Source: an uncultured Clostridium sp.
GTDB taxonomy: Bacteria; Bacillota; Clostridia; TANB77; CAG-508
Reading direction: 5' to 3'
DNA length: 64,000 nucleotides
Assembly (NCBI GenBank): GCA_947245515.1
Contig: CAMXQV010000002.1
Coordinates: forward strand, 141-64,140
Program-made: the position numbers and the translations under genes
Notes under the pieces: model-generated
Seen by the model: the letters and a program-made list of their open reading frames with translations, nothing else
Told to the model about the DNA's origin: nothing
The model's database searches: none
Part shown: piece by piece, positions 1 to 64,000 of the stretch
Position numbering within the stretch: position 1 is the first letter of the stretch
How the letters are laid out: each line of letters starts with the position of its first letter

Positions 1-676
1 CCTTTAATGCTACGCAATAATCTCCTCCTTTTTCTATTACTGCCGTTACGTTTTCTTTTTGTGTATTTAGTGCATCCCATGTACATATTACACCTTTTAA
101 ATTTAGTCTTTCTATTAATTTTGGAATAACTGTTATTTCGTTTGTTTTTTCTTCTATCATTTCTTGTTCTACACATATTCCATACTTACTTCAAAATACA
201 TTTAATATATTTAATGGCTTTATTTCTTCATCTCTTCTTGAACTTCCTCTTTCAATCTTTCCATCAAAATGATACATTTCTTTTTTATTTTTATTTATTT
301 CTGTTAATATATTTGAAAACTCCACACATATTTTATTAATTTCATTTGATTCTAATAAAGATATTACTCTTTCATATGTTTGAGCTGATGGAATGCCTCC
401 TGTTAACAACAAAAAATTTCTTAACCATTCTTTATTTTTTATTGCAAACATTTCTATTTCTTCCCATTCATCACAATTAGATATTACTGCAAGTAATGCC
501 ACACATACTATATCCCATATTTTATATTTACATTTTCTTTTCATTCTTTTATCTGTTAGATTTTTTGCTTGATTTTTTAGATGTTTTAATTCTGCTATAC
601 TTATTTTTTTCATATCAATTTTCTCACAATTAAATTTATTTTTTATATCTTCTGTTTTCATTTGTTTAATCACCAA
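1..676 (-). mobile_element. ISAs1-family (H-repeat-associated) transposase gene, disrupted and running off the window start; probable pseudogene
   Basis: The 161-aa ORF at 191-676 matches the N-terminal DDE_Tnp_1_assoc region of ISAs1 transposases (WDIVCVALLAVISNCDEWEEIE, GIPSAQTYERVISLL, HFDGKIERGSS). An in-frame TGA at 191-193 interrupts it. The same frame continues through 1-190 with clear ISAs1 similarity (EEKTNEITVIPKLIERLNLKG, TWDALNTQKE, GGDYCVALKG). TGA is an ordinary stop elsewhere in the window, for example at the end of fic, so this is a nonsense lesion and not recoding. Confidence 0.7.
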
Positions 677-917
677 AGATATTTTAATAAATTATCCTGA
701 AAAAATCAAATTTTTAACAATTTTAAGTCTGCTAACCATTTAATACCAATGATTAACAGACTTTTTAAAAAAATTTCATGATTTAGTCCTGTATTTCAAT
801 ACTGTTACAGTCTCTGTAATATTCTGTGGATAACTTTCTCTTATTTTTATATTTCCAATTTAGGGCTGAGTAGTAACCTCGCATAGAAAATATGTAACAT
901 AACTTTAACTAAAAATA

Positions 918-946
918 TTGACATTCCAATTATTTTATTATAAAAT
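918..946 (+). promoter_or_regulatory. Sigma-A-like promoter (TTGACA, 17-nt spacer, TAAAAT) upstream of the fic gene
   Basis: TTGACA at 918-923 and TAAAAT at 941-946 with a 17-nt spacer, about 90 nt upstream of the ATG at 1037. Confidence 0.4.
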
Positions 947-1036
947 GCAAACAAAAGTTCTGAACAATAGACAAAGAAAAATATAAGTATCAATAAATGT
1001 GATAAGAACTAAATTTATTAAAAAGGATGTGTTCTT

Positions 1037-1981
1037 ATGAAAGAAAAAAAGAATAAAATTATTTTATTTGAAAATCAAGGAGTAAAATTAGAGGTTAATT
1101 TAAAGGAAGAAACTGTATGGCTTACACAAGCACAGATGGAAGAATTATTTGATGTAAAACATTCAACAATAAGTGAGCATATTAATAATATTTTTAAAGA
1201 AGGAGAACTTGAAGAAAAAACTTCTGTCGGAATTTCCGACAAAAGTACAGGTGGTAGAAAATCCAAAATATATAATTTAGATGTTATAATATCTGTTGGG
1301 TATAGGGTTAAATCAAAAAATGGCGTAATTTTCAGGCAATGGGCGAATAAAATTTTAAAAGACTATATGCTAAAGGGATATGCTGTAAATCAAAGAAGAT
1401 TAGAATATTTAGAAAAAACAATAAAGCTAATTGATACAGCAAATAGAATAGATGAAAGATTAGAAGGTAATGATGCAAAAGAAATTTTAAAAGTAATTGG
1501 AGATTATTCAAAAGCATTAGATTTACTAGATGATTATGACCATAGAACTTTAAAGAAAATAGATGGTAATATTGATGAAAGAAAGATTGAATACAAAGAA
1601 TGTATAGAGGTAATAAATAAGTTAAGATTTAATGAAGAAAGTTCACTATTTGCAGTAGAAAGAGACAAAGGCTTAGAATCAATTATTGGTAATATTTATC
1701 AAAGTTTTGCAGGGCAAGATATTTATAAGAGCATAGAAGAAAAAGGTGCAAATTTCTTATATTTAATAGTAAAGAACCATGTATTTGCAGATGGAAATAA
1801 AAGAATTGCAGCAACCTTGTTTATATACTTTTTAAACTTTTATGGAATATTATACATAGATGGAAAGCAAACAATAGATAATAATACTTTGACAGCTTTA
1901 ACATTGTTAATAGCAGAGTCAAACCCAAAAGAAAAAGATATAATTATAGATTTAGTGATGAACTTTTTGAACAATGATTGA
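1037..1981 (+). CDS. fic: RhuM-family N-terminal domain fused to a Fic/DOC domain (putative AMPylation or death-on-curing type toxin)
   Basis: The N-terminus is RhuM-like (KLEVNLKEETVWLTQAQMEELFDV...HINNIFKEGEL). The C-terminus carries the Fic motif HVFADGNKRIAATL, matching HxFx(D/E)GNxR. An SD of AAAGGA precedes the ATG. Confidence 0.75.
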   Translation: MKEKKNKIILFENQGVKLEVNLKEETVWLTQAQMEELFDVKHSTISEHINNIFKEGELEEKTSVGISDKSTGGRKSKIYNLDVIISVGYRVKSKNGVIFRQWANKILKDYMLKGYAVNQRRLEYLEKTIKLIDTANRIDERLEGNDAKEILKVIGDYSKALDLLDDYDHRTLKKIDGNIDERKIEYKECIEVINKLRFNEESSLFAVERDKGLESIIGNIYQSFAGQDIYKSIEEKGANFLYLIVKNHVFADGNKRIAATLFIYFLNFYGILYIDGKQTIDNNTLTALTLLIAESNPKEKDIIIDLVMNFLNND

Positions 1982-2097
1982 GATTTAATCTCAGCGACAA
2001 CTTACAATATATAGGGCAAGTAATTAGTTGAAATTATCTGCCTTTTATTATATAATCGAAGCACAAGATAGTAATATATAAAGGAGATTAGGTAATT

Positions 2098-2301
2098 ATG
2101 GAAAAATGGAAATGTCCTAAATGTGAAAATGAGGAATATGAAAAAGACCAATTTCAAGCAACAGGAGGAGATTTTGCAAAAATATTTGATGTACAAAATA
2201 AGAAATTTATTACGATAAGTTGTAGTAAATGTGGTTATACAGAATTATATAAAACAGGAACATCAGCAGGAATGAATATATTCGATTTTTTAATGAATTA
2301 A
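2098..2301 (+). CDS. Zinc-ribbon domain protein with two CxxC pairs
   Basis: The 67-aa protein has CPKC...CSKCGY zinc-ribbon spacing. A strong SD (AAGGAGA) lies upstream. Confidence 0.6.
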   Translation: MEKWKCPKCENEEYEKDQFQATGGDFAKIFDVQNKKFITISCSKCGYTELYKTGTSAGMNIFDFLMN

Positions 2302-2335
2302 ATAAAATTACAATCTGTCTAGGAGGTAAAAAATA

Positions 2336-2479
2336 ATGGATAAGAAAAAAATAATGAACTGGATAATAGCAATAATAGTAGCTATTTTATATTTAACAGT
2401 AAGTATTGTATTTAAGGCTTGGGCATATTCTTGGCTTATATGGGTTACTTATGCAATTTATAGATTTATTGTGAAATAA
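2336..2479 (+). CDS. Small hydrophobic membrane protein of 47 aa, absent from the supplied ORF track
   Basis: AGGAGGT sits 8 nt upstream of the ATG at 2336. The translation is MDKKKIMNWIIAIIVAILYLTVSIVFKAWAYSWLIWVTYAIYRFIVK, with a TAA stop at 2477-2479. Confidence 0.45.
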   Translation: MDKKKIMNWIIAIIVAILYLTVSIVFKAWAYSWLIWVTYAIYRFIVK

Positions 2480-2499
2480 CTAAATTAGGAGTGCGAAAA

Positions 2500-2973
2500 A
2501 TGTTTTATAATGCAAAAAATAATAATATAAAAATAGGACAAAGTGATATGTACTATATAAGTTTTGGAAAAGGAAATAAAAATTTGATTATAATACCAGG
2601 ACTTGGAGATGGATTAAGAACTGTTAAAGGTATGGCTATTCCACTTGCCTTGATGTATAAAAAGTTTGCCAAAGAATATACAGTATATATGTTTAGTAGA
2701 AGAAATAATCTAACAAATGGATTTACAACACAAGATATGGCACAGGATATAGCCCAAGCAATGAATTTACTTAATATATCAAATGCTGATATATTAGGAG
2801 TTTCTCAAGGTGGAATGATAGCACAAGGTATCGCAATTAACAATCCCGAAAAAGTAAATAAATTAGTTTTAGCAGTAACATCTTCAAAGACTAATGAAAT
2901 GATAAATAATGTTGTTGGAAACTGGATTCAGTTAGCAGAAAAAGAAGATTTTAAAAATATATTCGTAGAATAA
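2500..2973 (+). CDS. Alpha/beta-hydrolase fold protein that appears C-terminally truncated
   Basis: It has the nucleophile elbow GVSQGG (GxSxG) and an N-terminal IIIPGLGDG typical of alpha/beta hydrolases. It ends at about 160 aa with no catalytic Asp/His region. The ATG at 2500 has AGGAG at the correct spacing. The ORF-track start at 2491 is a GTG overlapping the SD. Confidence 0.55.
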   Translation: MFYNAKNNNIKIGQSDMYYISFGKGNKNLIIIPGLGDGLRTVKGMAIPLALMYKKFAKEYTVYMFSRRNNLTNGFTTQDMAQDIAQAMNLLNISNADILGVSQGGMIAQGIAINNPEKVNKLVLAVTSSKTNEMINNVVGNWIQLAEKEDFKNIFVE

Positions 2974-2974
2974 A

Positions 2975-3008
2975 ATGCCAAAGGTTTTCATACCTTTGGC
3001 ATTTTTAT
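2975..3008. terminator. Rho-independent bidirectional terminator hairpin
   Basis: GCCAAAGGT and ACCTTTGGC form the stem and are followed by ATTTTTA. The hairpin lies between the convergent hydrolase gene (ends 2973) and the giant adhesin gene (ends 3013). Confidence 0.6.
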
Positions 3009-3012
3009 TATG

Positions 3013-6000
3013 TTATAAAACATATTTTTTAATATAATAAACACCTGTTGCAAAAGTCAATAGCATTGTAAAAGTCAATAATCCATACATTACAAACTCA
3101 TATCCAGTTCTAATAGATAAGATAAAGGATGCTTTAGCAAAATCATTATTATCATTTACATCTTCATCTTCTGAAACAAAAGTTGCATAATTAACCATAG
3201 GACCAGCATACTGCTCGCTACCATCATATTTCAAAACAATAGTTACTTCTCTACTCTCTCCTGGTTGTAATACAGTTTCTCCTAGAGAATAGGTAATAAT
3301 ATCACCATTTTGAACCCAATTCCTATTTTTAGGTAAATCAATCTTTAAGTTATTTGGCATTTTATCTTGGATATAATTTACTATCCCCTCTTCTGTTCCA
3401 ACATTAGTAACAATTATCTTATATTCTAACTGTAAACTTAAATATTGTAATCTACTTGCATTAACTTCAAACTTAGTTGCTTTATTTTTCTTAGGAATAT
3501 TAGTTACTTTCTTCTCATTTGTATCAGTATATAATTGTGTAATACTAGTTAAATACTTTTTAATTTCAATGTCAAAACCTTGTGTCCTATTTGAGTTACT
3601 ACCTCCATTACTGCTTCCATTATTATTTCCATTATTATTTCCATTATTGTTTCCATTATTGTTTCCATTATTGTTATTTGAGTTTTCACCTTTGTTGTTT
3701 CCATTACTTGTATTTTGACTACTTGAATTGCTACTTGTATTTCCACTTGTATTTGCACCACTTGTATTTGTGCTTGTATTACTTGTATTGTTCTTATTAC
3801 TATTTGTACTTGTATTGTTCTTATTTGTGTTGTTTGCACTATTTGTATTAGTATTATTTGTATTGGTATTGGTGTTAGTATTAGTATTATTTTTGTCATC
3901 CTCTGATTTAGCTTTATTGGTAATATAAGCTAATATCTCTCCGCCTTTAACTTCAACTTTGATATTGCCTCCTGATTTAACTCTTACATCTGTTAAAGTT
4001 ATTTTACCATCTACATTTTTAAAGGTAACTTGTAATACTTTTTCTTCTGAATCTAGTTTATAACCATCTGGTGCTACAATTTCTTTTATCTTATATTCTA
4101 CAGTTCCAGCTGTTTTTGGTATATTTATACCATTAAATTCAAATATACCATATTTATCTGTAGTTACATTTTGTGTTTTGCCATCTGGTAATACTACTTT
4201 GAAGGATGCTGGTTTAGTTATAGGTTTACCCTTGTTGTCAACTTTTGTAACACTAAGTGAATATTTACCATCTTCTAAACCTAGTTTTTTATCTACAAAT
4301 TCAATTCTTGCACCTTTACCACTATCTATAACACTTGATGTCACATTACTTCCAGATACTATATTTGCTGCTTTAATTGTCATTATTTCATTAACTTTTT
4401 CAAAAGTAAGTTCTAAAATCTTAAACTCTGAATCCAATTTATAGCCTTCTGGTGCTGTTACTTCTTGAATTACATATGAATATTTACCTTCTTTTGCTGG
4501 TGTAGCAATGTCTTCAATAATAATCTTTCCTTCTTTATCTGTAGCTGCCTTAACTTTTTGACCATTTTCAAGCGTAATCTCAAATTTAGCTGCTTTTGTA
4601 ATTGGTCTCTTATTTTGATCAACTTTATTTAAAACAATATTATATTTATCTTTACCTGTTGTAACATCATCTGCTCCTTCTTCATTTCTTACATTAATTG
4701 AAATAGTGTTTGTTGTATTTGATGTTATCTCAATATTACCTCCTACTACTTCAGCAGTCTCTATTTTCATAAGGTCTTTTGGAGCTTTTGTTGTATCTTT
4801 TGCAAACTTAATTTTTAAAATCTTTTGTGTTCTATCTAATTTGTAGCCTTCTGGAGCCATAATCTCTTGAATTTTATACTCAATAGTTTCTTCTTTTGTT
4901 GGCATTTTTAATTTTCTTAAGTATATCTTACCATCTTCTGTTGGATAATATTGTGATGTACCATCTGGTGCTGTTATTTTAAATATTGCATCACCTTTTA
5001 ATAGCTTTTTATCTTTGTTTACTTTTGAAAGTTCTATTTTATATTCATTATCTTCAAGAATATCATCATTATTCATATTGCCTACTCTTATTGCGAATAC
5101 GTTTCCACCAACTTTCAAAATAGATGCATAATCTCCAGATATCTTTTCAGCACTTTCAATATATTTACTTCCTTCTTCTCCATTTTTAATTTTAACTCTA
5201 TATTTTATTGGTGCTGGGTCTTTTTCATATCCTTTTGGAACTTGTTTTTCTTTAATTTCAAAGATATAAGTTCCTTCATCTTCTGGTAATTGTGTTCCCA
5301 ATTTTGTTGCTCTACCAGTATCGTCTGTTTCTAAGTTTTCGATAATATCCTTATATTTTACAACTTCATCAGTAGTAGCTATTTCTGTAGTATCCTCTGT
5401 ACTAGTATCTGTTTTACTTTCAGTTTCAGGCTTTGTATCTGTCTCTGTTTTACTCTCACTATCTGTTTCTTCTTTGGTAATTTCTACATCAAATATTGCA
5501 TGATTATTTTCAATACTTTTACCTGTTGTAATATCCATTTTGTCTATAGTTAAAGCAAAACTATCATCTGAAAATTCATTTACTGGTTTTAGATATACAA
5601 TTTGTTTATCTTCATCTATTTCAATATTAACATCTGAAGACGTCTTTTCTATTTTACCTGTTGTTTTATTTCTTTTTAATAAGACATTTAAAGTACTTGC
5701 ATTTACTTTATACCCATTTGCGGTAGCTGTTTCTTTTAAGTCTATTGATATATTTCCATATCCACTTAAGTAATCACTTGTAATCATACCATCTGCATTA
5801 GTAATTGCATTCCATTCTTTAGTTTGTCCATACTCTTCTTTTAGTTTTATATTAAATTCTACACCTGGTATTAATTCTGGATATACATCATCATCTATAC
5901 CATGTTTTTCTACTACTATTCTATATTCACCAACAATTGGTTGATTTTGAACTTTTAAGTTAAGGTTTCTTGTTCCTACAGAGGTTTGTAGAACTTTATT

Positions 6001-9000
6001 ATCTACATCTGTATAGTTACTTAATAATTCACATTCCTTAATATATCCATCTGAACCATATAATACATAAATCTTAATATCTTCTATACTATTATATCCA
6101 GTTATAGGATTTTGTCTAATTGTATAAACTACACCTTTTTGTGCCATAGCTTCACCTATTTGTTCAGATGTTACTCCATCTAAACCTGTAGCTCTAGTTG
6201 TAAGGTTTAAGTCTGTTTTTGAATGGTCTGTTGCTGTTAATATTTCTGATGTTACATTATAAGTTACACCACTAATTGGAGCTTCTTTCTTAGCAACTAC
6301 TTTACCGCTTCCATCTTTAACTTCTTCTTTTACTGCACTTACAGTAGTTACATTTAATTTTACTCTACTTTCATTCTTTATTATAATAGAAATTTCTCTT
6401 GTGCTCTCATTTACATTAACATTTAGTCCATCTCTATTATCTAATTTAGCTTTTAATAGGGAATCTAAACTTCCATTAGGATTATTTGCAAAATTTGTTG
6501 TTACTTCTACAACTCCGTTTGTTCTTTGTGTTCCAGCAACATATCCACTAGCAAATCCAACCTGATTTACATTAATATAAATTTTGCCCTCTTTATTCAT
6601 TCCATTAGTTTTTCCGATTCCTCTTTCAACTACTCTTACACCTTTTGAAGAAGCTTCTGAGTCAGTATAGTATTTACCATCTACACCTAAATTCTTTGTC
6701 ACACCTTTTTGATATAAAGTTAAGGTTGCATTTGCACTATCTTTAACTTCAACATCAAAGGCTGAACCATTAATTCTTTTACCTGTTGTAGCATCTTCTG
6801 ATACAACTTTAACCTTATATGCTGGATTAACTGTACCATTTCCAATTACAAACCACATATTTCTACAGTTAGTTTTTTCTGTATCACTTGCAGATGCTAT
6901 TTTATTTGCTAAAAAGGCTTGTGTTCTTAATCCACTATCTGAATTTGGTTGTATACTTACAATTTTTCCATAAACATCATAAACAACTGTTACTTTTTGT
7001 GGTGGAATTATTGTTGTATAAGTAGTTTCAGGTTTTGGTCTTGATAATTCTGTTATGGTATATTCAATTGTTGTATTTTTAGCTGGTAAGCCTAAATCAA
7101 AGTATATCTTTCCATCAGCACCTGTTGTTTTATTTGTTGAAGTTGTAATAGTTTTTGATTTTCCTGTAGTCAAATCCTTACCTACAATCTCAAATTGTAC
7201 TCCCTCTAAAGCTTTTTTAGTATTAATATCTTGTTTTAATAAAGTTAGTTCTAGCATAGGGTCGTTTACAAATACTACTTGTATTGTTCCATAAGTTTCA
7301 TCAACTATTACCCTAGCACTCTTACCTGAAGTAGCATCTAATTCTACTTTATAGATTTTCTCTGTTGGTATTGTTGAATTCTCTTCAGTAATCTTATATG
7401 CACTCATACTTGCAGTATTTAAACTTAAGGTATATGCTCCCACAGCAGCTTTCTTAATTTCTAAGGTAATACTATTTTTATTGTCTCTTCTATAGCCTTC
7501 TCCAATTGTTCTTTCAGAAACTACAATTTGGAAGTTTCCACTGTCTCTCAATTTTGTTATTCCTGTTTGTCCATTTATATCTGTTTTTGCTAATTTCTTT
7601 GCTACTCCATTAATAGTAACATCATAATTAGTACCTTCGATTCCAAGTGATTTATAGGTAGCATCTTCATTTTTTACTAATAAGTCAAAAGTATTATTAT
7701 TTGGAACTTTTAAATTCATGTGTACATATTGATTATCAACTTTTACTATATTAGTATTTCCTCTTTTATATAAATCATAGTTTAAGCTATTATCATTACT
7801 TAATTCTAGCCAACTGCTCATTCCTCCATCTGCATCATAGATAACTTTTATTTTTAAATCTTTCATTTTTCTATAAGTATCTGGTGGAGTTACTTCTTGG
7901 ATAGTATAAGTTACTACTCTACCATTAGCTGTTTCTCTAAAAGTATCTATCTTTCCTACTGCTACTCCTTTTGAATTTGTTACAATATTATTAACTTCAT
8001 GTGCTCTACCGTTTTCTTCTACTATTACTTTAAATCTAACATTAGGTATTATAGCTTTTGTTAACTCATCATATTTTGAAAGACCTAATCTTACATCTTC
8101 TGGCATGTTGTATACTTGTAGTCTAGCTGTATGAGTATTTCTGAATACACTTACGTTATCAGATAATAATTTTCCATACTCTTGACTGTTACTGTCAGAA
8201 AATTTAGGAATATCTACTGCTTTACCTGTTGAATCATAAGTTACTGTAAATTTAATTGGTGCTTTTAAAATATAATATCCGACTGCTTTTGTTTTTTGAG
8301 TAATTGTATATTCAACTGTTTTATCTGGATATACTGGTCCTACATAAGTAGTAACAGTTCCAGAAGAATTTGTAATTAGATTTCCAACTGCACTATCACC
8401 TTGATCATTTGTTATTATTAACTCTACATTTTCTAATGGTATATTATTATAGAATTTATCTAACATTTGTAAATCTATAGCTAATTTAGGTTCATTTGTA
8501 ATAGTAATTTCTATATCTTTATTAACTGAAGTATTATCATCTCTTTTATCCTTGCAGATATAGTTAACTGTAATATATTTTTCAGAGAAACTATCTCCTG
8601 GTTCTGCACTTTTTACTGTACCATCTTCTTTATATTCAACTAATAATTTAAGTGTATCTCTAGGTGCAATATATCCATCTGGTACTCCTACTTCTGATAA
8701 AGTATATTCTACAACTCTTCCTGGTAGCATTCTTCCTGCTACTTGAGGTGTCCTATTTGCAGTATTAATAATAAATTCAGAATCATTTGTTATACTTGAA
8801 TCTACATCAGAGGTCACTTTAAATTTAGCTGATAAATCTATTGTGTTATCATATCTATCCTTCTTGTTTATTTGTAAACCTAATTTTCTTTCCATTTTAA
8901 AGATTAACTTTAATTGTGTAGTTCCATAACAACTTTCATCAACATATGCATTTACATCATTAAAGGTATTTTTACTTAATACTTTTGCACCTGAAATTCT

Positions 9001-12000
9001 ACCATCTGTACCATAGGTTACTTCAACCTCAACAGTTGTATCTTCTGCTGTTTGTAAATATCCCTCTTTTAGATTTGTTGCTCTTATTTTGTAAATTGAT
9101 GAACCATTATCAATATTCGCTCCCCAATAGGTCCAACTTGTATAACCAGCGCTATTTGTATAATACTCATATTCTGTCCTATATTCATAAGAAGTATTAC
9201 TTACTGGTGTATTGTTTTCATATGGATGGAATCTAACATCTCCTATTCCTACTTTACTTATTCTATCTTCTGCTTTCATTGATACTGTTGTTATTGGAGC
9301 ATATTCAATTGTTAAATCAACATGATGTTTATTATCCTTTATACTATCTCCTCTGTCAACAATTATTGTACTAGTGTATCCTTCTTGTATATTATTGTTA
9401 GAAGTTTCTGTTTCTACTGAAGTTTCTATTACTTCTCCTTTTTGATCATATTTAACTAATATTGTACCAATTACATGGTCAAATACCTTTTGTTTTCTAG
9501 ATCTATATTTTTGATATTGTACTGGAGATGTAGGTTCTGCTTCTTCATAAATATAGAATCTTCTAATTTTGTAATTTTCGCTTCCTAAATCTGATTTTTC
9601 TGATTCTATAGGTGAAACTCCTTTATAAGTATAATCTTTGTAATGTTTTGAAACATCAAGTGGAGCAATTATGTTATCATCAAAATGTTGAGAATATTCT
9701 CTTCCTACATAATCTGGATCACTTGTGTCACCAATATAGCCTGCTTTAACTAAATCATCACCTTTTATAGTTCCACTAGGTTTTGATGTAGAAATAACAA
9801 TTCTTTCTCCGCTTACAGGTTCTTTAGTATATTTATCTTGTACATGTGTTGAAAATTCAACCATCGGATAATATTTTATTACTATATTTATTGTATTTCT
9901 TGTATTAGTAATACTTAAATATTTTCCATCTGCATTCCATCCACCCAAGTCTGTATTTTGTTTACCCCAGTTATGAGGTGCTACTCCTGTAACACTACCT
10001 TCATCATTAAAGGTAATATCAAATAACATATTATATCTAATGCTTTCATAAGTGCTGAAATATGCTTGATTTCCTATATAATATCTGTCTGGTGTTTTTA
10101 TTTCGTCTATTCTTAATATTCTAGTTCCTGCATTTTCTTCGTACACCCCTAAACTTGCTGAATCTTCGCCATGTATTCCTTCTGTTGTAGTTTGCATTCC
10201 CATATTAGTGTTTGTAACTACTTGATTTGTAGCAGCTCCATTTGAAGCTAAAGTTGTTGCATATTTTTCATCTTTTACAAAAGATACTCCTCCAACTGTA
10301 TGTGTTAAGTAAGCTGAATACTCACCAACTTCTAGCTTTTTATTTTTATCATATACATCTTCAACAGTTATATTTATTTTTACTTCATCACTTGGTTTAT
10401 TATATATTGTAAAGTCAACTTGGAAATTCTCTGCGTTACTTCCTGTAATATCCATATCACCTGATACCTTTTTAACTAAAGGCTCACCAGTTGTAGGATC
10501 TTTTGCCATCTTTCCTTTTGAATCATATTGTACTTCTAATATAATCATTTCATCTGGCCAATCATATCCATAAGGTTTTCTTGTTTCTTTTATAGTATAT
10601 TCTATAGTTTTATTATCTAAAGTTTTATCCATATAAGCAATAGCATTTCCTGATGCATCTGTTGTTACTCTATCAACATCTAATCTAACTAGACCTTTTA
10701 CTTTAGCCAATAAGTCATTAACTGTTGTTTGAGTAGTTTTTCCATCTTTTATTAATACGTTTATTACTTGTAAATTTGCAACTTGTTGTATCAAAGTATT
10801 ACTTTGACCTTTTGAAAGCTTTCCAAGTTCGATTAATCTATTTATCTTATCTGTAGCATTTACACCTGAAGTTACTTTATTATGTTCTTCTGTAGTAATA
10901 TTTCCAGCAAGTTCTAATTGTTTTAAATATTCTTCTACTACAATTTCTTTTCTTATGTCTAATATTTCTTCAGAATTTAGTTTTAATCTATCTATTACTT
11001 CTCCTAAGTATTGATCTTCTGTCATTTCAGCTGTGTCTAAAATCAACGCTTCTTGTTCTTCTTTTGTAAAGTTCGATAAATCTCTCTTTGCTATTCTTGC
11101 TGTAATTTCATAATCTACGTTTGCTAAGGCTTCAGTTGGAAAGTCTTTATCTACTTTATGTAGATTTAATTTTTCTGCTAGATTACTTTGTATTGTAACA
11201 TCCACTCTAAAGAAATCCTCTGGGTTTACTTCTGCATCTACATCTGTAGGAATAGCTATGGTTGTTATATCGTCTCTTGATTTAATTTCAGCCTTTGTTA
11301 CATATCCATCTGAGTCAAAGAATACTTCGATTTTAACATCAATACTTAAAGATTGATAATTAGGTGCTGGTAAGTTTTCTTTTATTGTATACACTATTGA
11401 ATTATCAAATACCGTTTTATCTAAATGTGCCACTCCTATTCCATCTTTACCTGTCGTTACACTATCATCACCTGTATTTATACTTGAGGTTACTTTATAA
11501 TTTGTTCCTTCTAATTTTATAGAATTATCCTGTCTATCAATATTTTCTATATTTAGATGCATCTCTGGATAATTAAATACATCAATTTCTAGAATTCCCT
11601 TATCATTTCCATTATATCCATAATCTGCACTTGTAGATGGCTGTAATGCTTTTACATTTACAAATCTATTTGGAGTTTGTACTAAGTTAGCTGATAATAT
11701 TTCTCTATTTTCTCCATATTCAACATCTACTTCAAAATCATCTATTTTTGCAAAACCTTTTGCTGCTTTAACTTGTCTAATTTTATATCTAATTACTTCT
11801 GAAGTTCCAAAGGCACCTGAATAAGATACTCCTTTACCATTACTTCCTGTTGTCGCTTTTCCTAAAATTATATTATTTGAATCTATAACTTCAAATTCCC
11901 CACCTTGCAATTTATCGTTATGGTTAAAATATTTAGCATTCTCAAAAGCAATTGGAACTGTAGGTTCAATATATACTCTTAATTTTACACTCTTACCTGA

Positions 12001-15000
12001 TGCATTTACTACTCTTACATCTTCACTATTAGTAGCTACTGGTACTTTTGAATCTATATTGCCATTTTCATCATAGGTTATTGTGAAATTTAAGTTATCT
12101 ATTCCAATATATTTATTTGTACCAACACTATGAATTAGTTCATAAGTCTCTGTAGCATTTGTTGTTACATATTTTACACTCATTCTCATAGTTTGATAAG
12201 TTGCATTAAATTCACCTTTATATAAACTTAAAGAATTCTTAACAGAAACATCAATATCACTACCAATTACCTTATTCGTAAATTTATCTACTGTTTCTAT
12301 TTCTACATTTAAAGGATCTTGTTCTTGCATAATAATTTTAAGTTCTACATCTGTTATTACATTACCATTTTCATCCCTAGTATTTGTAGTAGCAAACCAC
12401 CAATCTCCTGGGTTAGTTCCATTTACTCTATAATGTGGATCTCTTTGTCCTGCTAAAGTAGCTGTTGTATCTACCTCATTATCTGGTGTAAAGTAAATTT
12501 GCATATTAATTTTATTTGTTATCTTTTTATAATATTTACCTGATTGTATATTTTCAATAGTATAAGTTACTGGTGAAGTTTTATCATCATATCTTCCTCC
12601 TACTTTTGTAGAAACTTTACCTTCTGCATTTGTTGGATCTGATGTTTTTAGTGAACCTTTAGTACTACTTATTTGATATTTAGCATTACTTATTCCTTTT
12701 CCTTCTTTATCTTGAGTGTCAATTTGAATATTAAATACATCTTCTTTTGCATCAAACATTTCAACATCATATACACTTTGAACTGCTCCACTAGGTAAGG
12801 TTACAGACATTTGCTTTGTTAATTTAGCTTTTGACGCAGTTATCGCATCTGTTGTTGAATCAATTACTAGTGTAACTTCATCAGTGTATTTATCAATTGC
12901 ACTTACTTTTAATACAAGGGTATTATTTTTTGAATGTGCTATTGGTGCAACTGTTTCTGTAATATATATCTTAGAATCTAATGGTACATATAACCCATTA
13001 TATTCTATATCTTCATTTACTTTTACATTTGTATTTACAAGTTTAGTTCCATCTGGTCTTTCTATAATAACATCATATACTGCACCTGTTAATACTGTTT
13101 TATCATCTAAGCTCTTTTTGATTAAATCTAAAGATAAATTTCCTGTTGCATCATAGTCTGTATAAATTTGTATATTTACATCTGATTCATATCCATTATT
13201 AGTTTCTGCTGCACTGAAATTCTTTCCACCACTTGCTGGAATTAGCCTATTTCCTTTAATTGTTTCAACATTTACAACTTCAATCATACCTTTATCTTCA
13301 TTATATCTGAAGGTTAATTTTAATTCTACTAAATTTCCATCTACTATTATATCAACTAAGTATACTTGTTCTCCTGGCATTTTAGTATTTTTTACTTTTA
13401 AAGAACTTAAGTCGACATTTCCTATTGTTAATTGATCTGTAGATGACAATACTTCTTTATCTAATATTTTACCAGTTTCTGGATCATGAATTTGTTCATA
13501 ATTATTTTTTATAACATTTACAACTCTTACTTTCTTTCCTCCAACTGGAGCCTTTGAATTATGATCTATAGTTGTTATAGAAAGATTTAGTAGAACATCG
13601 TCTTGAGTCTTCTTTTTGTTTGTATGATGATAAGTAATAGTATTACCAGCTATTGTTGCATATTTTGGGAATTGTCCTGGTTGCACTGGTGGCATTACTT
13701 CTGTTGGAGTATGAGTGATAGTATTATTTGTAATATTTATAGCTAATTCTTGTGGTATTTGATCTCCTTTATATCCTGTTTTTGCTTTAGTTTGTGTAGC
13801 TGTTATTTCTATTTGATTTGTTGTTGCTTTATCTACAAATAAACGTGTTTGTATTCTACCTCTACCATCAGTAGGTCTTGCTTTAATGTCTTTTGTAAAC
13901 ATACCTGCTTTTATGTTTATATCGTATTCTGCTTTGTCAATGGTTGCACCTGTATCTACATCTCTTAGATCAACCTCAAATAAATAAGATTTAGCTGCAT
14001 CAATTGATAGATGTGTTTTTATAAATGCTGTATGTAAGGTATTATACTCATCAGCCTCAAGATTAGTATTAATCATATCAATTGGTCCTCTTACATTATT
14101 TGCTCCACAAATATGTTTATTTCTATCAAATTCTATATTAAATTCTGCTGGAGCTGTAAAACTCTCATATCCATAAGGTACCTGTACTGTTTCTAATTTA
14201 TATAAATAATTTCCTTGTGGTTCATCATCTATCATAAATTCTGCTATACCATTAGCATCAGTTGCAGTAGCTTTATATGCTTTTCCTGTTACAGTATTAG
14301 TTAAAGAAAATTCTACATTTTCTATATAATATTCTGGAATTTCGTCCTTATCTATTACTTCAACTTTTACTACATTTCTTTCTGCTTTAACTTTACTTTT
14401 TAAATTAACTTTTACTTTATCTTTTTTAGGCTCTGCTAATACATCTAAATCAGTCGGTGTTTTAGTTGCAATTTGTTCTACTCTGCCATTTAATCTTTGG
14501 ATTAATATTGTATTTACTGTAGGATCTTTTGCATATCCTGGTGCAGGTGAATTTTCAGTTATCTTAACTGTTACATATCCTGAACCTGGCAATTTTAATT
14601 CAATTTTTCCTCCATTTGAGGTAATATTTTTAGAATAATTGTAGGTTGCACCATTATAATCAATTACTGTTACATTATAATCAGCACCATCTATTCCATT
14701 TCCACTTTTCTCATCTTTTAAGTTTAATTCAAAATTAAATCCATTTGTAAGACTATTTTCATTTCCTATCTTTACAACTGCATGTGTATTACTCTTTCTT
14801 TCTGCTGTTACCTTATCATTATAAACTTTTTCTATAGCTGTTACATTTCCCAAATTATCATAGGTAATTCTTAAAGTAACATTTCCCATAGAAGTATAGC
14901 CTGGTAGTTCTGACATCTGTGATAAAATATATTCATAGGTTTCTTCTTTTCCTGTTGGTGTCATTACAGTTGGTTTAAAAATTAATTTTCCATCTTCATC

Positions 15001-16542
15001 TGTTTTTCCAAATAAAGCTTTCATTTCATATTTGTTATTAACTGTTGGTTGTATTAATCTAAATTCAACATCTTTCAAAGGTATTGTATCATTATTTAAC
15101 TCTGATAAGTTGATCTCTAAGTCAAATTTTTGTGTATCTATAGGATATTCAAAGTTTACAATTCTTCTGTCATCATCTACTACAAAGTCAAGACCATCTG
15201 AATCTTTAACTTCAATTACTCTTCTTCCTAAATAATCATTATTTATTGTGATTGTTCTCTTTTCTGTAGAATTTGAATACCCTGGAACGTTATTAACTTG
15301 TGGCTCTATAAAATATTCAACATCATCTAGTGTTCTTAATTTGTCAATTGTTATGTACCCATAATCATCTACTTTTTTAGTTGCTTCATATACAACGTTT
15401 TCTTCTGAGTCTGTTCCTGTAATTTTAAATTCTACTCCCTTAACAGGTATCTTATTGTTTTCAGCACTAACTGCTTTAATCCTAATTGTATAGGTTTCGC
15501 AAACTGTAAATTTAGGTCCTTCTATCTCTAAGGCATCCAAACTTTTTGGATTCTTTCTCATATTATAAGATAAATTTACATTTTTTGCTGAATACCAGTT
15601 TTTATATATAATATTTCTATCAATTTCCTTGTTAGGTTTTAAACTTAATTTATATTTAAAAGTAGCATTATCTTTTCCAATAGTAGTTGGAGTCCAAACA
15701 AATCCATCAGCTGTTTTTGTTACATTATTATTATTTACTAAAGTTATATCAAAGTATTCTAGGACATTATCTGTAAAAATATTTGTAACTTGAACATCTG
15801 TAAGGCTTTTCAAAATATGATCTACAACAACATCTGCATTTTCAACAAGTGGATCAAGCATATAAATTAGTCCATAATTAGGTGCTTGTTCTGTTCCAAT
15901 TATATTATTTGTAATTCCTGTAGTAATTGTAATTACATTTATGTTATCTGCTTTTAATTGGTCATATTTTTCTTTTACCATATCTGTAGAGTCTGTAATA
16001 ATAACCATGGTATTTATAGCACTAGGATCTAATAAATTTAAGCTATCATGTGCACTTTGTATCGCATTAGCTAAGCTATTTGTACTTGTAAAATTTGTGC
16101 TATTTATTGCATTATTAATAGTCACTGGGTTATATGAACCAAGTGCTACTGCAGTTCCATTATTATTTGAATAAGATACTTTTGCAGAACCACACAAACC
16201 ATTAGCTAAGTTTCTAGCTACTTGCCTTGCATTATTTTTATCTACATTAATATCCATCGAATATGAGTTATCTAATACAATAGCTACTTGATAGTTATCC
16301 CTTCCCGCTTTGTTTGTAACTTCAAGTTGATACATCAATTCTGTATCATTTGACTCACTTTCAATAATTGTCTGTTTTATTTTAGCTTCATCAGATTCTT
16401 TTTCAGTTTCTTTTTTCAAAATATCTATAACATAATCATTTTTTATATCTGCATTTACATAGGTAAAAAATGATGCTATAGCTATTCCTACTAGAATCAT
16501 TGTGATTATCATTCCAATTAAATACTTTCTTTTGCCTTTCAT
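3013..16542 (-). CDS. Giant surface adhesin of 4509 aa
   Basis: It opens with a signal peptide (MKGKRKYLIGMIITMILVGIAIA) and a vWA/MIDAS-like segment (VAIVLDNSYSMD...MVIITDSTD). Dozens of Cna-B/SpaA-like repeat units follow (for example GVEFKITGTD...DDYGYITI). Asn/Thr/Ser/Gly-rich low-complexity linkers are present. The C-terminus has a DUF11-like module (LEYKIIVTNVGTEEG...LQPGESREVTIVLKY), a transmembrane helix and the tail YYIKKYVL. No LPXTG motif is present. A good SD (AAAGGAGAAAG) precedes the start. Confidence 0.85.
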   Translation of the reverse strand: MKGKRKYLIGMIITMILVGIAIASFFTYVNADIKNDYVIDILKKETEKESDEAKIKQTIIESESNDTELMYQLEVTNKAGRDNYQVAIVLDNSYSMDINVDKNNARQVARNLANGLCGSAKVSYSNNNGTAVALGSYNPVTINNAINSTNFTSTNSLANAIQSAHDSLNLLDPSAINTMVIITDSTDMVKEKYDQLKADNINVITITTGITNNIIGTEQAPNYGLIYMLDPLVENADVVVDHILKSLTDVQVTNIFTDNVLEYFDITLVNNNNVTKTADGFVWTPTTIGKDNATFKYKLSLKPNKEIDRNIIYKNWYSAKNVNLSYNMRKNPKSLDALEIEGPKFTVCETYTIRIKAVSAENNKIPVKGVEFKITGTDSEENVVYEATKKVDDYGYITIDKLRTLDDVEYFIEPQVNNVPGYSNSTEKRTITINNDYLGRRVIEVKDSDGLDFVVDDDRRIVNFEYPIDTQKFDLEINLSELNNDTIPLKDVEFRLIQPTVNNKYEMKALFGKTDEDGKLIFKPTVMTPTGKEETYEYILSQMSELPGYTSMGNVTLRITYDNLGNVTAIEKVYNDKVTAERKSNTHAVVKIGNENSLTNGFNFELNLKDEKSGNGIDGADYNVTVIDYNGATYNYSKNITSNGGKIELKLPGSGYVTVKITENSPAPGYAKDPTVNTILIQRLNGRVEQIATKTPTDLDVLAEPKKDKVKVNLKSKVKAERNVVKVEVIDKDEIPEYYIENVEFSLTNTVTGKAYKATATDANGIAEFMIDDEPQGNYLYKLETVQVPYGYESFTAPAEFNIEFDRNKHICGANNVRGPIDMINTNLEADEYNTLHTAFIKTHLSIDAAKSYLFEVDLRDVDTGATIDKAEYDINIKAGMFTKDIKARPTDGRGRIQTRLFVDKATTNQIEITATQTKAKTGYKGDQIPQELAINITNNTITHTPTEVMPPVQPGQFPKYATIAGNTITYHHTNKKKTQDDVLLNLSITTIDHNSKAPVGGKKVRVVNVIKNNYEQIHDPETGKILDKEVLSSTDQLTIGNVDLSSLKVKNTKMPGEQVYLVDIIVDGNLVELKLTFRYNEDKGMIEVVNVETIKGNRLIPASGGKNFSAAETNNGYESDVNIQIYTDYDATGNLSLDLIKKSLDDKTVLTGAVYDVIIERPDGTKLVNTNVKVNEDIEYNGLYVPLDSKIYITETVAPIAHSKNNTLVLKVSAIDKYTDEVTLVIDSTTDAITASKAKLTKQMSVTLPSGAVQSVYDVEMFDAKEDVFNIQIDTQDKEGKGISNAKYQISSTKGSLKTSDPTNAEGKVSTKVGGRYDDKTSPVTYTIENIQSGKYYKKITNKINMQIYFTPDNEVDTTATLAGQRDPHYRVNGTNPGDWWFATTNTRDENGNVITDVELKIIMQEQDPLNVEIETVDKFTNKVIGSDIDVSVKNSLSLYKGEFNATYQTMRMSVKYVTTNATETYELIHSVGTNKYIGIDNLNFTITYDENGNIDSKVPVATNSEDVRVVNASGKSVKLRVYIEPTVPIAFENAKYFNHNDKLQGGEFEVIDSNNIILGKATTGSNGKGVSYSGAFGTSEVIRYKIRQVKAAKGFAKIDDFEVDVEYGENREILSANLVQTPNRFVNVKALQPSTSADYGYNGNDKGILEIDVFNYPEMHLNIENIDRQDNSIKLEGTNYKVTSSINTGDDSVTTGKDGIGVAHLDKTVFDNSIVYTIKENLPAPNYQSLSIDVKIEVFFDSDGYVTKAEIKSRDDITTIAIPTDVDAEVNPEDFFRVDVTIQSNLAEKLNLHKVDKDFPTEALANVDYEITARIAKRDLSNFTKEEQEALILDTAEMTEDQYLGEVIDRLKLNSEEILDIRKEIVVEEYLKQLELAGNITTEEHNKVTSGVNATDKINRLIELGKLSKGQSNTLIQQVANLQVINVLIKDGKTTQTTVNDLLAKVKGLVRLDVDRVTTDASGNAIAYMDKTLDNKTIEYTIKETRKPYGYDWPDEMIILEVQYDSKGKMAKDPTTGEPLVKKVSGDMDITGSNAENFQVDFTIYNKPSDEVKINITVEDVYDKNKKLEVGEYSAYLTHTVGGVSFVKDEKYATTLASNGAATNQVVTNTNMGMQTTTEGIHGEDSASLGVYEENAGTRILRIDEIKTPDRYYIGNQAYFSTYESIRYNMLFDITFNDEGSVTGVAPHNWGKQNTDLGGWNADGKYLSITNTRNTINIVIKYYPMVEFSTHVQDKYTKEPVSGERIVISTSKPSGTIKGDDLVKAGYIGDTSDPDYVGREYSQHFDDNIIAPLDVSKHYKDYTYKGVSPIESEKSDLGSENYKIRRFYIYEEAEPTSPVQYQKYRSRKQKVFDHVIGTILVKYDQKGEVIETSVETETSNNNIQEGYTSTIIVDRGDSIKDNKHHVDLTIEYAPITTVSMKAEDRISKVGIGDVRFHPYENNTPVSNTSYEYRTEYEYYTNSAGYTSWTYWGANIDNGSSIYKIRATNLKEGYLQTAEDTTVEVEVTYGTDGRISGAKVLSKNTFNDVNAYVDESCYGTTQLKLIFKMERKLGLQINKKDRYDNTIDLSAKFKVTSDVDSSITNDSEFIINTANRTPQVAGRMLPGRVVEYTLSEVGVPDGYIAPRDTLKLLVEYKEDGTVKSAEPGDSFSEKYITVNYICKDKRDDNTSVNKDIEITITNEPKLAIDLQMLDKFYNNIPLENVELIITNDQGDSAVGNLITNSSGTVTTYVGPVYPDKTVEYTITQKTKAVGYYILKAPIKFTVTYDSTGKAVDIPKFSDSNSQEYGKLLSDNVSVFRNTHTARLQVYNMPEDVRLGLSKYDELTKAIIPNVRFKVIVEENGRAHEVNNIVTNSKGVAVGKIDTFRETANGRVVTYTIQEVTPPDTYRKMKDLKIKVIYDADGGMSSWLELSNDNSLNYDLYKRGNTNIVKVDNQYVHMNLKVPNNNTFDLLVKNEDATYKSLGIEGTNYDVTINGVAKKLAKTDINGQTGITKLRDSGNFQIVVSERTIGEGYRRDNKNSITLEIKKAAVGAYTLSLNTASMSAYKITEENSTIPTEKIYKVELDATSGKSARVIVDETYGTIQVVFVNDPMLELTLLKQDINTKKALEGVQFEIVGKDLTTGKSKTITTSTNKTTGADGKIYFDLGLPAKNTTIEYTITELSRPKPETTYTTIIPPQKVTVVYDVYGKIVSIQPNSDSGLRTQAFLANKIASASDTEKTNCRNMWFVIGNGTVNPAYKVKVVSEDATTGKRINGSAFDVEVKDSANATLTLYQKGVTKNLGVDGKYYTDSEASSKGVRVVERGIGKTNGMNKEGKIYINVNQVGFASGYVAGTQRTNGVVEVTTNFANNPNGSLDSLLKAKLDNRDGLNVNVNESTREISIIIKNESRVKLNVTTVSAVKEEVKDGSGKVVAKKEAPISGVTYNVTSEILTATDHSKTDLNLTTRATGLDGVTSEQIGEAMAQKGVVYTIRQNPITGYNSIEDIKIYVLYGSDGYIKECELLSNYTDVDNKVLQTSVGTRNLNLKVQNQPIVGEYRIVVEKHGIDDDVYPELIPGVEFNIKLKEEYGQTKEWNAITNADGMITSDYLSGYGNISIDLKETATANGYKVNASTLNVLLKRNKTTGKIEKTSSDVNIEIDEDKQIVYLKPVNEFSDDSFALTIDKMDITTGKSIENNHAIFDVEITKEETDSESKTETDTKPETESKTDTSTEDTTEIATTDEVVKYKDIIENLETDDTGRATKLGTQLPEDEGTYIFEIKEKQVPKGYEKDPAPIKYRVKIKNGEEGSKYIESAEKISGDYASILKVGGNVFAIRVGNMNNDDILEDNEYKIELSKVNKDKKLLKGDAIFKITAPDGTSQYYPTEDGKIYLRKLKMPTKEETIEYKIQEIMAPEGYKLDRTQKILKIKFAKDTTKAPKDLMKIETAEVVGGNIEITSNTTNTISINVRNEEGADDVTTGKDKYNIVLNKVDQNKRPITKAAKFEITLENGQKVKAATDKEGKIIIEDIATPAKEGKYSYVIQEVTAPEGYKLDSEFKILELTFEKVNEIMTIKAANIVSGSNVTSSVIDSGKGARIEFVDKKLGLEDGKYSLSVTKVDNKGKPITKPASFKVVLPDGKTQNVTTDKYGIFEFNGINIPKTAGTVEYKIKEIVAPDGYKLDSEEKVLQVTFKNVDGKITLTDVRVKSGGNIKVEVKGGEILAYITNKAKSEDDKNNTNTNTNTNTNNTNTNSANNTNKNNTSTNSNKNNTSNTSTNTSGANTSGNTSSNSSSQNTSNGNNKGENSNNNNGNNNGNNNGNNNGNNNGSSNGGSNSNRTQGFDIEIKKYLTSITQLYTDTNEKKVTNIPKKNKATKFEVNASRLQYLSLQLEYKIIVTNVGTEEGIVNYIQDKMPNNLKIDLPKNRNWVQNGDIITYSLGETVLQPGESREVTIVLKYDGSEQYAGPMVNYATFVSEDEDVNDNNDFAKASFILSIRTGYEFVMYGLLTFTMLLTFATGVYYIKKYVL
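3595..3895. repeat. Coding low-complexity tandem repeats with 12-bp and 6-bp periods, encoding a GNNN/NT/S-rich linker in the adhesin
   Basis: The unit ccattattgtttccattattgtttccattattg repeats in the DNA. The protein segment reads NNNGNNNGNNNGNNNG...NTNTNTNTN. Confidence 0.7.
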
Positions 16543-16814
16543 ACTACTTTCTCCTTTTTTCTTTTATCTCATTATTTACTATAAAAAAATTGCTTGAAAT
16601 AATCAATATCAGTTTTTTTCCATTTTTTTTTTATTACATTTTTCACCTTTTTTCCCTTTACGGAAGTGGCTTTCGTCATTTTTTTGTTCCTTTTTTTAAG
16701 TTTTTATTACATTCTTGTTGCATTTTATAAGTTTTTTGTAGGTACAATTTCTTTAATGCTACGGAAAATAAGGAGTGTATCAATTTTTATATATTATGGT
16801 TTGTTAAATTAGTA

Positions 16815-16852
16815 TTGAAAATAAAAATTTTTTATTATAAAATGTATATAAT
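16815..16852 (+). promoter_or_regulatory. Putative promoter (TTGAAA, 17-nt spacer, TAAAAT/TATATAAT) for the DUF368 gene
   Basis: TTGAAA lies at 16815-16820 and TAAAAT at 16838-16843, followed by tgtatataat. Confidence 0.3.
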
Positions 16853-16874
16853 TTTTTAATAATAAGGAGGAAAT

Positions 16875-17771
16875 ATGAAAAAAATAAAAGAACTAATAAT
16901 GAACTTTATACAAGGTTTCTGTATGGCTTTAGCAGACAGTGTACCTGGTGTATCTGGTGGAACAATAGCTTTCCTATTAGGTTTCTATGATAAATTTATA
17001 ACATCTTTAGACAATTTAGTAAGTGGAAATGTCAGACAAAAAAAATCAGCACTTCAATTTCTAATAAAATTAGGAATTGGTTGGGCTATAGGTTTTTGTA
17101 TTTCAGCAACAATATTATCAAATTTGTTTCACACACAAATATATGCAATGAGCTCACTATTCTTAGGCTTTATAATATTTGCAATACCAATTGTAATATA
17201 TGAAGAAAAAAGCACTTTGAAAAATAACTATAAAAATTTAATATTTACTATAATTGGAACACTTTCAGTAATACTAATAACCTTATTAGCTTCACATAAT
17301 TCTAATAACCTTAACCTTACAAATTTAAATTTAGGGACAATAATATATGTATTTATAGCTGCTGCTATTGCAATATCTGCAATGGTACTACCTGGAATAT
17401 CAGGTTCAACTCTTTTATTGATTTTTGGACTTTACTTACCTATAATGAATGCAATTAAAGAATTTTTACATTTTAACTTTTCCTACTTTCCAATTCTTGT
17501 AGTATTTGGTCTTGGAATTATAACAGGAATCTTACTATTTATAAAATTAATAAAAAAATGTTTAGAAAAATACAGAAGCCAAACCATATATGCAATAATT
17601 GGTATGATGCTTGGATCTCTATATTCTATTATCCAAGGACCTACTACTTTATCTGAACCACAACCTGCAATGAACTTTTCATCTTTTAATATTTTATTTT
17701 TTATTCTAGGAATTATAATTCTTGTAGGTTTACAAGCTCTTAGAAATTTTACAGATAAAAAGGAAAGTTAA
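16875..17771 (+). CDS. DUF368-family polytopic membrane protein; the family has been proposed as undecaprenyl-phosphate translocases
   Basis: The DUF368 signature ALADSVPGVSGGT appears near the N-terminus and again internally as PGISGSTLLL. The protein has multiple transmembrane segments. The SD is AAGGAGG. Confidence 0.7.
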   Translation: MKKIKELIMNFIQGFCMALADSVPGVSGGTIAFLLGFYDKFITSLDNLVSGNVRQKKSALQFLIKLGIGWAIGFCISATILSNLFHTQIYAMSSLFLGFIIFAIPIVIYEEKSTLKNNYKNLIFTIIGTLSVILITLLASHNSNNLNLTNLNLGTIIYVFIAAAIAISAMVLPGISGSTLLLIFGLYLPIMNAIKEFLHFNFSYFPILVVFGLGIITGILLFIKLIKKCLEKYRSQTIYAIIGMMLGSLYSIIQGPTTLSEPQPAMNFSSFNILFFILGIIILVGLQALRNFTDKKES

Positions 17772-17879
17772 AACAACAACAAAAATATACTTAAAATTTT
17801 ATATGAAATATATTTTTCCTACATAGCAAAAAAGAGGAATTAGAATTGAATAAATTCTTTTCCCCTTTTTTATTAATTT

Positions 17880-18635
17880 TTATATCTCTATATCTAATTC
17901 AACAGGACAATGGTCACTCCCCATAATTTCTGAATATATCTTCGCTTCTTTGATCTTTTCTTTAATACTATTTGATACTATAAAATAATCAATTCTCCAA
18001 CCTATATTTTTTTCTCTTGCTTTTCCCATATATGACCACCAACTATAACAGTCTTCTTTTGTAGGATATAAATAACGAAAAGTATCTGTAAAACCTACTT
18101 TTAACAAACTTGTCATTTTTCCTCTTTCTTCATCTGTAAAGCCTGCATTTCCTCTATTAGTTTTTGGATTTTTTAAATCAATCTCCTTATGTGCAACATT
18201 TAAGTCTCCACACATAATAACAGGTTTTTCCTTATTTAGTCCTACTAAATATTTTCGTATTTCATCTTCCCATACTTGCCTATATTCTAGTCTCTCCAAT
18301 TCTCTTTTTGAATTTGGCGTATAGATTGTTACCATATAAAATTTCTTAAATTCTAAGGTTATTACTCTTCCTTCTTTATCATGCTCTTCTATACCTATGC
18401 CATATTTTACTTCTATTGGCTCTTCTTTGGTAAAAATTGCTGTTCCTGAATAGCCTTTTCTTTCTGCACTATTCCAATAACTTTTATAATTCTTAAACTT
18501 TAATTCTATTTGTTCTGGCTGACATTTTGTTTCTTGTATACAAAAAATATCTGCATCTATATGTTTAAAGAAGTCTTTAAAGCCTTTGTTTACACATGCT
18601 CTTATTCCATTTACATTCCATGATACTAATTTCAT
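17880..18635 (-). CDS. exoA: Exodeoxyribonuclease III (AP endonuclease)
   Basis: The N-terminus MKLVSWNVNGIRA is canonical. QETK and the C-terminal SDHCPV motif are present, and the length is 251 aa. Confidence 0.9.
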   Translation of the reverse strand: MKLVSWNVNGIRACVNKGFKDFFKHIDADIFCIQETKCQPEQIELKFKNYKSYWNSAERKGYSGTAIFTKEEPIEVKYGIGIEEHDKEGRVITLEFKKFYMVTIYTPNSKRELERLEYRQVWEDEIRKYLVGLNKEKPVIMCGDLNVAHKEIDLKNPKTNRGNAGFTDEERGKMTSLLKVGFTDTFRYLYPTKEDCYSWWSYMGKAREKNIGWRIDYFIVSNSIKEKIKEAKIYSEIMGSDHCPVELDIEI

Positions 18636-18679
18636 AATTTATTCCCTTTCTAAGTAATTTTAGTTTTTATACTCAATTA

Positions 18680-19222
18680 CTAATCTTTAATATATATATT
18701 TACTTTAGTAGGTCTACAATAATACATCCATTCTCCTTTTACAAAAATCTGAAGTTTACCTTCCTCTGCAAGGTATTTATATTCAGGAGATACTAATTGA
18801 TTTGTTACATGATCTTGCCTATCAACAAAATATTCTTTTATTTCTATTCCAAAATCTTCTACTTTTTTTTCTTTATAATTTTCAATATAACTAGAAATAT
18901 CACACTCTGCATAATATATATATCCTGTTTCAGTTCCATTAGTTTTATATTCAACTGGCAAATCACTTATTAATTTATATTTCTTTTCTTCTTCTTTAAC
19001 CTTATCTTTAATTATTGCATTCCATGCTACTTCATAATTTTCTAAAGTAGTATTTTCTAAGGCTTGTGCTTCTTTTTGTTTTTTATCTGCTTCTTTTGCT
19101 CTATTAATTAGTCCATTATCTGTTAATTGCATAATTACTATTCCTGATAAAATTATTATTATTATAAGAGTTATAATTAAGGCAATTAAAGTAATTCCCA
19201 TTTCTTTAGTATTATTTCTCAT
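18680..19222 (-). CDS. Pilin-like protein (paralog 1 of 3) with a prepilin-like hydrophobic N-terminus
   Basis: The N-terminus reads MRNNTKEMGITLIALIITLIIIIILSGIVIMQLTDNGLINRAKEA. This resembles the type IV prepilin leader plus helix, but Ala replaces the conserved Glu at position +5. The SD is GGGAGAG. Confidence 0.55.
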   Translation of the reverse strand: MRNNTKEMGITLIALIITLIIIIILSGIVIMQLTDNGLINRAKEADKKQKEAQALENTTLENYEVAWNAIIKDKVKEEEKKYKLISDLPVEYKTNGTETGYIYYAECDISSYIENYKEKKVEDFGIEIKEYFVDRQDHVTNQLVSPEYKYLAEEGKLQIFVKGEWMYYCRPTKVNIYIKD

Positions 19223-19234
19223 TTAACTCTCTCC

Positions 19235-20731
19235 CTATTTTATATAAAGTACTGGGCGAAAACCGAAATCTGTATTAGGGCTATTAAAGCCAATTCTACC
19301 TCTAAAGCAAGCTGGAGCTGTTCCATATACCTCCCAAAAACTACCAGAACGTAACGAACTATACACTCCAGAGTATACTGCTGTCTCTTGCACAAATTCA
19401 TATAAATTTCCTGCTACATCATATAGATTTTTCTTTTTTACTTCCTCTGTCGAACCTGTTGTTAATAAGGTTCGATATCCAGAATTATTATTCGTCTTGT
19501 TTACATTTTCTTCCCAGTCTGATACCATTGACCCATTTCCATCTATTAAGCAATATTTTCCTCCGCAGTTATTTATGGTTGTATTATAATAATTTCCCCA
19601 TGTACAATTTGTTTTTAAATCTGTATATTTGCTTGCATCTGATGCATTTACTTCACTTTTATCTATTTCATCACTCATAAAGTTTATCATTACATCCCAT
19701 TGTGTTCCTGTTATTAATCCACTATGCACATAATTTGTATTATACATTCTTCTTGACATTATTTCAGCTATTTCTACATTTACATGATTATATGGTATTT
19801 CGTTTGCTTTTGTTGTTGGTTTACTTTCTGCTGTTACTTTATCTATGACATAGCAATCGTTTGTCATGCCTATTATTTTTTCATCTCCTATTTTCTTTCC
19901 ATCTTTTAAGGTTACTTCACTTGTTCCTGCTTCATATCTTCCTACGTAAAACCCATCATATTTTATAATTTGTGTTTCCTCTGCTACATTTGTTCTAGTA
20001 TCAAAAGAATTGTTTGCATATCCCCAATTATATTTCTTATAATTTTCTATATTACATGGAATCCATACAAATTGATTTCCTTCTAAGTCTTTTCCTACAT
20101 CTTCTTGTCCCACATATTTATTTTTATCCTTTGCATTATCTGATATTACTACTCCAGAATTTACTGTTCCTCCTACATAATAAAAACCATATGGTACTGG
20201 CACTGTTTCTCCTTCTCCTCCTGATACTGCATATACTGTTGCTACTTTTGTTATTTCTTTTTCTTCTCCATTTTCTGTTTTTACTACTCTCATAGCTTCT
20301 GTTCCCCAACTGTCTTTTATTGCTACTTCTGTTCCTGCATCTGTTGTTGGCGTATTCTCTGGTAATTTATTTACTACTCCTGTACCTGTTACCTTTCCTA
20401 ATTCTGTTATTTTAAATTCGTAACCATCTACTATTATTGTTAAATCATAATTTATTTCACTTACTTGGCTCTGTAAACCTTCTATTTTATTTACGTTTTC
20501 TTTTAGTAAGGCTTTATCTAAGTTTGCATTTTCTCCTATTGATGCCATTACTGCTAGTTTTACTTTTTCTTCTGCTGTTGCATATTTATTTTTTTCTCCC
20601 GCTATTTTTGCTCGATTTACTAATCCATTTTCTCCTGTTAACGTTATTATTGTTATTCCTGATAAGATTATTAATACTATTATTGTTATTATTAAGGCTA
20701 TTAAAGTTATACCGATATTCTTCTCTTTTAT
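19235..20731 (-). CDS. Pilin-like N-terminus fused to an FGE-sulfatase (SUMF1-like) domain (paralog 2); no canonical start codon
   Basis: The C-terminal roughly 280 aa carry FGE-sulfatase domain motifs (FVWIP, GFYVGRYE, RSGSFWEV, ACFRGR, FGFRPV). The reading frame runs with no stop upstream of the annotated ATG at 20548 and encodes KEKNIGITLIALIITIIVLIILSGITIITLTGENGLVNRAKIA. The only start-like codon is ATA at 20729-20731, at the position where paralogs have ATG. Confidence 0.5.
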   Translation of the reverse strand: MKEKNIGITLIALIITIIVLIILSGITIITLTGENGLVNRAKIAGEKNKYATAEEKVKLAVMASIGENANLDKALLKENVNKIEGLQSQVSEINYDLTIIVDGYEFKITELGKVTGTGVVNKLPENTPTTDAGTEVAIKDSWGTEAMRVVKTENGEEKEITKVATVYAVSGGEGETVPVPYGFYYVGGTVNSGVVISDNAKDKNKYVGQEDVGKDLEGNQFVWIPCNIENYKKYNWGYANNSFDTRTNVAEETQIIKYDGFYVGRYEAGTSEVTLKDGKKIGDEKIIGMTNDCYVIDKVTAESKPTTKANEIPYNHVNVEIAEIMSRRMYNTNYVHSGLITGTQWDVMINFMSDEIDKSEVNASDASKYTDLKTNCTWGNYYNTTINNCGGKYCLIDGNGSMVSDWEENVNKTNNNSGYRTLLTTGSTEEVKKKNLYDVAGNLYEFVQETAVYSGVYSSLRSGSFWEVYGTAPACFRGRIGFNSPNTDFGFRPVLYIK

Positions 20732-30813: not shown

Positions 30814-31467
30814 TCAAATTTTAAAAGAATTCCTATACTTTTTATAAGGAACCTTCTTTAATGAAAACTCTTCATCGTATACAATTCTAAATATTTCGAT
30901 TTTTAATCCATTTTCAAGCCCACGCTTAAGTTGATAATATATTTCTTCATATTTTTCATTTAATTTAATTCGTTTTATATTTGGATTCATAAGAATTATT
31001 ATTAACTTTTTAGAATATTTCCAATTATTAATTTCTTTTAGTTGTCTTAAAAAACGTTCTGTTTTAAACGTTGGAAATAAAGTCTCCTCATTTTCTGATA
31101 AAATTCCTTTTACTTCAATTAATTCTTTTGTTTTTGAATTAAAAAAATCTATTCTTAATTTATTACTAATTTGCTTTTCTCGAATTATAAAGTCGTTTTC
31201 TAGTAAAACTTTTTTATAATACAAATCATTTAAAGCTTTTAAATTCAACCAAATATATTCTTTGTTATCTTTAAGAGCTTGGACTACATATTTTGTTTTA
31301 GTATTTTTCCCCATATTTTTTTCTAATAAAACTTCTTTATCTTTTAAATCATATAATTTCTTAAATTTAGAAGATGTAGCCATATAACATGCTTCCTCTT
31401 TTCCATTTATATCAATAAAGGCAATAAATCTTCTATTAGCTTCTCTTTTAAATTTACCAATTATCAT
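30814..31467 (-). CDS. Hypothetical 217-aa protein with a possible PD-(D/E)xK motif; candidate small nuclease subunit of the adjacent RM system
   Basis: The segment RIDFF...ELIEVKG fits a D...ExK pattern. It lies in an operon with the methyltransferases, overlapping by 4 nt. The assignment is tentative. Confidence 0.35.
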   Translation of the reverse strand: MIIGKFKREANRRFIAFIDINGKEEACYMATSSKFKKLYDLKDKEVLLEKNMGKNTKTKYVVQALKDNKEYIWLNLKALNDLYYKKVLLENDFIIREKQISNKLRIDFFNSKTKELIEVKGILSENEETLFPTFKTERFLRQLKEINNWKYSKKLIIILMNPNIKRIKLNEKYEEIYYQLKRGLENGLKIEIFRIVYDEEFSLKKVPYKKYRNSFKI

Positions 31468-32492
31468 TTTATTTTCTTAAATACTAAAACTGCTTCTTTT
31501 TTTATTCTCTTTTGTGCCATTGTTTGATTTTGAAGATATCTAAAAGAATTTTCTTCAACTTTCCATCCATTATCTTTAAACAAGCAGATTGTCCAGTCAA
31601 CAAAATTTATTTTCTCTTTTTGTCTTGTAGTATCTCCTATAGTCATACACCAATATCCATTTGTTTTTACCATTTTCATTACATGTAAATAAATTTTTTC
31701 CATTTCATCAAAAAAATCCTTTATTGCTTGTTTTTTATTTCTTTTATTCCTAGCTCCTACTTCTTGATTACTTAAGGTTTCAACCTTTTTTTCCATCCAA
31801 TATAAAGTTAGTCTATGATATTTAATAAAATCTACTGCAAAAGGATATGGTGGAGAAGTTACTACTAAATTAATATTTTTAAAACTAGTATTTAATATAT
31901 CTGATTCTATACAAGTAACCGAAGTATTTATATTTTTTAACCAATCTGTTCTTTTGTATAATAGAGATAATTTTCTTTTAAATACTTTTATTGCATCAAC
32001 CTCTCTGTCAATATTAGGTAATACATTATCAGCAATATATCCAAGATTCCATGTTTTTCTACGTCTTGAACAATTATTAAGACAAGACAATAGTATTAAA
32101 TAAAATAAATTATAATATTTTTCATCTTTAATTTTTGATATATTATAATTCAATTCTCCCAATCTTTCTAAAATCTCATAGCTATACCAAATTTCTTTAT
32201 CTGGAAAGTCTGGTATTAGTATTTTATCTTGTTCCACTTTTAATATTTCTTTTGCATATTCTTTTATTTTCTCTATTTCATATTCTTGTGTCTTTACTTT
32301 AGAACATAAAATTCCTATTGGACTTAAATCAACTCCAATAACTTCCCTTTCTAATTTTAGACCTTCTAATAAGGTTGTTCCAGAGCCACAAAAAGGATCT
32401 AATACTAAATCACCTTTATTTGAATATTCCTGAATAAACTTTTTGGGGATTTCAGGATTAAATTTTGCGTGATATGGATATATATTATGCAT
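31464..32492 (-). CDS. DNA methyltransferase (N6-adenine or N4-cytosine, SPPY motif)
   Basis: Motif X/I reads YPYHAKFNPEIP...DLVLDPFCGSGTT. Motif IV reads NLVVTSPPY. Confidence 0.75.
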   Translation of the reverse strand: MHNIYPYHAKFNPEIPKKFIQEYSNKGDLVLDPFCGSGTTLLEGLKLEREVIGVDLSPIGILCSKVKTQEYEIEKIKEYAKEILKVEQDKILIPDFPDKEIWYSYEILERLGELNYNISKIKDEKYYNLFYLILLSCLNNCSRRRKTWNLGYIADNVLPNIDREVDAIKVFKRKLSLLYKRTDWLKNINTSVTCIESDILNTSFKNINLVVTSPPYPFAVDFIKYHRLTLYWMEKKVETLSNQEVGARNKRNKKQAIKDFFDEMEKIYLHVMKMVKTNGYWCMTIGDTTRQKEKINFVDWTICLFKDNGWKVEENSFRYLQNQTMAQKRIKKEAVLVFKKIK

Positions 32493-33267
32493 TTTTCCTA
32501 AATATTAAGCAATAATGATGATGTATATTAGATATAAATTTACTAGGGTATCCCCAAATACCTAGTTGTTTATCATCTTGGCACCAAATTTGTTCTCCTT
32601 CAAAAGAGAAACCACATTTTTCAATTTTGTTTACTAAGTCCCAAGCAAAGGTAACATATTTTCCATCAGAATTTCTAAAGTTTTGTACTACTACTACCAT
32701 ATATTTTTTTTCTTTTAATATCTTAAAACAATTCTTAAAAACTTTTGCTAATTCCTTTATAAAAATTTCGTAATCTTCAATATTTCCTAAATCCATAGGA
32801 TTATCTGAATAGTATAATTTTAAATTTTTTTCTTCTCTTTGTGTATGTTGTGAATTTGAATTTCCTCTTTTCTTTTTCAAAATATCCCAATAGGGTGGAG
32901 AGGTCATTATAAAATCTACTCCATCTGGAAATTTGTATAGTTTTTTGTCTCTACTGTCCCCTAATAAAATATTTTCTTCACCATATCTTTCGTTTGCTAT
33001 CTTGCAAAATTCATTATTTATTTCAATTCCATAGCCTATTCTTCCCTCTTCCTTTGCAGCAACTCCAGTAGATCCTACTCCCATAAAAGGATCAAAGACT
33101 GTTTCATCTATCTTTGTAAAAAACTTTATATATTTACTTGCTAATTCCTCTGGATATTTTGCTGGATGCTTTATAACATCATTTTTTCTAGTTTTTCCTT
33201 TAAGAATATACCATGATCTTGTTTCTTTAATCCATTCTTTGCCAGTTAAATCGTTAAGTTTATTCAT
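32485..33267 (-). CDS. DNA methyltransferase (second methyltransferase; N6-adenine or N4-cytosine, SPPY motif)
   Basis: Motif X/I reads KHPAKYPEEL...VFDPFMGVGSTG. Motif IV reads DFIMTSPPYW. It overlaps the downstream methyltransferase gene by 8 nt. Confidence 0.75.
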   Translation of the reverse strand: MNKLNDLTGKEWIKETRSWYILKGKTRKNDVIKHPAKYPEELASKYIKFFTKIDETVFDPFMGVGSTGVAAKEEGRIGYGIEINNEFCKIANERYGEENILLGDSRDKKLYKFPDGVDFIMTSPPYWDILKKKRGNSNSQHTQREEKNLKLYYSDNPMDLGNIEDYEIFIKELAKVFKNCFKILKEKKYMVVVVQNFRNSDGKYVTFAWDLVNKIEKCGFSFEGEQIWCQDDKQLGIWGYPSKFISNIHHHYCLIFRKNA

Positions 33268-33283
33268 TTTTTATCTTCCTTTC

Positions 33284-34990
33284 TTACACTCTTATTGTTA
33301 CATATGATGTTCCTAGAAATTTATTTGACCAAGTCCAAAAGTCTGGTGCTTGTATTCTTGATATATAATCTATTTTTTTATTATAATCAATTGCATCAAT
33401 AAATCTCATAAATTCTACATAACTAAAGGCTGTAACCATAGTCAATTTTGTTGTTTGTGGCATTATTGTACTCTGAATTTTTAAAAGTTTTTGTTTGAAA
33501 CTTAATCTATTTCCGCCTTCTCTGTAACCACCATGTATACCTTCTGTTTGTGGTATTTTATCACTATCTACAACCATATACCAGATACCATCATATTTTG
33601 TTTTTATCCTATCATCTTTTAAGGTATTTATTATATCGTCAATTTCTTTTCTTTCATCAAATTGCGTAATAGCTCTACCTGATTTTGCCTCAACTATAAT
33701 TCTTAGTTTTGTTTTTGAATTATCATCATTTAGCATAATAATATCCCATACTATATCAGATACTCTTTCTCCTATGGTATTAGCTCCCATATAGGTAACC
33801 TTTTCTTCTCCAAACTTATTTTTTAATAACTCATATAGGAATTCCTCGTATGCAGTACCATTTCCACTCTCAGAAATTTCTTTTCCCTTTTTGAATTCTT
33901 CTGTAGTTTCAAGTCTATTACTTAAAGGTAACTTATCAATTATCTTTATTTCCTTTAGATATTGTTTTACTAAGTTTCTATCTGCTAAATCTGTATCAAT
34001 ATTAAAATCATATAGTGAATAGTTATTATTATCAATAAGTCCTAAAGTCCTTAAATGATGTCTTAATTCATCTTCTTCAATTTTTTCAGGATGAGCTAAT
34101 CCCTTTAAAAATAATGGTGTAACTTCTAAATCGTCATATAAATCTCCTATAAATACAGCTTTTTCCTTAAAGCTATATTTATTAATATCAAAATCCTGTA
34201 AGTCAAAGCTTAAAGGTCTTTCTTCCACAACTTTTAAACCAATTCCTTCAATAAGATGCCTTTTTAGAAATAAGGTTCCCCTCTGAATTTCCCTATAATC
34301 AATTTCAGAAAATTCAGAACGAGTAATTGGCTTTATTAAGTATAAATCTATCTCATCTTCATTTTTTACTTTTCGTGTTATATAAGATAAAGTATTAGCA
34401 TCGATTTTCTTATAACCTTTTTCTTTAAAAATTTGCATAATTTTAAGTAATACTACAAAAGGCCTATTTCTTACATCATATTGTTCTATATTATCAGAAT
34501 TTTTTGATGCATTTCTAAACTTCATATTATATAAGATGTCAGAATAGCTAATTTCTCCTACCTTATATCTTTTTAAGGTATTTCCTACATAATGTCTTTT
34601 TTCATTTTCTATTGATTTCCCTTTATAATAAGAAGGCATCAGACCTGTAAAAGCAAAAAATTCAAAATAATCTCTAGCTTGCTCATTCCAACATCCATTT
34701 AAGGTCTTTTTAGGACTATAGGGTTTATTTTTTATATCTACATATTTTAAAGTTCCTTCTTTTATTCCATTATAATAGGATAATAATCTACCATCTTTTA
34801 TGAAATTCCTATACATACCTGGATGATATTTTTCAAATACGCCTTGTTTTATTTCTTCTTCAAACATCTTTGCTTTTAAATCATCATATAGGTAATATTC
34901 TTTATTTTCATCAATTAAACTAATAATAAATTTTATTTCGTCTGGAATTATTGCGTTATGTGGAAAATGAAAACCTGTTATTTTACTCAT
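33284..34990 (-). CDS. Putative Type II/IIS restriction endonuclease of 568 aa with a C-terminal PD-(D/E)xK domain
   Basis: The C-terminal half contains VSDIVWDIIMLNDD...LRIIVEAKSG, which fits D...ExK. The protein has a large N-terminal region and is adjacent to two methyltransferases. Confidence 0.5.
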   Translation of the reverse strand: MSKITGFHFPHNAIIPDEIKFIISLIDENKEYYLYDDLKAKMFEEEIKQGVFEKYHPGMYRNFIKDGRLLSYYNGIKEGTLKYVDIKNKPYSPKKTLNGCWNEQARDYFEFFAFTGLMPSYYKGKSIENEKRHYVGNTLKRYKVGEISYSDILYNMKFRNASKNSDNIEQYDVRNRPFVVLLKIMQIFKEKGYKKIDANTLSYITRKVKNEDEIDLYLIKPITRSEFSEIDYREIQRGTLFLKRHLIEGIGLKVVEERPLSFDLQDFDINKYSFKEKAVFIGDLYDDLEVTPLFLKGLAHPEKIEEDELRHHLRTLGLIDNNNYSLYDFNIDTDLADRNLVKQYLKEIKIIDKLPLSNRLETTEEFKKGKEISESGNGTAYEEFLYELLKNKFGEEKVTYMGANTIGERVSDIVWDIIMLNDDNSKTKLRIIVEAKSGRAITQFDERKEIDDIINTLKDDRIKTKYDGIWYMVVDSDKIPQTEGIHGGYREGGNRLSFKQKLLKIQSTIMPQTTKLTMVTAFSYVEFMRFIDAIDYNKKIDYISRIQAPDFWTWSNKFLGTSYVTIRV

Positions 34991-35201
34991 TTATTTCCTC
35001 CGAATTCTAGTTTTTATTTTATATTTTTTATCTAAAATAATAATTGTTATCTATTAATTTATATTTTATTTTATATCATAAAATCCTTATTTTAACAACA
35101 AAATTTGACAAATTTAGTTAATAATATGTTATCCTAGTTAAATTAATTGATATCTTTTAATATATATATTATAATAAAGTAAACATATAATATAAAAGGA
35201 T

Positions 35202-35414
35202 GTGATTGCAATGAAGCAAGCAAGTAAACTAAGAGTAGCGAGGGAAATAATTGAAAATAAAATAGCTGAATGTATGATTCAACTAAGAAACTCATCAGAT
35301 GAAGAATTACAAAAAAAATATAAAATATTAATAAATATTAGAGAAGAAATTTATAAAGGTAATATCAAAGAAATAGACAAAGTAATAAAAGAAGAAGGGA
35401 GTAAAAATGATTGA
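35202..35414 (+). CDS. Small epsilon-like antitoxin candidate of 68-70 aa
   Basis: It is predicted helical and acidic. It overlaps the start of the zeta-toxin gene by 8 nt. The more likely start is the ATG at 35211, which has AAAGGA upstream. Confidence 0.45.
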   Translation: MIAMKQASKLRVAREIIENKIAECMIQLRNSSDEELQKKYKILINIREEIYKGNIKEIDKVIKEEGSKND

Positions 35415-36330
35415 TTCAAGAATAAAAGCCAAAGATAGAATTTACAAAGAACTACCAGAGAATATAAAAAAACTCATGGAACAATATATATTACCAAGAA
35501 AAGAACATGAAAGAATTCTTGATGATATAAAAAAGCAATCATATTATGGAAAAAGAACAGAAAAACATCCAAAATTCATTATAGTAGCTGGACAGACTGG
35601 AAGTGGAAAAAGTAATTTAACTTCACTAATATATACCAAGAATAGTAATTTAATTATTATAGATTCAGACAAATATAAAGCATACAGATCAGATAACTCT
35701 GAAATTCTAAGAGATCACTTTGCAGAATATGCATTTTTAACTGCTCCAGACTCATATTTGCATAGAGATGAAATGATAGAAGATGCAATGAAATATAAAT
35801 TTAATATATTAATGGAGTGTGCAACATCTGAAAAAGACAAATTATTTGTAGATGTACAAGAAATCCAGAAGGCAGGATATAGTGTAGAATTGCATGTGTT
35901 AGGAGTAAGTTCATTAAATAGTGCAATATCAGTTCACGAAAGATATGAAGCCTTAATAAAATTAAACCTTAACACAGCTAAATTGACAGGATTAAGAAGA
36001 CATGATGATTCCTTTAATTCCTTAATTAGTGCAGTATTAGATAATAAAGATGTAGAAATTAACATATATAAAAGAGGAAAAAAATATCCATATGAACCAG
36101 AATTAGTGTACAGTCCAAATAATAAAAATAGAAGATTCTCATGTCCAGCAGAGGCCTTACTGTATACTCAAAGGCAAGATCTTAAAGAAACCATACCAAC
36201 AGTAGAAAGTAGATGTGAAATAATAAAAAAACAAATGAAAGCAAGACAAGCTCCAGAAAATCAAGTTAGACAATTAGCAGAAATAAAAAAAAGATATGAA
36301 GCTATTATTGAAAGGGAGATGGAAAAATGA
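35407..36330 (+). CDS. Zeta-toxin-family P-loop kinase
   Basis: The Walker A motif is VAGQTGSGKS. The zeta-type IIIDSDKYK motif is present. The 307-aa length fits zeta toxins plus a C-terminal extension. Confidence 0.7.
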   Translation: MIDSRIKAKDRIYKELPENIKKLMEQYILPRKEHERILDDIKKQSYYGKRTEKHPKFIIVAGQTGSGKSNLTSLIYTKNSNLIIIDSDKYKAYRSDNSEILRDHFAEYAFLTAPDSYLHRDEMIEDAMKYKFNILMECATSEKDKLFVDVQEIQKAGYSVELHVLGVSSLNSAISVHERYEALIKLNLNTAKLTGLRRHDDSFNSLISAVLDNKDVEINIYKRGKKYPYEPELVYSPNNKNRRFSCPAEALLYTQRQDLKETIPTVESRCEIIKKQMKARQAPENQVRQLAEIKKRYEAIIEREMEK

Positions 36331-37130
36331 AAATAATAATTTTAGGTACAGGACATGGATCTGCAACAGAATGTTATAATACATGTTTTACAATAAGAGA
36401 AAATGAAAAACATTTTTTAGTTGATGCTGGAGGAGGAAATGGTATATTAAAACAATTATCAAATATGAAAATTAAGGTTGAAAATATAGAAGCCATGTTC
36501 ATTTCACATACTCATACTGATCATATAATGGGATCTATATGGATTATAAGAATGATTGCAAGAAAGTATCTAGTAGAAGATTATAATAAACCATTTTACA
36601 TTTATGGAAATGATAAAGTTATAAATGCTATAAGAAAAATATGTGAAGTAGTATTACCAGAGAAATTTAATGAATTAATGAATAATAAAATTAAATTAAA
36701 TATAGTTGATACTGGTGATGAAATAGAAATAATAGGAAAAAAAGTCCAATTTTTTGATATCAAAGCTAAAAAAGTAAAACAAACTGGATTTGTTATGTGG
36801 CTAAAAGACCAAGAAAAGTTTACTTTCATAGGAGATGAAACATGTTCAAAGGAAACAGAAAAATATGTTAAAAATAGTAAATGGCTTTTTGCAGATGCAT
36901 ATATGGCTGGGAAAGAAGCAGAAGAATATAATCCAATAAAAAGACATCATCATAGTACTGTAAAATTCACTTCAGAATTATGCCAAAGATTGAATGTAGA
37001 AAAGGTCATATTATCACATACTATAGATACTGATTTAAAACATAGAAAGAAAAATTTTACTACAGATGCCAAAAAATATTTTAAAGGAACAGTATTTGTG
37101 CCAGATGATTTAGAAATAATACAACTATAA
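36327..37130 (+). CDS. MBL-fold metallo-hydrolase
   Basis: It has the HTHTDHIMG motif (HxHxDH). Its start overlaps the zeta gene stop as ATGA. Confidence 0.75.
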   Translation: MKIIILGTGHGSATECYNTCFTIRENEKHFLVDAGGGNGILKQLSNMKIKVENIEAMFISHTHTDHIMGSIWIIRMIARKYLVEDYNKPFYIYGNDKVINAIRKICEVVLPEKFNELMNNKIKLNIVDTGDEIEIIGKKVQFFDIKAKKVKQTGFVMWLKDQEKFTFIGDETCSKETEKYVKNSKWLFADAYMAGKEAEEYNPIKRHHHSTVKFTSELCQRLNVEKVILSHTIDTDLKHRKKNFTTDAKKYFKGTVFVPDDLEIIQL

Positions 37131-37235
37131 AATTAGTATTGAATTATAAGTAAAAAAATAAAAAATCTAGTCTAACCAAGAGAAACACGTCATACTATAA
37201 TTATATCAAATAAATTAAGATATTTAAAATAAATA

Positions 37236-37280
37236 TAAAAAATGAGATTTAATAAAATTTTAATTCAAATCTCATTTTTC
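37236..37280. terminator. Bidirectional terminator hairpin
   Basis: AAAAATGAGATTT and AAATCTCATTTTT form the stem around a 16-nt loop. The hairpin lies between the MBL gene (+) and spoIIE (-). Confidence 0.6.
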
Positions 37281-37313
37281 TATTAAACTTTTTACAAGAA
37301 AGATATTATTGTA

Positions 37314-37338
37314 AAAATTCTCCGTCCCCAGTGGCAAT
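37314..37338 (-). repeat. GC-rich motif copy (TGCCAyTrGGGACGGAGAATTTT) directly after the spoIIE stop codon
   Basis: The minus-strand sequence ATTGCCACTGGGGACGGAGAATTTTTAC begins at the TAA of spoIIE. It matches the arms of the inverted repeat at 51296-51373. Confidence 0.5.
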
Positions 37339-37339
37339 T

Positions 37340-39769
37340 TTAATCTTCCTTTTTCATAAATTTGCAAACCATTATACTCATATCATCTTTCGGAATACCA
37401 TAGTTATTGTCTATTGATTCATTTAAGATTAAATCAGCAATTTTTTGAGTATTATTTGTTTCAATATCTTCTAACATATATTTAAGCCATAATTCCTTAT
37501 TTTTATATTCAACATTTGAATCTAATATTCCATCTGTACACATTATCATGATGTCTCCAGAGCATATATCTTTATCAAAGGTTTGTATATCAGTATCCTC
37601 CATTATACCAGCTGGCAAAGAAGTTGATTTTATTATTTTAACTTTATTTTTATTTTTTACATAAGTTGGGCAAGCTCCACTTTTTATTAGTTCTATAGTT
37701 CCTACATACAAGTCTATAATTGCAATATCAATTGTTGAAAATATTTCTTTATTTGTATTTATCAGTGCACTATTTATTAATTGTAAAGATATTTCTTTTT
37801 CAAAACCTGATTGTAATAGGTTTTCTAACATTCTTATGCATTGGTTACTACTTTCTTTAGCATTTTTTCCGCTTCCCATACCATCACTTATTGCAACTAA
37901 ATATTTTCCGTCTTTTAACCTTATATTTAACATGCTGTCACCTGATACAGTACTATTATTTTTAACAGTTTCAGCTTTTCCAAAAGCCATTACATATTTA
38001 TCATCTGATAAGAAATTTAATTTATTTCCGACACTTAAATCGCTATTTAGTACTATTTTTTCTTTTAATATTTGTGTTAATATTTTTTCTATTGCATTTA
38101 TTTTTGAAGTTTCTATTACGTTATTTAGATAGATTTCTATAATAAATCTTTGCTCTTTTTTTATAGAGATGTCTTCTATTTGAATTCCCTTTTGTTTCAG
38201 AATTTCTAATATTTCAAGTTTTTCTTTTGAATATTTTTCTTCTATTTTTATTCCCTTTTCTATGTCATCTGCTAAATTCTGTATTGCTTCTGATACATGA
38301 TTTAGTTGTTTTCTCATATTATTATTATTTTGTTCTACTCTCTTTCTCCATATGAAATCTGATTTACTTATTTTATAAGACATATTTATTGTTCTTATCA
38401 TTTGATTTATTGTTGTTTCTAAATATTCACTAATTTCGTTATCTTCCAAGCCTACTATGTAACTATTGCACTCTGCAAATATTTCTAATAAGGATTTTCT
38501 ATCTATTTCTTGCTTATCTAAAAGTCTTGTAAATATTTTATCAATAATTTTTCCATCTACTTGTGCAATATCATCATATAACATATTATCTCTATAAGGC
38601 TCTAAATTATTTAATAATTCCGCTATAAATATTTGCTTATTAGCATCTTTATGGGTACTGTCAATTTCTTGTGAAGTTTTATTGTTTTCTTGTTTATAGG
38701 AAGTTGCCATATCTTGAATTACTTCTGAAACTTTGTTTAAATTTTCTATCATTTCTTTACTATTATCTAAGGTTCTGTTTGGTATTACAGGTAAACATTG
38801 CGATTTTCCAACAAATTCCTCTAAGTCTAATCTAAAGGTCTTTGGTATAGCAAGTAAACCTATTGAAGCTATTAATATCTCTTTAAAATAAATTAATTCT
38901 ATTGTATAACCATTTGAAACATATGCAAGTACTATATTTCCTAAGATAAACCCAACTATTACACCTATTTTTCCAAATCTATTTAACATACCTGAAATCA
39001 TTCCAGATATTGCATAGGCTGCTATCATTATTGGCTCAGATCCTGTTATTACTCCAAGTGTTACTCCTATTGTCACTCCTGATGTTGTTCCAATTAATAT
39101 TCCATTTTTCCATCCTAAAATCATAACAATTAAAATGCTTAATACATTTCTAAGGTTAAAGCCATATATACTAAATCCATCAAAAGCACTTACTGCAATA
39201 GCCATTAATAAACTTGCACCTATTAATTCTTCAATAGAAAAGGCTCTGCTTTTATTAAAGTCTTGCAATACTACTATTGAATTTACAAATATCTTGTAAA
39301 ATACTAAGGCTATAATTGATACTGTAAAGGTAAACAATAGGTCATATATTGTAAAATGTGACATTGCAAGTTTGATTATTTGTATTAAAAAAGTTGAAAG
39401 AAATACATTTTTTCCAAGCTTAATTTTTTCATTTCTTTCTTGCTCATTAAATTTTGGCTTAAATATAAATAGTGTTATTATCATTGCCATTGAAGTTAGA
39501 AAATATCCTAGGGCTCCACCTGTTCCATATTTTATCACATTTCCTATTAATGAAAATATTATAATTCCTAAGGCTGGAATTTCTGTTGCGAAACATGCCC
39601 CTAAAATACTTATACTAAATATTGAGTAATCTCCATTTAATCCTACTAAGGATATCATAAAAGAAATTATATATATTACTATATTTTTCTTTGTAATTAA
39701 ATTTGAAAATATACTTTTTTCTTTTATTTCTATTGTATCTTCCTTTATATTTTGAAACATCCTTACCAC
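37340..39769 (-). CDS. spoIIE: Stage II sporulation protein E (membrane-bound PP2C phosphatase)
   Basis: A polytopic N-terminal half of about 10 transmembrane segments is followed by a PP2C domain (AISDGMGSGKNA...MIMCTDGILDSN). The length is 809 aa. Confidence 0.85.
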   Translation of the reverse strand: MVRMFQNIKEDTIEIKEKSIFSNLITKKNIVIYIISFMISLVGLNGDYSIFSISILGACFATEIPALGIIIFSLIGNVIKYGTGGALGYFLTSMAMIITLFIFKPKFNEQERNEKIKLGKNVFLSTFLIQIIKLAMSHFTIYDLLFTFTVSIIALVFYKIFVNSIVVLQDFNKSRAFSIEELIGASLLMAIAVSAFDGFSIYGFNLRNVLSILIVMILGWKNGILIGTTSGVTIGVTLGVITGSEPIMIAAYAISGMISGMLNRFGKIGVIVGFILGNIVLAYVSNGYTIELIYFKEILIASIGLLAIPKTFRLDLEEFVGKSQCLPVIPNRTLDNSKEMIENLNKVSEVIQDMATSYKQENNKTSQEIDSTHKDANKQIFIAELLNNLEPYRDNMLYDDIAQVDGKIIDKIFTRLLDKQEIDRKSLLEIFAECNSYIVGLEDNEISEYLETTINQMIRTINMSYKISKSDFIWRKRVEQNNNNMRKQLNHVSEAIQNLADDIEKGIKIEEKYSKEKLEILEILKQKGIQIEDISIKKEQRFIIEIYLNNVIETSKINAIEKILTQILKEKIVLNSDLSVGNKLNFLSDDKYVMAFGKAETVKNNSTVSGDSMLNIRLKDGKYLVAISDGMGSGKNAKESSNQCIRMLENLLQSGFEKEISLQLINSALINTNKEIFSTIDIAIIDLYVGTIELIKSGACPTYVKNKNKVKIIKSTSLPAGIMEDTDIQTFDKDICSGDIMIMCTDGILDSNVEYKNKELWLKYMLEDIETNNTQKIADLILNESIDNNYGIPKDDMSIMVCKFMKKED

Positions 39770-39967
39770 CTCTTTGCTTTTTATGGCTTTATTTTACTAC
39801 TTGTCCTTCGTGGTTTTTGTCTTTTTTAGTAGTCTAACTAAAAAAACTTTTTTACATTTTATGATATTATTTTTTTGTTTTTTATCTTAAATATCTTTTT
39901 ATGCCCTTTATTTTATTATATATGGTCGAAAATTGCAATATTTTTATAGTAATCGCCTAAAAAAAAT

Positions 39968-40003
39968 AAAAGTGTCAAAAGACTAAACTTTTTGACACTT
40001 TTA
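39968..40003 (-). terminator. Rho-independent terminator downstream of the giant adhesin gene
   Basis: AGTGTCAAAAG and CTTTTTGACACT form the stem. A U-run follows on the minus strand. Confidence 0.6.
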
Positions 40004-40006
40004 TAA

Positions 40007-43000
40007 TTATTTTTTTAGTTTTCTTTTAAGAATTATAATACCTGTTCCTAGTATTGCTAAAACAGCTACTCCAATAGTAATTGGTAATATGTAATTTTGG
40101 TTTTCACCAGTACTTGGTGTAACAATAACCTGTTCTGACTTATCTTCATCTGACTCTAAAGGAGTTGAACTATCACTTGGAATATAACTTCCTGTAATTG
40201 TAGTAATTTTAGATCCTCCTGGTTTAGTGATTTTTACAATTTCAGTTTCATTATTTAGTAAAATCTCATCAGTTGTAGTTAAAGTTTTTGATACGTTAAG
40301 TTTAATATTTCTATCAGTACCTGGTAAAACTTTTTCTTGATGTAATTTAGTTGTATACAAGATTATCTTATTATTAATATCTGAAGTATCTCCAAATACA
40401 TCTGGGCTAACTGTTACCTTTTCTGTTATTCCACTAACTGAATATTGAATTCCGTCTGTTTGTAATTGTTCTTTTGTTATAGCAGTCCATCCATATTCTT
40501 CATTTTTACTTGTTTCATAACCCCAAGCTTTATCTAGGTAATCAATAATTATATTTGGTGTTGTATAAACAACTTCACTTTCTTTTACTGTTCCTACTTC
40601 TTTATTGTTATAATCAAATAGTTTATAAGCTCCCTCTTTCATAACACTAGAACCAAATTTATAATAATTTGAATTTATTACATCTACTTCGCTAATATTA
40701 TTGTATTTGAATTCGTAGGTAACTTCTAAAATTGCACCTTGTATTAATTCATTATCTAACTCAACTTTTATAAAGCCTGGATTGTAATTTACGGTTCCTC
40801 TATTAATTGGTCCCATATAAGTTACATGATTTTTTTCACCTTTTAGTTTTCCATTTTCAACGTCTACATCTGAAACAACTTCACCATTTGCTAAAGTTAC
40901 TCTTAAATGACTTACTCTTTTCTTTAATTCATTTTGTTGAATTGCTCTTTTTACAATTCCAAAATCAATATTAGTTATTTCATAAGTATATTGGTCTCCA
41001 GTAGATGCTGAATATACATCTTCATATTCAACTCCAACTTGCATTGGAAGTGTTGTTGAGTCCATTGTACGATTTTTAGTTATTTTCTCATCTGAAGTAA
41101 AGGTTCTATTTTTTATTTCATCATCTATTTCTAATCTAGTCTTATAGTCATCAATTGCATCTGTATATCTTGTTTCTTTATTATTTAAGTCAATTCCATC
41201 TCCTCTATACCACTTTCCAACTTTTAATGTACTTCCATCTATGATATTATCATATCTCGCCTTATTGTATATTGTTCCTTTATAATCTTGCACCTTATAG
41301 GTACCATATTGTTCTCCCCAAGTATATACTACTACATAGTCTCCTGGTATAAAGCCCGCAATATCAAAGTTACCTCCACCTGATGTTTTGCTATCTTCTT
41401 CTGACCAAGTAGCTTTTGTTTCATATTTATCAAATTTTTCTACTGCCCCTGATATACTTTCTTTATATTTATTTTCTCCTATGAAATATTCCATACCAGT
41501 ATTTTTCTCTACAATTTTAACTTTTACTCCATCTATTCCTGTATCCTCTGCATCAAGCAAGCCATTTGCTTCTCTAATTTTAGCTGTTTGTAGTCCATCA
41601 ACTGTTTTATCTAGGAATACTTGACCTTTAAGATGTCTAGCGTTGTCTGCTACTTGTAATTGTAAGGTTGGTGCTGTATCTGTATCATCTTCATAAGTCT
41701 CTTTCTTTTCAGGTTCAATATTTCCTGGTTCAGAATCTTTATCTATTCCTGCATATGGTTCTTCAAAGGTATCAAATACAGAATATGAATTTATTTCAAC
41801 TATATTGTCTAATAAACCTTCTTCCTTCTGATTTATTAAAGCTAATACTTTAGCTCTACTTAACTTAAATTGTACATAAATATCTTGTGTTTCTTGTGGA
41901 TTTATTATTTTATTAACATCCTCGGTATTTATTATTATCTTTTTATATTTGTTGTTACTTGTTTCTACGGTTTCTTTGCTTATATTATTTACTTTAATAT
42001 TTCCTTTTTCATCTAATTCTGTACCAATTGCTACAATTTCTTCATAATTAGCATCATAGTAATCAACAAGACTATTAATTTTAGCTTTTAATTCTGTAGC
42101 TTCATTTCTAATTTGTATTTTATAAGTTATATAAGCTTTTAATTCTCTACTTACATCCTCTGGATTTTGCCATGTAAAGTCTGATTTATAAATTGGTCTT
42201 GTGTATTTTTGTTTACCATATTCATTTCCAAATTTAACACCAACATTAAAGCCTTCACTATATGCACCTGCATTTACAAATCTTTGTGCATAATCATAGG
42301 TATGTTCATATCCATTTATTGTAAGTCTTACATTTTGTATATCTTTTACCACTGCTAAATCTGGTTGCATTTTTTCATAAATTCCTAAATTAATATTTCT
42401 AACTTCTTCGAATTTCTTTCCTTCTGGAACCTTTAAATAGTCTCTTAATTCGATTATTGAAGTATCTGCATATATTCTTATTCCATCACTTCCAGTTTTC
42501 GGATCAACTATTCCTTTTCCAGTCTCCGCAGTATAACCTAAATGTTGTACTAAGGTTGATTTGTGTTCTTTGGAATCACGTTTATAACTCAAGCTATTTG
42601 TTTCAGTATTATCTGCTTTCTTTGAAACACCTTTTTCAATTATTGCATATTGTGCATTTAATTTTTCTCTATCTTTGTCTGCTGATTTCGATCCATTTGT
42701 TTTTTCAGGATGTGGTTTTACATTTTCATATTTTAGTCCATTATATTTAAACATAACGTTATAATTGTCTAATTCGCTTTTTAGCACTTTCTTAAACTCA
42801 TAAAATCCATTTTTGTCTGTATAAGTTATAAATTCTTTTCCATCTTCATTTTTAACTGTTTCGCCTGAACCTACATATACTAGTCTTACTTCTATACCTT
42901 CTATGAGTGTTTCTCTAGTATCATATTCATCATTACGTAAGGTCTTTTTACTTGTATCATGTGTATCTTCCCATACAATACCAGATAATTTTGTATAAGC

Positions 43001-46000
43001 TTGCTGATTTCTTACTTGTACATCACAGACAAAAGATGCTCCAGCTGTTGTATTAGGATTTTGTAAATCAAGTTCTATTTCACCTTTATGTAATCTATAA
43101 AAGTCCTCATCTTCCTTATTTACTAGCCCTGTTTCTATTGCATAATATTTTCTATGTGCTTCTATTTTACGTAAGTTTATATACCCCTTTTCATCTGTTA
43201 CAAATTCTTTTGCACTACCTTCGTTAGTTGTATAGTTAACTATTGAAGGTTCTAAAGCTCCTGTTTTCTTATTAGTTCTTTCTGTATATGAACTAATGTA
43301 ATGTTTATTATGACTTTCATCATAATAATATATTTTAAATTTTACACCTGACATTGGTTTTATATTAGTAACATCTATATCATCTACTTTATATAATCTA
43401 ATATTTCCATATGCCTTATTTCCAAAGGTTACTTTTTGTTCATAGTCTTTATATACTGAAAATTGTCCAGATGATACTACTTCTATATTTCTATTTAAAT
43501 CTGTATCCAGTCTTCCATAATGATAAATTTGGTCATTAAGGTCATAAGGTGCAGGACAAGCTATTTCCTCAACTTTATAATAGTAAAAGTCTCTTGAATC
43601 TATATCATCTACTCTTAGTCCAGTCCAAACTGCATACCCATTTGAATTTGATACAGCTATACTATGTTTATACCATCCTGTCTCATTCTTTACTGTTCCT
43701 CCATACCCATTATCTGTAAACCATACATTTTTACACCATAATTGGAAAGTTGCACCTGGAATTGGTTTCTTTGTATCTACATCGTATTTGTAAGCTGATA
43801 ATTGACCTGTTTTAGTTATTATTTTTTTATCCATAAAAATTACTGTTGCTGGTGTTATTTTACCTACTTCTACTGTTACTATTTGACTTGCTGGATCTGA
43901 AATTTCATATCCTTTAGGTGGCACTGTTTCTGTTACTAAGTATTGACCAGGCTGTAAATTATCTAATTGCACTGTACCATTATATAATACCTCTACATTA
44001 TCTTTTCTATATCCTTCTGCACCTGTTCCCTTTATTCCTATAACTGAGAATTTTGCTCCATTTAACTTCTGTCCATCTTCTTTAGATACCTTCATAATTT
44101 TCAAACTTCCTAAGTCCTTTTTTATTTTGGTATCATAAAACTTTACATCTAGTACTTGATTCTTTTCTTCTATATTAACTTCTTGTTTTGCATATTCTGG
44201 GTCTATAGTATAACCTTCTGGTGCTTTTGTTTCTATAACTGTATATTTTCCTAGTGGTAAATTAGATACTGTTACAGTACCATCCTCTCCTGTTTTTATT
44301 CCTTCTTTTTTCTCTCCTGTAGGATATATTAAGGTAAATTCTGCTCCCTTTAGTGTACGTGAAGCAAATAGTGGATGCTCTTTATCCCTTTTAATAATCT
44401 TTAAGCTTCCAACATCGTTTTTTGGTTGTGGTAGAGTTAAATTTAAACTTGTATTGTAACCAACTGGTTCTAAAATCTCTGCCTTTCCACGATAAACTCT
44501 TTCTAGATCTTGAGCATCTTTTGTATTACAACATCCATGCCCATTATGACTTCCTTCACTTGAATATATACATTTCCATACTTCTCTAACTATCGCTGTT
44601 ATTTTATATTTAACTTTTTTGGTTAATTGTTTAAAATCTAATTTTATTTCCTTTATATTTTTTATGTTGTCTTTTTTATCATCAACTTTAATATAAAATT
44701 CTTTTCCATTTTTAAATACATTTTTTTCATTTTCTATTACTTTACCATTTTCATCAAATATGTGTTTTGCATCAAATATCTCTGTTCTACCTCTTTTAGT
44801 TGTATATACTACTCTTGTATTTACATCAAAACTACCTTTAAGACAACTTTCATCTATTTTACTTACTTTGTAAGGTCCAATATAAGTATAATTATCTTTT
44901 TCAATATATTTGATTTTTGACTTATTTGAGTCATCTGATATTATTGGTGCCTCAGTTTCTACTTTTTGTTGTTTCTCTATTTTTGTAATCTCTGCACTTA
45001 CTCTTTCATAAGTATGGTCTGCAGAACCACACATTGATTTATTTGGTGTAATACAATGTAATTTCATTTTATTAAAGTATTCTTCTAGGCTTGAATCATG
45101 GGTTGCAAAGTTATTACTTGAACTATTTACTGTTACTTTTCCACCCATATCATCTTTAAGAAAGTCTTTTATTTTTAAGTCTTTTGTAGTTAGAGTTTGT
45201 GCTTGGCTAATATTTGGCATATTCATTACTACTATTGACATTAATATTGTCATAAACATCATTAAATTCTTGATATTAATTTTCTTTTTCTTAATTAAAA
45301 ATCCAGTTAATAGTAATATTCCCAAAAGAGCTACTATTATAATAGTATAAGTTATTATACCTGTTTTTATAGATACAATAAGTTGTGCTTCTGAGTAATC
45401 ATCTTCTTCTCTGTTTTTATTATTTTCTGTTGAGTCTATATCTTTTACATTTGTAGTTGATGTTGCTTTTTTAATTTCAGCAGCATTTGTAATAGTTCCT
45501 GTTTCGTCTTCTGTCATCTTTTTAGTTAATACTACAGTAATCTCTTTACTTTCCCCAGCTGAAATTTTTGTATGTGCTAATTCATCACTAACTATTGTAT
45601 CTTTTGTGTTTTGTCTCCAAGAATTATTTATAGCTTTATCAAAAGTTAATCCACTAGGTAAGTAATCTACTATTTCACTTACATAAGCTTCTACTTCTCC
45701 CTCATTTTTTACTACTATTTTATATTCAATTTGCAAAGTACTATTATTTAAGTATTTAGAAGGTATCTCTACTTTTTCCAATTTTCCTTTTTTGTATTTA
45801 TATTCTTTTGTCCCTGCTTTATTAGTTACTGTAACTTTTGATACATATTTTTCTAGAGATAAATCAAATATACTATTTTTTATTAAGCCCATGTCTATAT
45901 TTTCTTTATTTTCACTAAGCTCTATTATATTTGTTATACCTACACTTTTTATATTTCCATCTATACTTACTTCTTTTTCTACTGCATCATTATTAAGGTT

Positions 46001-49000
46001 TTCCCCTACACCACTTTTTTGATAAGTAGTTAAGGTATAGTTATTTGTATCGTATTCAAATAAAACCATATAATTGTTTTCTTGTAAAGCTTCAAATTCA
46101 TAGTTTCCATTATTATTAGTAGTTGTTTCTTTTACTAAAGAATTTGTTGTTGCATTATATAATTTTACTTTTATATTTGATAATAATTGTTCGTCTTCCT
46201 TTCTTTCTCCATTTTTGTCACTATCCATCCAAACTACACCCTTTATTTTATAGTTTGTTTTATTATCTTTATTTTCTATATTATTATCATCTTTTTCTTG
46301 GTTATTTTCTTCCTTCTTATCTGTATTATCTTCTTTTAAATTGTCATCTATATTATCTACTTTTGTTGGTACTATTGTAGCTTTTATTATATTAGATTGT
46401 GTAGCTTTTAGATCATCTCCTGTTATTGTTACCATATTTTCAATGTCTGTTCTATCTGTAACATAATCTGCTTTTGCATAAATTTTTAGTTGCATTTGCT
46501 CTTTGTCTGGAATAGAACAATTTATATGTACATTCGCATTTTCTTTTCCATCTTCATCTATTGTAACCTCTGATATATCCTCTGTTTCTACTGTCTTAAT
46601 ATATTTTCCTGTTTTTTCATCTATTTTAAATTCACCTGTGTCTTCATCTATTTCAAACTTTTCATATTCAATTTTGTCTGGTATTAACGCTTTTGGTAAA
46701 TAATCTTGTACATCTATATTTGTTCCTAAAATGTCACTTGCTCCAATATTTTTTATTGTAATATTATATTGTATTTCTTCGTTTTCTTGTAATTCTTTTC
46801 CTTCTTTTTCAGAAGTTTGTACTATTTGGATTGCTTCTGTTAATATTTTCATTCTATTTTCGTTTGAATAATAGGTATCATCTTTATAAGAAACTTTTGC
46901 TGACATACTTATATCATATTCATATTTACCATTTTCATAATTTTTGTGTATTGTATCTATAACTATATTGGCTTTACTATTTGCTTTTATTTCTGGTATT
47001 TTTATAGTTAGTTTTCCATCTTCAAGATTTTTTTCTAAGTTAGTTTCTTTTGCATAAGTTTTACCTTCACTATCTGTTCCAAGCTCATAGGTTTCTATAT
47101 TTGTTACATCAAATTCTACTGGAATTTGGCAAGTTGCTTTTATATTTTCAATAGTTTCCTCTGTATTATTGTAAATCCATAAACCATAACCATATTCTTT
47201 GTCTACATTGTTACCTGATTGTAGTCTTACAGTTAGGTCTCCATTTTTTATAGTTGTTTTTTGTGAATTACTTGTTGTTTCAATATTTTCAATATAGGTT
47301 TTTAGAGTTTGTTGTATTTCTTTTGAGGTTTCACCTTCTGTTAATTTGTTTACTTGTACTTCATAAAATCTTATAATTGATTTTCCTGCTTCTATACTTG
47401 CTATATTTTCTTCATATTTTTTTACACTTTCGTCTTTTACATAAACATATGCATTTTCTGCTGTTGAGTCAAGTCCTAGTTTTACTTCTGCATAGGTTGT
47501 ACCTTCTGGTACGCTACCTTCAAGTTTTATATTATTTAGAGTGTCCTCAGTTGTATTTGTAATTCTTACCATATATTTAATAATTTCATCTTCATGTATA
47601 GTATCAGTTTCTGCTAAAGTTTTATCTCCTACAACTGCTATTGTCTCTACTTTAATTTTTTCTGATTCTTTTATATTTTCTTTTAATGGTTCTTCTTCTA
47701 TTCGTTGTGTAAGCTTGTTATCTTCTTTTTGCTCTTTTTGCATTTCAATAACAGATTCTATGTCTATATCTATCTGCTTATTTTCTTTTCCTTGTTTCTT
47801 ATAATCTATAAGAGTTGCTGTATCATTTTTATAGGTTACATCTATTGTACTTTTTTTGCTTTCAATTTCTTTTTTTACTATTATAGTTGCTGGAATAACT
47901 AGGTTACTTCCTTCTATTATTGAATTTAAATTATAAGAGTTTTGAGTTCCATCTAATTCAACTTTAATTGCTTTACTTCCGTTATTATCCACAACTTCTG
48001 CACTTTTTATTGATAAATTACTATCATATAATAAAGCTACATCTCCTAGTATTATTTTTTCTACTTCACTAGGAAAAGTAAACAAGATAACAGGATTTTT
48101 AAATAAATTATATTTTATATTATTGTTTAGTAAAGTTGCTGTTAAGGTTATTTCGTTTTGAATTTTGTTTGTTAATTTTGTTTTATCAAGTGATACTTTT
48201 ATATTTGTTTCTGAAGCTTTTATTTCCTCAAAGCTAATATTTGATGAATTGTAGATTTCTTTTGTTTCTTCGTTATTTGTACAGGTTACTTTTTGAGTTG
48301 TCTGTAGCTTTTTATAGTTATTATTTTTCATATCTGCTTTTATTGCTTTTTTATTTTTTATTGCAAAAGAACCTATTTTTATAGGCTTTGTTGTTGTAAT
48401 AACTATTTTTTCTGTTTCTTCTGGATAATTTATTTCTACTAATCCATTTTCTATTTCTTCTGATTTACTAGTTATTTCTCCTATTACTTCCTTTTTATCG
48501 TTTAATATTGTGATTTTTCCGTCTTCACCTAAATAGTCTATAATATCTTGTTTTTTTATTGTAGTTTTTTTGTATAAGATACCACTAGCTATGCTATTAT
48601 TTTCGCTGTCTATAAATTGATTATTTAGTTCTAATCTTATTTTATCTGCTATTTCAGCATAACTAAAATTTACATCTATTGTTTCTGTATATTCTGTTTC
48701 ATTTTGTGTTCCATTTACTTCATTTGCATATATAAATCCATTATAGATTTCACTATTTGATATCTTTGTAGATATTAATTCACTTTTGTTTGATGTGTGT
48801 GTTTCTTGTAGATTAAATTGTTTTTCTATTTTTGTTTCGTTTTCATCTTCAAGGGTTTCTATTACTGTTCCTGTGATTTCTAATTGTCTCTCTTTTTCTT
48901 CTTTATAACAGTTTGAATTGTAATATGCATAAATTTCATATATGTCTTTTGCATCTTTTACTTCTTTATTATAAGCATTTGTATTAGATGCTTTTATATT

Positions 49001-49414
49001 TAATTTTCCTGTTTCTTTATTGTAGTCGTAAGTTGCTTCTTTTTCTTGTTTTTCTCCATTTGTTGCTTCTGTACTTTTTGCAATTACTTTTATTTGTTCT
49101 GGATATTTGTCCTCTATTTTTGGCATATTTAATATAGATTCTGTAACTTTTAGAGGTGTATATTCTTGCCCTTCTTTATATTGTATTCCAGTTTGCAATT
49201 CTGCTTGATATAATACTCCTTTGTTTTCTTCGTCTAAGTTATAGTTTATATATTTTTGTGTTTCTATATTTAATATTACTTCTGCTTTTTCTTTGTTGTT
49301 TGTATTTTCTATAGCATAACTATAAATGCTTTTTCCAACATATAGAAAATTTGACATTAGTATTGTAAGAATTAGTGTTATTATAACTCCAATTTTTAAA
49401 ATATTTCCTTTCAT
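40007..49414 (-). CDS. Continuous 3135-aa ORF that reads as two surface-protein genes joined in frame
   Basis: Part A runs 49414 to about 45263 (about 1384 aa). It has a signal peptide, DUF11-like repeats and Cna-B units, then a DUF11 module, a transmembrane helix and the tail KKKKINIKNL, with the same architecture as the 4509-aa protein. Part B runs from about 45262 to 40007. It opens with a second signal-peptide-like MMFMTILMSIVVMNMPNISQAQT. Cna-B/SdrD-like domains follow (GIVWEDTHD...NGFYEFKKV). Its C-terminus is VTPSTGEN, then a hydrophobic helix, then KRKLKK, which looks like a sortase-type sorting signal. There is no stop between the parts and no good SD before part B. Confidence 0.6.
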   Translation of the reverse strand: MKGNILKIGVIITLILTILMSNFLYVGKSIYSYAIENTNNKEKAEVILNIETQKYINYNLDEENKGVLYQAELQTGIQYKEGQEYTPLKVTESILNMPKIEDKYPEQIKVIAKSTEATNGEKQEKEATYDYNKETGKLNIKASNTNAYNKEVKDAKDIYEIYAYYNSNCYKEEKERQLEITGTVIETLEDENETKIEKQFNLQETHTSNKSELISTKISNSEIYNGFIYANEVNGTQNETEYTETIDVNFSYAEIADKIRLELNNQFIDSENNSIASGILYKKTTIKKQDIIDYLGEDGKITILNDKKEVIGEITSKSEEIENGLVEINYPEETEKIVITTTKPIKIGSFAIKNKKAIKADMKNNNYKKLQTTQKVTCTNNEETKEIYNSSNISFEEIKASETNIKVSLDKTKLTNKIQNEITLTATLLNNNIKYNLFKNPVILFTFPSEVEKIILGDVALLYDSNLSIKSAEVVDNNGSKAIKVELDGTQNSYNLNSIIEGSNLVIPATIIVKKEIESKKSTIDVTYKNDTATLIDYKKQGKENKQIDIDIESVIEMQKEQKEDNKLTQRIEEEPLKENIKESEKIKVETIAVVGDKTLAETDTIHEDEIIKYMVRITNTTEDTLNNIKLEGSVPEGTTYAEVKLGLDSTAENAYVYVKDESVKKYEENIASIEAGKSIIRFYEVQVNKLTEGETSKEIQQTLKTYIENIETTSNSQKTTIKNGDLTVRLQSGNNVDKEYGYGLWIYNNTEETIENIKATCQIPVEFDVTNIETYELGTDSEGKTYAKETNLEKNLEDGKLTIKIPEIKANSKANIVIDTIHKNYENGKYEYDISMSAKVSYKDDTYYSNENRMKILTEAIQIVQTSEKEGKELQENEEIQYNITIKNIGASDILGTNIDVQDYLPKALIPDKIEYEKFEIDEDTGEFKIDEKTGKYIKTVETEDISEVTIDEDGKENANVHINCSIPDKEQMQLKIYAKADYVTDRTDIENMVTITGDDLKATQSNIIKATIVPTKVDNIDDNLKEDNTDKKEENNQEKDDNNIENKDNKTNYKIKGVVWMDSDKNGERKEDEQLLSNIKVKLYNATTNSLVKETTTNNNGNYEFEALQENNYMVLFEYDTNNYTLTTYQKSGVGENLNNDAVEKEVSIDGNIKSVGITNIIELSENKENIDMGLIKNSIFDLSLEKYVSKVTVTNKAGTKEYKYKKGKLEKVEIPSKYLNNSTLQIEYKIVVKNEGEVEAYVSEIVDYLPSGLTFDKAINNSWRQNTKDTIVSDELAHTKISAGESKEITVVLTKKMTEDETGTITNAAEIKKATSTTNVKDIDSTENNKNREEDDYSEAQLIVSIKTGIITYTIIIVALLGILLLTGFLIKKKKINIKNLMMFMTILMSIVVMNMPNISQAQTLTTKDLKIKDFLKDDMGGKVTVNSSSNNFATHDSSLEEYFNKMKLHCITPNKSMCGSADHTYERVSAEITKIEKQQKVETEAPIISDDSNKSKIKYIEKDNYTYIGPYKVSKIDESCLKGSFDVNTRVVYTTKRGRTEIFDAKHIFDENGKVIENEKNVFKNGKEFYIKVDDKKDNIKNIKEIKLDFKQLTKKVKYKITAIVREVWKCIYSSEGSHNGHGCCNTKDAQDLERVYRGKAEILEPVGYNTSLNLTLPQPKNDVGSLKIIKRDKEHPLFASRTLKGAEFTLIYPTGEKKEGIKTGEDGTVTVSNLPLGKYTVIETKAPEGYTIDPEYAKQEVNIEEKNQVLDVKFYDTKIKKDLGSLKIMKVSKEDGQKLNGAKFSVIGIKGTGAEGYRKDNVEVLYNGTVQLDNLQPGQYLVTETVPPKGYEISDPASQIVTVEVGKITPATVIFMDKKIITKTGQLSAYKYDVDTKKPIPGATFQLWCKNVWFTDNGYGGTVKNETGWYKHSIAVSNSNGYAVWTGLRVDDIDSRDFYYYKVEEIACPAPYDLNDQIYHYGRLDTDLNRNIEVVSSGQFSVYKDYEQKVTFGNKAYGNIRLYKVDDIDVTNIKPMSGVKFKIYYYDESHNKHYISSYTERTNKKTGALEPSIVNYTTNEGSAKEFVTDEKGYINLRKIEAHRKYYAIETGLVNKEDEDFYRLHKGEIELDLQNPNTTAGASFVCDVQVRNQQAYTKLSGIVWEDTHDTSKKTLRNDEYDTRETLIEGIEVRLVYVGSGETVKNEDGKEFITYTDKNGFYEFKKVLKSELDNYNVMFKYNGLKYENVKPHPEKTNGSKSADKDREKLNAQYAIIEKGVSKKADNTETNSLSYKRDSKEHKSTLVQHLGYTAETGKGIVDPKTGSDGIRIYADTSIIELRDYLKVPEGKKFEEVRNINLGIYEKMQPDLAVVKDIQNVRLTINGYEHTYDYAQRFVNAGAYSEGFNVGVKFGNEYGKQKYTRPIYKSDFTWQNPEDVSRELKAYITYKIQIRNEATELKAKINSLVDYYDANYEEIVAIGTELDEKGNIKVNNISKETVETSNNKYKKIIINTEDVNKIINPQETQDIYVQFKLSRAKVLALINQKEEGLLDNIVEINSYSVFDTFEEPYAGIDKDSEPGNIEPEKKETYEDDTDTAPTLQLQVADNARHLKGQVFLDKTVDGLQTAKIREANGLLDAEDTGIDGVKVKIVEKNTGMEYFIGENKYKESISGAVEKFDKYETKATWSEEDSKTSGGGNFDIAGFIPGDYVVVYTWGEQYGTYKVQDYKGTIYNKARYDNIIDGSTLKVGKWYRGDGIDLNNKETRYTDAIDDYKTRLEIDDEIKNRTFTSDEKITKNRTMDSTTLPMQVGVEYEDVYSASTGDQYTYEITNIDFGIVKRAIQQNELKKRVSHLRVTLANGEVVSDVDVENGKLKGEKNHVTYMGPINRGTVNYNPGFIKVELDNELIQGAILEVTYEFKYNNISEVDVINSNYYKFGSSVMKEGAYKLFDYNNKEVGTVKESEVVYTTPNIIIDYLDKAWGYETSKNEEYGWTAITKEQLQTDGIQYSVSGITEKVTVSPDVFGDTSDINNKIILYTTKLHQEKVLPGTDRNIKLNVSKTLTTTDEILLNNETEIVKITKPGGSKITTITGSYIPSDSSTPLESDEDKSEQVIVTPSTGENQNYILPITIGVAVLAILGTGIIILKRKLKK

Positions 49415-49800
49415 ATTTTCCTCCTTTATTTTGTTTTTATATATTTTATTTTTTATAGGTTTTGTTTTATTTCTTTAGTTGCTTATAAATTATGTCAATT
49501 TTCTTTTGTTTTACTTACGGCTACTTAATATAAATAATATTTGTTTTTATATATTTTTCATATTCTTTATATTCGCTACTTTTTATTATACCTTTTTTTT
49601 CTAGTTTTTTCAATGTTTTACAGTAAATTTTTTCATATTTTTTTATGTTTACCGTTTTTTAGTAATAACTCTGTTTTATTTGTATCCGTAATACTACAGT
49701 TTATGCTTATTTTATCAGTACTATTATATAAAGTAACAATTTTGATTTTTTTTCATATCTTAATAATATATATTTACATACTTTAATAATATATATAGAG

Positions 49801-50280
49801 GTGATTAAAGTGAATAATAATAATTTAAACTTAGATGAAAATACGATGAAGAACATTAAAAATATGGTTGATAATGGCAATCTTTCAGATGCTTTGTCTC
49901 AAATTTCTCCTGATATGATACAACAGTTCTCTAGTTTATTAAATTCAAATAATTCAAATAGCTCTGGCTCTAATAATTCTAATGAACAAAATACTTCTGG
50001 TAATTCTAGTGCTGAAAATAATAGCCATTCTAATAATAATAACAATAATAATTCTGGATTTGATTTTAGTAATATTGATCCTGCAACAATTATGAAGATA
50101 ACTTCTGCTTTTGGAAAAATGAATAATAAAAATGATCCTAGAGCTAATTTGCTATATTCATTAAAACCATATTTAAGAGATGGAAAAAAAGAGAAATTAG
50201 ACCAATATGTAAATTTACTTAAGGTTAGTAAAATAGCTGACTTATTAAAAGATGATAAAAAGGAGAATAATAATGGCTAG
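49801..50280 (+). CDS. Asn/Ser-rich low-complexity hypothetical protein
   Basis: The 159-aa ORF has AGAGGTG upstream. Its composition is extremely N/S-biased. No family was recognised. Confidence 0.4.
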   Translation: MIKVNNNNLNLDENTMKNIKNMVDNGNLSDALSQISPDMIQQFSSLLNSNNSNSSGSNNSNEQNTSGNSSAENNSHSNNNNNNNSGFDFSNIDPATIMKITSAFGKMNNKNDPRANLLYSLKPYLRDGKKEKLDQYVNLLKVSKIADLLKDDKKENNNG

Positions 50281-50665
50281 GTTTCCTTATTTTGGATTTC
50301 CTTATCAGTATCCATATTATAGATATTATAATCAAAATACTCCTATAAGTTATAATAGTACTCCTATAACTTCTTCTGATAATAAAACAAGCTCTATAAA
50401 TTATGATAGTGATATAAAAGAAAATACAGAAGAGAATATCTCTTCTGTACAACCTAACCGTTCTTATTCTAAAACTAATACCAATTCGTTATTTTCATTT
50501 AATTTTAATGGTTTTTTAAATTCAGATAATCCAATTATTAATATTTTGGGTATTGATCTTTATTTAGATGATATTATGATTTTATGTTTGCTTTTTATTT
50601 TATATAAAGAAGGAATAAAAGATGAAATGCTATTTATTGCCTTACTCCTTTTATTGTTAAGTTGA
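50273..50665 (+). CDS. Tyr/Pro-rich small protein with a C-terminal hydrophobic segment
   Basis: The N-terminus is MARFPYFGFPYQYPYYRYYNQ and the SD is AAAGGAGAA. The start overlaps the preceding gene. The ORF-track start at 50252 is less likely. Confidence 0.45.
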   Translation: MARFPYFGFPYQYPYYRYYNQNTPISYNSTPITSSDNKTSSINYDSDIKENTEENISSVQPNRSYSKTNTNSLFSFNFNGFLNSDNPIINILGIDLYLDDIMILCLLFILYKEGIKDEMLFIALLLLLLS

Positions 50666-51277
50666 TTATTCAATTTCAATTTTGCCATCTATAAGACTAA
50701 TATAAGCTTGTTTATGCCTTGGCTCTTCATCTCTATTTATTTCTTTAACTATGTTGGCAATTCTTATTTGAACAGTATCAACCATTCCAGCTGCAATAAT
50801 AGCTTGTTTATTACCTTTAGCTCCAGCATGTGCTAATCCTCTTAAGACTCCTAAAACTATAATATTTTCAGAAGCAATTACTTCTGCACCTGAATTAACA
50901 TCTCCTATTATAACTAAACTTCCTTCAGCTTCTATCTTTTGGCCAGAACGTAAAGACCCCCTATGGAATTTTGTTTCAGATATTGCTACATCTTTATTAA
51001 AGGCCTTCTTAATACTATGTAATCCTAGGGATTTAGGCATATCAAACTCTATTTCTACATCTATTTTTTCTTTTATTAAACTCTCTATTTCATCAATTTC
51101 TTTGTTTTTTAATACTTTTCCTGTAACACTAATTGGCGTTTTTTCGTCATTATAAAATTTTTTTAGTTCAGGTAACTTTTTCTTTAAATCTTCAACTAAT
51201 TCCCTTTGATCTGCTTCATCACTTAATTTAATTAAAATTCTATCTTTCTTAAAATTTATATTTACTGCATTCTTCAT
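50666..51277 (-). CDS. minC: Septum site-determining protein MinC
   Basis: The C-terminal beta-helix reads VIIGDVNSGAEVIASENIIVLGVLRGLAHAGAKGN. The likely start is MKNAVNI, at the ATG 5 nt after AAAGGAAAG. Confidence 0.75.
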   Translation of the reverse strand: MKNAVNINFKKDRILIKLSDEADQRELVEDLKKKLPELKKFYNDEKTPISVTGKVLKNKEIDEIESLIKEKIDVEIEFDMPKSLGLHSIKKAFNKDVAISETKFHRGSLRSGQKIEAEGSLVIIGDVNSGAEVIASENIIVLGVLRGLAHAGAKGNKQAIIAAGMVDTVQIRIANIVKEINRDEEPRHKQAYISLIDGKIEIE

Positions 51278-51295
51278 ACTTCTTTCCTTTCTAAT

Positions 51296-51373
51296 TGCCA
51301 GTAGGGACGGAGAATTTTGGCAAAGAGTAAACATATTAATAAAAATTGCCAAAATTCTCCGTCCCTAATGGCA
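51296..51373 (-). repeat. 28-bp near-perfect inverted repeat (two copies of the GGGACGGAGAATTTT motif) between pbp2 and minC
   Basis: Arm 1 is TGCCAGTAGGGACGGAGAATTTTGGCAA at 51296-51323. Arm 2 is TTGCCAAAATTCTCCGTCCCTAATGGCA at 51346-51373. They differ at one position and enclose a 22-nt loop. The repeat starts immediately after the pbp2 stop. Confidence 0.7.
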
Positions 51374-53482
51374 CTATTGCATAATTTCTACATATGGAGT
51401 AACTCCCATGTTTTCTTCAATATTTTGAGTATTCATTCCAAAATATTCTGCCATAATATCCCTAACAACTTCAGCAGTATAATTACCATGTCCACCGTTT
51501 TCAACCATAACTACAATAGCAATTTCAGGATTTTCAAAAGGTGCAAAACCGACAAACCATGCATGAACCCTATTATTTGGAGCTTCAGCAGAACCTGTCT
51601 TACCACCTACACTAATATCAAAATCCTTAAATCTAACATAAGCAGTTCCTCCTGAATCACTTGTTACAGATTTCATTCCCTGTAATATGGCCTTTAAATA
51701 ATCTTGATTCATTTGTAATTCCTGAGTACTATCTTCTTGCAAACCTAATTTGTTATTTATAAATTTGTTTATTTCTTCTTTGGAAACTTCTGAACCATCT
51801 GCATTTCTAATTGTTTTTACAATACTTACGTCAATCTTATGCCCACCATTTGCAAGCATACTAATATATCTTGCCATTTGTAAGGGGCTAAATTCGTTGT
51901 CTCCTTGTCCTATAGAAGCATTTAAGGTATTTCCTGGATTCCAATTTGGATCATCTGGATGCATCTTTTGCTTTGTTTCTCTATTTGCTAACACTCCTGA
52001 AGTTTCACCTTGTAGCTCAATTCCTGTTTTACTTCCTAATCCAAAATATTTTGCAAACTCAGCTAATTTATCTATCCCCATTCTATCTCCTGTCTCATAA
52101 AAGAAATAGTTACATGATTTTTCTATAGCATCAGAAACATTAATAGGTCCATGTCCTCTATGATAATCTGTATAATACCAACAATTCATTGATATTCCAT
52201 ATTTTTTATAAACACCTGTATCATTAATTGTAGATTTCAAATTAATTACACCTGATTCTAAGCCTGCAATAGCTGTTATCATTTTAAAGGTTGATCCTGG
52301 CGAATATGAATTTTGTATAGCTTTATCTACTAATGGTTTTGCTGAATTATTCATATAATTATTCCAAGCTTCATTACTTATTCCTCCAACGAAATCTTCT
52401 GGATTATAGTCTGGATAACTTGCCATTGCTAAAACTTCACCAGTATTTACATTCATAACAACACATGCACCAGCATCTGCATTATAAGCCTTTCCAAAGC
52501 CACCTGATGCAATTTTATGAATATTTGACGCAAGTGCATTTTCTGCAATATGTTGTAAATTAGCATCAATTGTTAATACAACATCTGAACCTGCTACTGC
52601 TTCTTTTGAAATATATTCTGCTGTAGTAGTTCCATCAACTGTCATATCAATTTGCTTTATTCCATTTTTTCCTTTTAGATATTCTTCAAAAACATATTCA
52701 ATACCTGTTTTTCCAATTATATCATTAGTACTATAGGTATTTTTTCTCTTTTCATATTCTTCACTATTTATTTTACCAGCATATCCTAATATATGTGATG
52801 CCAAATTTGCTGATGTGTATTTTCTAACAGGTTGCACTACTATATTTATACCAGAGAATTTTTCAGAACTTTCACTAAATTCTGCAACTGCCTCTCTAGG
52901 TATACTTTTTGCAATTGTAACTGCTCTTGTACTGCTATATCCTTTTTTTGCGACTTCATATCTTATAGCCATAATTTTTCTTATTTCATGTATTTCTGTA
53001 TTTTGTATTTTATATTTTTCTCTAAACTTATTAAAAGCTTCTTCTGGAGTAATGTTTTCTGCTAAATCATAGGTCTTTTTCCATGAAACTAAATCATTAT
53101 CTGATATTTTAAATTCAAAAGGTTCAATATTAATAGGAAAGGAATCTACATATGAAATATTATATTTTTCTAAAACTTTTATCATATTTAGTATAGATTC
53201 ATTTAAAATATCTGTTTCAACTTTACTTTTATACATTTCTAAGGCAAATTCCATTTTCGAATCTACAAGAGGTGTTCCTGTTTTATCTAATATTGCTCCT
53301 CTTGACGCTTCTACAATACTCTCTCTAGTAAGTCTTGTATTGGATTCTTCTCTATATTTTGCACCATGAACTATTTGAAGACTAAATAATCTGGCAATCA
53401 ATACAATACCAACTATATATACTAATACAGTTAAAATATTAAATCTCAAATTAATACTAATATTCTTTACTTTTTTTGCCAA
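51374..53482 (-). CDS. mrdA: Penicillin-binding protein 2 (class B elongation transpeptidase)
   Basis: The transpeptidase motifs STFK, SCN and KTGS are present. It has an N-terminal transmembrane segment and sits downstream of mreBCD. Confidence 0.85.
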   Translation of the reverse strand: MAKKVKNISINLRFNILTVLVYIVGIVLIARLFSLQIVHGAKYREESNTRLTRESIVEASRGAILDKTGTPLVDSKMEFALEMYKSKVETDILNESILNMIKVLEKYNISYVDSFPINIEPFEFKISDNDLVSWKKTYDLAENITPEEAFNKFREKYKIQNTEIHEIRKIMAIRYEVAKKGYSSTRAVTIAKSIPREAVAEFSESSEKFSGINIVVQPVRKYTSANLASHILGYAGKINSEEYEKRKNTYSTNDIIGKTGIEYVFEEYLKGKNGIKQIDMTVDGTTTAEYISKEAVAGSDVVLTIDANLQHIAENALASNIHKIASGGFGKAYNADAGACVVMNVNTGEVLAMASYPDYNPEDFVGGISNEAWNNYMNNSAKPLVDKAIQNSYSPGSTFKMITAIAGLESGVINLKSTINDTGVYKKYGISMNCWYYTDYHRGHGPINVSDAIEKSCNYFFYETGDRMGIDKLAEFAKYFGLGSKTGIELQGETSGVLANRETKQKMHPDDPNWNPGNTLNASIGQGDNEFSPLQMARYISMLANGGHKIDVSIVKTIRNADGSEVSKEEINKFINNKLGLQEDSTQELQMNQDYLKAILQGMKSVTSDSGGTAYVRFKDFDISVGGKTGSAEAPNNRVHAWFVGFAPFENPEIAIVVMVENGGHGNYTAEVVRDIMAEYFGMNTQNIEENMGVTPYVEIMQ

Positions 53483-53500
53483 ATTTTCACCTTCTTCATT

Positions 53501-54043
53501 TTAAAAATATCTTGTTAATATTTTGTTTCCTTTATATTCATTTTCCACAAAATATCCAAATTTTTGAATTAATGGATAAATTATAATTGTTATTATTATA
53601 TTAAATAATACTTCTATTGCAACTATTTTTATAAAATTTACTATTTCTATACCTGATAAAATAAAGAAAATACTTAAAATATATTTTAAAACTTCAAAAA
53701 TCAAAGTAGTTCCTAATACCATAAGCATAATAGTCATTCTGCTATCTTTTGAAAAGTTTTTATCAAAAGTACCTGAAATAAATCCAACAATACCAAAACC
53801 TATAGCATATATTCCCATCCTAGTTCCTATAACTAAATCTAATATTAAACCTAAAACTACTCCATAGACTGTTCCCCTTGTTCTACTCGTATATAATCCA
53901 ACAAACAATACATAAATAACAAAGGTATTTGGCATTATTCCAGCAATATTGAACCAATTAAAAAAGTTTGCTTGCAAGAAGTATAAAATCAACGCTAAGA
54001 TTACAAGAATTATATTAATTACAACTTTTTTCAATTGCTTCAC
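53501..54043 (-). CDS. mreD: Rod shape-determining protein MreD
   Basis: The 180-aa polytopic membrane protein lies between mreC and pbp2. Confidence 0.65.
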   Translation of the reverse strand: MKQLKKVVINIILVILALILYFLQANFFNWFNIAGIMPNTFVIYVLFVGLYTSRTRGTVYGVVLGLILDLVIGTRMGIYAIGFGIVGFISGTFDKNFSKDSRMTIMLMVLGTTLIFEVLKYILSIFFILSGIEIVNFIKIVAIEVLFNIIITIIIYPLIQKFGYFVENEYKGNKILTRYF

Positions 54044-54057
54044 CTCTCTTTTATGTT

Positions 54058-54873
54058 TTATTGATTTGTAATAACTAAAACTGAATTTAGTTTATTAAAA
54101 TCAACAGCTGTTTGTACTACTGCATATCTATCTGTCATATTTTGAGTATTTGTAACTTTTTTAATTGTACCAATATGAATTCCTTTAGGATATATTCCAC
54201 CTAGTCCTGAGGTTTCTATACTATCTCCTTGAATAATATTTGCATCTGTTGGAATATACATCGCTCTTAAGGTTGAAGTCTCATCCAAAGTTCCTTTGCA
54301 AACAATTGATTCTTTTGTTGTACTCATCATGCAACTTACAGAACTTGCAGTATCAACTATAGTTTGTACTTTAGCAGTAGAATCAGTTACTGATATAACA
54401 TGCCCTACTAGACCTTCATCTCCTATAACAGTCATATTTTTTTCTACTCCATCTTTTTTTCCAATGTTTATAACTATAGTTTTTGAGTAATTACTGATAT
54501 CTTTGTTTATAATATATCCTGGTATTGTTTTATATTCTCCATATTTTTCTGTTAAATTTAAATATTCTTTTAAAGTCTCATTTTGAGTTTTAATATTTTC
54601 TAATTCTCTTAGGGATTGTTCTAATTGACTGTTTTTTTCTTTTAATTCTTTATTTTCTTCTTTTAAATTATTTATATCTGTAAAAAATGTACTATTTCCA
54701 CCTATTTTGTTTTTTAGGTAGGTTAATCCATTTTGTATTGGCATTACTAAATTGCTTGCAACATTTTCTATAAAAGATGAACCATTATCACCATTTGAGA
54801 AAATTACAACTAATATCAATATTACTATTGTTATAATAATTCCTATTATCCCGCTCTTATTATTTTTATACAT
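54058..54873 (-). CDS. mreC: Rod shape-determining protein MreC
   Basis: An N-terminal transmembrane segment and a coiled coil (ELKEKNSQLEQSLRELE) precede a beta-rich C-terminal domain. Confidence 0.8.
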   Translation of the reverse strand: MYKNNKSGIIGIIITIVILILVVIFSNGDNGSSFIENVASNLVMPIQNGLTYLKNKIGGNSTFFTDINNLKEENKELKEKNSQLEQSLRELENIKTQNETLKEYLNLTEKYGEYKTIPGYIINKDISNYSKTIVINIGKKDGVEKNMTVIGDEGLVGHVISVTDSTAKVQTIVDTASSVSCMMSTTKESIVCKGTLDETSTLRAMYIPTDANIIQGDSIETSGLGGIYPKGIHIGTIKKVTNTQNMTDRYAVVQTAVDFNKLNSVLVITNQ

Positions 54874-54889
54874 TTTTTACTCCTAATTT

Positions 54890-55943
<1,054 letters not shown>

Positions 55944-56648
55944 TTATTGTATTTTATTTTCTGCCATCTCTGAAAATATACTTGTATAATTCATATCTCC
56001 AATTACTAAATGGTCTAATAGTTCTATATCAAACATTGTTGCACTTTCATATAAAAGGTTAGTAAATTCAATATCCTTTTTACTTGGTGTTGAATCTCCA
56101 CTTGGATGATTGTGAACTAATATTATTTTTGGAGCTTTCATTACAATAGGCTCTAGTAATATGTCTTTTATTGATACATTTGCAAAATTACTCCCCCCAT
56201 ATGCTATGTCTTTAATCTTTAATATTTGATTTTTGCTATTTAATACTACTATTTTTGCTATTTCTCTTTTTTGATATCTTAATTCACTCATTAATATTTT
56301 GGCTAGATCATATGGTTCTTTTACATATATTTTTTTATAGTTTGATGGTTTTGACATTCTTAAACTTAATTCACATACTGCTTTTAATTGTATTGCTTTT
56401 ACTTTTCCTATTCCTTTTATTTGCATTAGTTCTTCTATTGATATATGGTGTAAATATTGTAGGTCTTCTTCCTTTGTTGTATTTAATTTTAGTAATTTTT
56501 GTGCTATTTCTATAGATGTTTCTCTCTTGGTTCCTGTTTTTATTATTATTGCTAATAGTTCTGCATTTGATAGTGCTTTTTCACCATATAGTTCTAGTTT
56601 TTCATATGGTCTCTCTGTTTCTGGTAATTCTTTTATTGTTATTGACAA
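55944..56648 (-). CDS. radC: RadC-family JAB/MPN domain protein
   Basis: It has the HNHPSG motif, a helix-hairpin-helix N-terminus, and a length of 234 aa. Confidence 0.8.
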   Translation of the reverse strand: MSITIKELPETERPYEKLELYGEKALSNAELLAIIIKTGTKRETSIEIAQKLLKLNTTKEEDLQYLHHISIEELMQIKGIGKVKAIQLKAVCELSLRMSKPSNYKKIYVKEPYDLAKILMSELRYQKREIAKIVVLNSKNQILKIKDIAYGGSNFANVSIKDILLEPIVMKAPKIILVHNHPSGDSTPSKKDIEFTNLLYESATMFDIELLDHLVIGDMNYTSIFSEMAENKIQ

Positions 56649-56697
56649 AATATACTTCCTCTCTTTAAATATTTTGCCCCTTTTTTCCTTTTTTTAA

Positions 56698-56955
56698 TTA
56701 TATTTTTTTGTATATAAATATTGCTAACACCATTCCTATTATACTTGCTATACTTATTTTGAACATCATTGCAAAGGTTATTGTAAATATTTTTAGGTCA
56801 AAGGTTACTGGTGTTTGTAGCCCAAAACTTTGATTGTAAGATAACCACCATAGACCACTTACTCTAGATGCTAACTCCCCTAATAGTCCCCCTACTACTA
56901 ATCCTGATAATATAAATACTAATAATATCCAAATGTTTTTGTCTTTCGTTGCCAT
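56698..56955 (-). CDS. Small two-transmembrane protein, possibly DUF4321-like
   Basis: The 85-aa protein is hydrophobic and conserved in position upstream of radC/mreB. Confidence 0.4.
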   Translation of the reverse strand: MATKDKNIWILLVFILSGLVVGGLLGELASRVSGLWWLSYNQSFGLQTPVTFDLKIFTITFAMMFKISIASIIGMVLAIFIYKKI

Positions 56956-57144
56956 TTTATTCCTCCTATTATTTTGTTTATTTCTACGGCTATTTCATTT
57001 TACTCCATGTTGGTATTATATATTGAAATGTATTTTTTTTCAAGTATTAATAAAAAAAAGATTTACCAAAAATTATGGGTTTCAAAATAAGCCTTTTAGT
57101 AGTATAATATAATTAAGAGATTTCATAAGGAGGATTCATTTAAA

Positions 57145-57789
57145 ATGAAAATTGAAAAACTTACAGAAAACAAAATACGAGTTATTTTAAATATAGAAGA
57201 TGTAGATACTACTGATATTAATTTTAATTCAATATTAAATAAAACAACAATAAACCAGAAACTATTTTTGGAAATATTAGATAAAGCAGAAAAAAAATTA
57301 AATTTTAATACTGATGGATGCAAACTATTAATAGAACTATTTTCTTCTATTGATGATGTATTGGTTTTTACAATTACAAAATATGAACCAGAAATGTTAC
57401 AAGACAAAACTTCTAACACAAAATACATAAAAACCAAAAGGGTAACAGCAAGAATTAAAGCAATAAATTATTCTAATAAACACATAATTTATTCTTTTAA
57501 TAGTATGGAAGATTTTGGTCAACTTTGCAGTCATCTTACTGCTTTAAAATATTTTAAATTTGCTAACCTTTCAAAAAATGCTTCTTTATTTTTGTATAAT
57601 GGTACATATTATTTAATAATAAAAAATATTAATACACAATATAAATATATAAATCAATTTTATTCAATCGCTTCAGAATTTGGTAAACCATTATCACCTT
57701 CTAAAGGCTTTGAAGGTAAGCTTATTGAATATGGTAAGGTTATTATAAAACGTAATGCAATTGATATTGGTATTAAATATTTTGTATAA
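57145..57789 (+). CDS. mecA: Adaptor protein MecA
   Basis: The N-terminus MKIEKLTENKIRVILNIEDV and the C-terminal YYLII and LIEYGKVIIKRNAIDIGIKYF match MecA. The length is 214 aa. Confidence 0.75.
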   Translation: MKIEKLTENKIRVILNIEDVDTTDINFNSILNKTTINQKLFLEILDKAEKKLNFNTDGCKLLIELFSSIDDVLVFTITKYEPEMLQDKTSNTKYIKTKRVTARIKAINYSNKHIIYSFNSMEDFGQLCSHLTALKYFKFANLSKNASLFLYNGTYYLIIKNINTQYKYINQFYSIASEFGKPLSPSKGFEGKLIEYGKVIIKRNAIDIGIKYFV

Positions 57790-57876
57790 AAATGCTCTAA
57801 GTTTTTCGTTTTAATAAAAAGGCTTGTACTAGAACAAATCTATAAAAAACCTCCTGAATCAACTATAGGAGGTTTT

Positions 57877-58908
57877 TTAATATACATAATTTTGTGGATT
57901 GTAGGCTACTCCATTTACTCTTACTTCTAAATGTAAATGTGGCCCTGTTGAGTTTCCAGTTGAACCAACTGCTGCTATAGTTTGACCTTGTGTAACTTTG
58001 GTTCCAACAGGTACATATAATTTACTACAATGTCCATAATAGGTTTGTACTCCATTTCCATGTGATATTACTATCATCTTTCCATAGGAACCTTTATTAC
58101 CAGAGAAAGTAACTACTCCAGATGCAGCTGCAACAACTGGTGTACCAGTAGAAGTTGCTATATCTAAGCCAGTATGTAAAGATTTCCTAATATTACTTCC
58201 TGCACCAAATCTTGCAGTTATTGTTCCAGATACTGGTTTGATTAGAGCTAATCCTATCTTTGCCTTTGCTTTAGATGTTGTTGTAGCAGTATTAACAGTT
58301 CCCATAGTCTCCTTTACTTCTTCTGAGTCTATAGTTTTTTCTTCTTTTGCTACTTTAGTTACTTGTTGTTTTTCTACATATAATTTTGAAATTGCTTCTT
58401 CTGATGAAATTAAATCTTTTGCATCTGCTTGATATTTTTCTATTATTGATATATTGTCCATATTTTTACTATTTTTTTCTTTTAAAGAGCTAATTATCAC
58501 TTCCGCTTCTTCAAAAGTTGAGACATATGCTTTTTCTTCTTGATTTTCTGCTATAGCATAATATCTATAATAGGTTATTCCTTGTTCTTTTATTTTATTA
58601 AATATTTCGTTGTCATTTGTTGTTATATCTTTCTTTAGTAGACATAGTCTATATTCTGGAAGATTTTCTACTTGAACAAAGGCAACATTTTCTTTATTTT
58701 CTTCTCCATTTTCTATGTAATTGTTTATCTTTTGTTGTAAGTTGGTTCTATCTGCAGTATATCCTACTTCTTCTCCTTTAATTAAGACACAATATGTTGG
58801 CTTATATAAAAATGCTATTGCACTTAATATTAAAAAAATAGCCATACCTAAAAGAACTATACATTTTATTCCTTTTTTCGTATGTATTATAAATTTTTTA
58901 AACATCAA
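57877..58908 (-). CDS. M23-family (LytM) peptidoglycan endopeptidase with an N-terminal transmembrane segment
   Basis: The active-site motifs HTGLDIA and HLHLEV are present. Confidence 0.8.
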   Translation of the reverse strand: MMFKKFIIHTKKGIKCIVLLGMAIFLILSAIAFLYKPTYCVLIKGEEVGYTADRTNLQQKINNYIENGEENKENVAFVQVENLPEYRLCLLKKDITTNDNEIFNKIKEQGITYYRYYAIAENQEEKAYVSTFEEAEVIISSLKEKNSKNMDNISIIEKYQADAKDLISSEEAISKLYVEKQQVTKVAKEEKTIDSEEVKETMGTVNTATTTSKAKAKIGLALIKPVSGTITARFGAGSNIRKSLHTGLDIATSTGTPVVAAASGVVTFSGNKGSYGKMIVISHGNGVQTYYGHCSKLYVPVGTKVTQGQTIAAVGSTGNSTGPHLHLEVRVNGVAYNPQNYVY

Positions 58909-59205
58909 AAAACTCCTTTGTATTTAAATTAGCAATTTGTTATTTTGTTAATTATTTGTAATAATATTGTAATATCACTTTTTTGGCAAGGATTATATAA
59001 GATAATTTCTGTAGTTTTTATTCGTTTTCTTTTAATTATCTTTATTTTTTTCTTTTTATCTCATATTTTCATTTTATTTTAATATAAACACTATATGGTA
59101 CTCGCATTTCAAATTTGTATATACATAATTTCTTAATTAAATTTTATATAATATAGAGATTTTAACTCAAAAATAAAAGAGTGTTTAAAACACCCTTTTA
59201 TTTAA

Positions 59206-59451
59206 TTAAGTTGTTAAATTTGACTTAACTGTATTTATCTCTGTTACAGTTGCCTTTTGTGCTGGTATATAATAACCTTTAGCTTGAGCTATTTTAAATA
59301 GCTCATATTGAAAACTTTCATCATTATTTCTAATTTGTTGAAAAGTTTGTCTTAATTGCATATTTTCAGCTTCTGATATAGCTGTTTGATATGCAGTTAA
59401 ATCTGCTTTTACACTACCTAATATATCATTAACCATTGTTTTTTCGTCCAT
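59206..59451 (-). CDS. Spore coat protein, CotF-like
   Basis: The 81-aa protein carries the Coat-F-like segment LRQTFQQIRNNDESFQYELFKIAQAKGYY. Confidence 0.5.
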   Translation of the reverse strand: MDEKTMVNDILGSVKADLTAYQTAISEAENMQLRQTFQQIRNNDESFQYELFKIAQAKGYYIPAQKATVTEINTVKSNLTT

Positions 59452-59468
59452 TATAACTTTCCTCCTTA

Positions 59469-59657
59469 CTAATTATCTAAAAAACTCATTAACTTCTGTT
59501 TTGTATTTAATGCATCTTGTGCTGATTTTGTAAATAGTTGTTTTATTTGTGGATCAACAGCTTGTGATGAAAATGTATTTAACTTTTGGTAAGCAGTTTC
59601 ATGTGCTCCAATTAAATGTCTTAAATTTTGTAATTCCATTTGATTTAAATCTGCCAT
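59469..59657 (-). CDS. Spore coat protein, CotF-like partner
   Basis: The 62-aa protein contains QIKQLFTKSAQDA. It is paired with the preceding gene in the usual CotF two-gene arrangement. Confidence 0.4.
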   Translation of the reverse strand: MADLNQMELQNLRHLIGAHETAYQKLNTFSSQAVDPQIKQLFTKSAQDALNTKQKLMSFLDN

Positions 59658-60182
59658 TTTTATCCTCCTTTTCTTTACCTTTTTCTTTTTTTATTATTTA
59701 CTTAATTTATTTTTTTATACAAAAAATTGCCATAATTTTATAATTTTTTAGTGTATATACAAAAAGCCACAAGAAATAAAAATATTTCTTGTGACTTAAT
59801 GGTAATTCAATAATTATGAATTACTACAGAATCATCATAGGAAAGTTGCATTTGGAATTATTGTAGATATATATTCCTTTACCCGTTCTTCCTCCCATTT
59901 TGGCAACTTATTTACAAAATGAAGTGCTAGAATTAATGTTTTCTCTTTAGTATAAAATCCAAACGATTCTACACCTAAATCTTTTATAATGCTTCTTTCA
60001 ATATCTCCAACTTTCATTTTCTTTCCTTTCTGTGCTCAACTTCGGTTTCATTAAAATTATATAATAATTATGTAAATATGTCAATATTTATTTAAAACTT
60101 TATATGTTTTAAAGTTTTATTTAAAATAGAACAATAATAATTATAATTATTAATTTAAATTTATCTAATGACACAAATTTAA

Positions 60183-64000: not shown

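Follow-up and report, generated by a model that had tools for sequence, protein, structure and literature searches.

A CLIPPER (DUF11) domain with a proline-less, LPXTG-like tail on giant adhesins of an uncultured gut Clostridium

How very large adhesins are held at the cell surface is the question raised by a stretch of 64,000 nucleotides from an uncultured Clostridium sp. (the window), in which three giant Ig-repeat proteins carry the same C-terminal-looking arrangement. The original prediction described it as a non-LPXTG, sortase-independent anchoring module, composed of a DUF11-like domain, one transmembrane helix and a short basic tail. The span given for its first copy, 3013-3400, takes in the tail but only the C-terminal two thirds of the domain, and the module was found to extend to 3576. 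The features of the locus are as follows.

3016..3576, (-) strand: module copy 1, the last 187 aa of the 4509-aa ORF (ORF1, 3013-16542), a CLIPPER/DUF11 domain with a sorting-signal-like tail, from the translation
3103..3117, (-) strand: pentapeptide S-I-R-T-G of copy 1, the LPXTG-equivalent site
3031..3102, (-) strand: hydrophobic transmembrane segment of copy 1, YEFVMYGLLTFTMLLTFATGVYYI, read from the sequence; a helix in the AF2 model of the homologous copy 2
3016..3030, (-) strand: basic tail KKYVL-COOH of copy 1, from the translation
3577..3909, (-) strand: low-complexity linker rich in Asn, Thr, Ser and Gly, N-terminal to the module in ORF1, from the sequence
22085..24247, (-) strand: SpaA-repeat protein of 720 aa with a canonical LPKTG
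40010..45199, (-) strand: part B of ORF2, another adhesin with SpaA-type repeats and a C-terminus made up of VTPSTG, TM segment and KRKLKK (motif 40106-40120, TM 40028-40093)
45200..45292, (-) strand: basic loop KKKKINIKN and internal signal-peptide-like segment LMMFMTILMSIVVMNM with the c-region PNISQA|Q, from the sequence
45281..45868, (-) strand: module copy 2, aa 1183-1378 of the 3135-aa ORF (ORF2, 40007-49414), CLIPPER followed by SIKTG, TM1 and KKKK
45359..45373, (-) strand: pentapeptide S-I-K-T-G of copy 2, from the alignment
45293..45358, (-) strand: TM1 of copy 2, IITYTIIIVALLGILLLTGFLI, from the sequence
62820..63365, (-) strand: module copy 3, CLIPPER and tail, the last 182 aa of gene 3, which continues past the window edge
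62904-62918, 62835-62894 and 62820-62834, (-) strand: MIATG, TM segment and KKYVL of copy 3, from the translation
63366..63860, (-) strand: upstream, non-terminal CLIPPER-like copy in gene 3, matched by the module HMM over aa 41-205 (26.6 bits)

The layout was identical in all three copies: a CLIPPER domain is followed by x-I-x-T-G, approximately 23 hydrophobic residues and a basic tail. As predicted, two of the three end in KKYVL, namely ORF1 and gene 3, both in the form IKKYVL. The module is C-terminal in these two proteins, but not in the 3135-aa ORF, where it is internal and the frame is open beyond it. The upstream CLIPPER-like copy of gene 3 ends in AKIIIDY and directly joins the next domain, without a TG.

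Given a strongly AT-rich genome and an abundance of low-complexity sequence in the proteins, the likeness of the hydrophobic tails might be compositional only, or the fused ORF a sequencing artefact. The alignment of the three copies and the module HMM refute the former. The copies align over their full length with approximately 32-35% identity, and BLASTP among them was significant with compositional adjustment (E 7e-18 and 1e-20), hence their likeness is not compositional. The module HMM scored 191.7 bits for copy 1 (E 2.4e-57), 254 bits for copy 2 and 179.5 bits for copy 3. Relatives of the module were searched for in genomes with a five-sequence alignment (A3, a subset of the 17-sequence alignment A2), and library matches amounted to 2260 cluster representatives at E<=1e-30. 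Roughly 360 genomes carry the module, among them the MAG MGBC161478 (CAQPRV01), with a module of 89% identity, and Clostridium sp. CAG:440, CAG:575 and CAG:780. An artefact is contradicted by the in-frame fusion recurring in 40 ORFs from many MAGs, with a junction conserved at the amino-acid level. We consider both possibilities extremely improbable. The proposed consensus strings, LQ[IV]EY.I.V.N.G, P.G[LM].F and G[EQ][ST][KR][EQ], were also found in the alignment.

Pfam DUF11 (PF01345; gathering score 24.6) recognized copies 1, 2 and 3 with 30.3, 36.3 and 32.2 bits, respectively, and copy 3 also matched TIGR01451 (25.9 bits, cutoff 24). Together with the full-length alignment this bears out the claim that one module is present on three giant adhesins, and a family-specific unit of DUF11-like domain, single transmembrane helix and basic tail on very large Ig-repeat surface proteins is supported. 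DUF11 has been described in fibrillar adhesins as CLIPPER, a CnaA-like domain in which a Lys on the first strand forms an isopeptide bond with an Asn on a late strand, with Asp as the catalytic residue (PMC12617251). Conservation was assessed over a set of 203 unique modules, homologs from uncultured gut Clostridia with a median identity of 40%. The putative isopeptide triad was found in nearly all of these (K7 99%, D68 98.5%, N128 100%), and also in all three window copies in the alignment. In the AF2 model of copy 2 (pLDDT 91.5) an all-beta domain precedes a helix that spans residues 171-201; the last strand of the domain (158-168) ends with S-I-K, and T169-G170 join strand to helix. Foldseek with this model returned Ig/CnaA-like folds (9IFR, AgI/II, Cna, FimA) at low TM-scores of 0.23-0.39, the helix being included in the model. 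No PDB chain was matched by the profile (E up to 1) or by the single sequence (E up to 10). Judged from sequence, the beta domain belongs to the known CLIPPER isopeptide type, and its Lys-Asn bond is putative. Internal CLIPPER copies lack the TG.

The tail was found to follow the pattern [S/T]-[I/V]-x-T-G, four spacer residues, Tyr, approximately 18 hydrophobic residues and I-K-K-[Y/K/F]-V-[L/I]-COOH. Among the 203 modules the two residues before the helix are close to invariant (T169 98%, G170 99.5%), while the residue preceding them is variable (K 44%, S 22%, V 10%, R 7%). Position 2 of the motif is I in 61%, V in 29%, L in 4% and P in 2%, i.e., Pro is missing in approximately 98%. The TG is followed by 22-24 mostly hydrophobic residues and then KK, within approximately 45 residues of the motif as a sorting signal requires. 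The tail itself (I193 80%, K194 74%, K195 79%, V197 64%) is usually located exactly at the C-terminus. The term non-LPXTG is thus correct in that Pro is absent, but it overlooked the invariant I-x-T-G directly N-terminal of the helix (SIRTG, SIKTG and MIATG).

Existing models of sorting signals do not recognize these tails at threshold. With TIGR01167 (LPXTG_anchor, cutoff 15.9) copy 2 scored 14.8 bits and copies 1 and 3 gave no match; of five tails from related loci, two scored 15.8 and 13.1 bits and three gave no match. The control tails passed, TPSTG of part B with 22.2 bits and LPKTG of the 720-aa protein with 16.9 bits; both types coexist with the module in the window, as had been pointed out. 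Pfam Gram_pos_anchor did not match the module tails, and none of the other NCBIfam sorting-domain models, including those for exosortase- and rhombosortase-type signals, matched them at threshold. Sub-threshold scores were obtained for srtB_target (10.5 bits against 18.15) and Rumino_NPXTG (13-14 bits against 23.5). Whether the module is already catalogued therefore has a divided answer, as no sorting-domain model matches at threshold and the beta domain is a known one. A literature search found nothing relevant on SIKTG, SVKTG, SIRTG or SVSTG as sorting motifs.

Counterparts of the tail were found on partner proteins. We identified 69 of these ending in [TSIVLM]P[PSAN]TG-(E/D)NxNY...IKKKVL; they agree with the module in spacer, Tyr and IKKxVL tail, and the module tail can be matched residue for residue with the [TS]PxTG tails among them. 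The module HMM reaches the partner C-terminus in 49 of the 69, which makes the two tail types paralogous. It also matches the last 117 aa of part B (E 2e-05). The P-containing partner tails pass TIGR01167, and module tails, where scored, miss it narrowly. Modules with MPKTG, SPATG and SPSTG are 66-76% identical to modules with SIKTG, GVVTG, STRTG and SIVTG; position 2 is thus, as read from these sequences, interchangeable (I/V/T for P) between close relatives. Within loci the split is strict, module tails having I/V and classifiable downstream or fused partner tails P, which suggests different fates. Of 75 genes with a terminal module, 66 precede a giant gene, and 40 ORFs are fused. A thioester domain considered for some B-type partners ([YF]C[IVM]E ... 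VQNAIW motifs) had no Pfam match and is unsupported.

ORF2 is such a fusion. After copy 2 no stop interrupts the frame, which passes through KKKKINIKN and LMMFMTILMSIVVMNMPNISQA, a stretch resembling a signal peptide, and adds 1730 residues. In three related loci (L005, L006 and L007) conservation of the amino-acid sequence extends across this junction, and in 40 ORFs from many MAGs, counting that of the window, the module signal leads in frame to an internal signal peptide followed by another adhesin. No Shine-Dalgarno sequence was found upstream of the ATG ATG at the window junction, and the basic loop lacks Met in several related fused ORFs. Independent translation of part B is therefore unlikely. 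It is conceivable, at a little below even chances, that the fused ORFs are polyproteins, whose chain would pass out, in and out again and be cut into the giant adhesins A, with the Pro-less signal, and B, with TPSTG, the internal signal peptide being cleavable by signal peptidase. The basic patch of the mid-chain signal would then double as the n-region of the internal signal peptide that exports the second adhesin, and the latter would be anchored by its own TPSTG signal. The motif without Pro could also stand for a sortase specificity of a new kind, or for a deliberate choice between anchoring in the membrane and in the wall.

A sortase was found neither in the window (Pfam and NCBIfam scans of all ORFs of at least 150 aa), nor in 78 related loci of approximately 1.4 Mb (a TLxTC regular expression over 83 sequences, which could miss atypical sortases), nor in four further loci (Pfam tables). 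The canonical LPKTG and TPSTG signals in the window imply that a sortase is encoded somewhere in the genome. The search for a dedicated export or anchoring partner, by clustering of neighboring ORFs, revealed no such enzyme adjoining the module genes in the loci examined. The recurrent neighbors were MreCD, PBP2, MinC, SpoIIE and a few uncharacterised ORF families (approximately 155, 508 and 132 aa), and for the KKYVL subfamily a bitopic Ig-repeat protein of approximately 310 aa, a CmpB-like protein and a GGDEF protein. The gene for the approximately 310-aa protein, located downstream of KKYVL-type genes, was considered as a partner enzyme and rejected, as it encodes the bitopic Ig-repeat protein.

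With slightly better than even confidence, we read the tail as a Pro-less LPXTG-type sorting signal that is most likely still processed by a sortase. By the same narrow preference the module would be an anchor of known type in a lineage-specific form, with Pro replaced by Ile/Val, rather than a sortase-independent device. The claim of sortase independence found no support: none of the three elements of a sorting signal is missing from the tail, its TG is as conserved as the putative isopeptide residues, it aligns with [TS]PxTG partners, and relatives of 66-76% identity exchange I/V/T for P. The identity of the domain, the anatomy and conservation of the signal and its homology to the P-containing partner tails are observed; cleavage of the tail and linkage to the wall are what we infer from them. 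The protein would be exported by Sec via its N-terminal signal peptide, and the hydrophobic segment and basic tail would stop transfer and keep the precursor in the membrane. A sortase encoded elsewhere, tolerating a beta-branched residue for Pro at position 2, would then cut between T and G and link the Thr to peptidoglycan. The cross-linked CLIPPER domain would form a load-bearing stalk base, the module being the membrane-proximal end of fibrillar adhesins. Sortase motifs without Pro do exist, namely LAXTG for class E sortases and NAKTN for Listeria SrtB (PMC8225981). Against processing by a sortase stand the lack of Pro in approximately 98% of the modules, the resistance of NVQTG to C. difficile SrtB in vitro, the strict division of I/V and P tails within loci, the absence of a linked sortase from the loci searched and the sub-cutoff scores; the AF2 model of copy 2 also weighs against it, since S-I-K is predicted in the last beta-strand and not in a flexible linker.

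The same points make an uncleaved membrane anchor a serious rival, albeit an unlikely one. The signal would be of sortase descent and, through loss of Pro, sortase-resistant, and the [TS]PxTG partner would go to the wall. The precedent is the C. difficile CbpA (CD3145) motif NVQTG, which was not cut by SrtB in vitro, so that CbpA was considered no true sortase substrate and another attachment mechanism was concluded (PMC4155245, PMC5569036). The systematic pairing of module genes with a giant gene downstream (66 of 75) or fused (40), P being found in the partner tails that could be classified, is consistent with such a division. It is likewise rather doubtful that the product is a type I bitopic protein, with a TM1-loop-TM2 hairpin in the fused ORFs and the TG kept as strand-to-helix junction, although T-G is a linker of no more than two residues from the last strand to the helix in the model. 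Near-complete conservation of Thr and Gly at the domain end is hard to explain by structure alone when neighboring residues vary and median identity is 40%. Furthermore, the exchanges of P for I/V/T among close relatives would, on this reading, flip the fate of the protein, and tails with and without P agree in spacer, Tyr and IKKxVL, as would be expected of signals read by a single machinery.

A dedicated non-sortase system, as originally predicted, would have an enzyme or secretion partner reading TG-x4-Y...IKKYVL-COOH, comparable to exosortase or rhombosortase. The tail is unusually conserved for a sorting signal and has no catalogued model at threshold. However, no conserved candidate enzyme adjoins the genes, the neighbors being MreCD, PBP2, MinC, SpoIIE and a small uncharacterised protein, or those listed above for the KKYVL subfamily, and the same tail features occur on partners whose ordinary xPxTG passes LPXTG_anchor. 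We regard such a system as improbable.

The giant adhesins encoded by uncultured gut Clostridia so far bear no annotation beyond DUF11 domain-containing protein. Current models miss their anchoring signal, and predictions of the surface proteome of abundant gut lineages consequently overlook them. If S-[I/V]-x-T-G and S-P-x-T-G are interchangeable, they offer a testable case of how far sortase specificity relaxes at position 2; alternatively, I/V and P tails may show a lineage switching proteins between wall and membrane anchoring. If the reading of the fused ORFs is true, an internal sorting signal and an internal signal peptide in one frame would be an unusual bacterial polyprotein strategy for surface display.

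Several known systems resemble parts of the module. It shares with CLIPPER (9IFR) a Pfam match above threshold, the K/D/N triad and occurrence in fibrillar adhesins, and its model resembles an Ig-like beta-sandwich, albeit at low TM-scores. In contrast, it is a distinct subtype that forms the last domain and is fused to a sorting signal, has an insertion of approximately 25 residues between the first strand and the core, and gives no match to 9IFR in sequence searches. Class E LAXTG and Listeria SrtB NAKTN signals are likewise sortase substrates with a non-Pro position 2 (PMC8225981), but carry Ala, belong to other taxa and sortase classes, and differ from the module motif, for which no sortase was found in the loci searched. 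C. difficile CbpA, compared by motif and tail layout, is a clostridial adhesin with a Pro-less x-V-x-T-G, a hydrophobic segment and a charged tail (PMC4155245, PMC5569036), and the module signal bears on the question of NVQTG in that protein. CbpA is, however, a collagen-binding MSCRAMM, and its NVQTG stands alone, whereas more than 200 modules keep S-[IV]-x-T-G. The LPXTG signal (TIGR01167/Gram_pos_anchor; C. difficile SrtB-type (S/P)PxTG) differs from that of the module, in which position 2 is Ile/Val (90%) and not Pro, the scores remain under the curated cutoff, the motif lies directly against the final beta-strand of a folded domain in the AF2 model, the basic end has the fixed form I-K-K-x-V-L and the signal is internal in 40 ORFs. 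Both combine a pentapeptide ending in T-G with a hydrophobic segment and a basic tail; in the module, position 1 is Ser/Thr, as in SPKTG of the SrtB type, and partners in the same loci with TPSTG, TPPTG and SPNTG share the spacer, Tyr and tail of the module.

The three copies of the module, a CLIPPER (DUF11) domain followed by an x-I-x-T-G pentapeptide, a transmembrane helix and a basic tail, were located in the window together with other surface protein genes and core genes:

3013-16542, minus strand: 4509-aa adhesin ORF (ORF1), module of about 185 aa at the C-terminal end
gene end at 62817: partial gene running off the window end (gene 3), module of about 185 aa at the C-terminal end
40007-49414: 3135-aa ORF (ORF2), two giant surface proteins in one ORF; module internal (aa 1183-1378), TPSTG tail at the end
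45200-45373: junction in ORF2; sorting-signal-like transmembrane helix, basic loop and internal signal peptide with an AxA-like site
22085-24247: LPKTG protein
37340-39769: SpoIIE
50666-55771: MinC, PBP2, MreD, MreC and MreB
60183-62495: PcrA

The copies could be aligned end to end with 34-35% identity, were matched by composition-adjusted BLASTP (E 7e-18 and 1e-20) and all passed the Pfam DUF11 cutoff of 24.6 bits (30-36 bits). The module shared by three giant adhesins in the original prediction is therefore real, but it is not C-terminal in ORF2, where it had been taken as the end of part A, one of the two adhesin halves; the reading frame runs on past it. In ORF1 the span of 3013-3400 was too short, as the module extends to 3576. 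Both ORF1 and gene 3 end in IKKYVL, in agreement with the common KKYVL end proposed for two of the three, and LPKTG and TPSTG proteins do coexist in the window. The observation stands with two corrections, and its first interpretation stands in part.

ORF1 carries a 111-aa Asn/Thr/Ser/Gly low-complexity linker (NNNG and NT repeats; 3577-3909, minus strand) between its SpaA-repeat stalk and the terminal module, which is absent from the other two copies. Its N-terminus (aa 86-185; window 16230-16290) has a weak, sub-cutoff match to VWA_2 (18.1 bits) and a D-x-S-x-S-like LDNSYSMD motif, and may form a von Willebrand A adhesive head.

The beta domain, proposed as part of the shared anchoring module, is of an already described type: PF01345 (DUF11), renamed CLIPPER in 2025, belongs to the CnaA-like Ig domains and is cross-linked internally by a Lys-Asn isopeptide bond, with Asp as the catalyst (structure PDB 9IFR) (PMC12617251). 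We aligned 203 unique modules (205 before deduplication, of which 78 genome loci supplied 115 and the best 150 cluster representatives 90). K7, D68 and N128 were conserved in 99, 98.5 and 100% of these, which fits the CLIPPER triad and marks them as putative isopeptide residues. AlphaFold2, run on a 17-sequence module alignment, gave an all-beta domain (3-168), T169-G170 and a helix (171-201) with a pLDDT of 91.5. Foldseek matched Ig/CnaA-type folds, including 9IFR, antigen I/II C-terminal domains, Cna and FimA, while a PDB search found no entry with a sequence match to the module. From the Pfam match and the triad conservation, the beta domain is of a known kind, CLIPPER. The module CLIPPER is a distinct subtype, always the last domain before the membrane; non-terminal copies, e.g., gene 3 aa 47-211, end in ...KIIIDY without TG and are directly followed by the next domain.

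Among cluster representatives (50% identity), a module profile search matched 12003 at E<=1e-3, and at E<=1e-30 it still matched 2260. Many top matches were general CLIPPER-repeat proteins, and 90 of the best 150 representatives were proteins of 900-2900 aa ending with this module. The one named member found, MBR3249329.1, is labeled 'DUF11 domain-containing protein' by NCBI.

The tail had been termed non-LPXTG. L-P is indeed absent, but I-x-T-G is found immediately before the helix in every window copy (SIRTG, SIKTG, and MIATG). Among the 203 modules position 1 is S (72%), T (11%), A (6%) or G (6%), position 2 I (61%), V (29%), L (4%) or P (2%), position 3 K (44%), S (22%), V (10%) or R (7%), and positions 4 and 5 are T (98%) and G (99.5%). 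After TG come four residues that vary, a Tyr (72%), a hydrophobic stretch of about 18 residues and I-K-K-[Y/K/F]-V-[L/I], usually the extreme C-terminus. Despite a median pairwise module identity of 40%, the T-G is as strongly conserved as the putative isopeptide residues. A literature search found no description of SIKTG-type pentapeptides as sorting motifs. The anchor is predicted to be a new, uncatalogued, Pro-less variant of the LPXTG-type sorting signal.

In the same loci, 69 large proteins end with [T/S/I/V/L/M]-P-[P/S/A/N]-T-G-(E/D)-N-x-N-Y...G.G..IKKKVL, and the module HMM reached the C-terminus of 49 of these. The end of part B, the other half of ORF2, ...SEQVIVTPSTGENQNY..., lines up residue by residue with ...SEAQLIVSIKTGIITY.... 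The P-containing tails passed the NCBIfam LPXTG_anchor cutoff of 15.9 bits (TPSTG 22.2, LPKTG 16.9), whereas module tails remained below it (0-15.8 bits). Within loci, module tails have I/V and classifiable partner tails P. Pro was found at position 2 in four modules (MPKTG, SPATG, SPSTG, and APKTG), the first three being 66-76% identical to SIKTG, GVVTG, STRTG or SIVTG modules. This identity indicates that position 2 toggles between close relatives with T-G constant. The module tail and the P-containing tail are paralogous forms of a single signal.

The 115 modules in the loci were terminal in 75 cases and internal in 40. A further giant gene, which has a signal peptide of its own, lies 3' of 66 of the 75 terminal-module genes, mostly at a distance of -44 to +22 nt, and has an xPxTG end in most classifiable cases. 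In the 40 ORFs with an internal module, the frame continues across a fixed junction: TG and a hydrophobic stretch of 18-24 residues (22-24 in 38 of the ORFs), then a loop 6-18 residues long and carrying a net charge of +3 to +7, an h-region of 9-21 hydrophobic residues and an AxA-like site; complete ORFs extend 1250-2270 residues beyond it. A Shine-Dalgarno sequence is missing from most internal junctions, that of the window included, and several have a basic loop without Met. The fused architecture is present in 40 ORFs from divergent MAGs (among them L005, L006, L007, L009, L012-L014, L016, L018, L019, L021-L024, L032, L048, and L075), with the junction amino-acid sequence kept in L005, L006, and L007; other genomes have the adjacent two-gene version, A and B being separate neighbors in L001 and L002. 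Most unusual of all is that the sorting-like signal lies mid-chain, in front of an internal signal peptide. In about 27 loci, as in the window, minC and spoIIE flank the A-B locus. The two KKYVL-type proteins of the window have no B partner downstream.

Many B-type partners (L022, L061, L066, L075, and others) carry within their N-terminal 150 aa or so ...N[IL][FY]C[MV]EH... and, about 75-80 residues on, ...VQNAIWNY..., resembling thioester-domain Cys and Gln motifs (Gln replaced by Ser in some members); these N-termini had no Pfam match. Part B of the window has HCITPNKSMCG instead. Between minC and the A-B gene, the opposite strand encodes a conserved small protein without a family match (49801-50280, plus strand; ORF of about 155 aa in 25 related loci). 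Four KKYVL-type loci were examined, and in three the adhesin gene precedes one for a bitopic Ig-like-repeat protein of about 310 aa (L083 15724-16653; L085 15158-16093; L086 16838-17779) and then one for a GGDEF protein, with a CmpB-like protein between the two in L085 and L086. Upstream in these loci lies a Peptidase_S11 gene, in L083 and L086 also a CAP-domain gene; L086 has a type VII secretion ATPase and a WXG100 gene nearby.

The window comes from the chromosome of a spore-forming Firmicute with AT-rich DNA. The nearest relatives in public data are MAGs of uncultured gut Clostridia, obtained from mouse, rabbit, chicken and human and including Clostridium sp. CAG:440, CAG:575, CAG:389, and CAG:780; the top match, MGBC161478, is 89% identical across the module. 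An island at 30814-37130 (two N6/N4 DNA methyltransferases, SfsA-like nuclease, 568-aa protein without family match, zeta toxin and MBL-fold hydrolase) was probably inserted between core genes as a cassette for restriction-modification or a toxin. A DDE_Tnp_1-associated ORF (191-676, minus), a RhuM/Fic protein (1037-1981, plus) and a truncated alpha/beta hydrolase (2491-2973, plus) 3' of ORF1 suggest a mobile-element scar adjoining this gene. Two small ORFs (18680-19222, minus; 24557-24859, plus) have type-IV-pilin-like N-termini, MRNNTKEMGITLIALIITLIIIIILSG... and MNRKMKGVTLIALVITIIILLILSG..., with Ala rather than the canonical Glu at +5 and only a weak GspG match (17.8 bits); a 437-aa ORF beside the former (19235-20548) had no family match.

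The anchor had been proposed to be sortase-independent, but the tail reads as an LPXTG-type variant and is not demonstrably so. The module tail has three parts, keeps T-G fixed while x varies, interchanges P, I and V at position 2, and has spacer and tail features in common with the partner tails. We therefore lean toward its being a sortase signal that still functions, with a looser or different constraint on position 2; an artefact, whether a merely compositional similarity or a sequencing error behind the fusion, is very improbable. Against sortase processing, searches of the window, about 1.4 Mb of related loci and four further loci revealed no sortase gene, and the I/V of module tails versus the P of classifiable partner tails hints at different fates. 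An uncleaved membrane anchor is a possible, if less probable, explanation, and a dedicated non-sortase anchoring system is unlikely. NVQTG of CbpA also speaks against processing, as it is not cut in vitro by C. difficile SrtB and CbpA is thought to be attached differently (PMC4155245, PMC5569036). The C. difficile SrtB motif, (S/P)PxTG, is the closest to the partner tails. Sortase motifs without Pro are nevertheless known, and both LAXTG of class E and NAKTN of Listeria SrtB (PMC8225981) resemble the module tail in having a residue other than Pro at position 2.

Follow-up and report, generated by a model that had tools for sequence, protein, structure and literature searches.

A single open reading frame of 3135 codons (40007..49414, reverse strand; stop codon TAA at 40007-40009), located in the 64,000-nucleotide stretch of DNA analysed here (the window), encodes two large surface proteins (parts A and B) without interruption between them. 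Gene A has lost its stop codon and the intergenic Shine-Dalgarno (SD) sequence has disappeared, as has, in a third of the relatives, the start codon of gene B; therefore, one mRNA and one ribosome-binding site yield a 3135-aa precursor. This bears out the original prediction of two adhesins joined in one ORF, since no stop is present and the open frame recurs in strains and species. The best explanation, to which we assign a probability of about 80 %, is a fixed fusion of adjacent surface-protein genes into a polyprotein, which would be exported by stop-transfer and restart, with part B predicted to be freed by signal peptidase.

The ORF is preceded by an AAGGAGG SD sequence (49420..49426, reverse strand), positioned 5 nt 5' of the part A ATG and representing the sole such site for the whole ORF. 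The best promoter-like match on this strand, TTGAAA-17-TATAAT (49613-49585), is a consensus match only. A terminator-like palindromic hairpin (39966..40004) lies directly past the stop codon; the same hairpin scan found none between parts A and B. All protein features described in the following are encoded on the reverse strand. Part A starts with a predicted signal peptide (residues 1-34, 49313..49414) composed of MKGNILK, a hydrophobic core and SYA|IE (cleavage site judged by eye), which on sequence criteria corresponds to the N-terminal Sec signal peptide of sortase-dependent proteins. The ectodomain of ~1310 aa (45374..49312) contains DUF11/CLIPPER repeats (Pfam, 2e-7), SdrD_B (5e-15) and a terminal CLIPPER-like domain (Pfam, NCBIfam), and part A ends with the sorting-type motif SIKTG lacking proline (residues 1348-1352, 45359..45373). 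Next come (i) the 22-aa helix TM1, IITYTIIIVALLGILLLTGFLI (residues 1353-1374, 45293..45358; hydropathy 2.66), a putative stop-transfer segment, (ii) the presumably cytoplasmic loop KKKKINIKNL (residues 1375-1384, 45263..45292; net charge +5), which includes the tract AAGAAAAAGAAAATT flagged in the original prediction, and (iii) an internal signal-peptide-like segment, MMFMTILMSIVVMNMPNISQA (residues 1385-1405, 45200..45262), continuing into QTLTT, with a predicted signal-peptidase site after A1405 (ISQA|QT; between nt 45200 and 45199) assigned by eye and by a simple rule. The part B ectodomain of ~1690 aa (40121..45199) consists of an N-domain without family assignment, three copies of SpaA (Pfam, 3e-38), one SdrD_B domain (5e-9) and a long C-terminal region without family assignment; it is followed by the sortase-type motif TPSTG (40106..40120; [VT]P[SP]TG[ED] is conserved in B tails) and, according to sequence and hydropathy, by a terminal hydrophobic helix with the basic tail KRKLKK (40010..40105). 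The predicted second signal-peptide-like segment and second surface protein with its own C-terminal sorting signal correspond to the ISQA|Q segment and the sorting-type TPSTG-helix-KRKLKK tail. A helix with basic tail is present in both parts (22-aa helix-KKKK in A, helix-KRKLKK in B), and the long secreted product has CnaA/CnaB-type stalk domains in tandem, as is characteristic of fibrillar-adhesin or pilin-like stalks. All cleavage sites were placed by eye and with a crude rule that sometimes put the site inside the hydrophobic core.

An AlphaFold2 (AF2) model of 700 aa spanning the junction was built from only 4 sequences (mean pLDDT 65). In this model, YSEAQLIVSI forms the last β-strand of part A, such that SIKTG abuts this strand of a folded domain, and the junction continues as helix-turn-helix, with the TM1 helix at positions 317-341 and the second helix at 345-361 of the 700-residue segment. 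The B N-domain was modelled with pLDDT values of 40-60, which is too poor for a fold search. This domain carries the motif C..P...C....H.Y, and its full-length homologues occur solely inside other fused proteins (P0043, P0044). Pfam and NCBIfam searches with the B N-domain yielded no family and no thioester-domain match, despite YC[IV]EH and HQRALW-like motifs, and Pfam likewise assigned no family to the N-domains of unfused B proteins.

The fused ORF recurs within the species. Exact look-up of the window protein gave no match; an exhaustive protein search retrieved a representative (P0041) of 3135 aa with 100 % identity over the matched stretch, and a word-index protein search with the hairpin plus B N-domain as query returned no match. 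The identical 3135-aa product is encoded on 16 contigs of the same species, independently assembled from separate sequencing runs, and six variants with at least 90 % identity from public assemblies are all 3135 aa long with an invariant junction. At the DNA level, the 56-nt junction is unchanged in 6/6 fetched loci. The source organism, which belongs to an uncultured low-GC lineage of gut Clostridia, is known solely from metagenomes.

In a sister species, the orthologous locus (L008) likewise harbours an intact fused ORF (3142 aa, 80 % identity), flanked by genes for a PBP and MinC with 98 and 91 % identity to those of the window. Between the window and L008, the junction differs by synonymous and conservative changes with the fusion kept, and when the window and L008-L011 are aligned by codons, the junction has synonymous changes and no indel; in L010 and L011 the A-tract is altered with the frame kept. 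The dN/dS ratios of 0.25 (part A), 0.27 (B N-domain) and 0.17 (remainder of part B) indicate purifying selection on both halves.

The fusion is widespread, with about 32 fused junctions distributed over 3 metagenome contigs and the gut genomes of at least 23 representative species, the reading continuing in frame for 400-1900 aa past the junction. Their anatomy is uniform: a helix of 22-27 aa, a loop of 7-14 aa (net charge +3 to +6 in 32 fused junctions), a hydrophobic segment of 12-20 aa and a small-x-small (AXA-like) site. The comparison of orthologous loci suggested with the original prediction reveals one gene in the sister species and at least 23 genomes and two genes in the more distant L005 and L007. 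In the latter syntenic pairs, as in ~35 others, gene A ends with a stop codon; after a gap of 12-26 nt, usually containing AAGGAGG, gene B opens with an ATG and encodes a normal signal peptide with an MNKK-type n-region. The L005/L007 pairs and the window share homologous proteins, the same tails and the neighbourhood MreBCD-PBP-MinC ... A, B ... SpoIIE, but in the pairs A and B are separate cistrons, with the spacer, AAGGAGG and ATG just described and a charged n-region. The signal peptide of part B in the window draws its positive charges from the part A tail alone. Taken together, the 16 assemblies, L008, the ~32 junctions and dN/dS ratios of 0.17-0.27 support one of the options offered originally, i.e., a genuine fusion forming a TM1-loop-TM2 hairpin with both parts outside.

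On the basis of this architecture, the following sequence of events may be proposed. Part A would be exported by its N-terminal signal peptide until its tail (SIKTG, 22-aa helix, +5 loop) arrests translocation and remains embedded in the membrane, with the loop on the cytoplasmic side. What was once the signal peptide of B would then re-insert in N-in/C-out orientation, restarting export of part B. Cleavage by signal peptidase I after ISQA would probably free B from the hairpin, and B (TPSTG, helix, KRKLKK) could be passed to sortase. Part A, in turn, would either be cut at SIKT|G by sortase or be held in the membrane via the hairpin. As a net result, two giant fibrillar adhesins would necessarily be made at the same site and in a 1:1 ratio.

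Alternatively, the product may be fused but unprocessed, i.e., a single three-helix membrane protein with two ectodomains, held by the hairpin and the C-terminal helix and cleaved by neither signal peptidase nor sortase. We consider this unlikely, even though several features would suit it: SIKTG is devoid of proline and follows directly after a β-strand, the second hydrophobic segment, with a length of 15-20 residues, could fit a signal anchor, and Pfam detected no sortase among the ~35 window ORFs scanned. SIKTG deviates from an LPXTG-like pentapeptide by lacking Pro at -3 and Leu at -4, and T-G alone, conserved in nearly all A-type tails seen, is shared with it. The related NVQTG was not cleaved by SrtB of C. 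difficile in vitro, the sortase motif of this organism being (S/P)PXTG with SPSTG cut by SrtB (PMC4155245). S[IV]KTG of part A is a putative sortase motif unlike the established (S/P)PXTG substrates; TPSTG of part B, however, resembles SPSTG. It ends 32 residues before the C-terminus of part B, within the range of 17-45 for LPXTG-type signals, and part B scores 15.5 bits with the NCBIfam LPXTG_anchor model, slightly below the cut-off of 15.9. Against an unprocessed protein stands the small-x-small c-region, which, as judged by eye and with a simple rule, is kept in essentially all fused relatives despite surroundings of only ~35 % identity. In addition, the B tails retain a proline-containing motif (xP[SP]TG, conserved in 19 B tails), and the window encodes a canonical LPKTG protein (22085..24247), so that a sortase is expected in the genome. 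Across 1.2 Mb of related loci, an approximate query (S. aureus SrtA) revealed one sortase, in L028 and confirmed by Pfam, and none near fused genes.

A further variant of processing, which we regard as distinctly improbable, would be double cleavage, by signal peptidase after ISQA and by sortase or another enzyme at SIKT|G, yielding two wall-bound adhesins plus a conserved two-helix membrane peptide of ~54 residues (G1352-A1405). If functional, such a peptide might serve, e.g., as intramembrane reporter of adhesin export or as keeper of side-by-side 1:1 assembly of A and B; in that case the hairpin too, and not just the two adhesins, would be under selection.

Part B could also, or mainly, be formed by internal initiation at ATG 1385/1386, making the locus two genes in effect. 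One or two ATGs indeed directly precede the second hydrophobic segment in the window and in L008-L010, but Met is absent from this position in 10 of the 32 fused junctions (including L011, L002 and L004). No GGAGG-like site is present upstream of the ATGs at the window junction and an SD-like sequence is absent in 28/32 fused junctions, whereas AAGGAGG precedes the genuine start of A and that of most unfused B genes. Moreover, a product starting with MMFMTIL would be without a positive n-region, and reinitiation could not be driven by termination, because no stop precedes the ATG. Internal initiation is therefore rated as very unlikely. The original prediction had correctly recorded that part B is not preceded by an SD sequence, taking this to favour translational coupling or fusion. 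It points to fusion; coupling is disfavoured, as it would need an in-frame stop codon at the end of part A and none is present. Translationally coupled pairs are recognised by adjacent or overlapping stop and start codons. For contrast, such an arrangement is seen as TAATCxxATG in L060, L037, L041, L047 and L033 and as TAATAATG in L027.

The DNA sequence of the junction (AAG AAA AAG AAA ATT AAT ATC AAG AAT TTA ATG ATG) is without in-frame stop. Deletion of one A would generate ...ATT TAA overlapping ATG, i.e., a TAATG stop-start overlap, and addition of one A would generate AAT TAA. A slippery or phase-variable junction, at which a 1-nt slip in AAGAAAAAGAAAA toggles between one fused gene and two genes, had been suggested on account of such TAA triplets in both other frames. 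In L027, moreover, a junction of the fused type is interrupted by a frameshift, and its stop and start codons overlap. The triplets are present as described; as a special feature they do not hold up, since the GC content of the window is 27 % and off-frame stops occur every 7.5-8.4 codons throughout the ORF, rendering those at the junction no more than expected by chance. The A5+A4 tract at the junction is not special either, because the same ORF contains 97 A-runs of five or more (64 A5, 23 A6 and 10 A7). Phase-variable loci typically carry a long simple repeat varying between strains, but here the runs are just A5 and A4, the 56-nt junction is the same in six independent assemblies (and the protein identical on 16 contigs), and L010 and L011 carry an altered tract with the reading frame preserved. 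Slippage is thus rejected as the main explanation on the basis of junction identity and A-run counts and appears highly improbable. What goes beyond chance is the open frame itself, reproduced over strains and species. The remaining option of the original prediction, a sequencing or assembly indel falsely joining two ordinary genes as they exist in more distant syntenic relatives, is effectively refuted by the same ORF and junction in many independent assemblies, the sister species and further relatives, by the indel-free cross-species codon alignment and by the concurrent absence of SD sequence, stop codon and n-region at the junction.

Gram-positive surface proteins usually follow the scheme of one gene, one signal peptide and one C-terminal sorting signal. 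The fused protein agrees with sortase-anchored proteins and pilins in its N-terminal signal peptide, isopeptide stalk domains and motif-helix-basic tail order. Known sortase substrates are, however, separate gene products with a C-terminal signal, whereas one of the two sorting-type signals of the window protein is internal. SpaA, SdrD_B and CLIPPER/DUF11 stalk domains carry isopeptide bonds (10.1101/2025.04.25.650565).

The closest precedent is the N-terminus of streptococcal IgA1/Zmp proteases with its LPXTG motif, two helices and second signal-peptidase site. As outlined in PMC3518915 (citing Bender & Weiser 2006), these proteins possess a signal peptide, LPXTG and two membrane segments, the second of which was proposed to be a signal cut by signal peptidase, exporting the large downstream domain. 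The window protein resembles this anchor in architecture only, in the order SIKTG, TM1, +5 loop, second hydrophobic segment and ISQA|Q. Zmp proteins have a short part upstream of the motif and a downstream protein without own sorting signal; the window protein, in contrast, has a complete adhesin of ~1310 aa upstream and a likewise complete adhesin of ~1690 aa with its own xPSTG tail downstream. Furthermore, its internal motif is without Pro, it shows no HEXXH/M26 homology (Pfam: SdrD_B, DUF11 and SpaA only), and its arrangement visibly arose by fusing two neighbouring genes. It may thus work alike without being a member of this family.

Flavivirus and pestivirus polyproteins, as well as the FbcH cytochrome b/c1 precursor of Bradyrhizobium, also have an internal signal sequence behind a stop-transfer helix, and their mature parts are separated by the signal peptidase of the host; these differ from the window protein in unrelated proteins and functions and in the lack of a sortase step. 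Few bacterial proteins are known to be processed in this manner. Engineered staphylococcal hybrids, reportedly made by Navarre and Schneewind in 1994, are said to have demonstrated that an internal sorting signal works with more polypeptide behind it; the downstream part, having no second signal peptide, reportedly stayed cytoplasmic. Those hybrids were artificial, unlike the natural fusion in the window. Literature searches on internal signal peptides or polyproteins together with sortase, on internal LPXTG motifs and on TANB77 adhesins retrieved no description of such a fusion.

In a whole clade of gut Clostridia, the precursor has retained, despite deep divergence, a sorting-type anchor and, behind it, another export signal and another complete adhesin, which shows a route to fusing two secreted proteins with export of both kept. 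If the predicted processing holds true, this would be a polyprotein that occurs naturally in bacteria and is resolved by the general secretion machinery; a design previously proposed just for the short N-terminus of Zmp proteases in streptococci would thereby be extended. Detection of a peptide across KKKKINIKNLMMF would mean read-through translation. In genome annotation, such fused ORFs should be left intact, without "correction" or splitting. The junction represents a compact, portable cassette that could be used to co-display two proteins from one transcript.

With respect to the origin of the fusion, one neighbour-joining tree places the fused sequences in one clade, while with a second alignment and distance method the unfused L027 falls inside the fused clade, and the strict split into fused and unfused sequences is recovered in 11-19 of 100 bootstrap replicates; a single origin is thus weakly supported. 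L027 is a candidate for a fission event. In some fused relatives (L002/L003, L001 and L004), other parts of the gene contain in-frame stops or frameshifts, such that some fused copies may be decaying or the assemblies may be imperfect. In case of L002/L003, an alternative genetic code was considered for the in-frame stops and rejected, as one TGA and one TAA allow no consistent reassignment; nonsense mutations are more likely.

The minus-strand ORF at 40007..49414 is a single uninterrupted frame of 3135 codons that joins two adhesin halves (parts A and B). According to sequence and domain searches, it comprises (i) a signal peptide (residues 1-34), (ii) part A with DUF11/CLIPPER repeats and one SdrD_B domain (residues 35-1347), (iii) the tail pentapeptide SIKTG (residues 1348-1352), a 22-residue hydrophobic helix 1 (residues 1353-1374), the loop KKKKINIKNL (residues 1375-1384) and a second hydrophobic segment, MMFMTILMSIVVMNMPNISQA (residues 1385-1405), as well as (iv) part B (from residue 1406) with three SpaA domains, one SdrD_B domain and a tail composed of TPSTG, a helix and KRKLKK. 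The original prediction of an open frame running from a tail into a second signal-like segment was accurate. At the join (AAG AAA AAG AAA ATT AAT ATC AAG AAT TTA ATG ATG), no GGAGG-like sequence precedes the two ATGs, as had also been noted; by contrast, AAGGAGG is located 5 nt upstream of the part A start. The frame, with its one ribosome-binding site, is free of internal stops and Shine-Dalgarno (SD) sequences, and both halves are conserved. In the AF2 model, the final β-strand of the CLIPPER domain (YSEAQLIVSI) passes directly into the helix-turn-helix. The domain content places the protein among the isopeptide-domain fibrillar adhesins (10.1101/2025.04.25.650565).

An exhaustive profile search with the N-terminal domain of part B retrieved a 3135-aa protein (P0041) that is 100 % identical over the match. 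Its 90 % cluster comprises six sequence variants, all of 3135 aa and with an invariant junction, one variant being encoded by 16 contigs separately assembled from different sequencing runs; the 56-nt junction is identical across six fetched loci. In case of the sister species (L008, identified when one genome was scanned for each species), the neighbouring PBP and MinC are 98 and 91 % identical to those of the window, and the fused ORF is intact (80 % identity over 3129 residues). A codon alignment over the join with L008 and three further related loci (L009, L010, L011) contains no indels, and its substitutions, some within the A-tract, are synonymous and conservative. The dN/dS values between window and L008 are 0.25 for part A, 0.27 for the N-terminal domain of part B and 0.17 for the remainder of part B.

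A slippery or hypervariable tract, previously considered for the junction, is not supported: the junction is invariant among the variants, A-tract changes in relatives keep the frame, and the ORF contains 97 A-runs of at least 5 nt. The TAA triplets reported in both alternative frames are present but uninformative, given a GC content of 27 % in the window and one off-frame stop per 7.5-8.4 codons across the entire ORF; the stress laid on the A-tract was misplaced. Sequencing error as source of the fusion is excluded by the independent assemblies, the L008 orthologue, the indel-free alignment and the dN/dS values. The fusion, listed first among the original options and recurring in separate assemblies and in the sister species, is real, well supported and unusual.

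In 71 related loci, the frame was walked beyond each tail of the A type. It reads on for 400-1900 residues into B-type protein at about 32 non-redundant junctions, which stem from three metagenome contigs and at least 23 species-representative MAGs of gut origin (mouse, human, rabbit and others). About 56 tails terminate 38-62 residues past the motif; roughly 41 of these are A-type, the count also taking in C-termini of part B. Fused junctions consist of a first helix of 22-27 residues, a loop of 7-14 residues (net charge +3 to +6) and a second hydrophobic stretch of 12-20 residues, followed by a small-x-small site (e.g., ISQA-Q, TNQA-K, TFA-A, VSA-I, SNA-E). An SD-like sequence is absent from 28 of the 32, and 10 lack a Met near the second helix, e.g., L011 (KHIIPLMAIIL), P0034 and P0001. 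Unfused pairs instead display a stop and a spacer of 12-26 nt, usually with AAGGAGG; part B then opens with an ATG and a signal peptide whose n-region is charged (MNKK-type). Fused genes have the basic tail of part A as the only source of the positive charges needed by the signal peptide of part B. The unfused pairs include two syntenic ones, L005 (A, 21-nt gap, B, with SpoIIE farther downstream) and L007 (MreBCD-PBP-MinC, with A and B farther downstream). Six loci (L012, L017, L018, L044, L054, L056) each contain two tandem fused genes, and in L037, L041 and L047 an unfused pair (TAATCxxATG stop-start spacing) lies immediately upstream of a fused gene.

A C..PG...C....H.Y motif is common to the part B N-terminal domains in the fused clade (window 44400..45199, minus strand, and related loci), and full-length homologues of these domains were found only within fused proteins. 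Unfused B proteins possess F/YC[IV]EH and HQRALW-like motifs instead, reminiscent of thioester adhesin domains; a Pfam match to a thioester domain was not obtained for their N-terminal domains.

The origin of the fused gene from two adjacent cistrons is visible in living relatives. In trees built on the last 300 residues of part A, the fused tails group together, in one tree as a single clade; in the second, one unfused sequence (L027) sits among them, and bootstrap support for a strict fused/unfused split is weak (11-19 of 100). On these grounds, one ancient fusion is the simplest, albeit unproven, reading. In L027 (~7640-7720), part A ends in ...KKKGGEIDWKKLKVKF with two stops and part B begins 2 nt on as MVAVFICVITVFMKCSFA-EGK, the stop overlapping a start devoid of SD and charged n-region. 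This junction looks like the fused type broken by a frameshift; as one tree puts the sequence within the fused genes, it is a candidate for secondary fission or an assembly indel.

The fused homologue in L002 has an in-frame TGA (1512-1514, inside an SdrD_B domain) and an in-frame TAA (4566-4568), as does L003. These stops are real, because they are identical in two independent metagenomes, and mark a decaying copy or read-through; an alternative genetic code was rejected, one being TGA and the other TAA. Frameshifts in fused homologues from metagenome assemblies, at L001 (~6515-6536, in part A) and L004 (3020-3033, 130 residues into part B), are either errors or mark pseudogenes. A TrbC/T4SS-pilin-like gene (L002, 7254..7640) just 3' of the fused adhesin gene hints at some copies residing on conjugative elements.

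Each processing step of the fused precursor in this uncultured organism is a prediction from sequence. The N-terminal signal peptide would drive export of part A, helix 1 and the K-rich loop would act as stop-transfer according to the positive-inside rule, helix 2 would re-insert and restart export of part B, signal peptidase I would cleave after ISQA, and part B would be processed at TPSTG. The part B motif (xP[SP]TG[ED], conserved across 19 B tails) is similar to the (S/P)PXTG motifs that SrtB of C. difficile cleaves (PMC4155245), and the NCBIfam LPXTG model scores this tail slightly below cut-off. The part A motif, S[IV]KTG, has no Pro; NVQTG, which is comparable, was left uncut in vitro (PMC4155245). 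Part A may stay membrane-anchored via the hairpin or use another enzyme. The likely benefit is an obligatory 1:1, same-site output of two giant adhesins per single initiation event.

A canonical LPKTG sorting signal is present in a 720-aa protein that also has three SpaA domains (22085..24247, minus strand), and a sortase is therefore expected in the genome. Together with xPSTG and S[IV]xTG, this signal brings the tail motifs used by the genome to at least three. No sortase was found among the scanned window ORFs. Related loci totalling 1.2 Mb yielded a single one (L028, 16448..17281; PF04203, 88.5 bits; TLITC motif), which is located ~5.4 kb beyond the downstream end of an unfused A gene. The Pro-less tail type of part A also terminates a 4509-aa surface protein (3013..16542, minus strand; ...FILSIRTG, helix, KKYVL) with five SpaA domains and an N-terminal helix only, without internal hairpin. 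A DUF11 protein running off the window (62817..64000, minus strand) ends in ...IIMIATG, helix, KKYVL.

The mechanism has a precedent. The N-terminus of streptococcal IgA1 protease and its paralogues ZmpB, ZmpC and ZmpD combines a signal peptide, LPXTG and two hydrophobic segments (PMC3518915). This is the nearest architecture to the fused adhesin and would work alike; however, the latter is not a family member and lacks the metalloprotease domain, has a complete adhesin on either side of this region, the downstream one with a sorting signal of its own, and has its two-cistron origin preserved in relatives. Analogy is more remote with engineered internal sorting signals and with polyproteins that are separated at internal signal peptides, such as viral polyproteins and Bradyrhizobium FbcH. 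The literature searched, the coverage of which was incomplete, did not describe any comparable natural fusion of two adhesins.

Elsewhere in the window, a 180-aa ORF (18680..19222, minus strand) has an N-terminus, MRNNTKEMGITLIALII..., that resembles those of type IV pilin-like prepilins, and the adjoining 437-aa ORF has no Pfam match. The region 31464..37130 contains a zeta-toxin gene (35407..36330), which overlaps a metallo-β-lactamase-fold gene; downstream on the opposite strand are two genes for DNA methylases, as well as an ORF of 568 aa without assignment. These may represent an islet for restriction-modification or defence, with the adhesin/SpoIIE locus on one side and housekeeping genes on the other.
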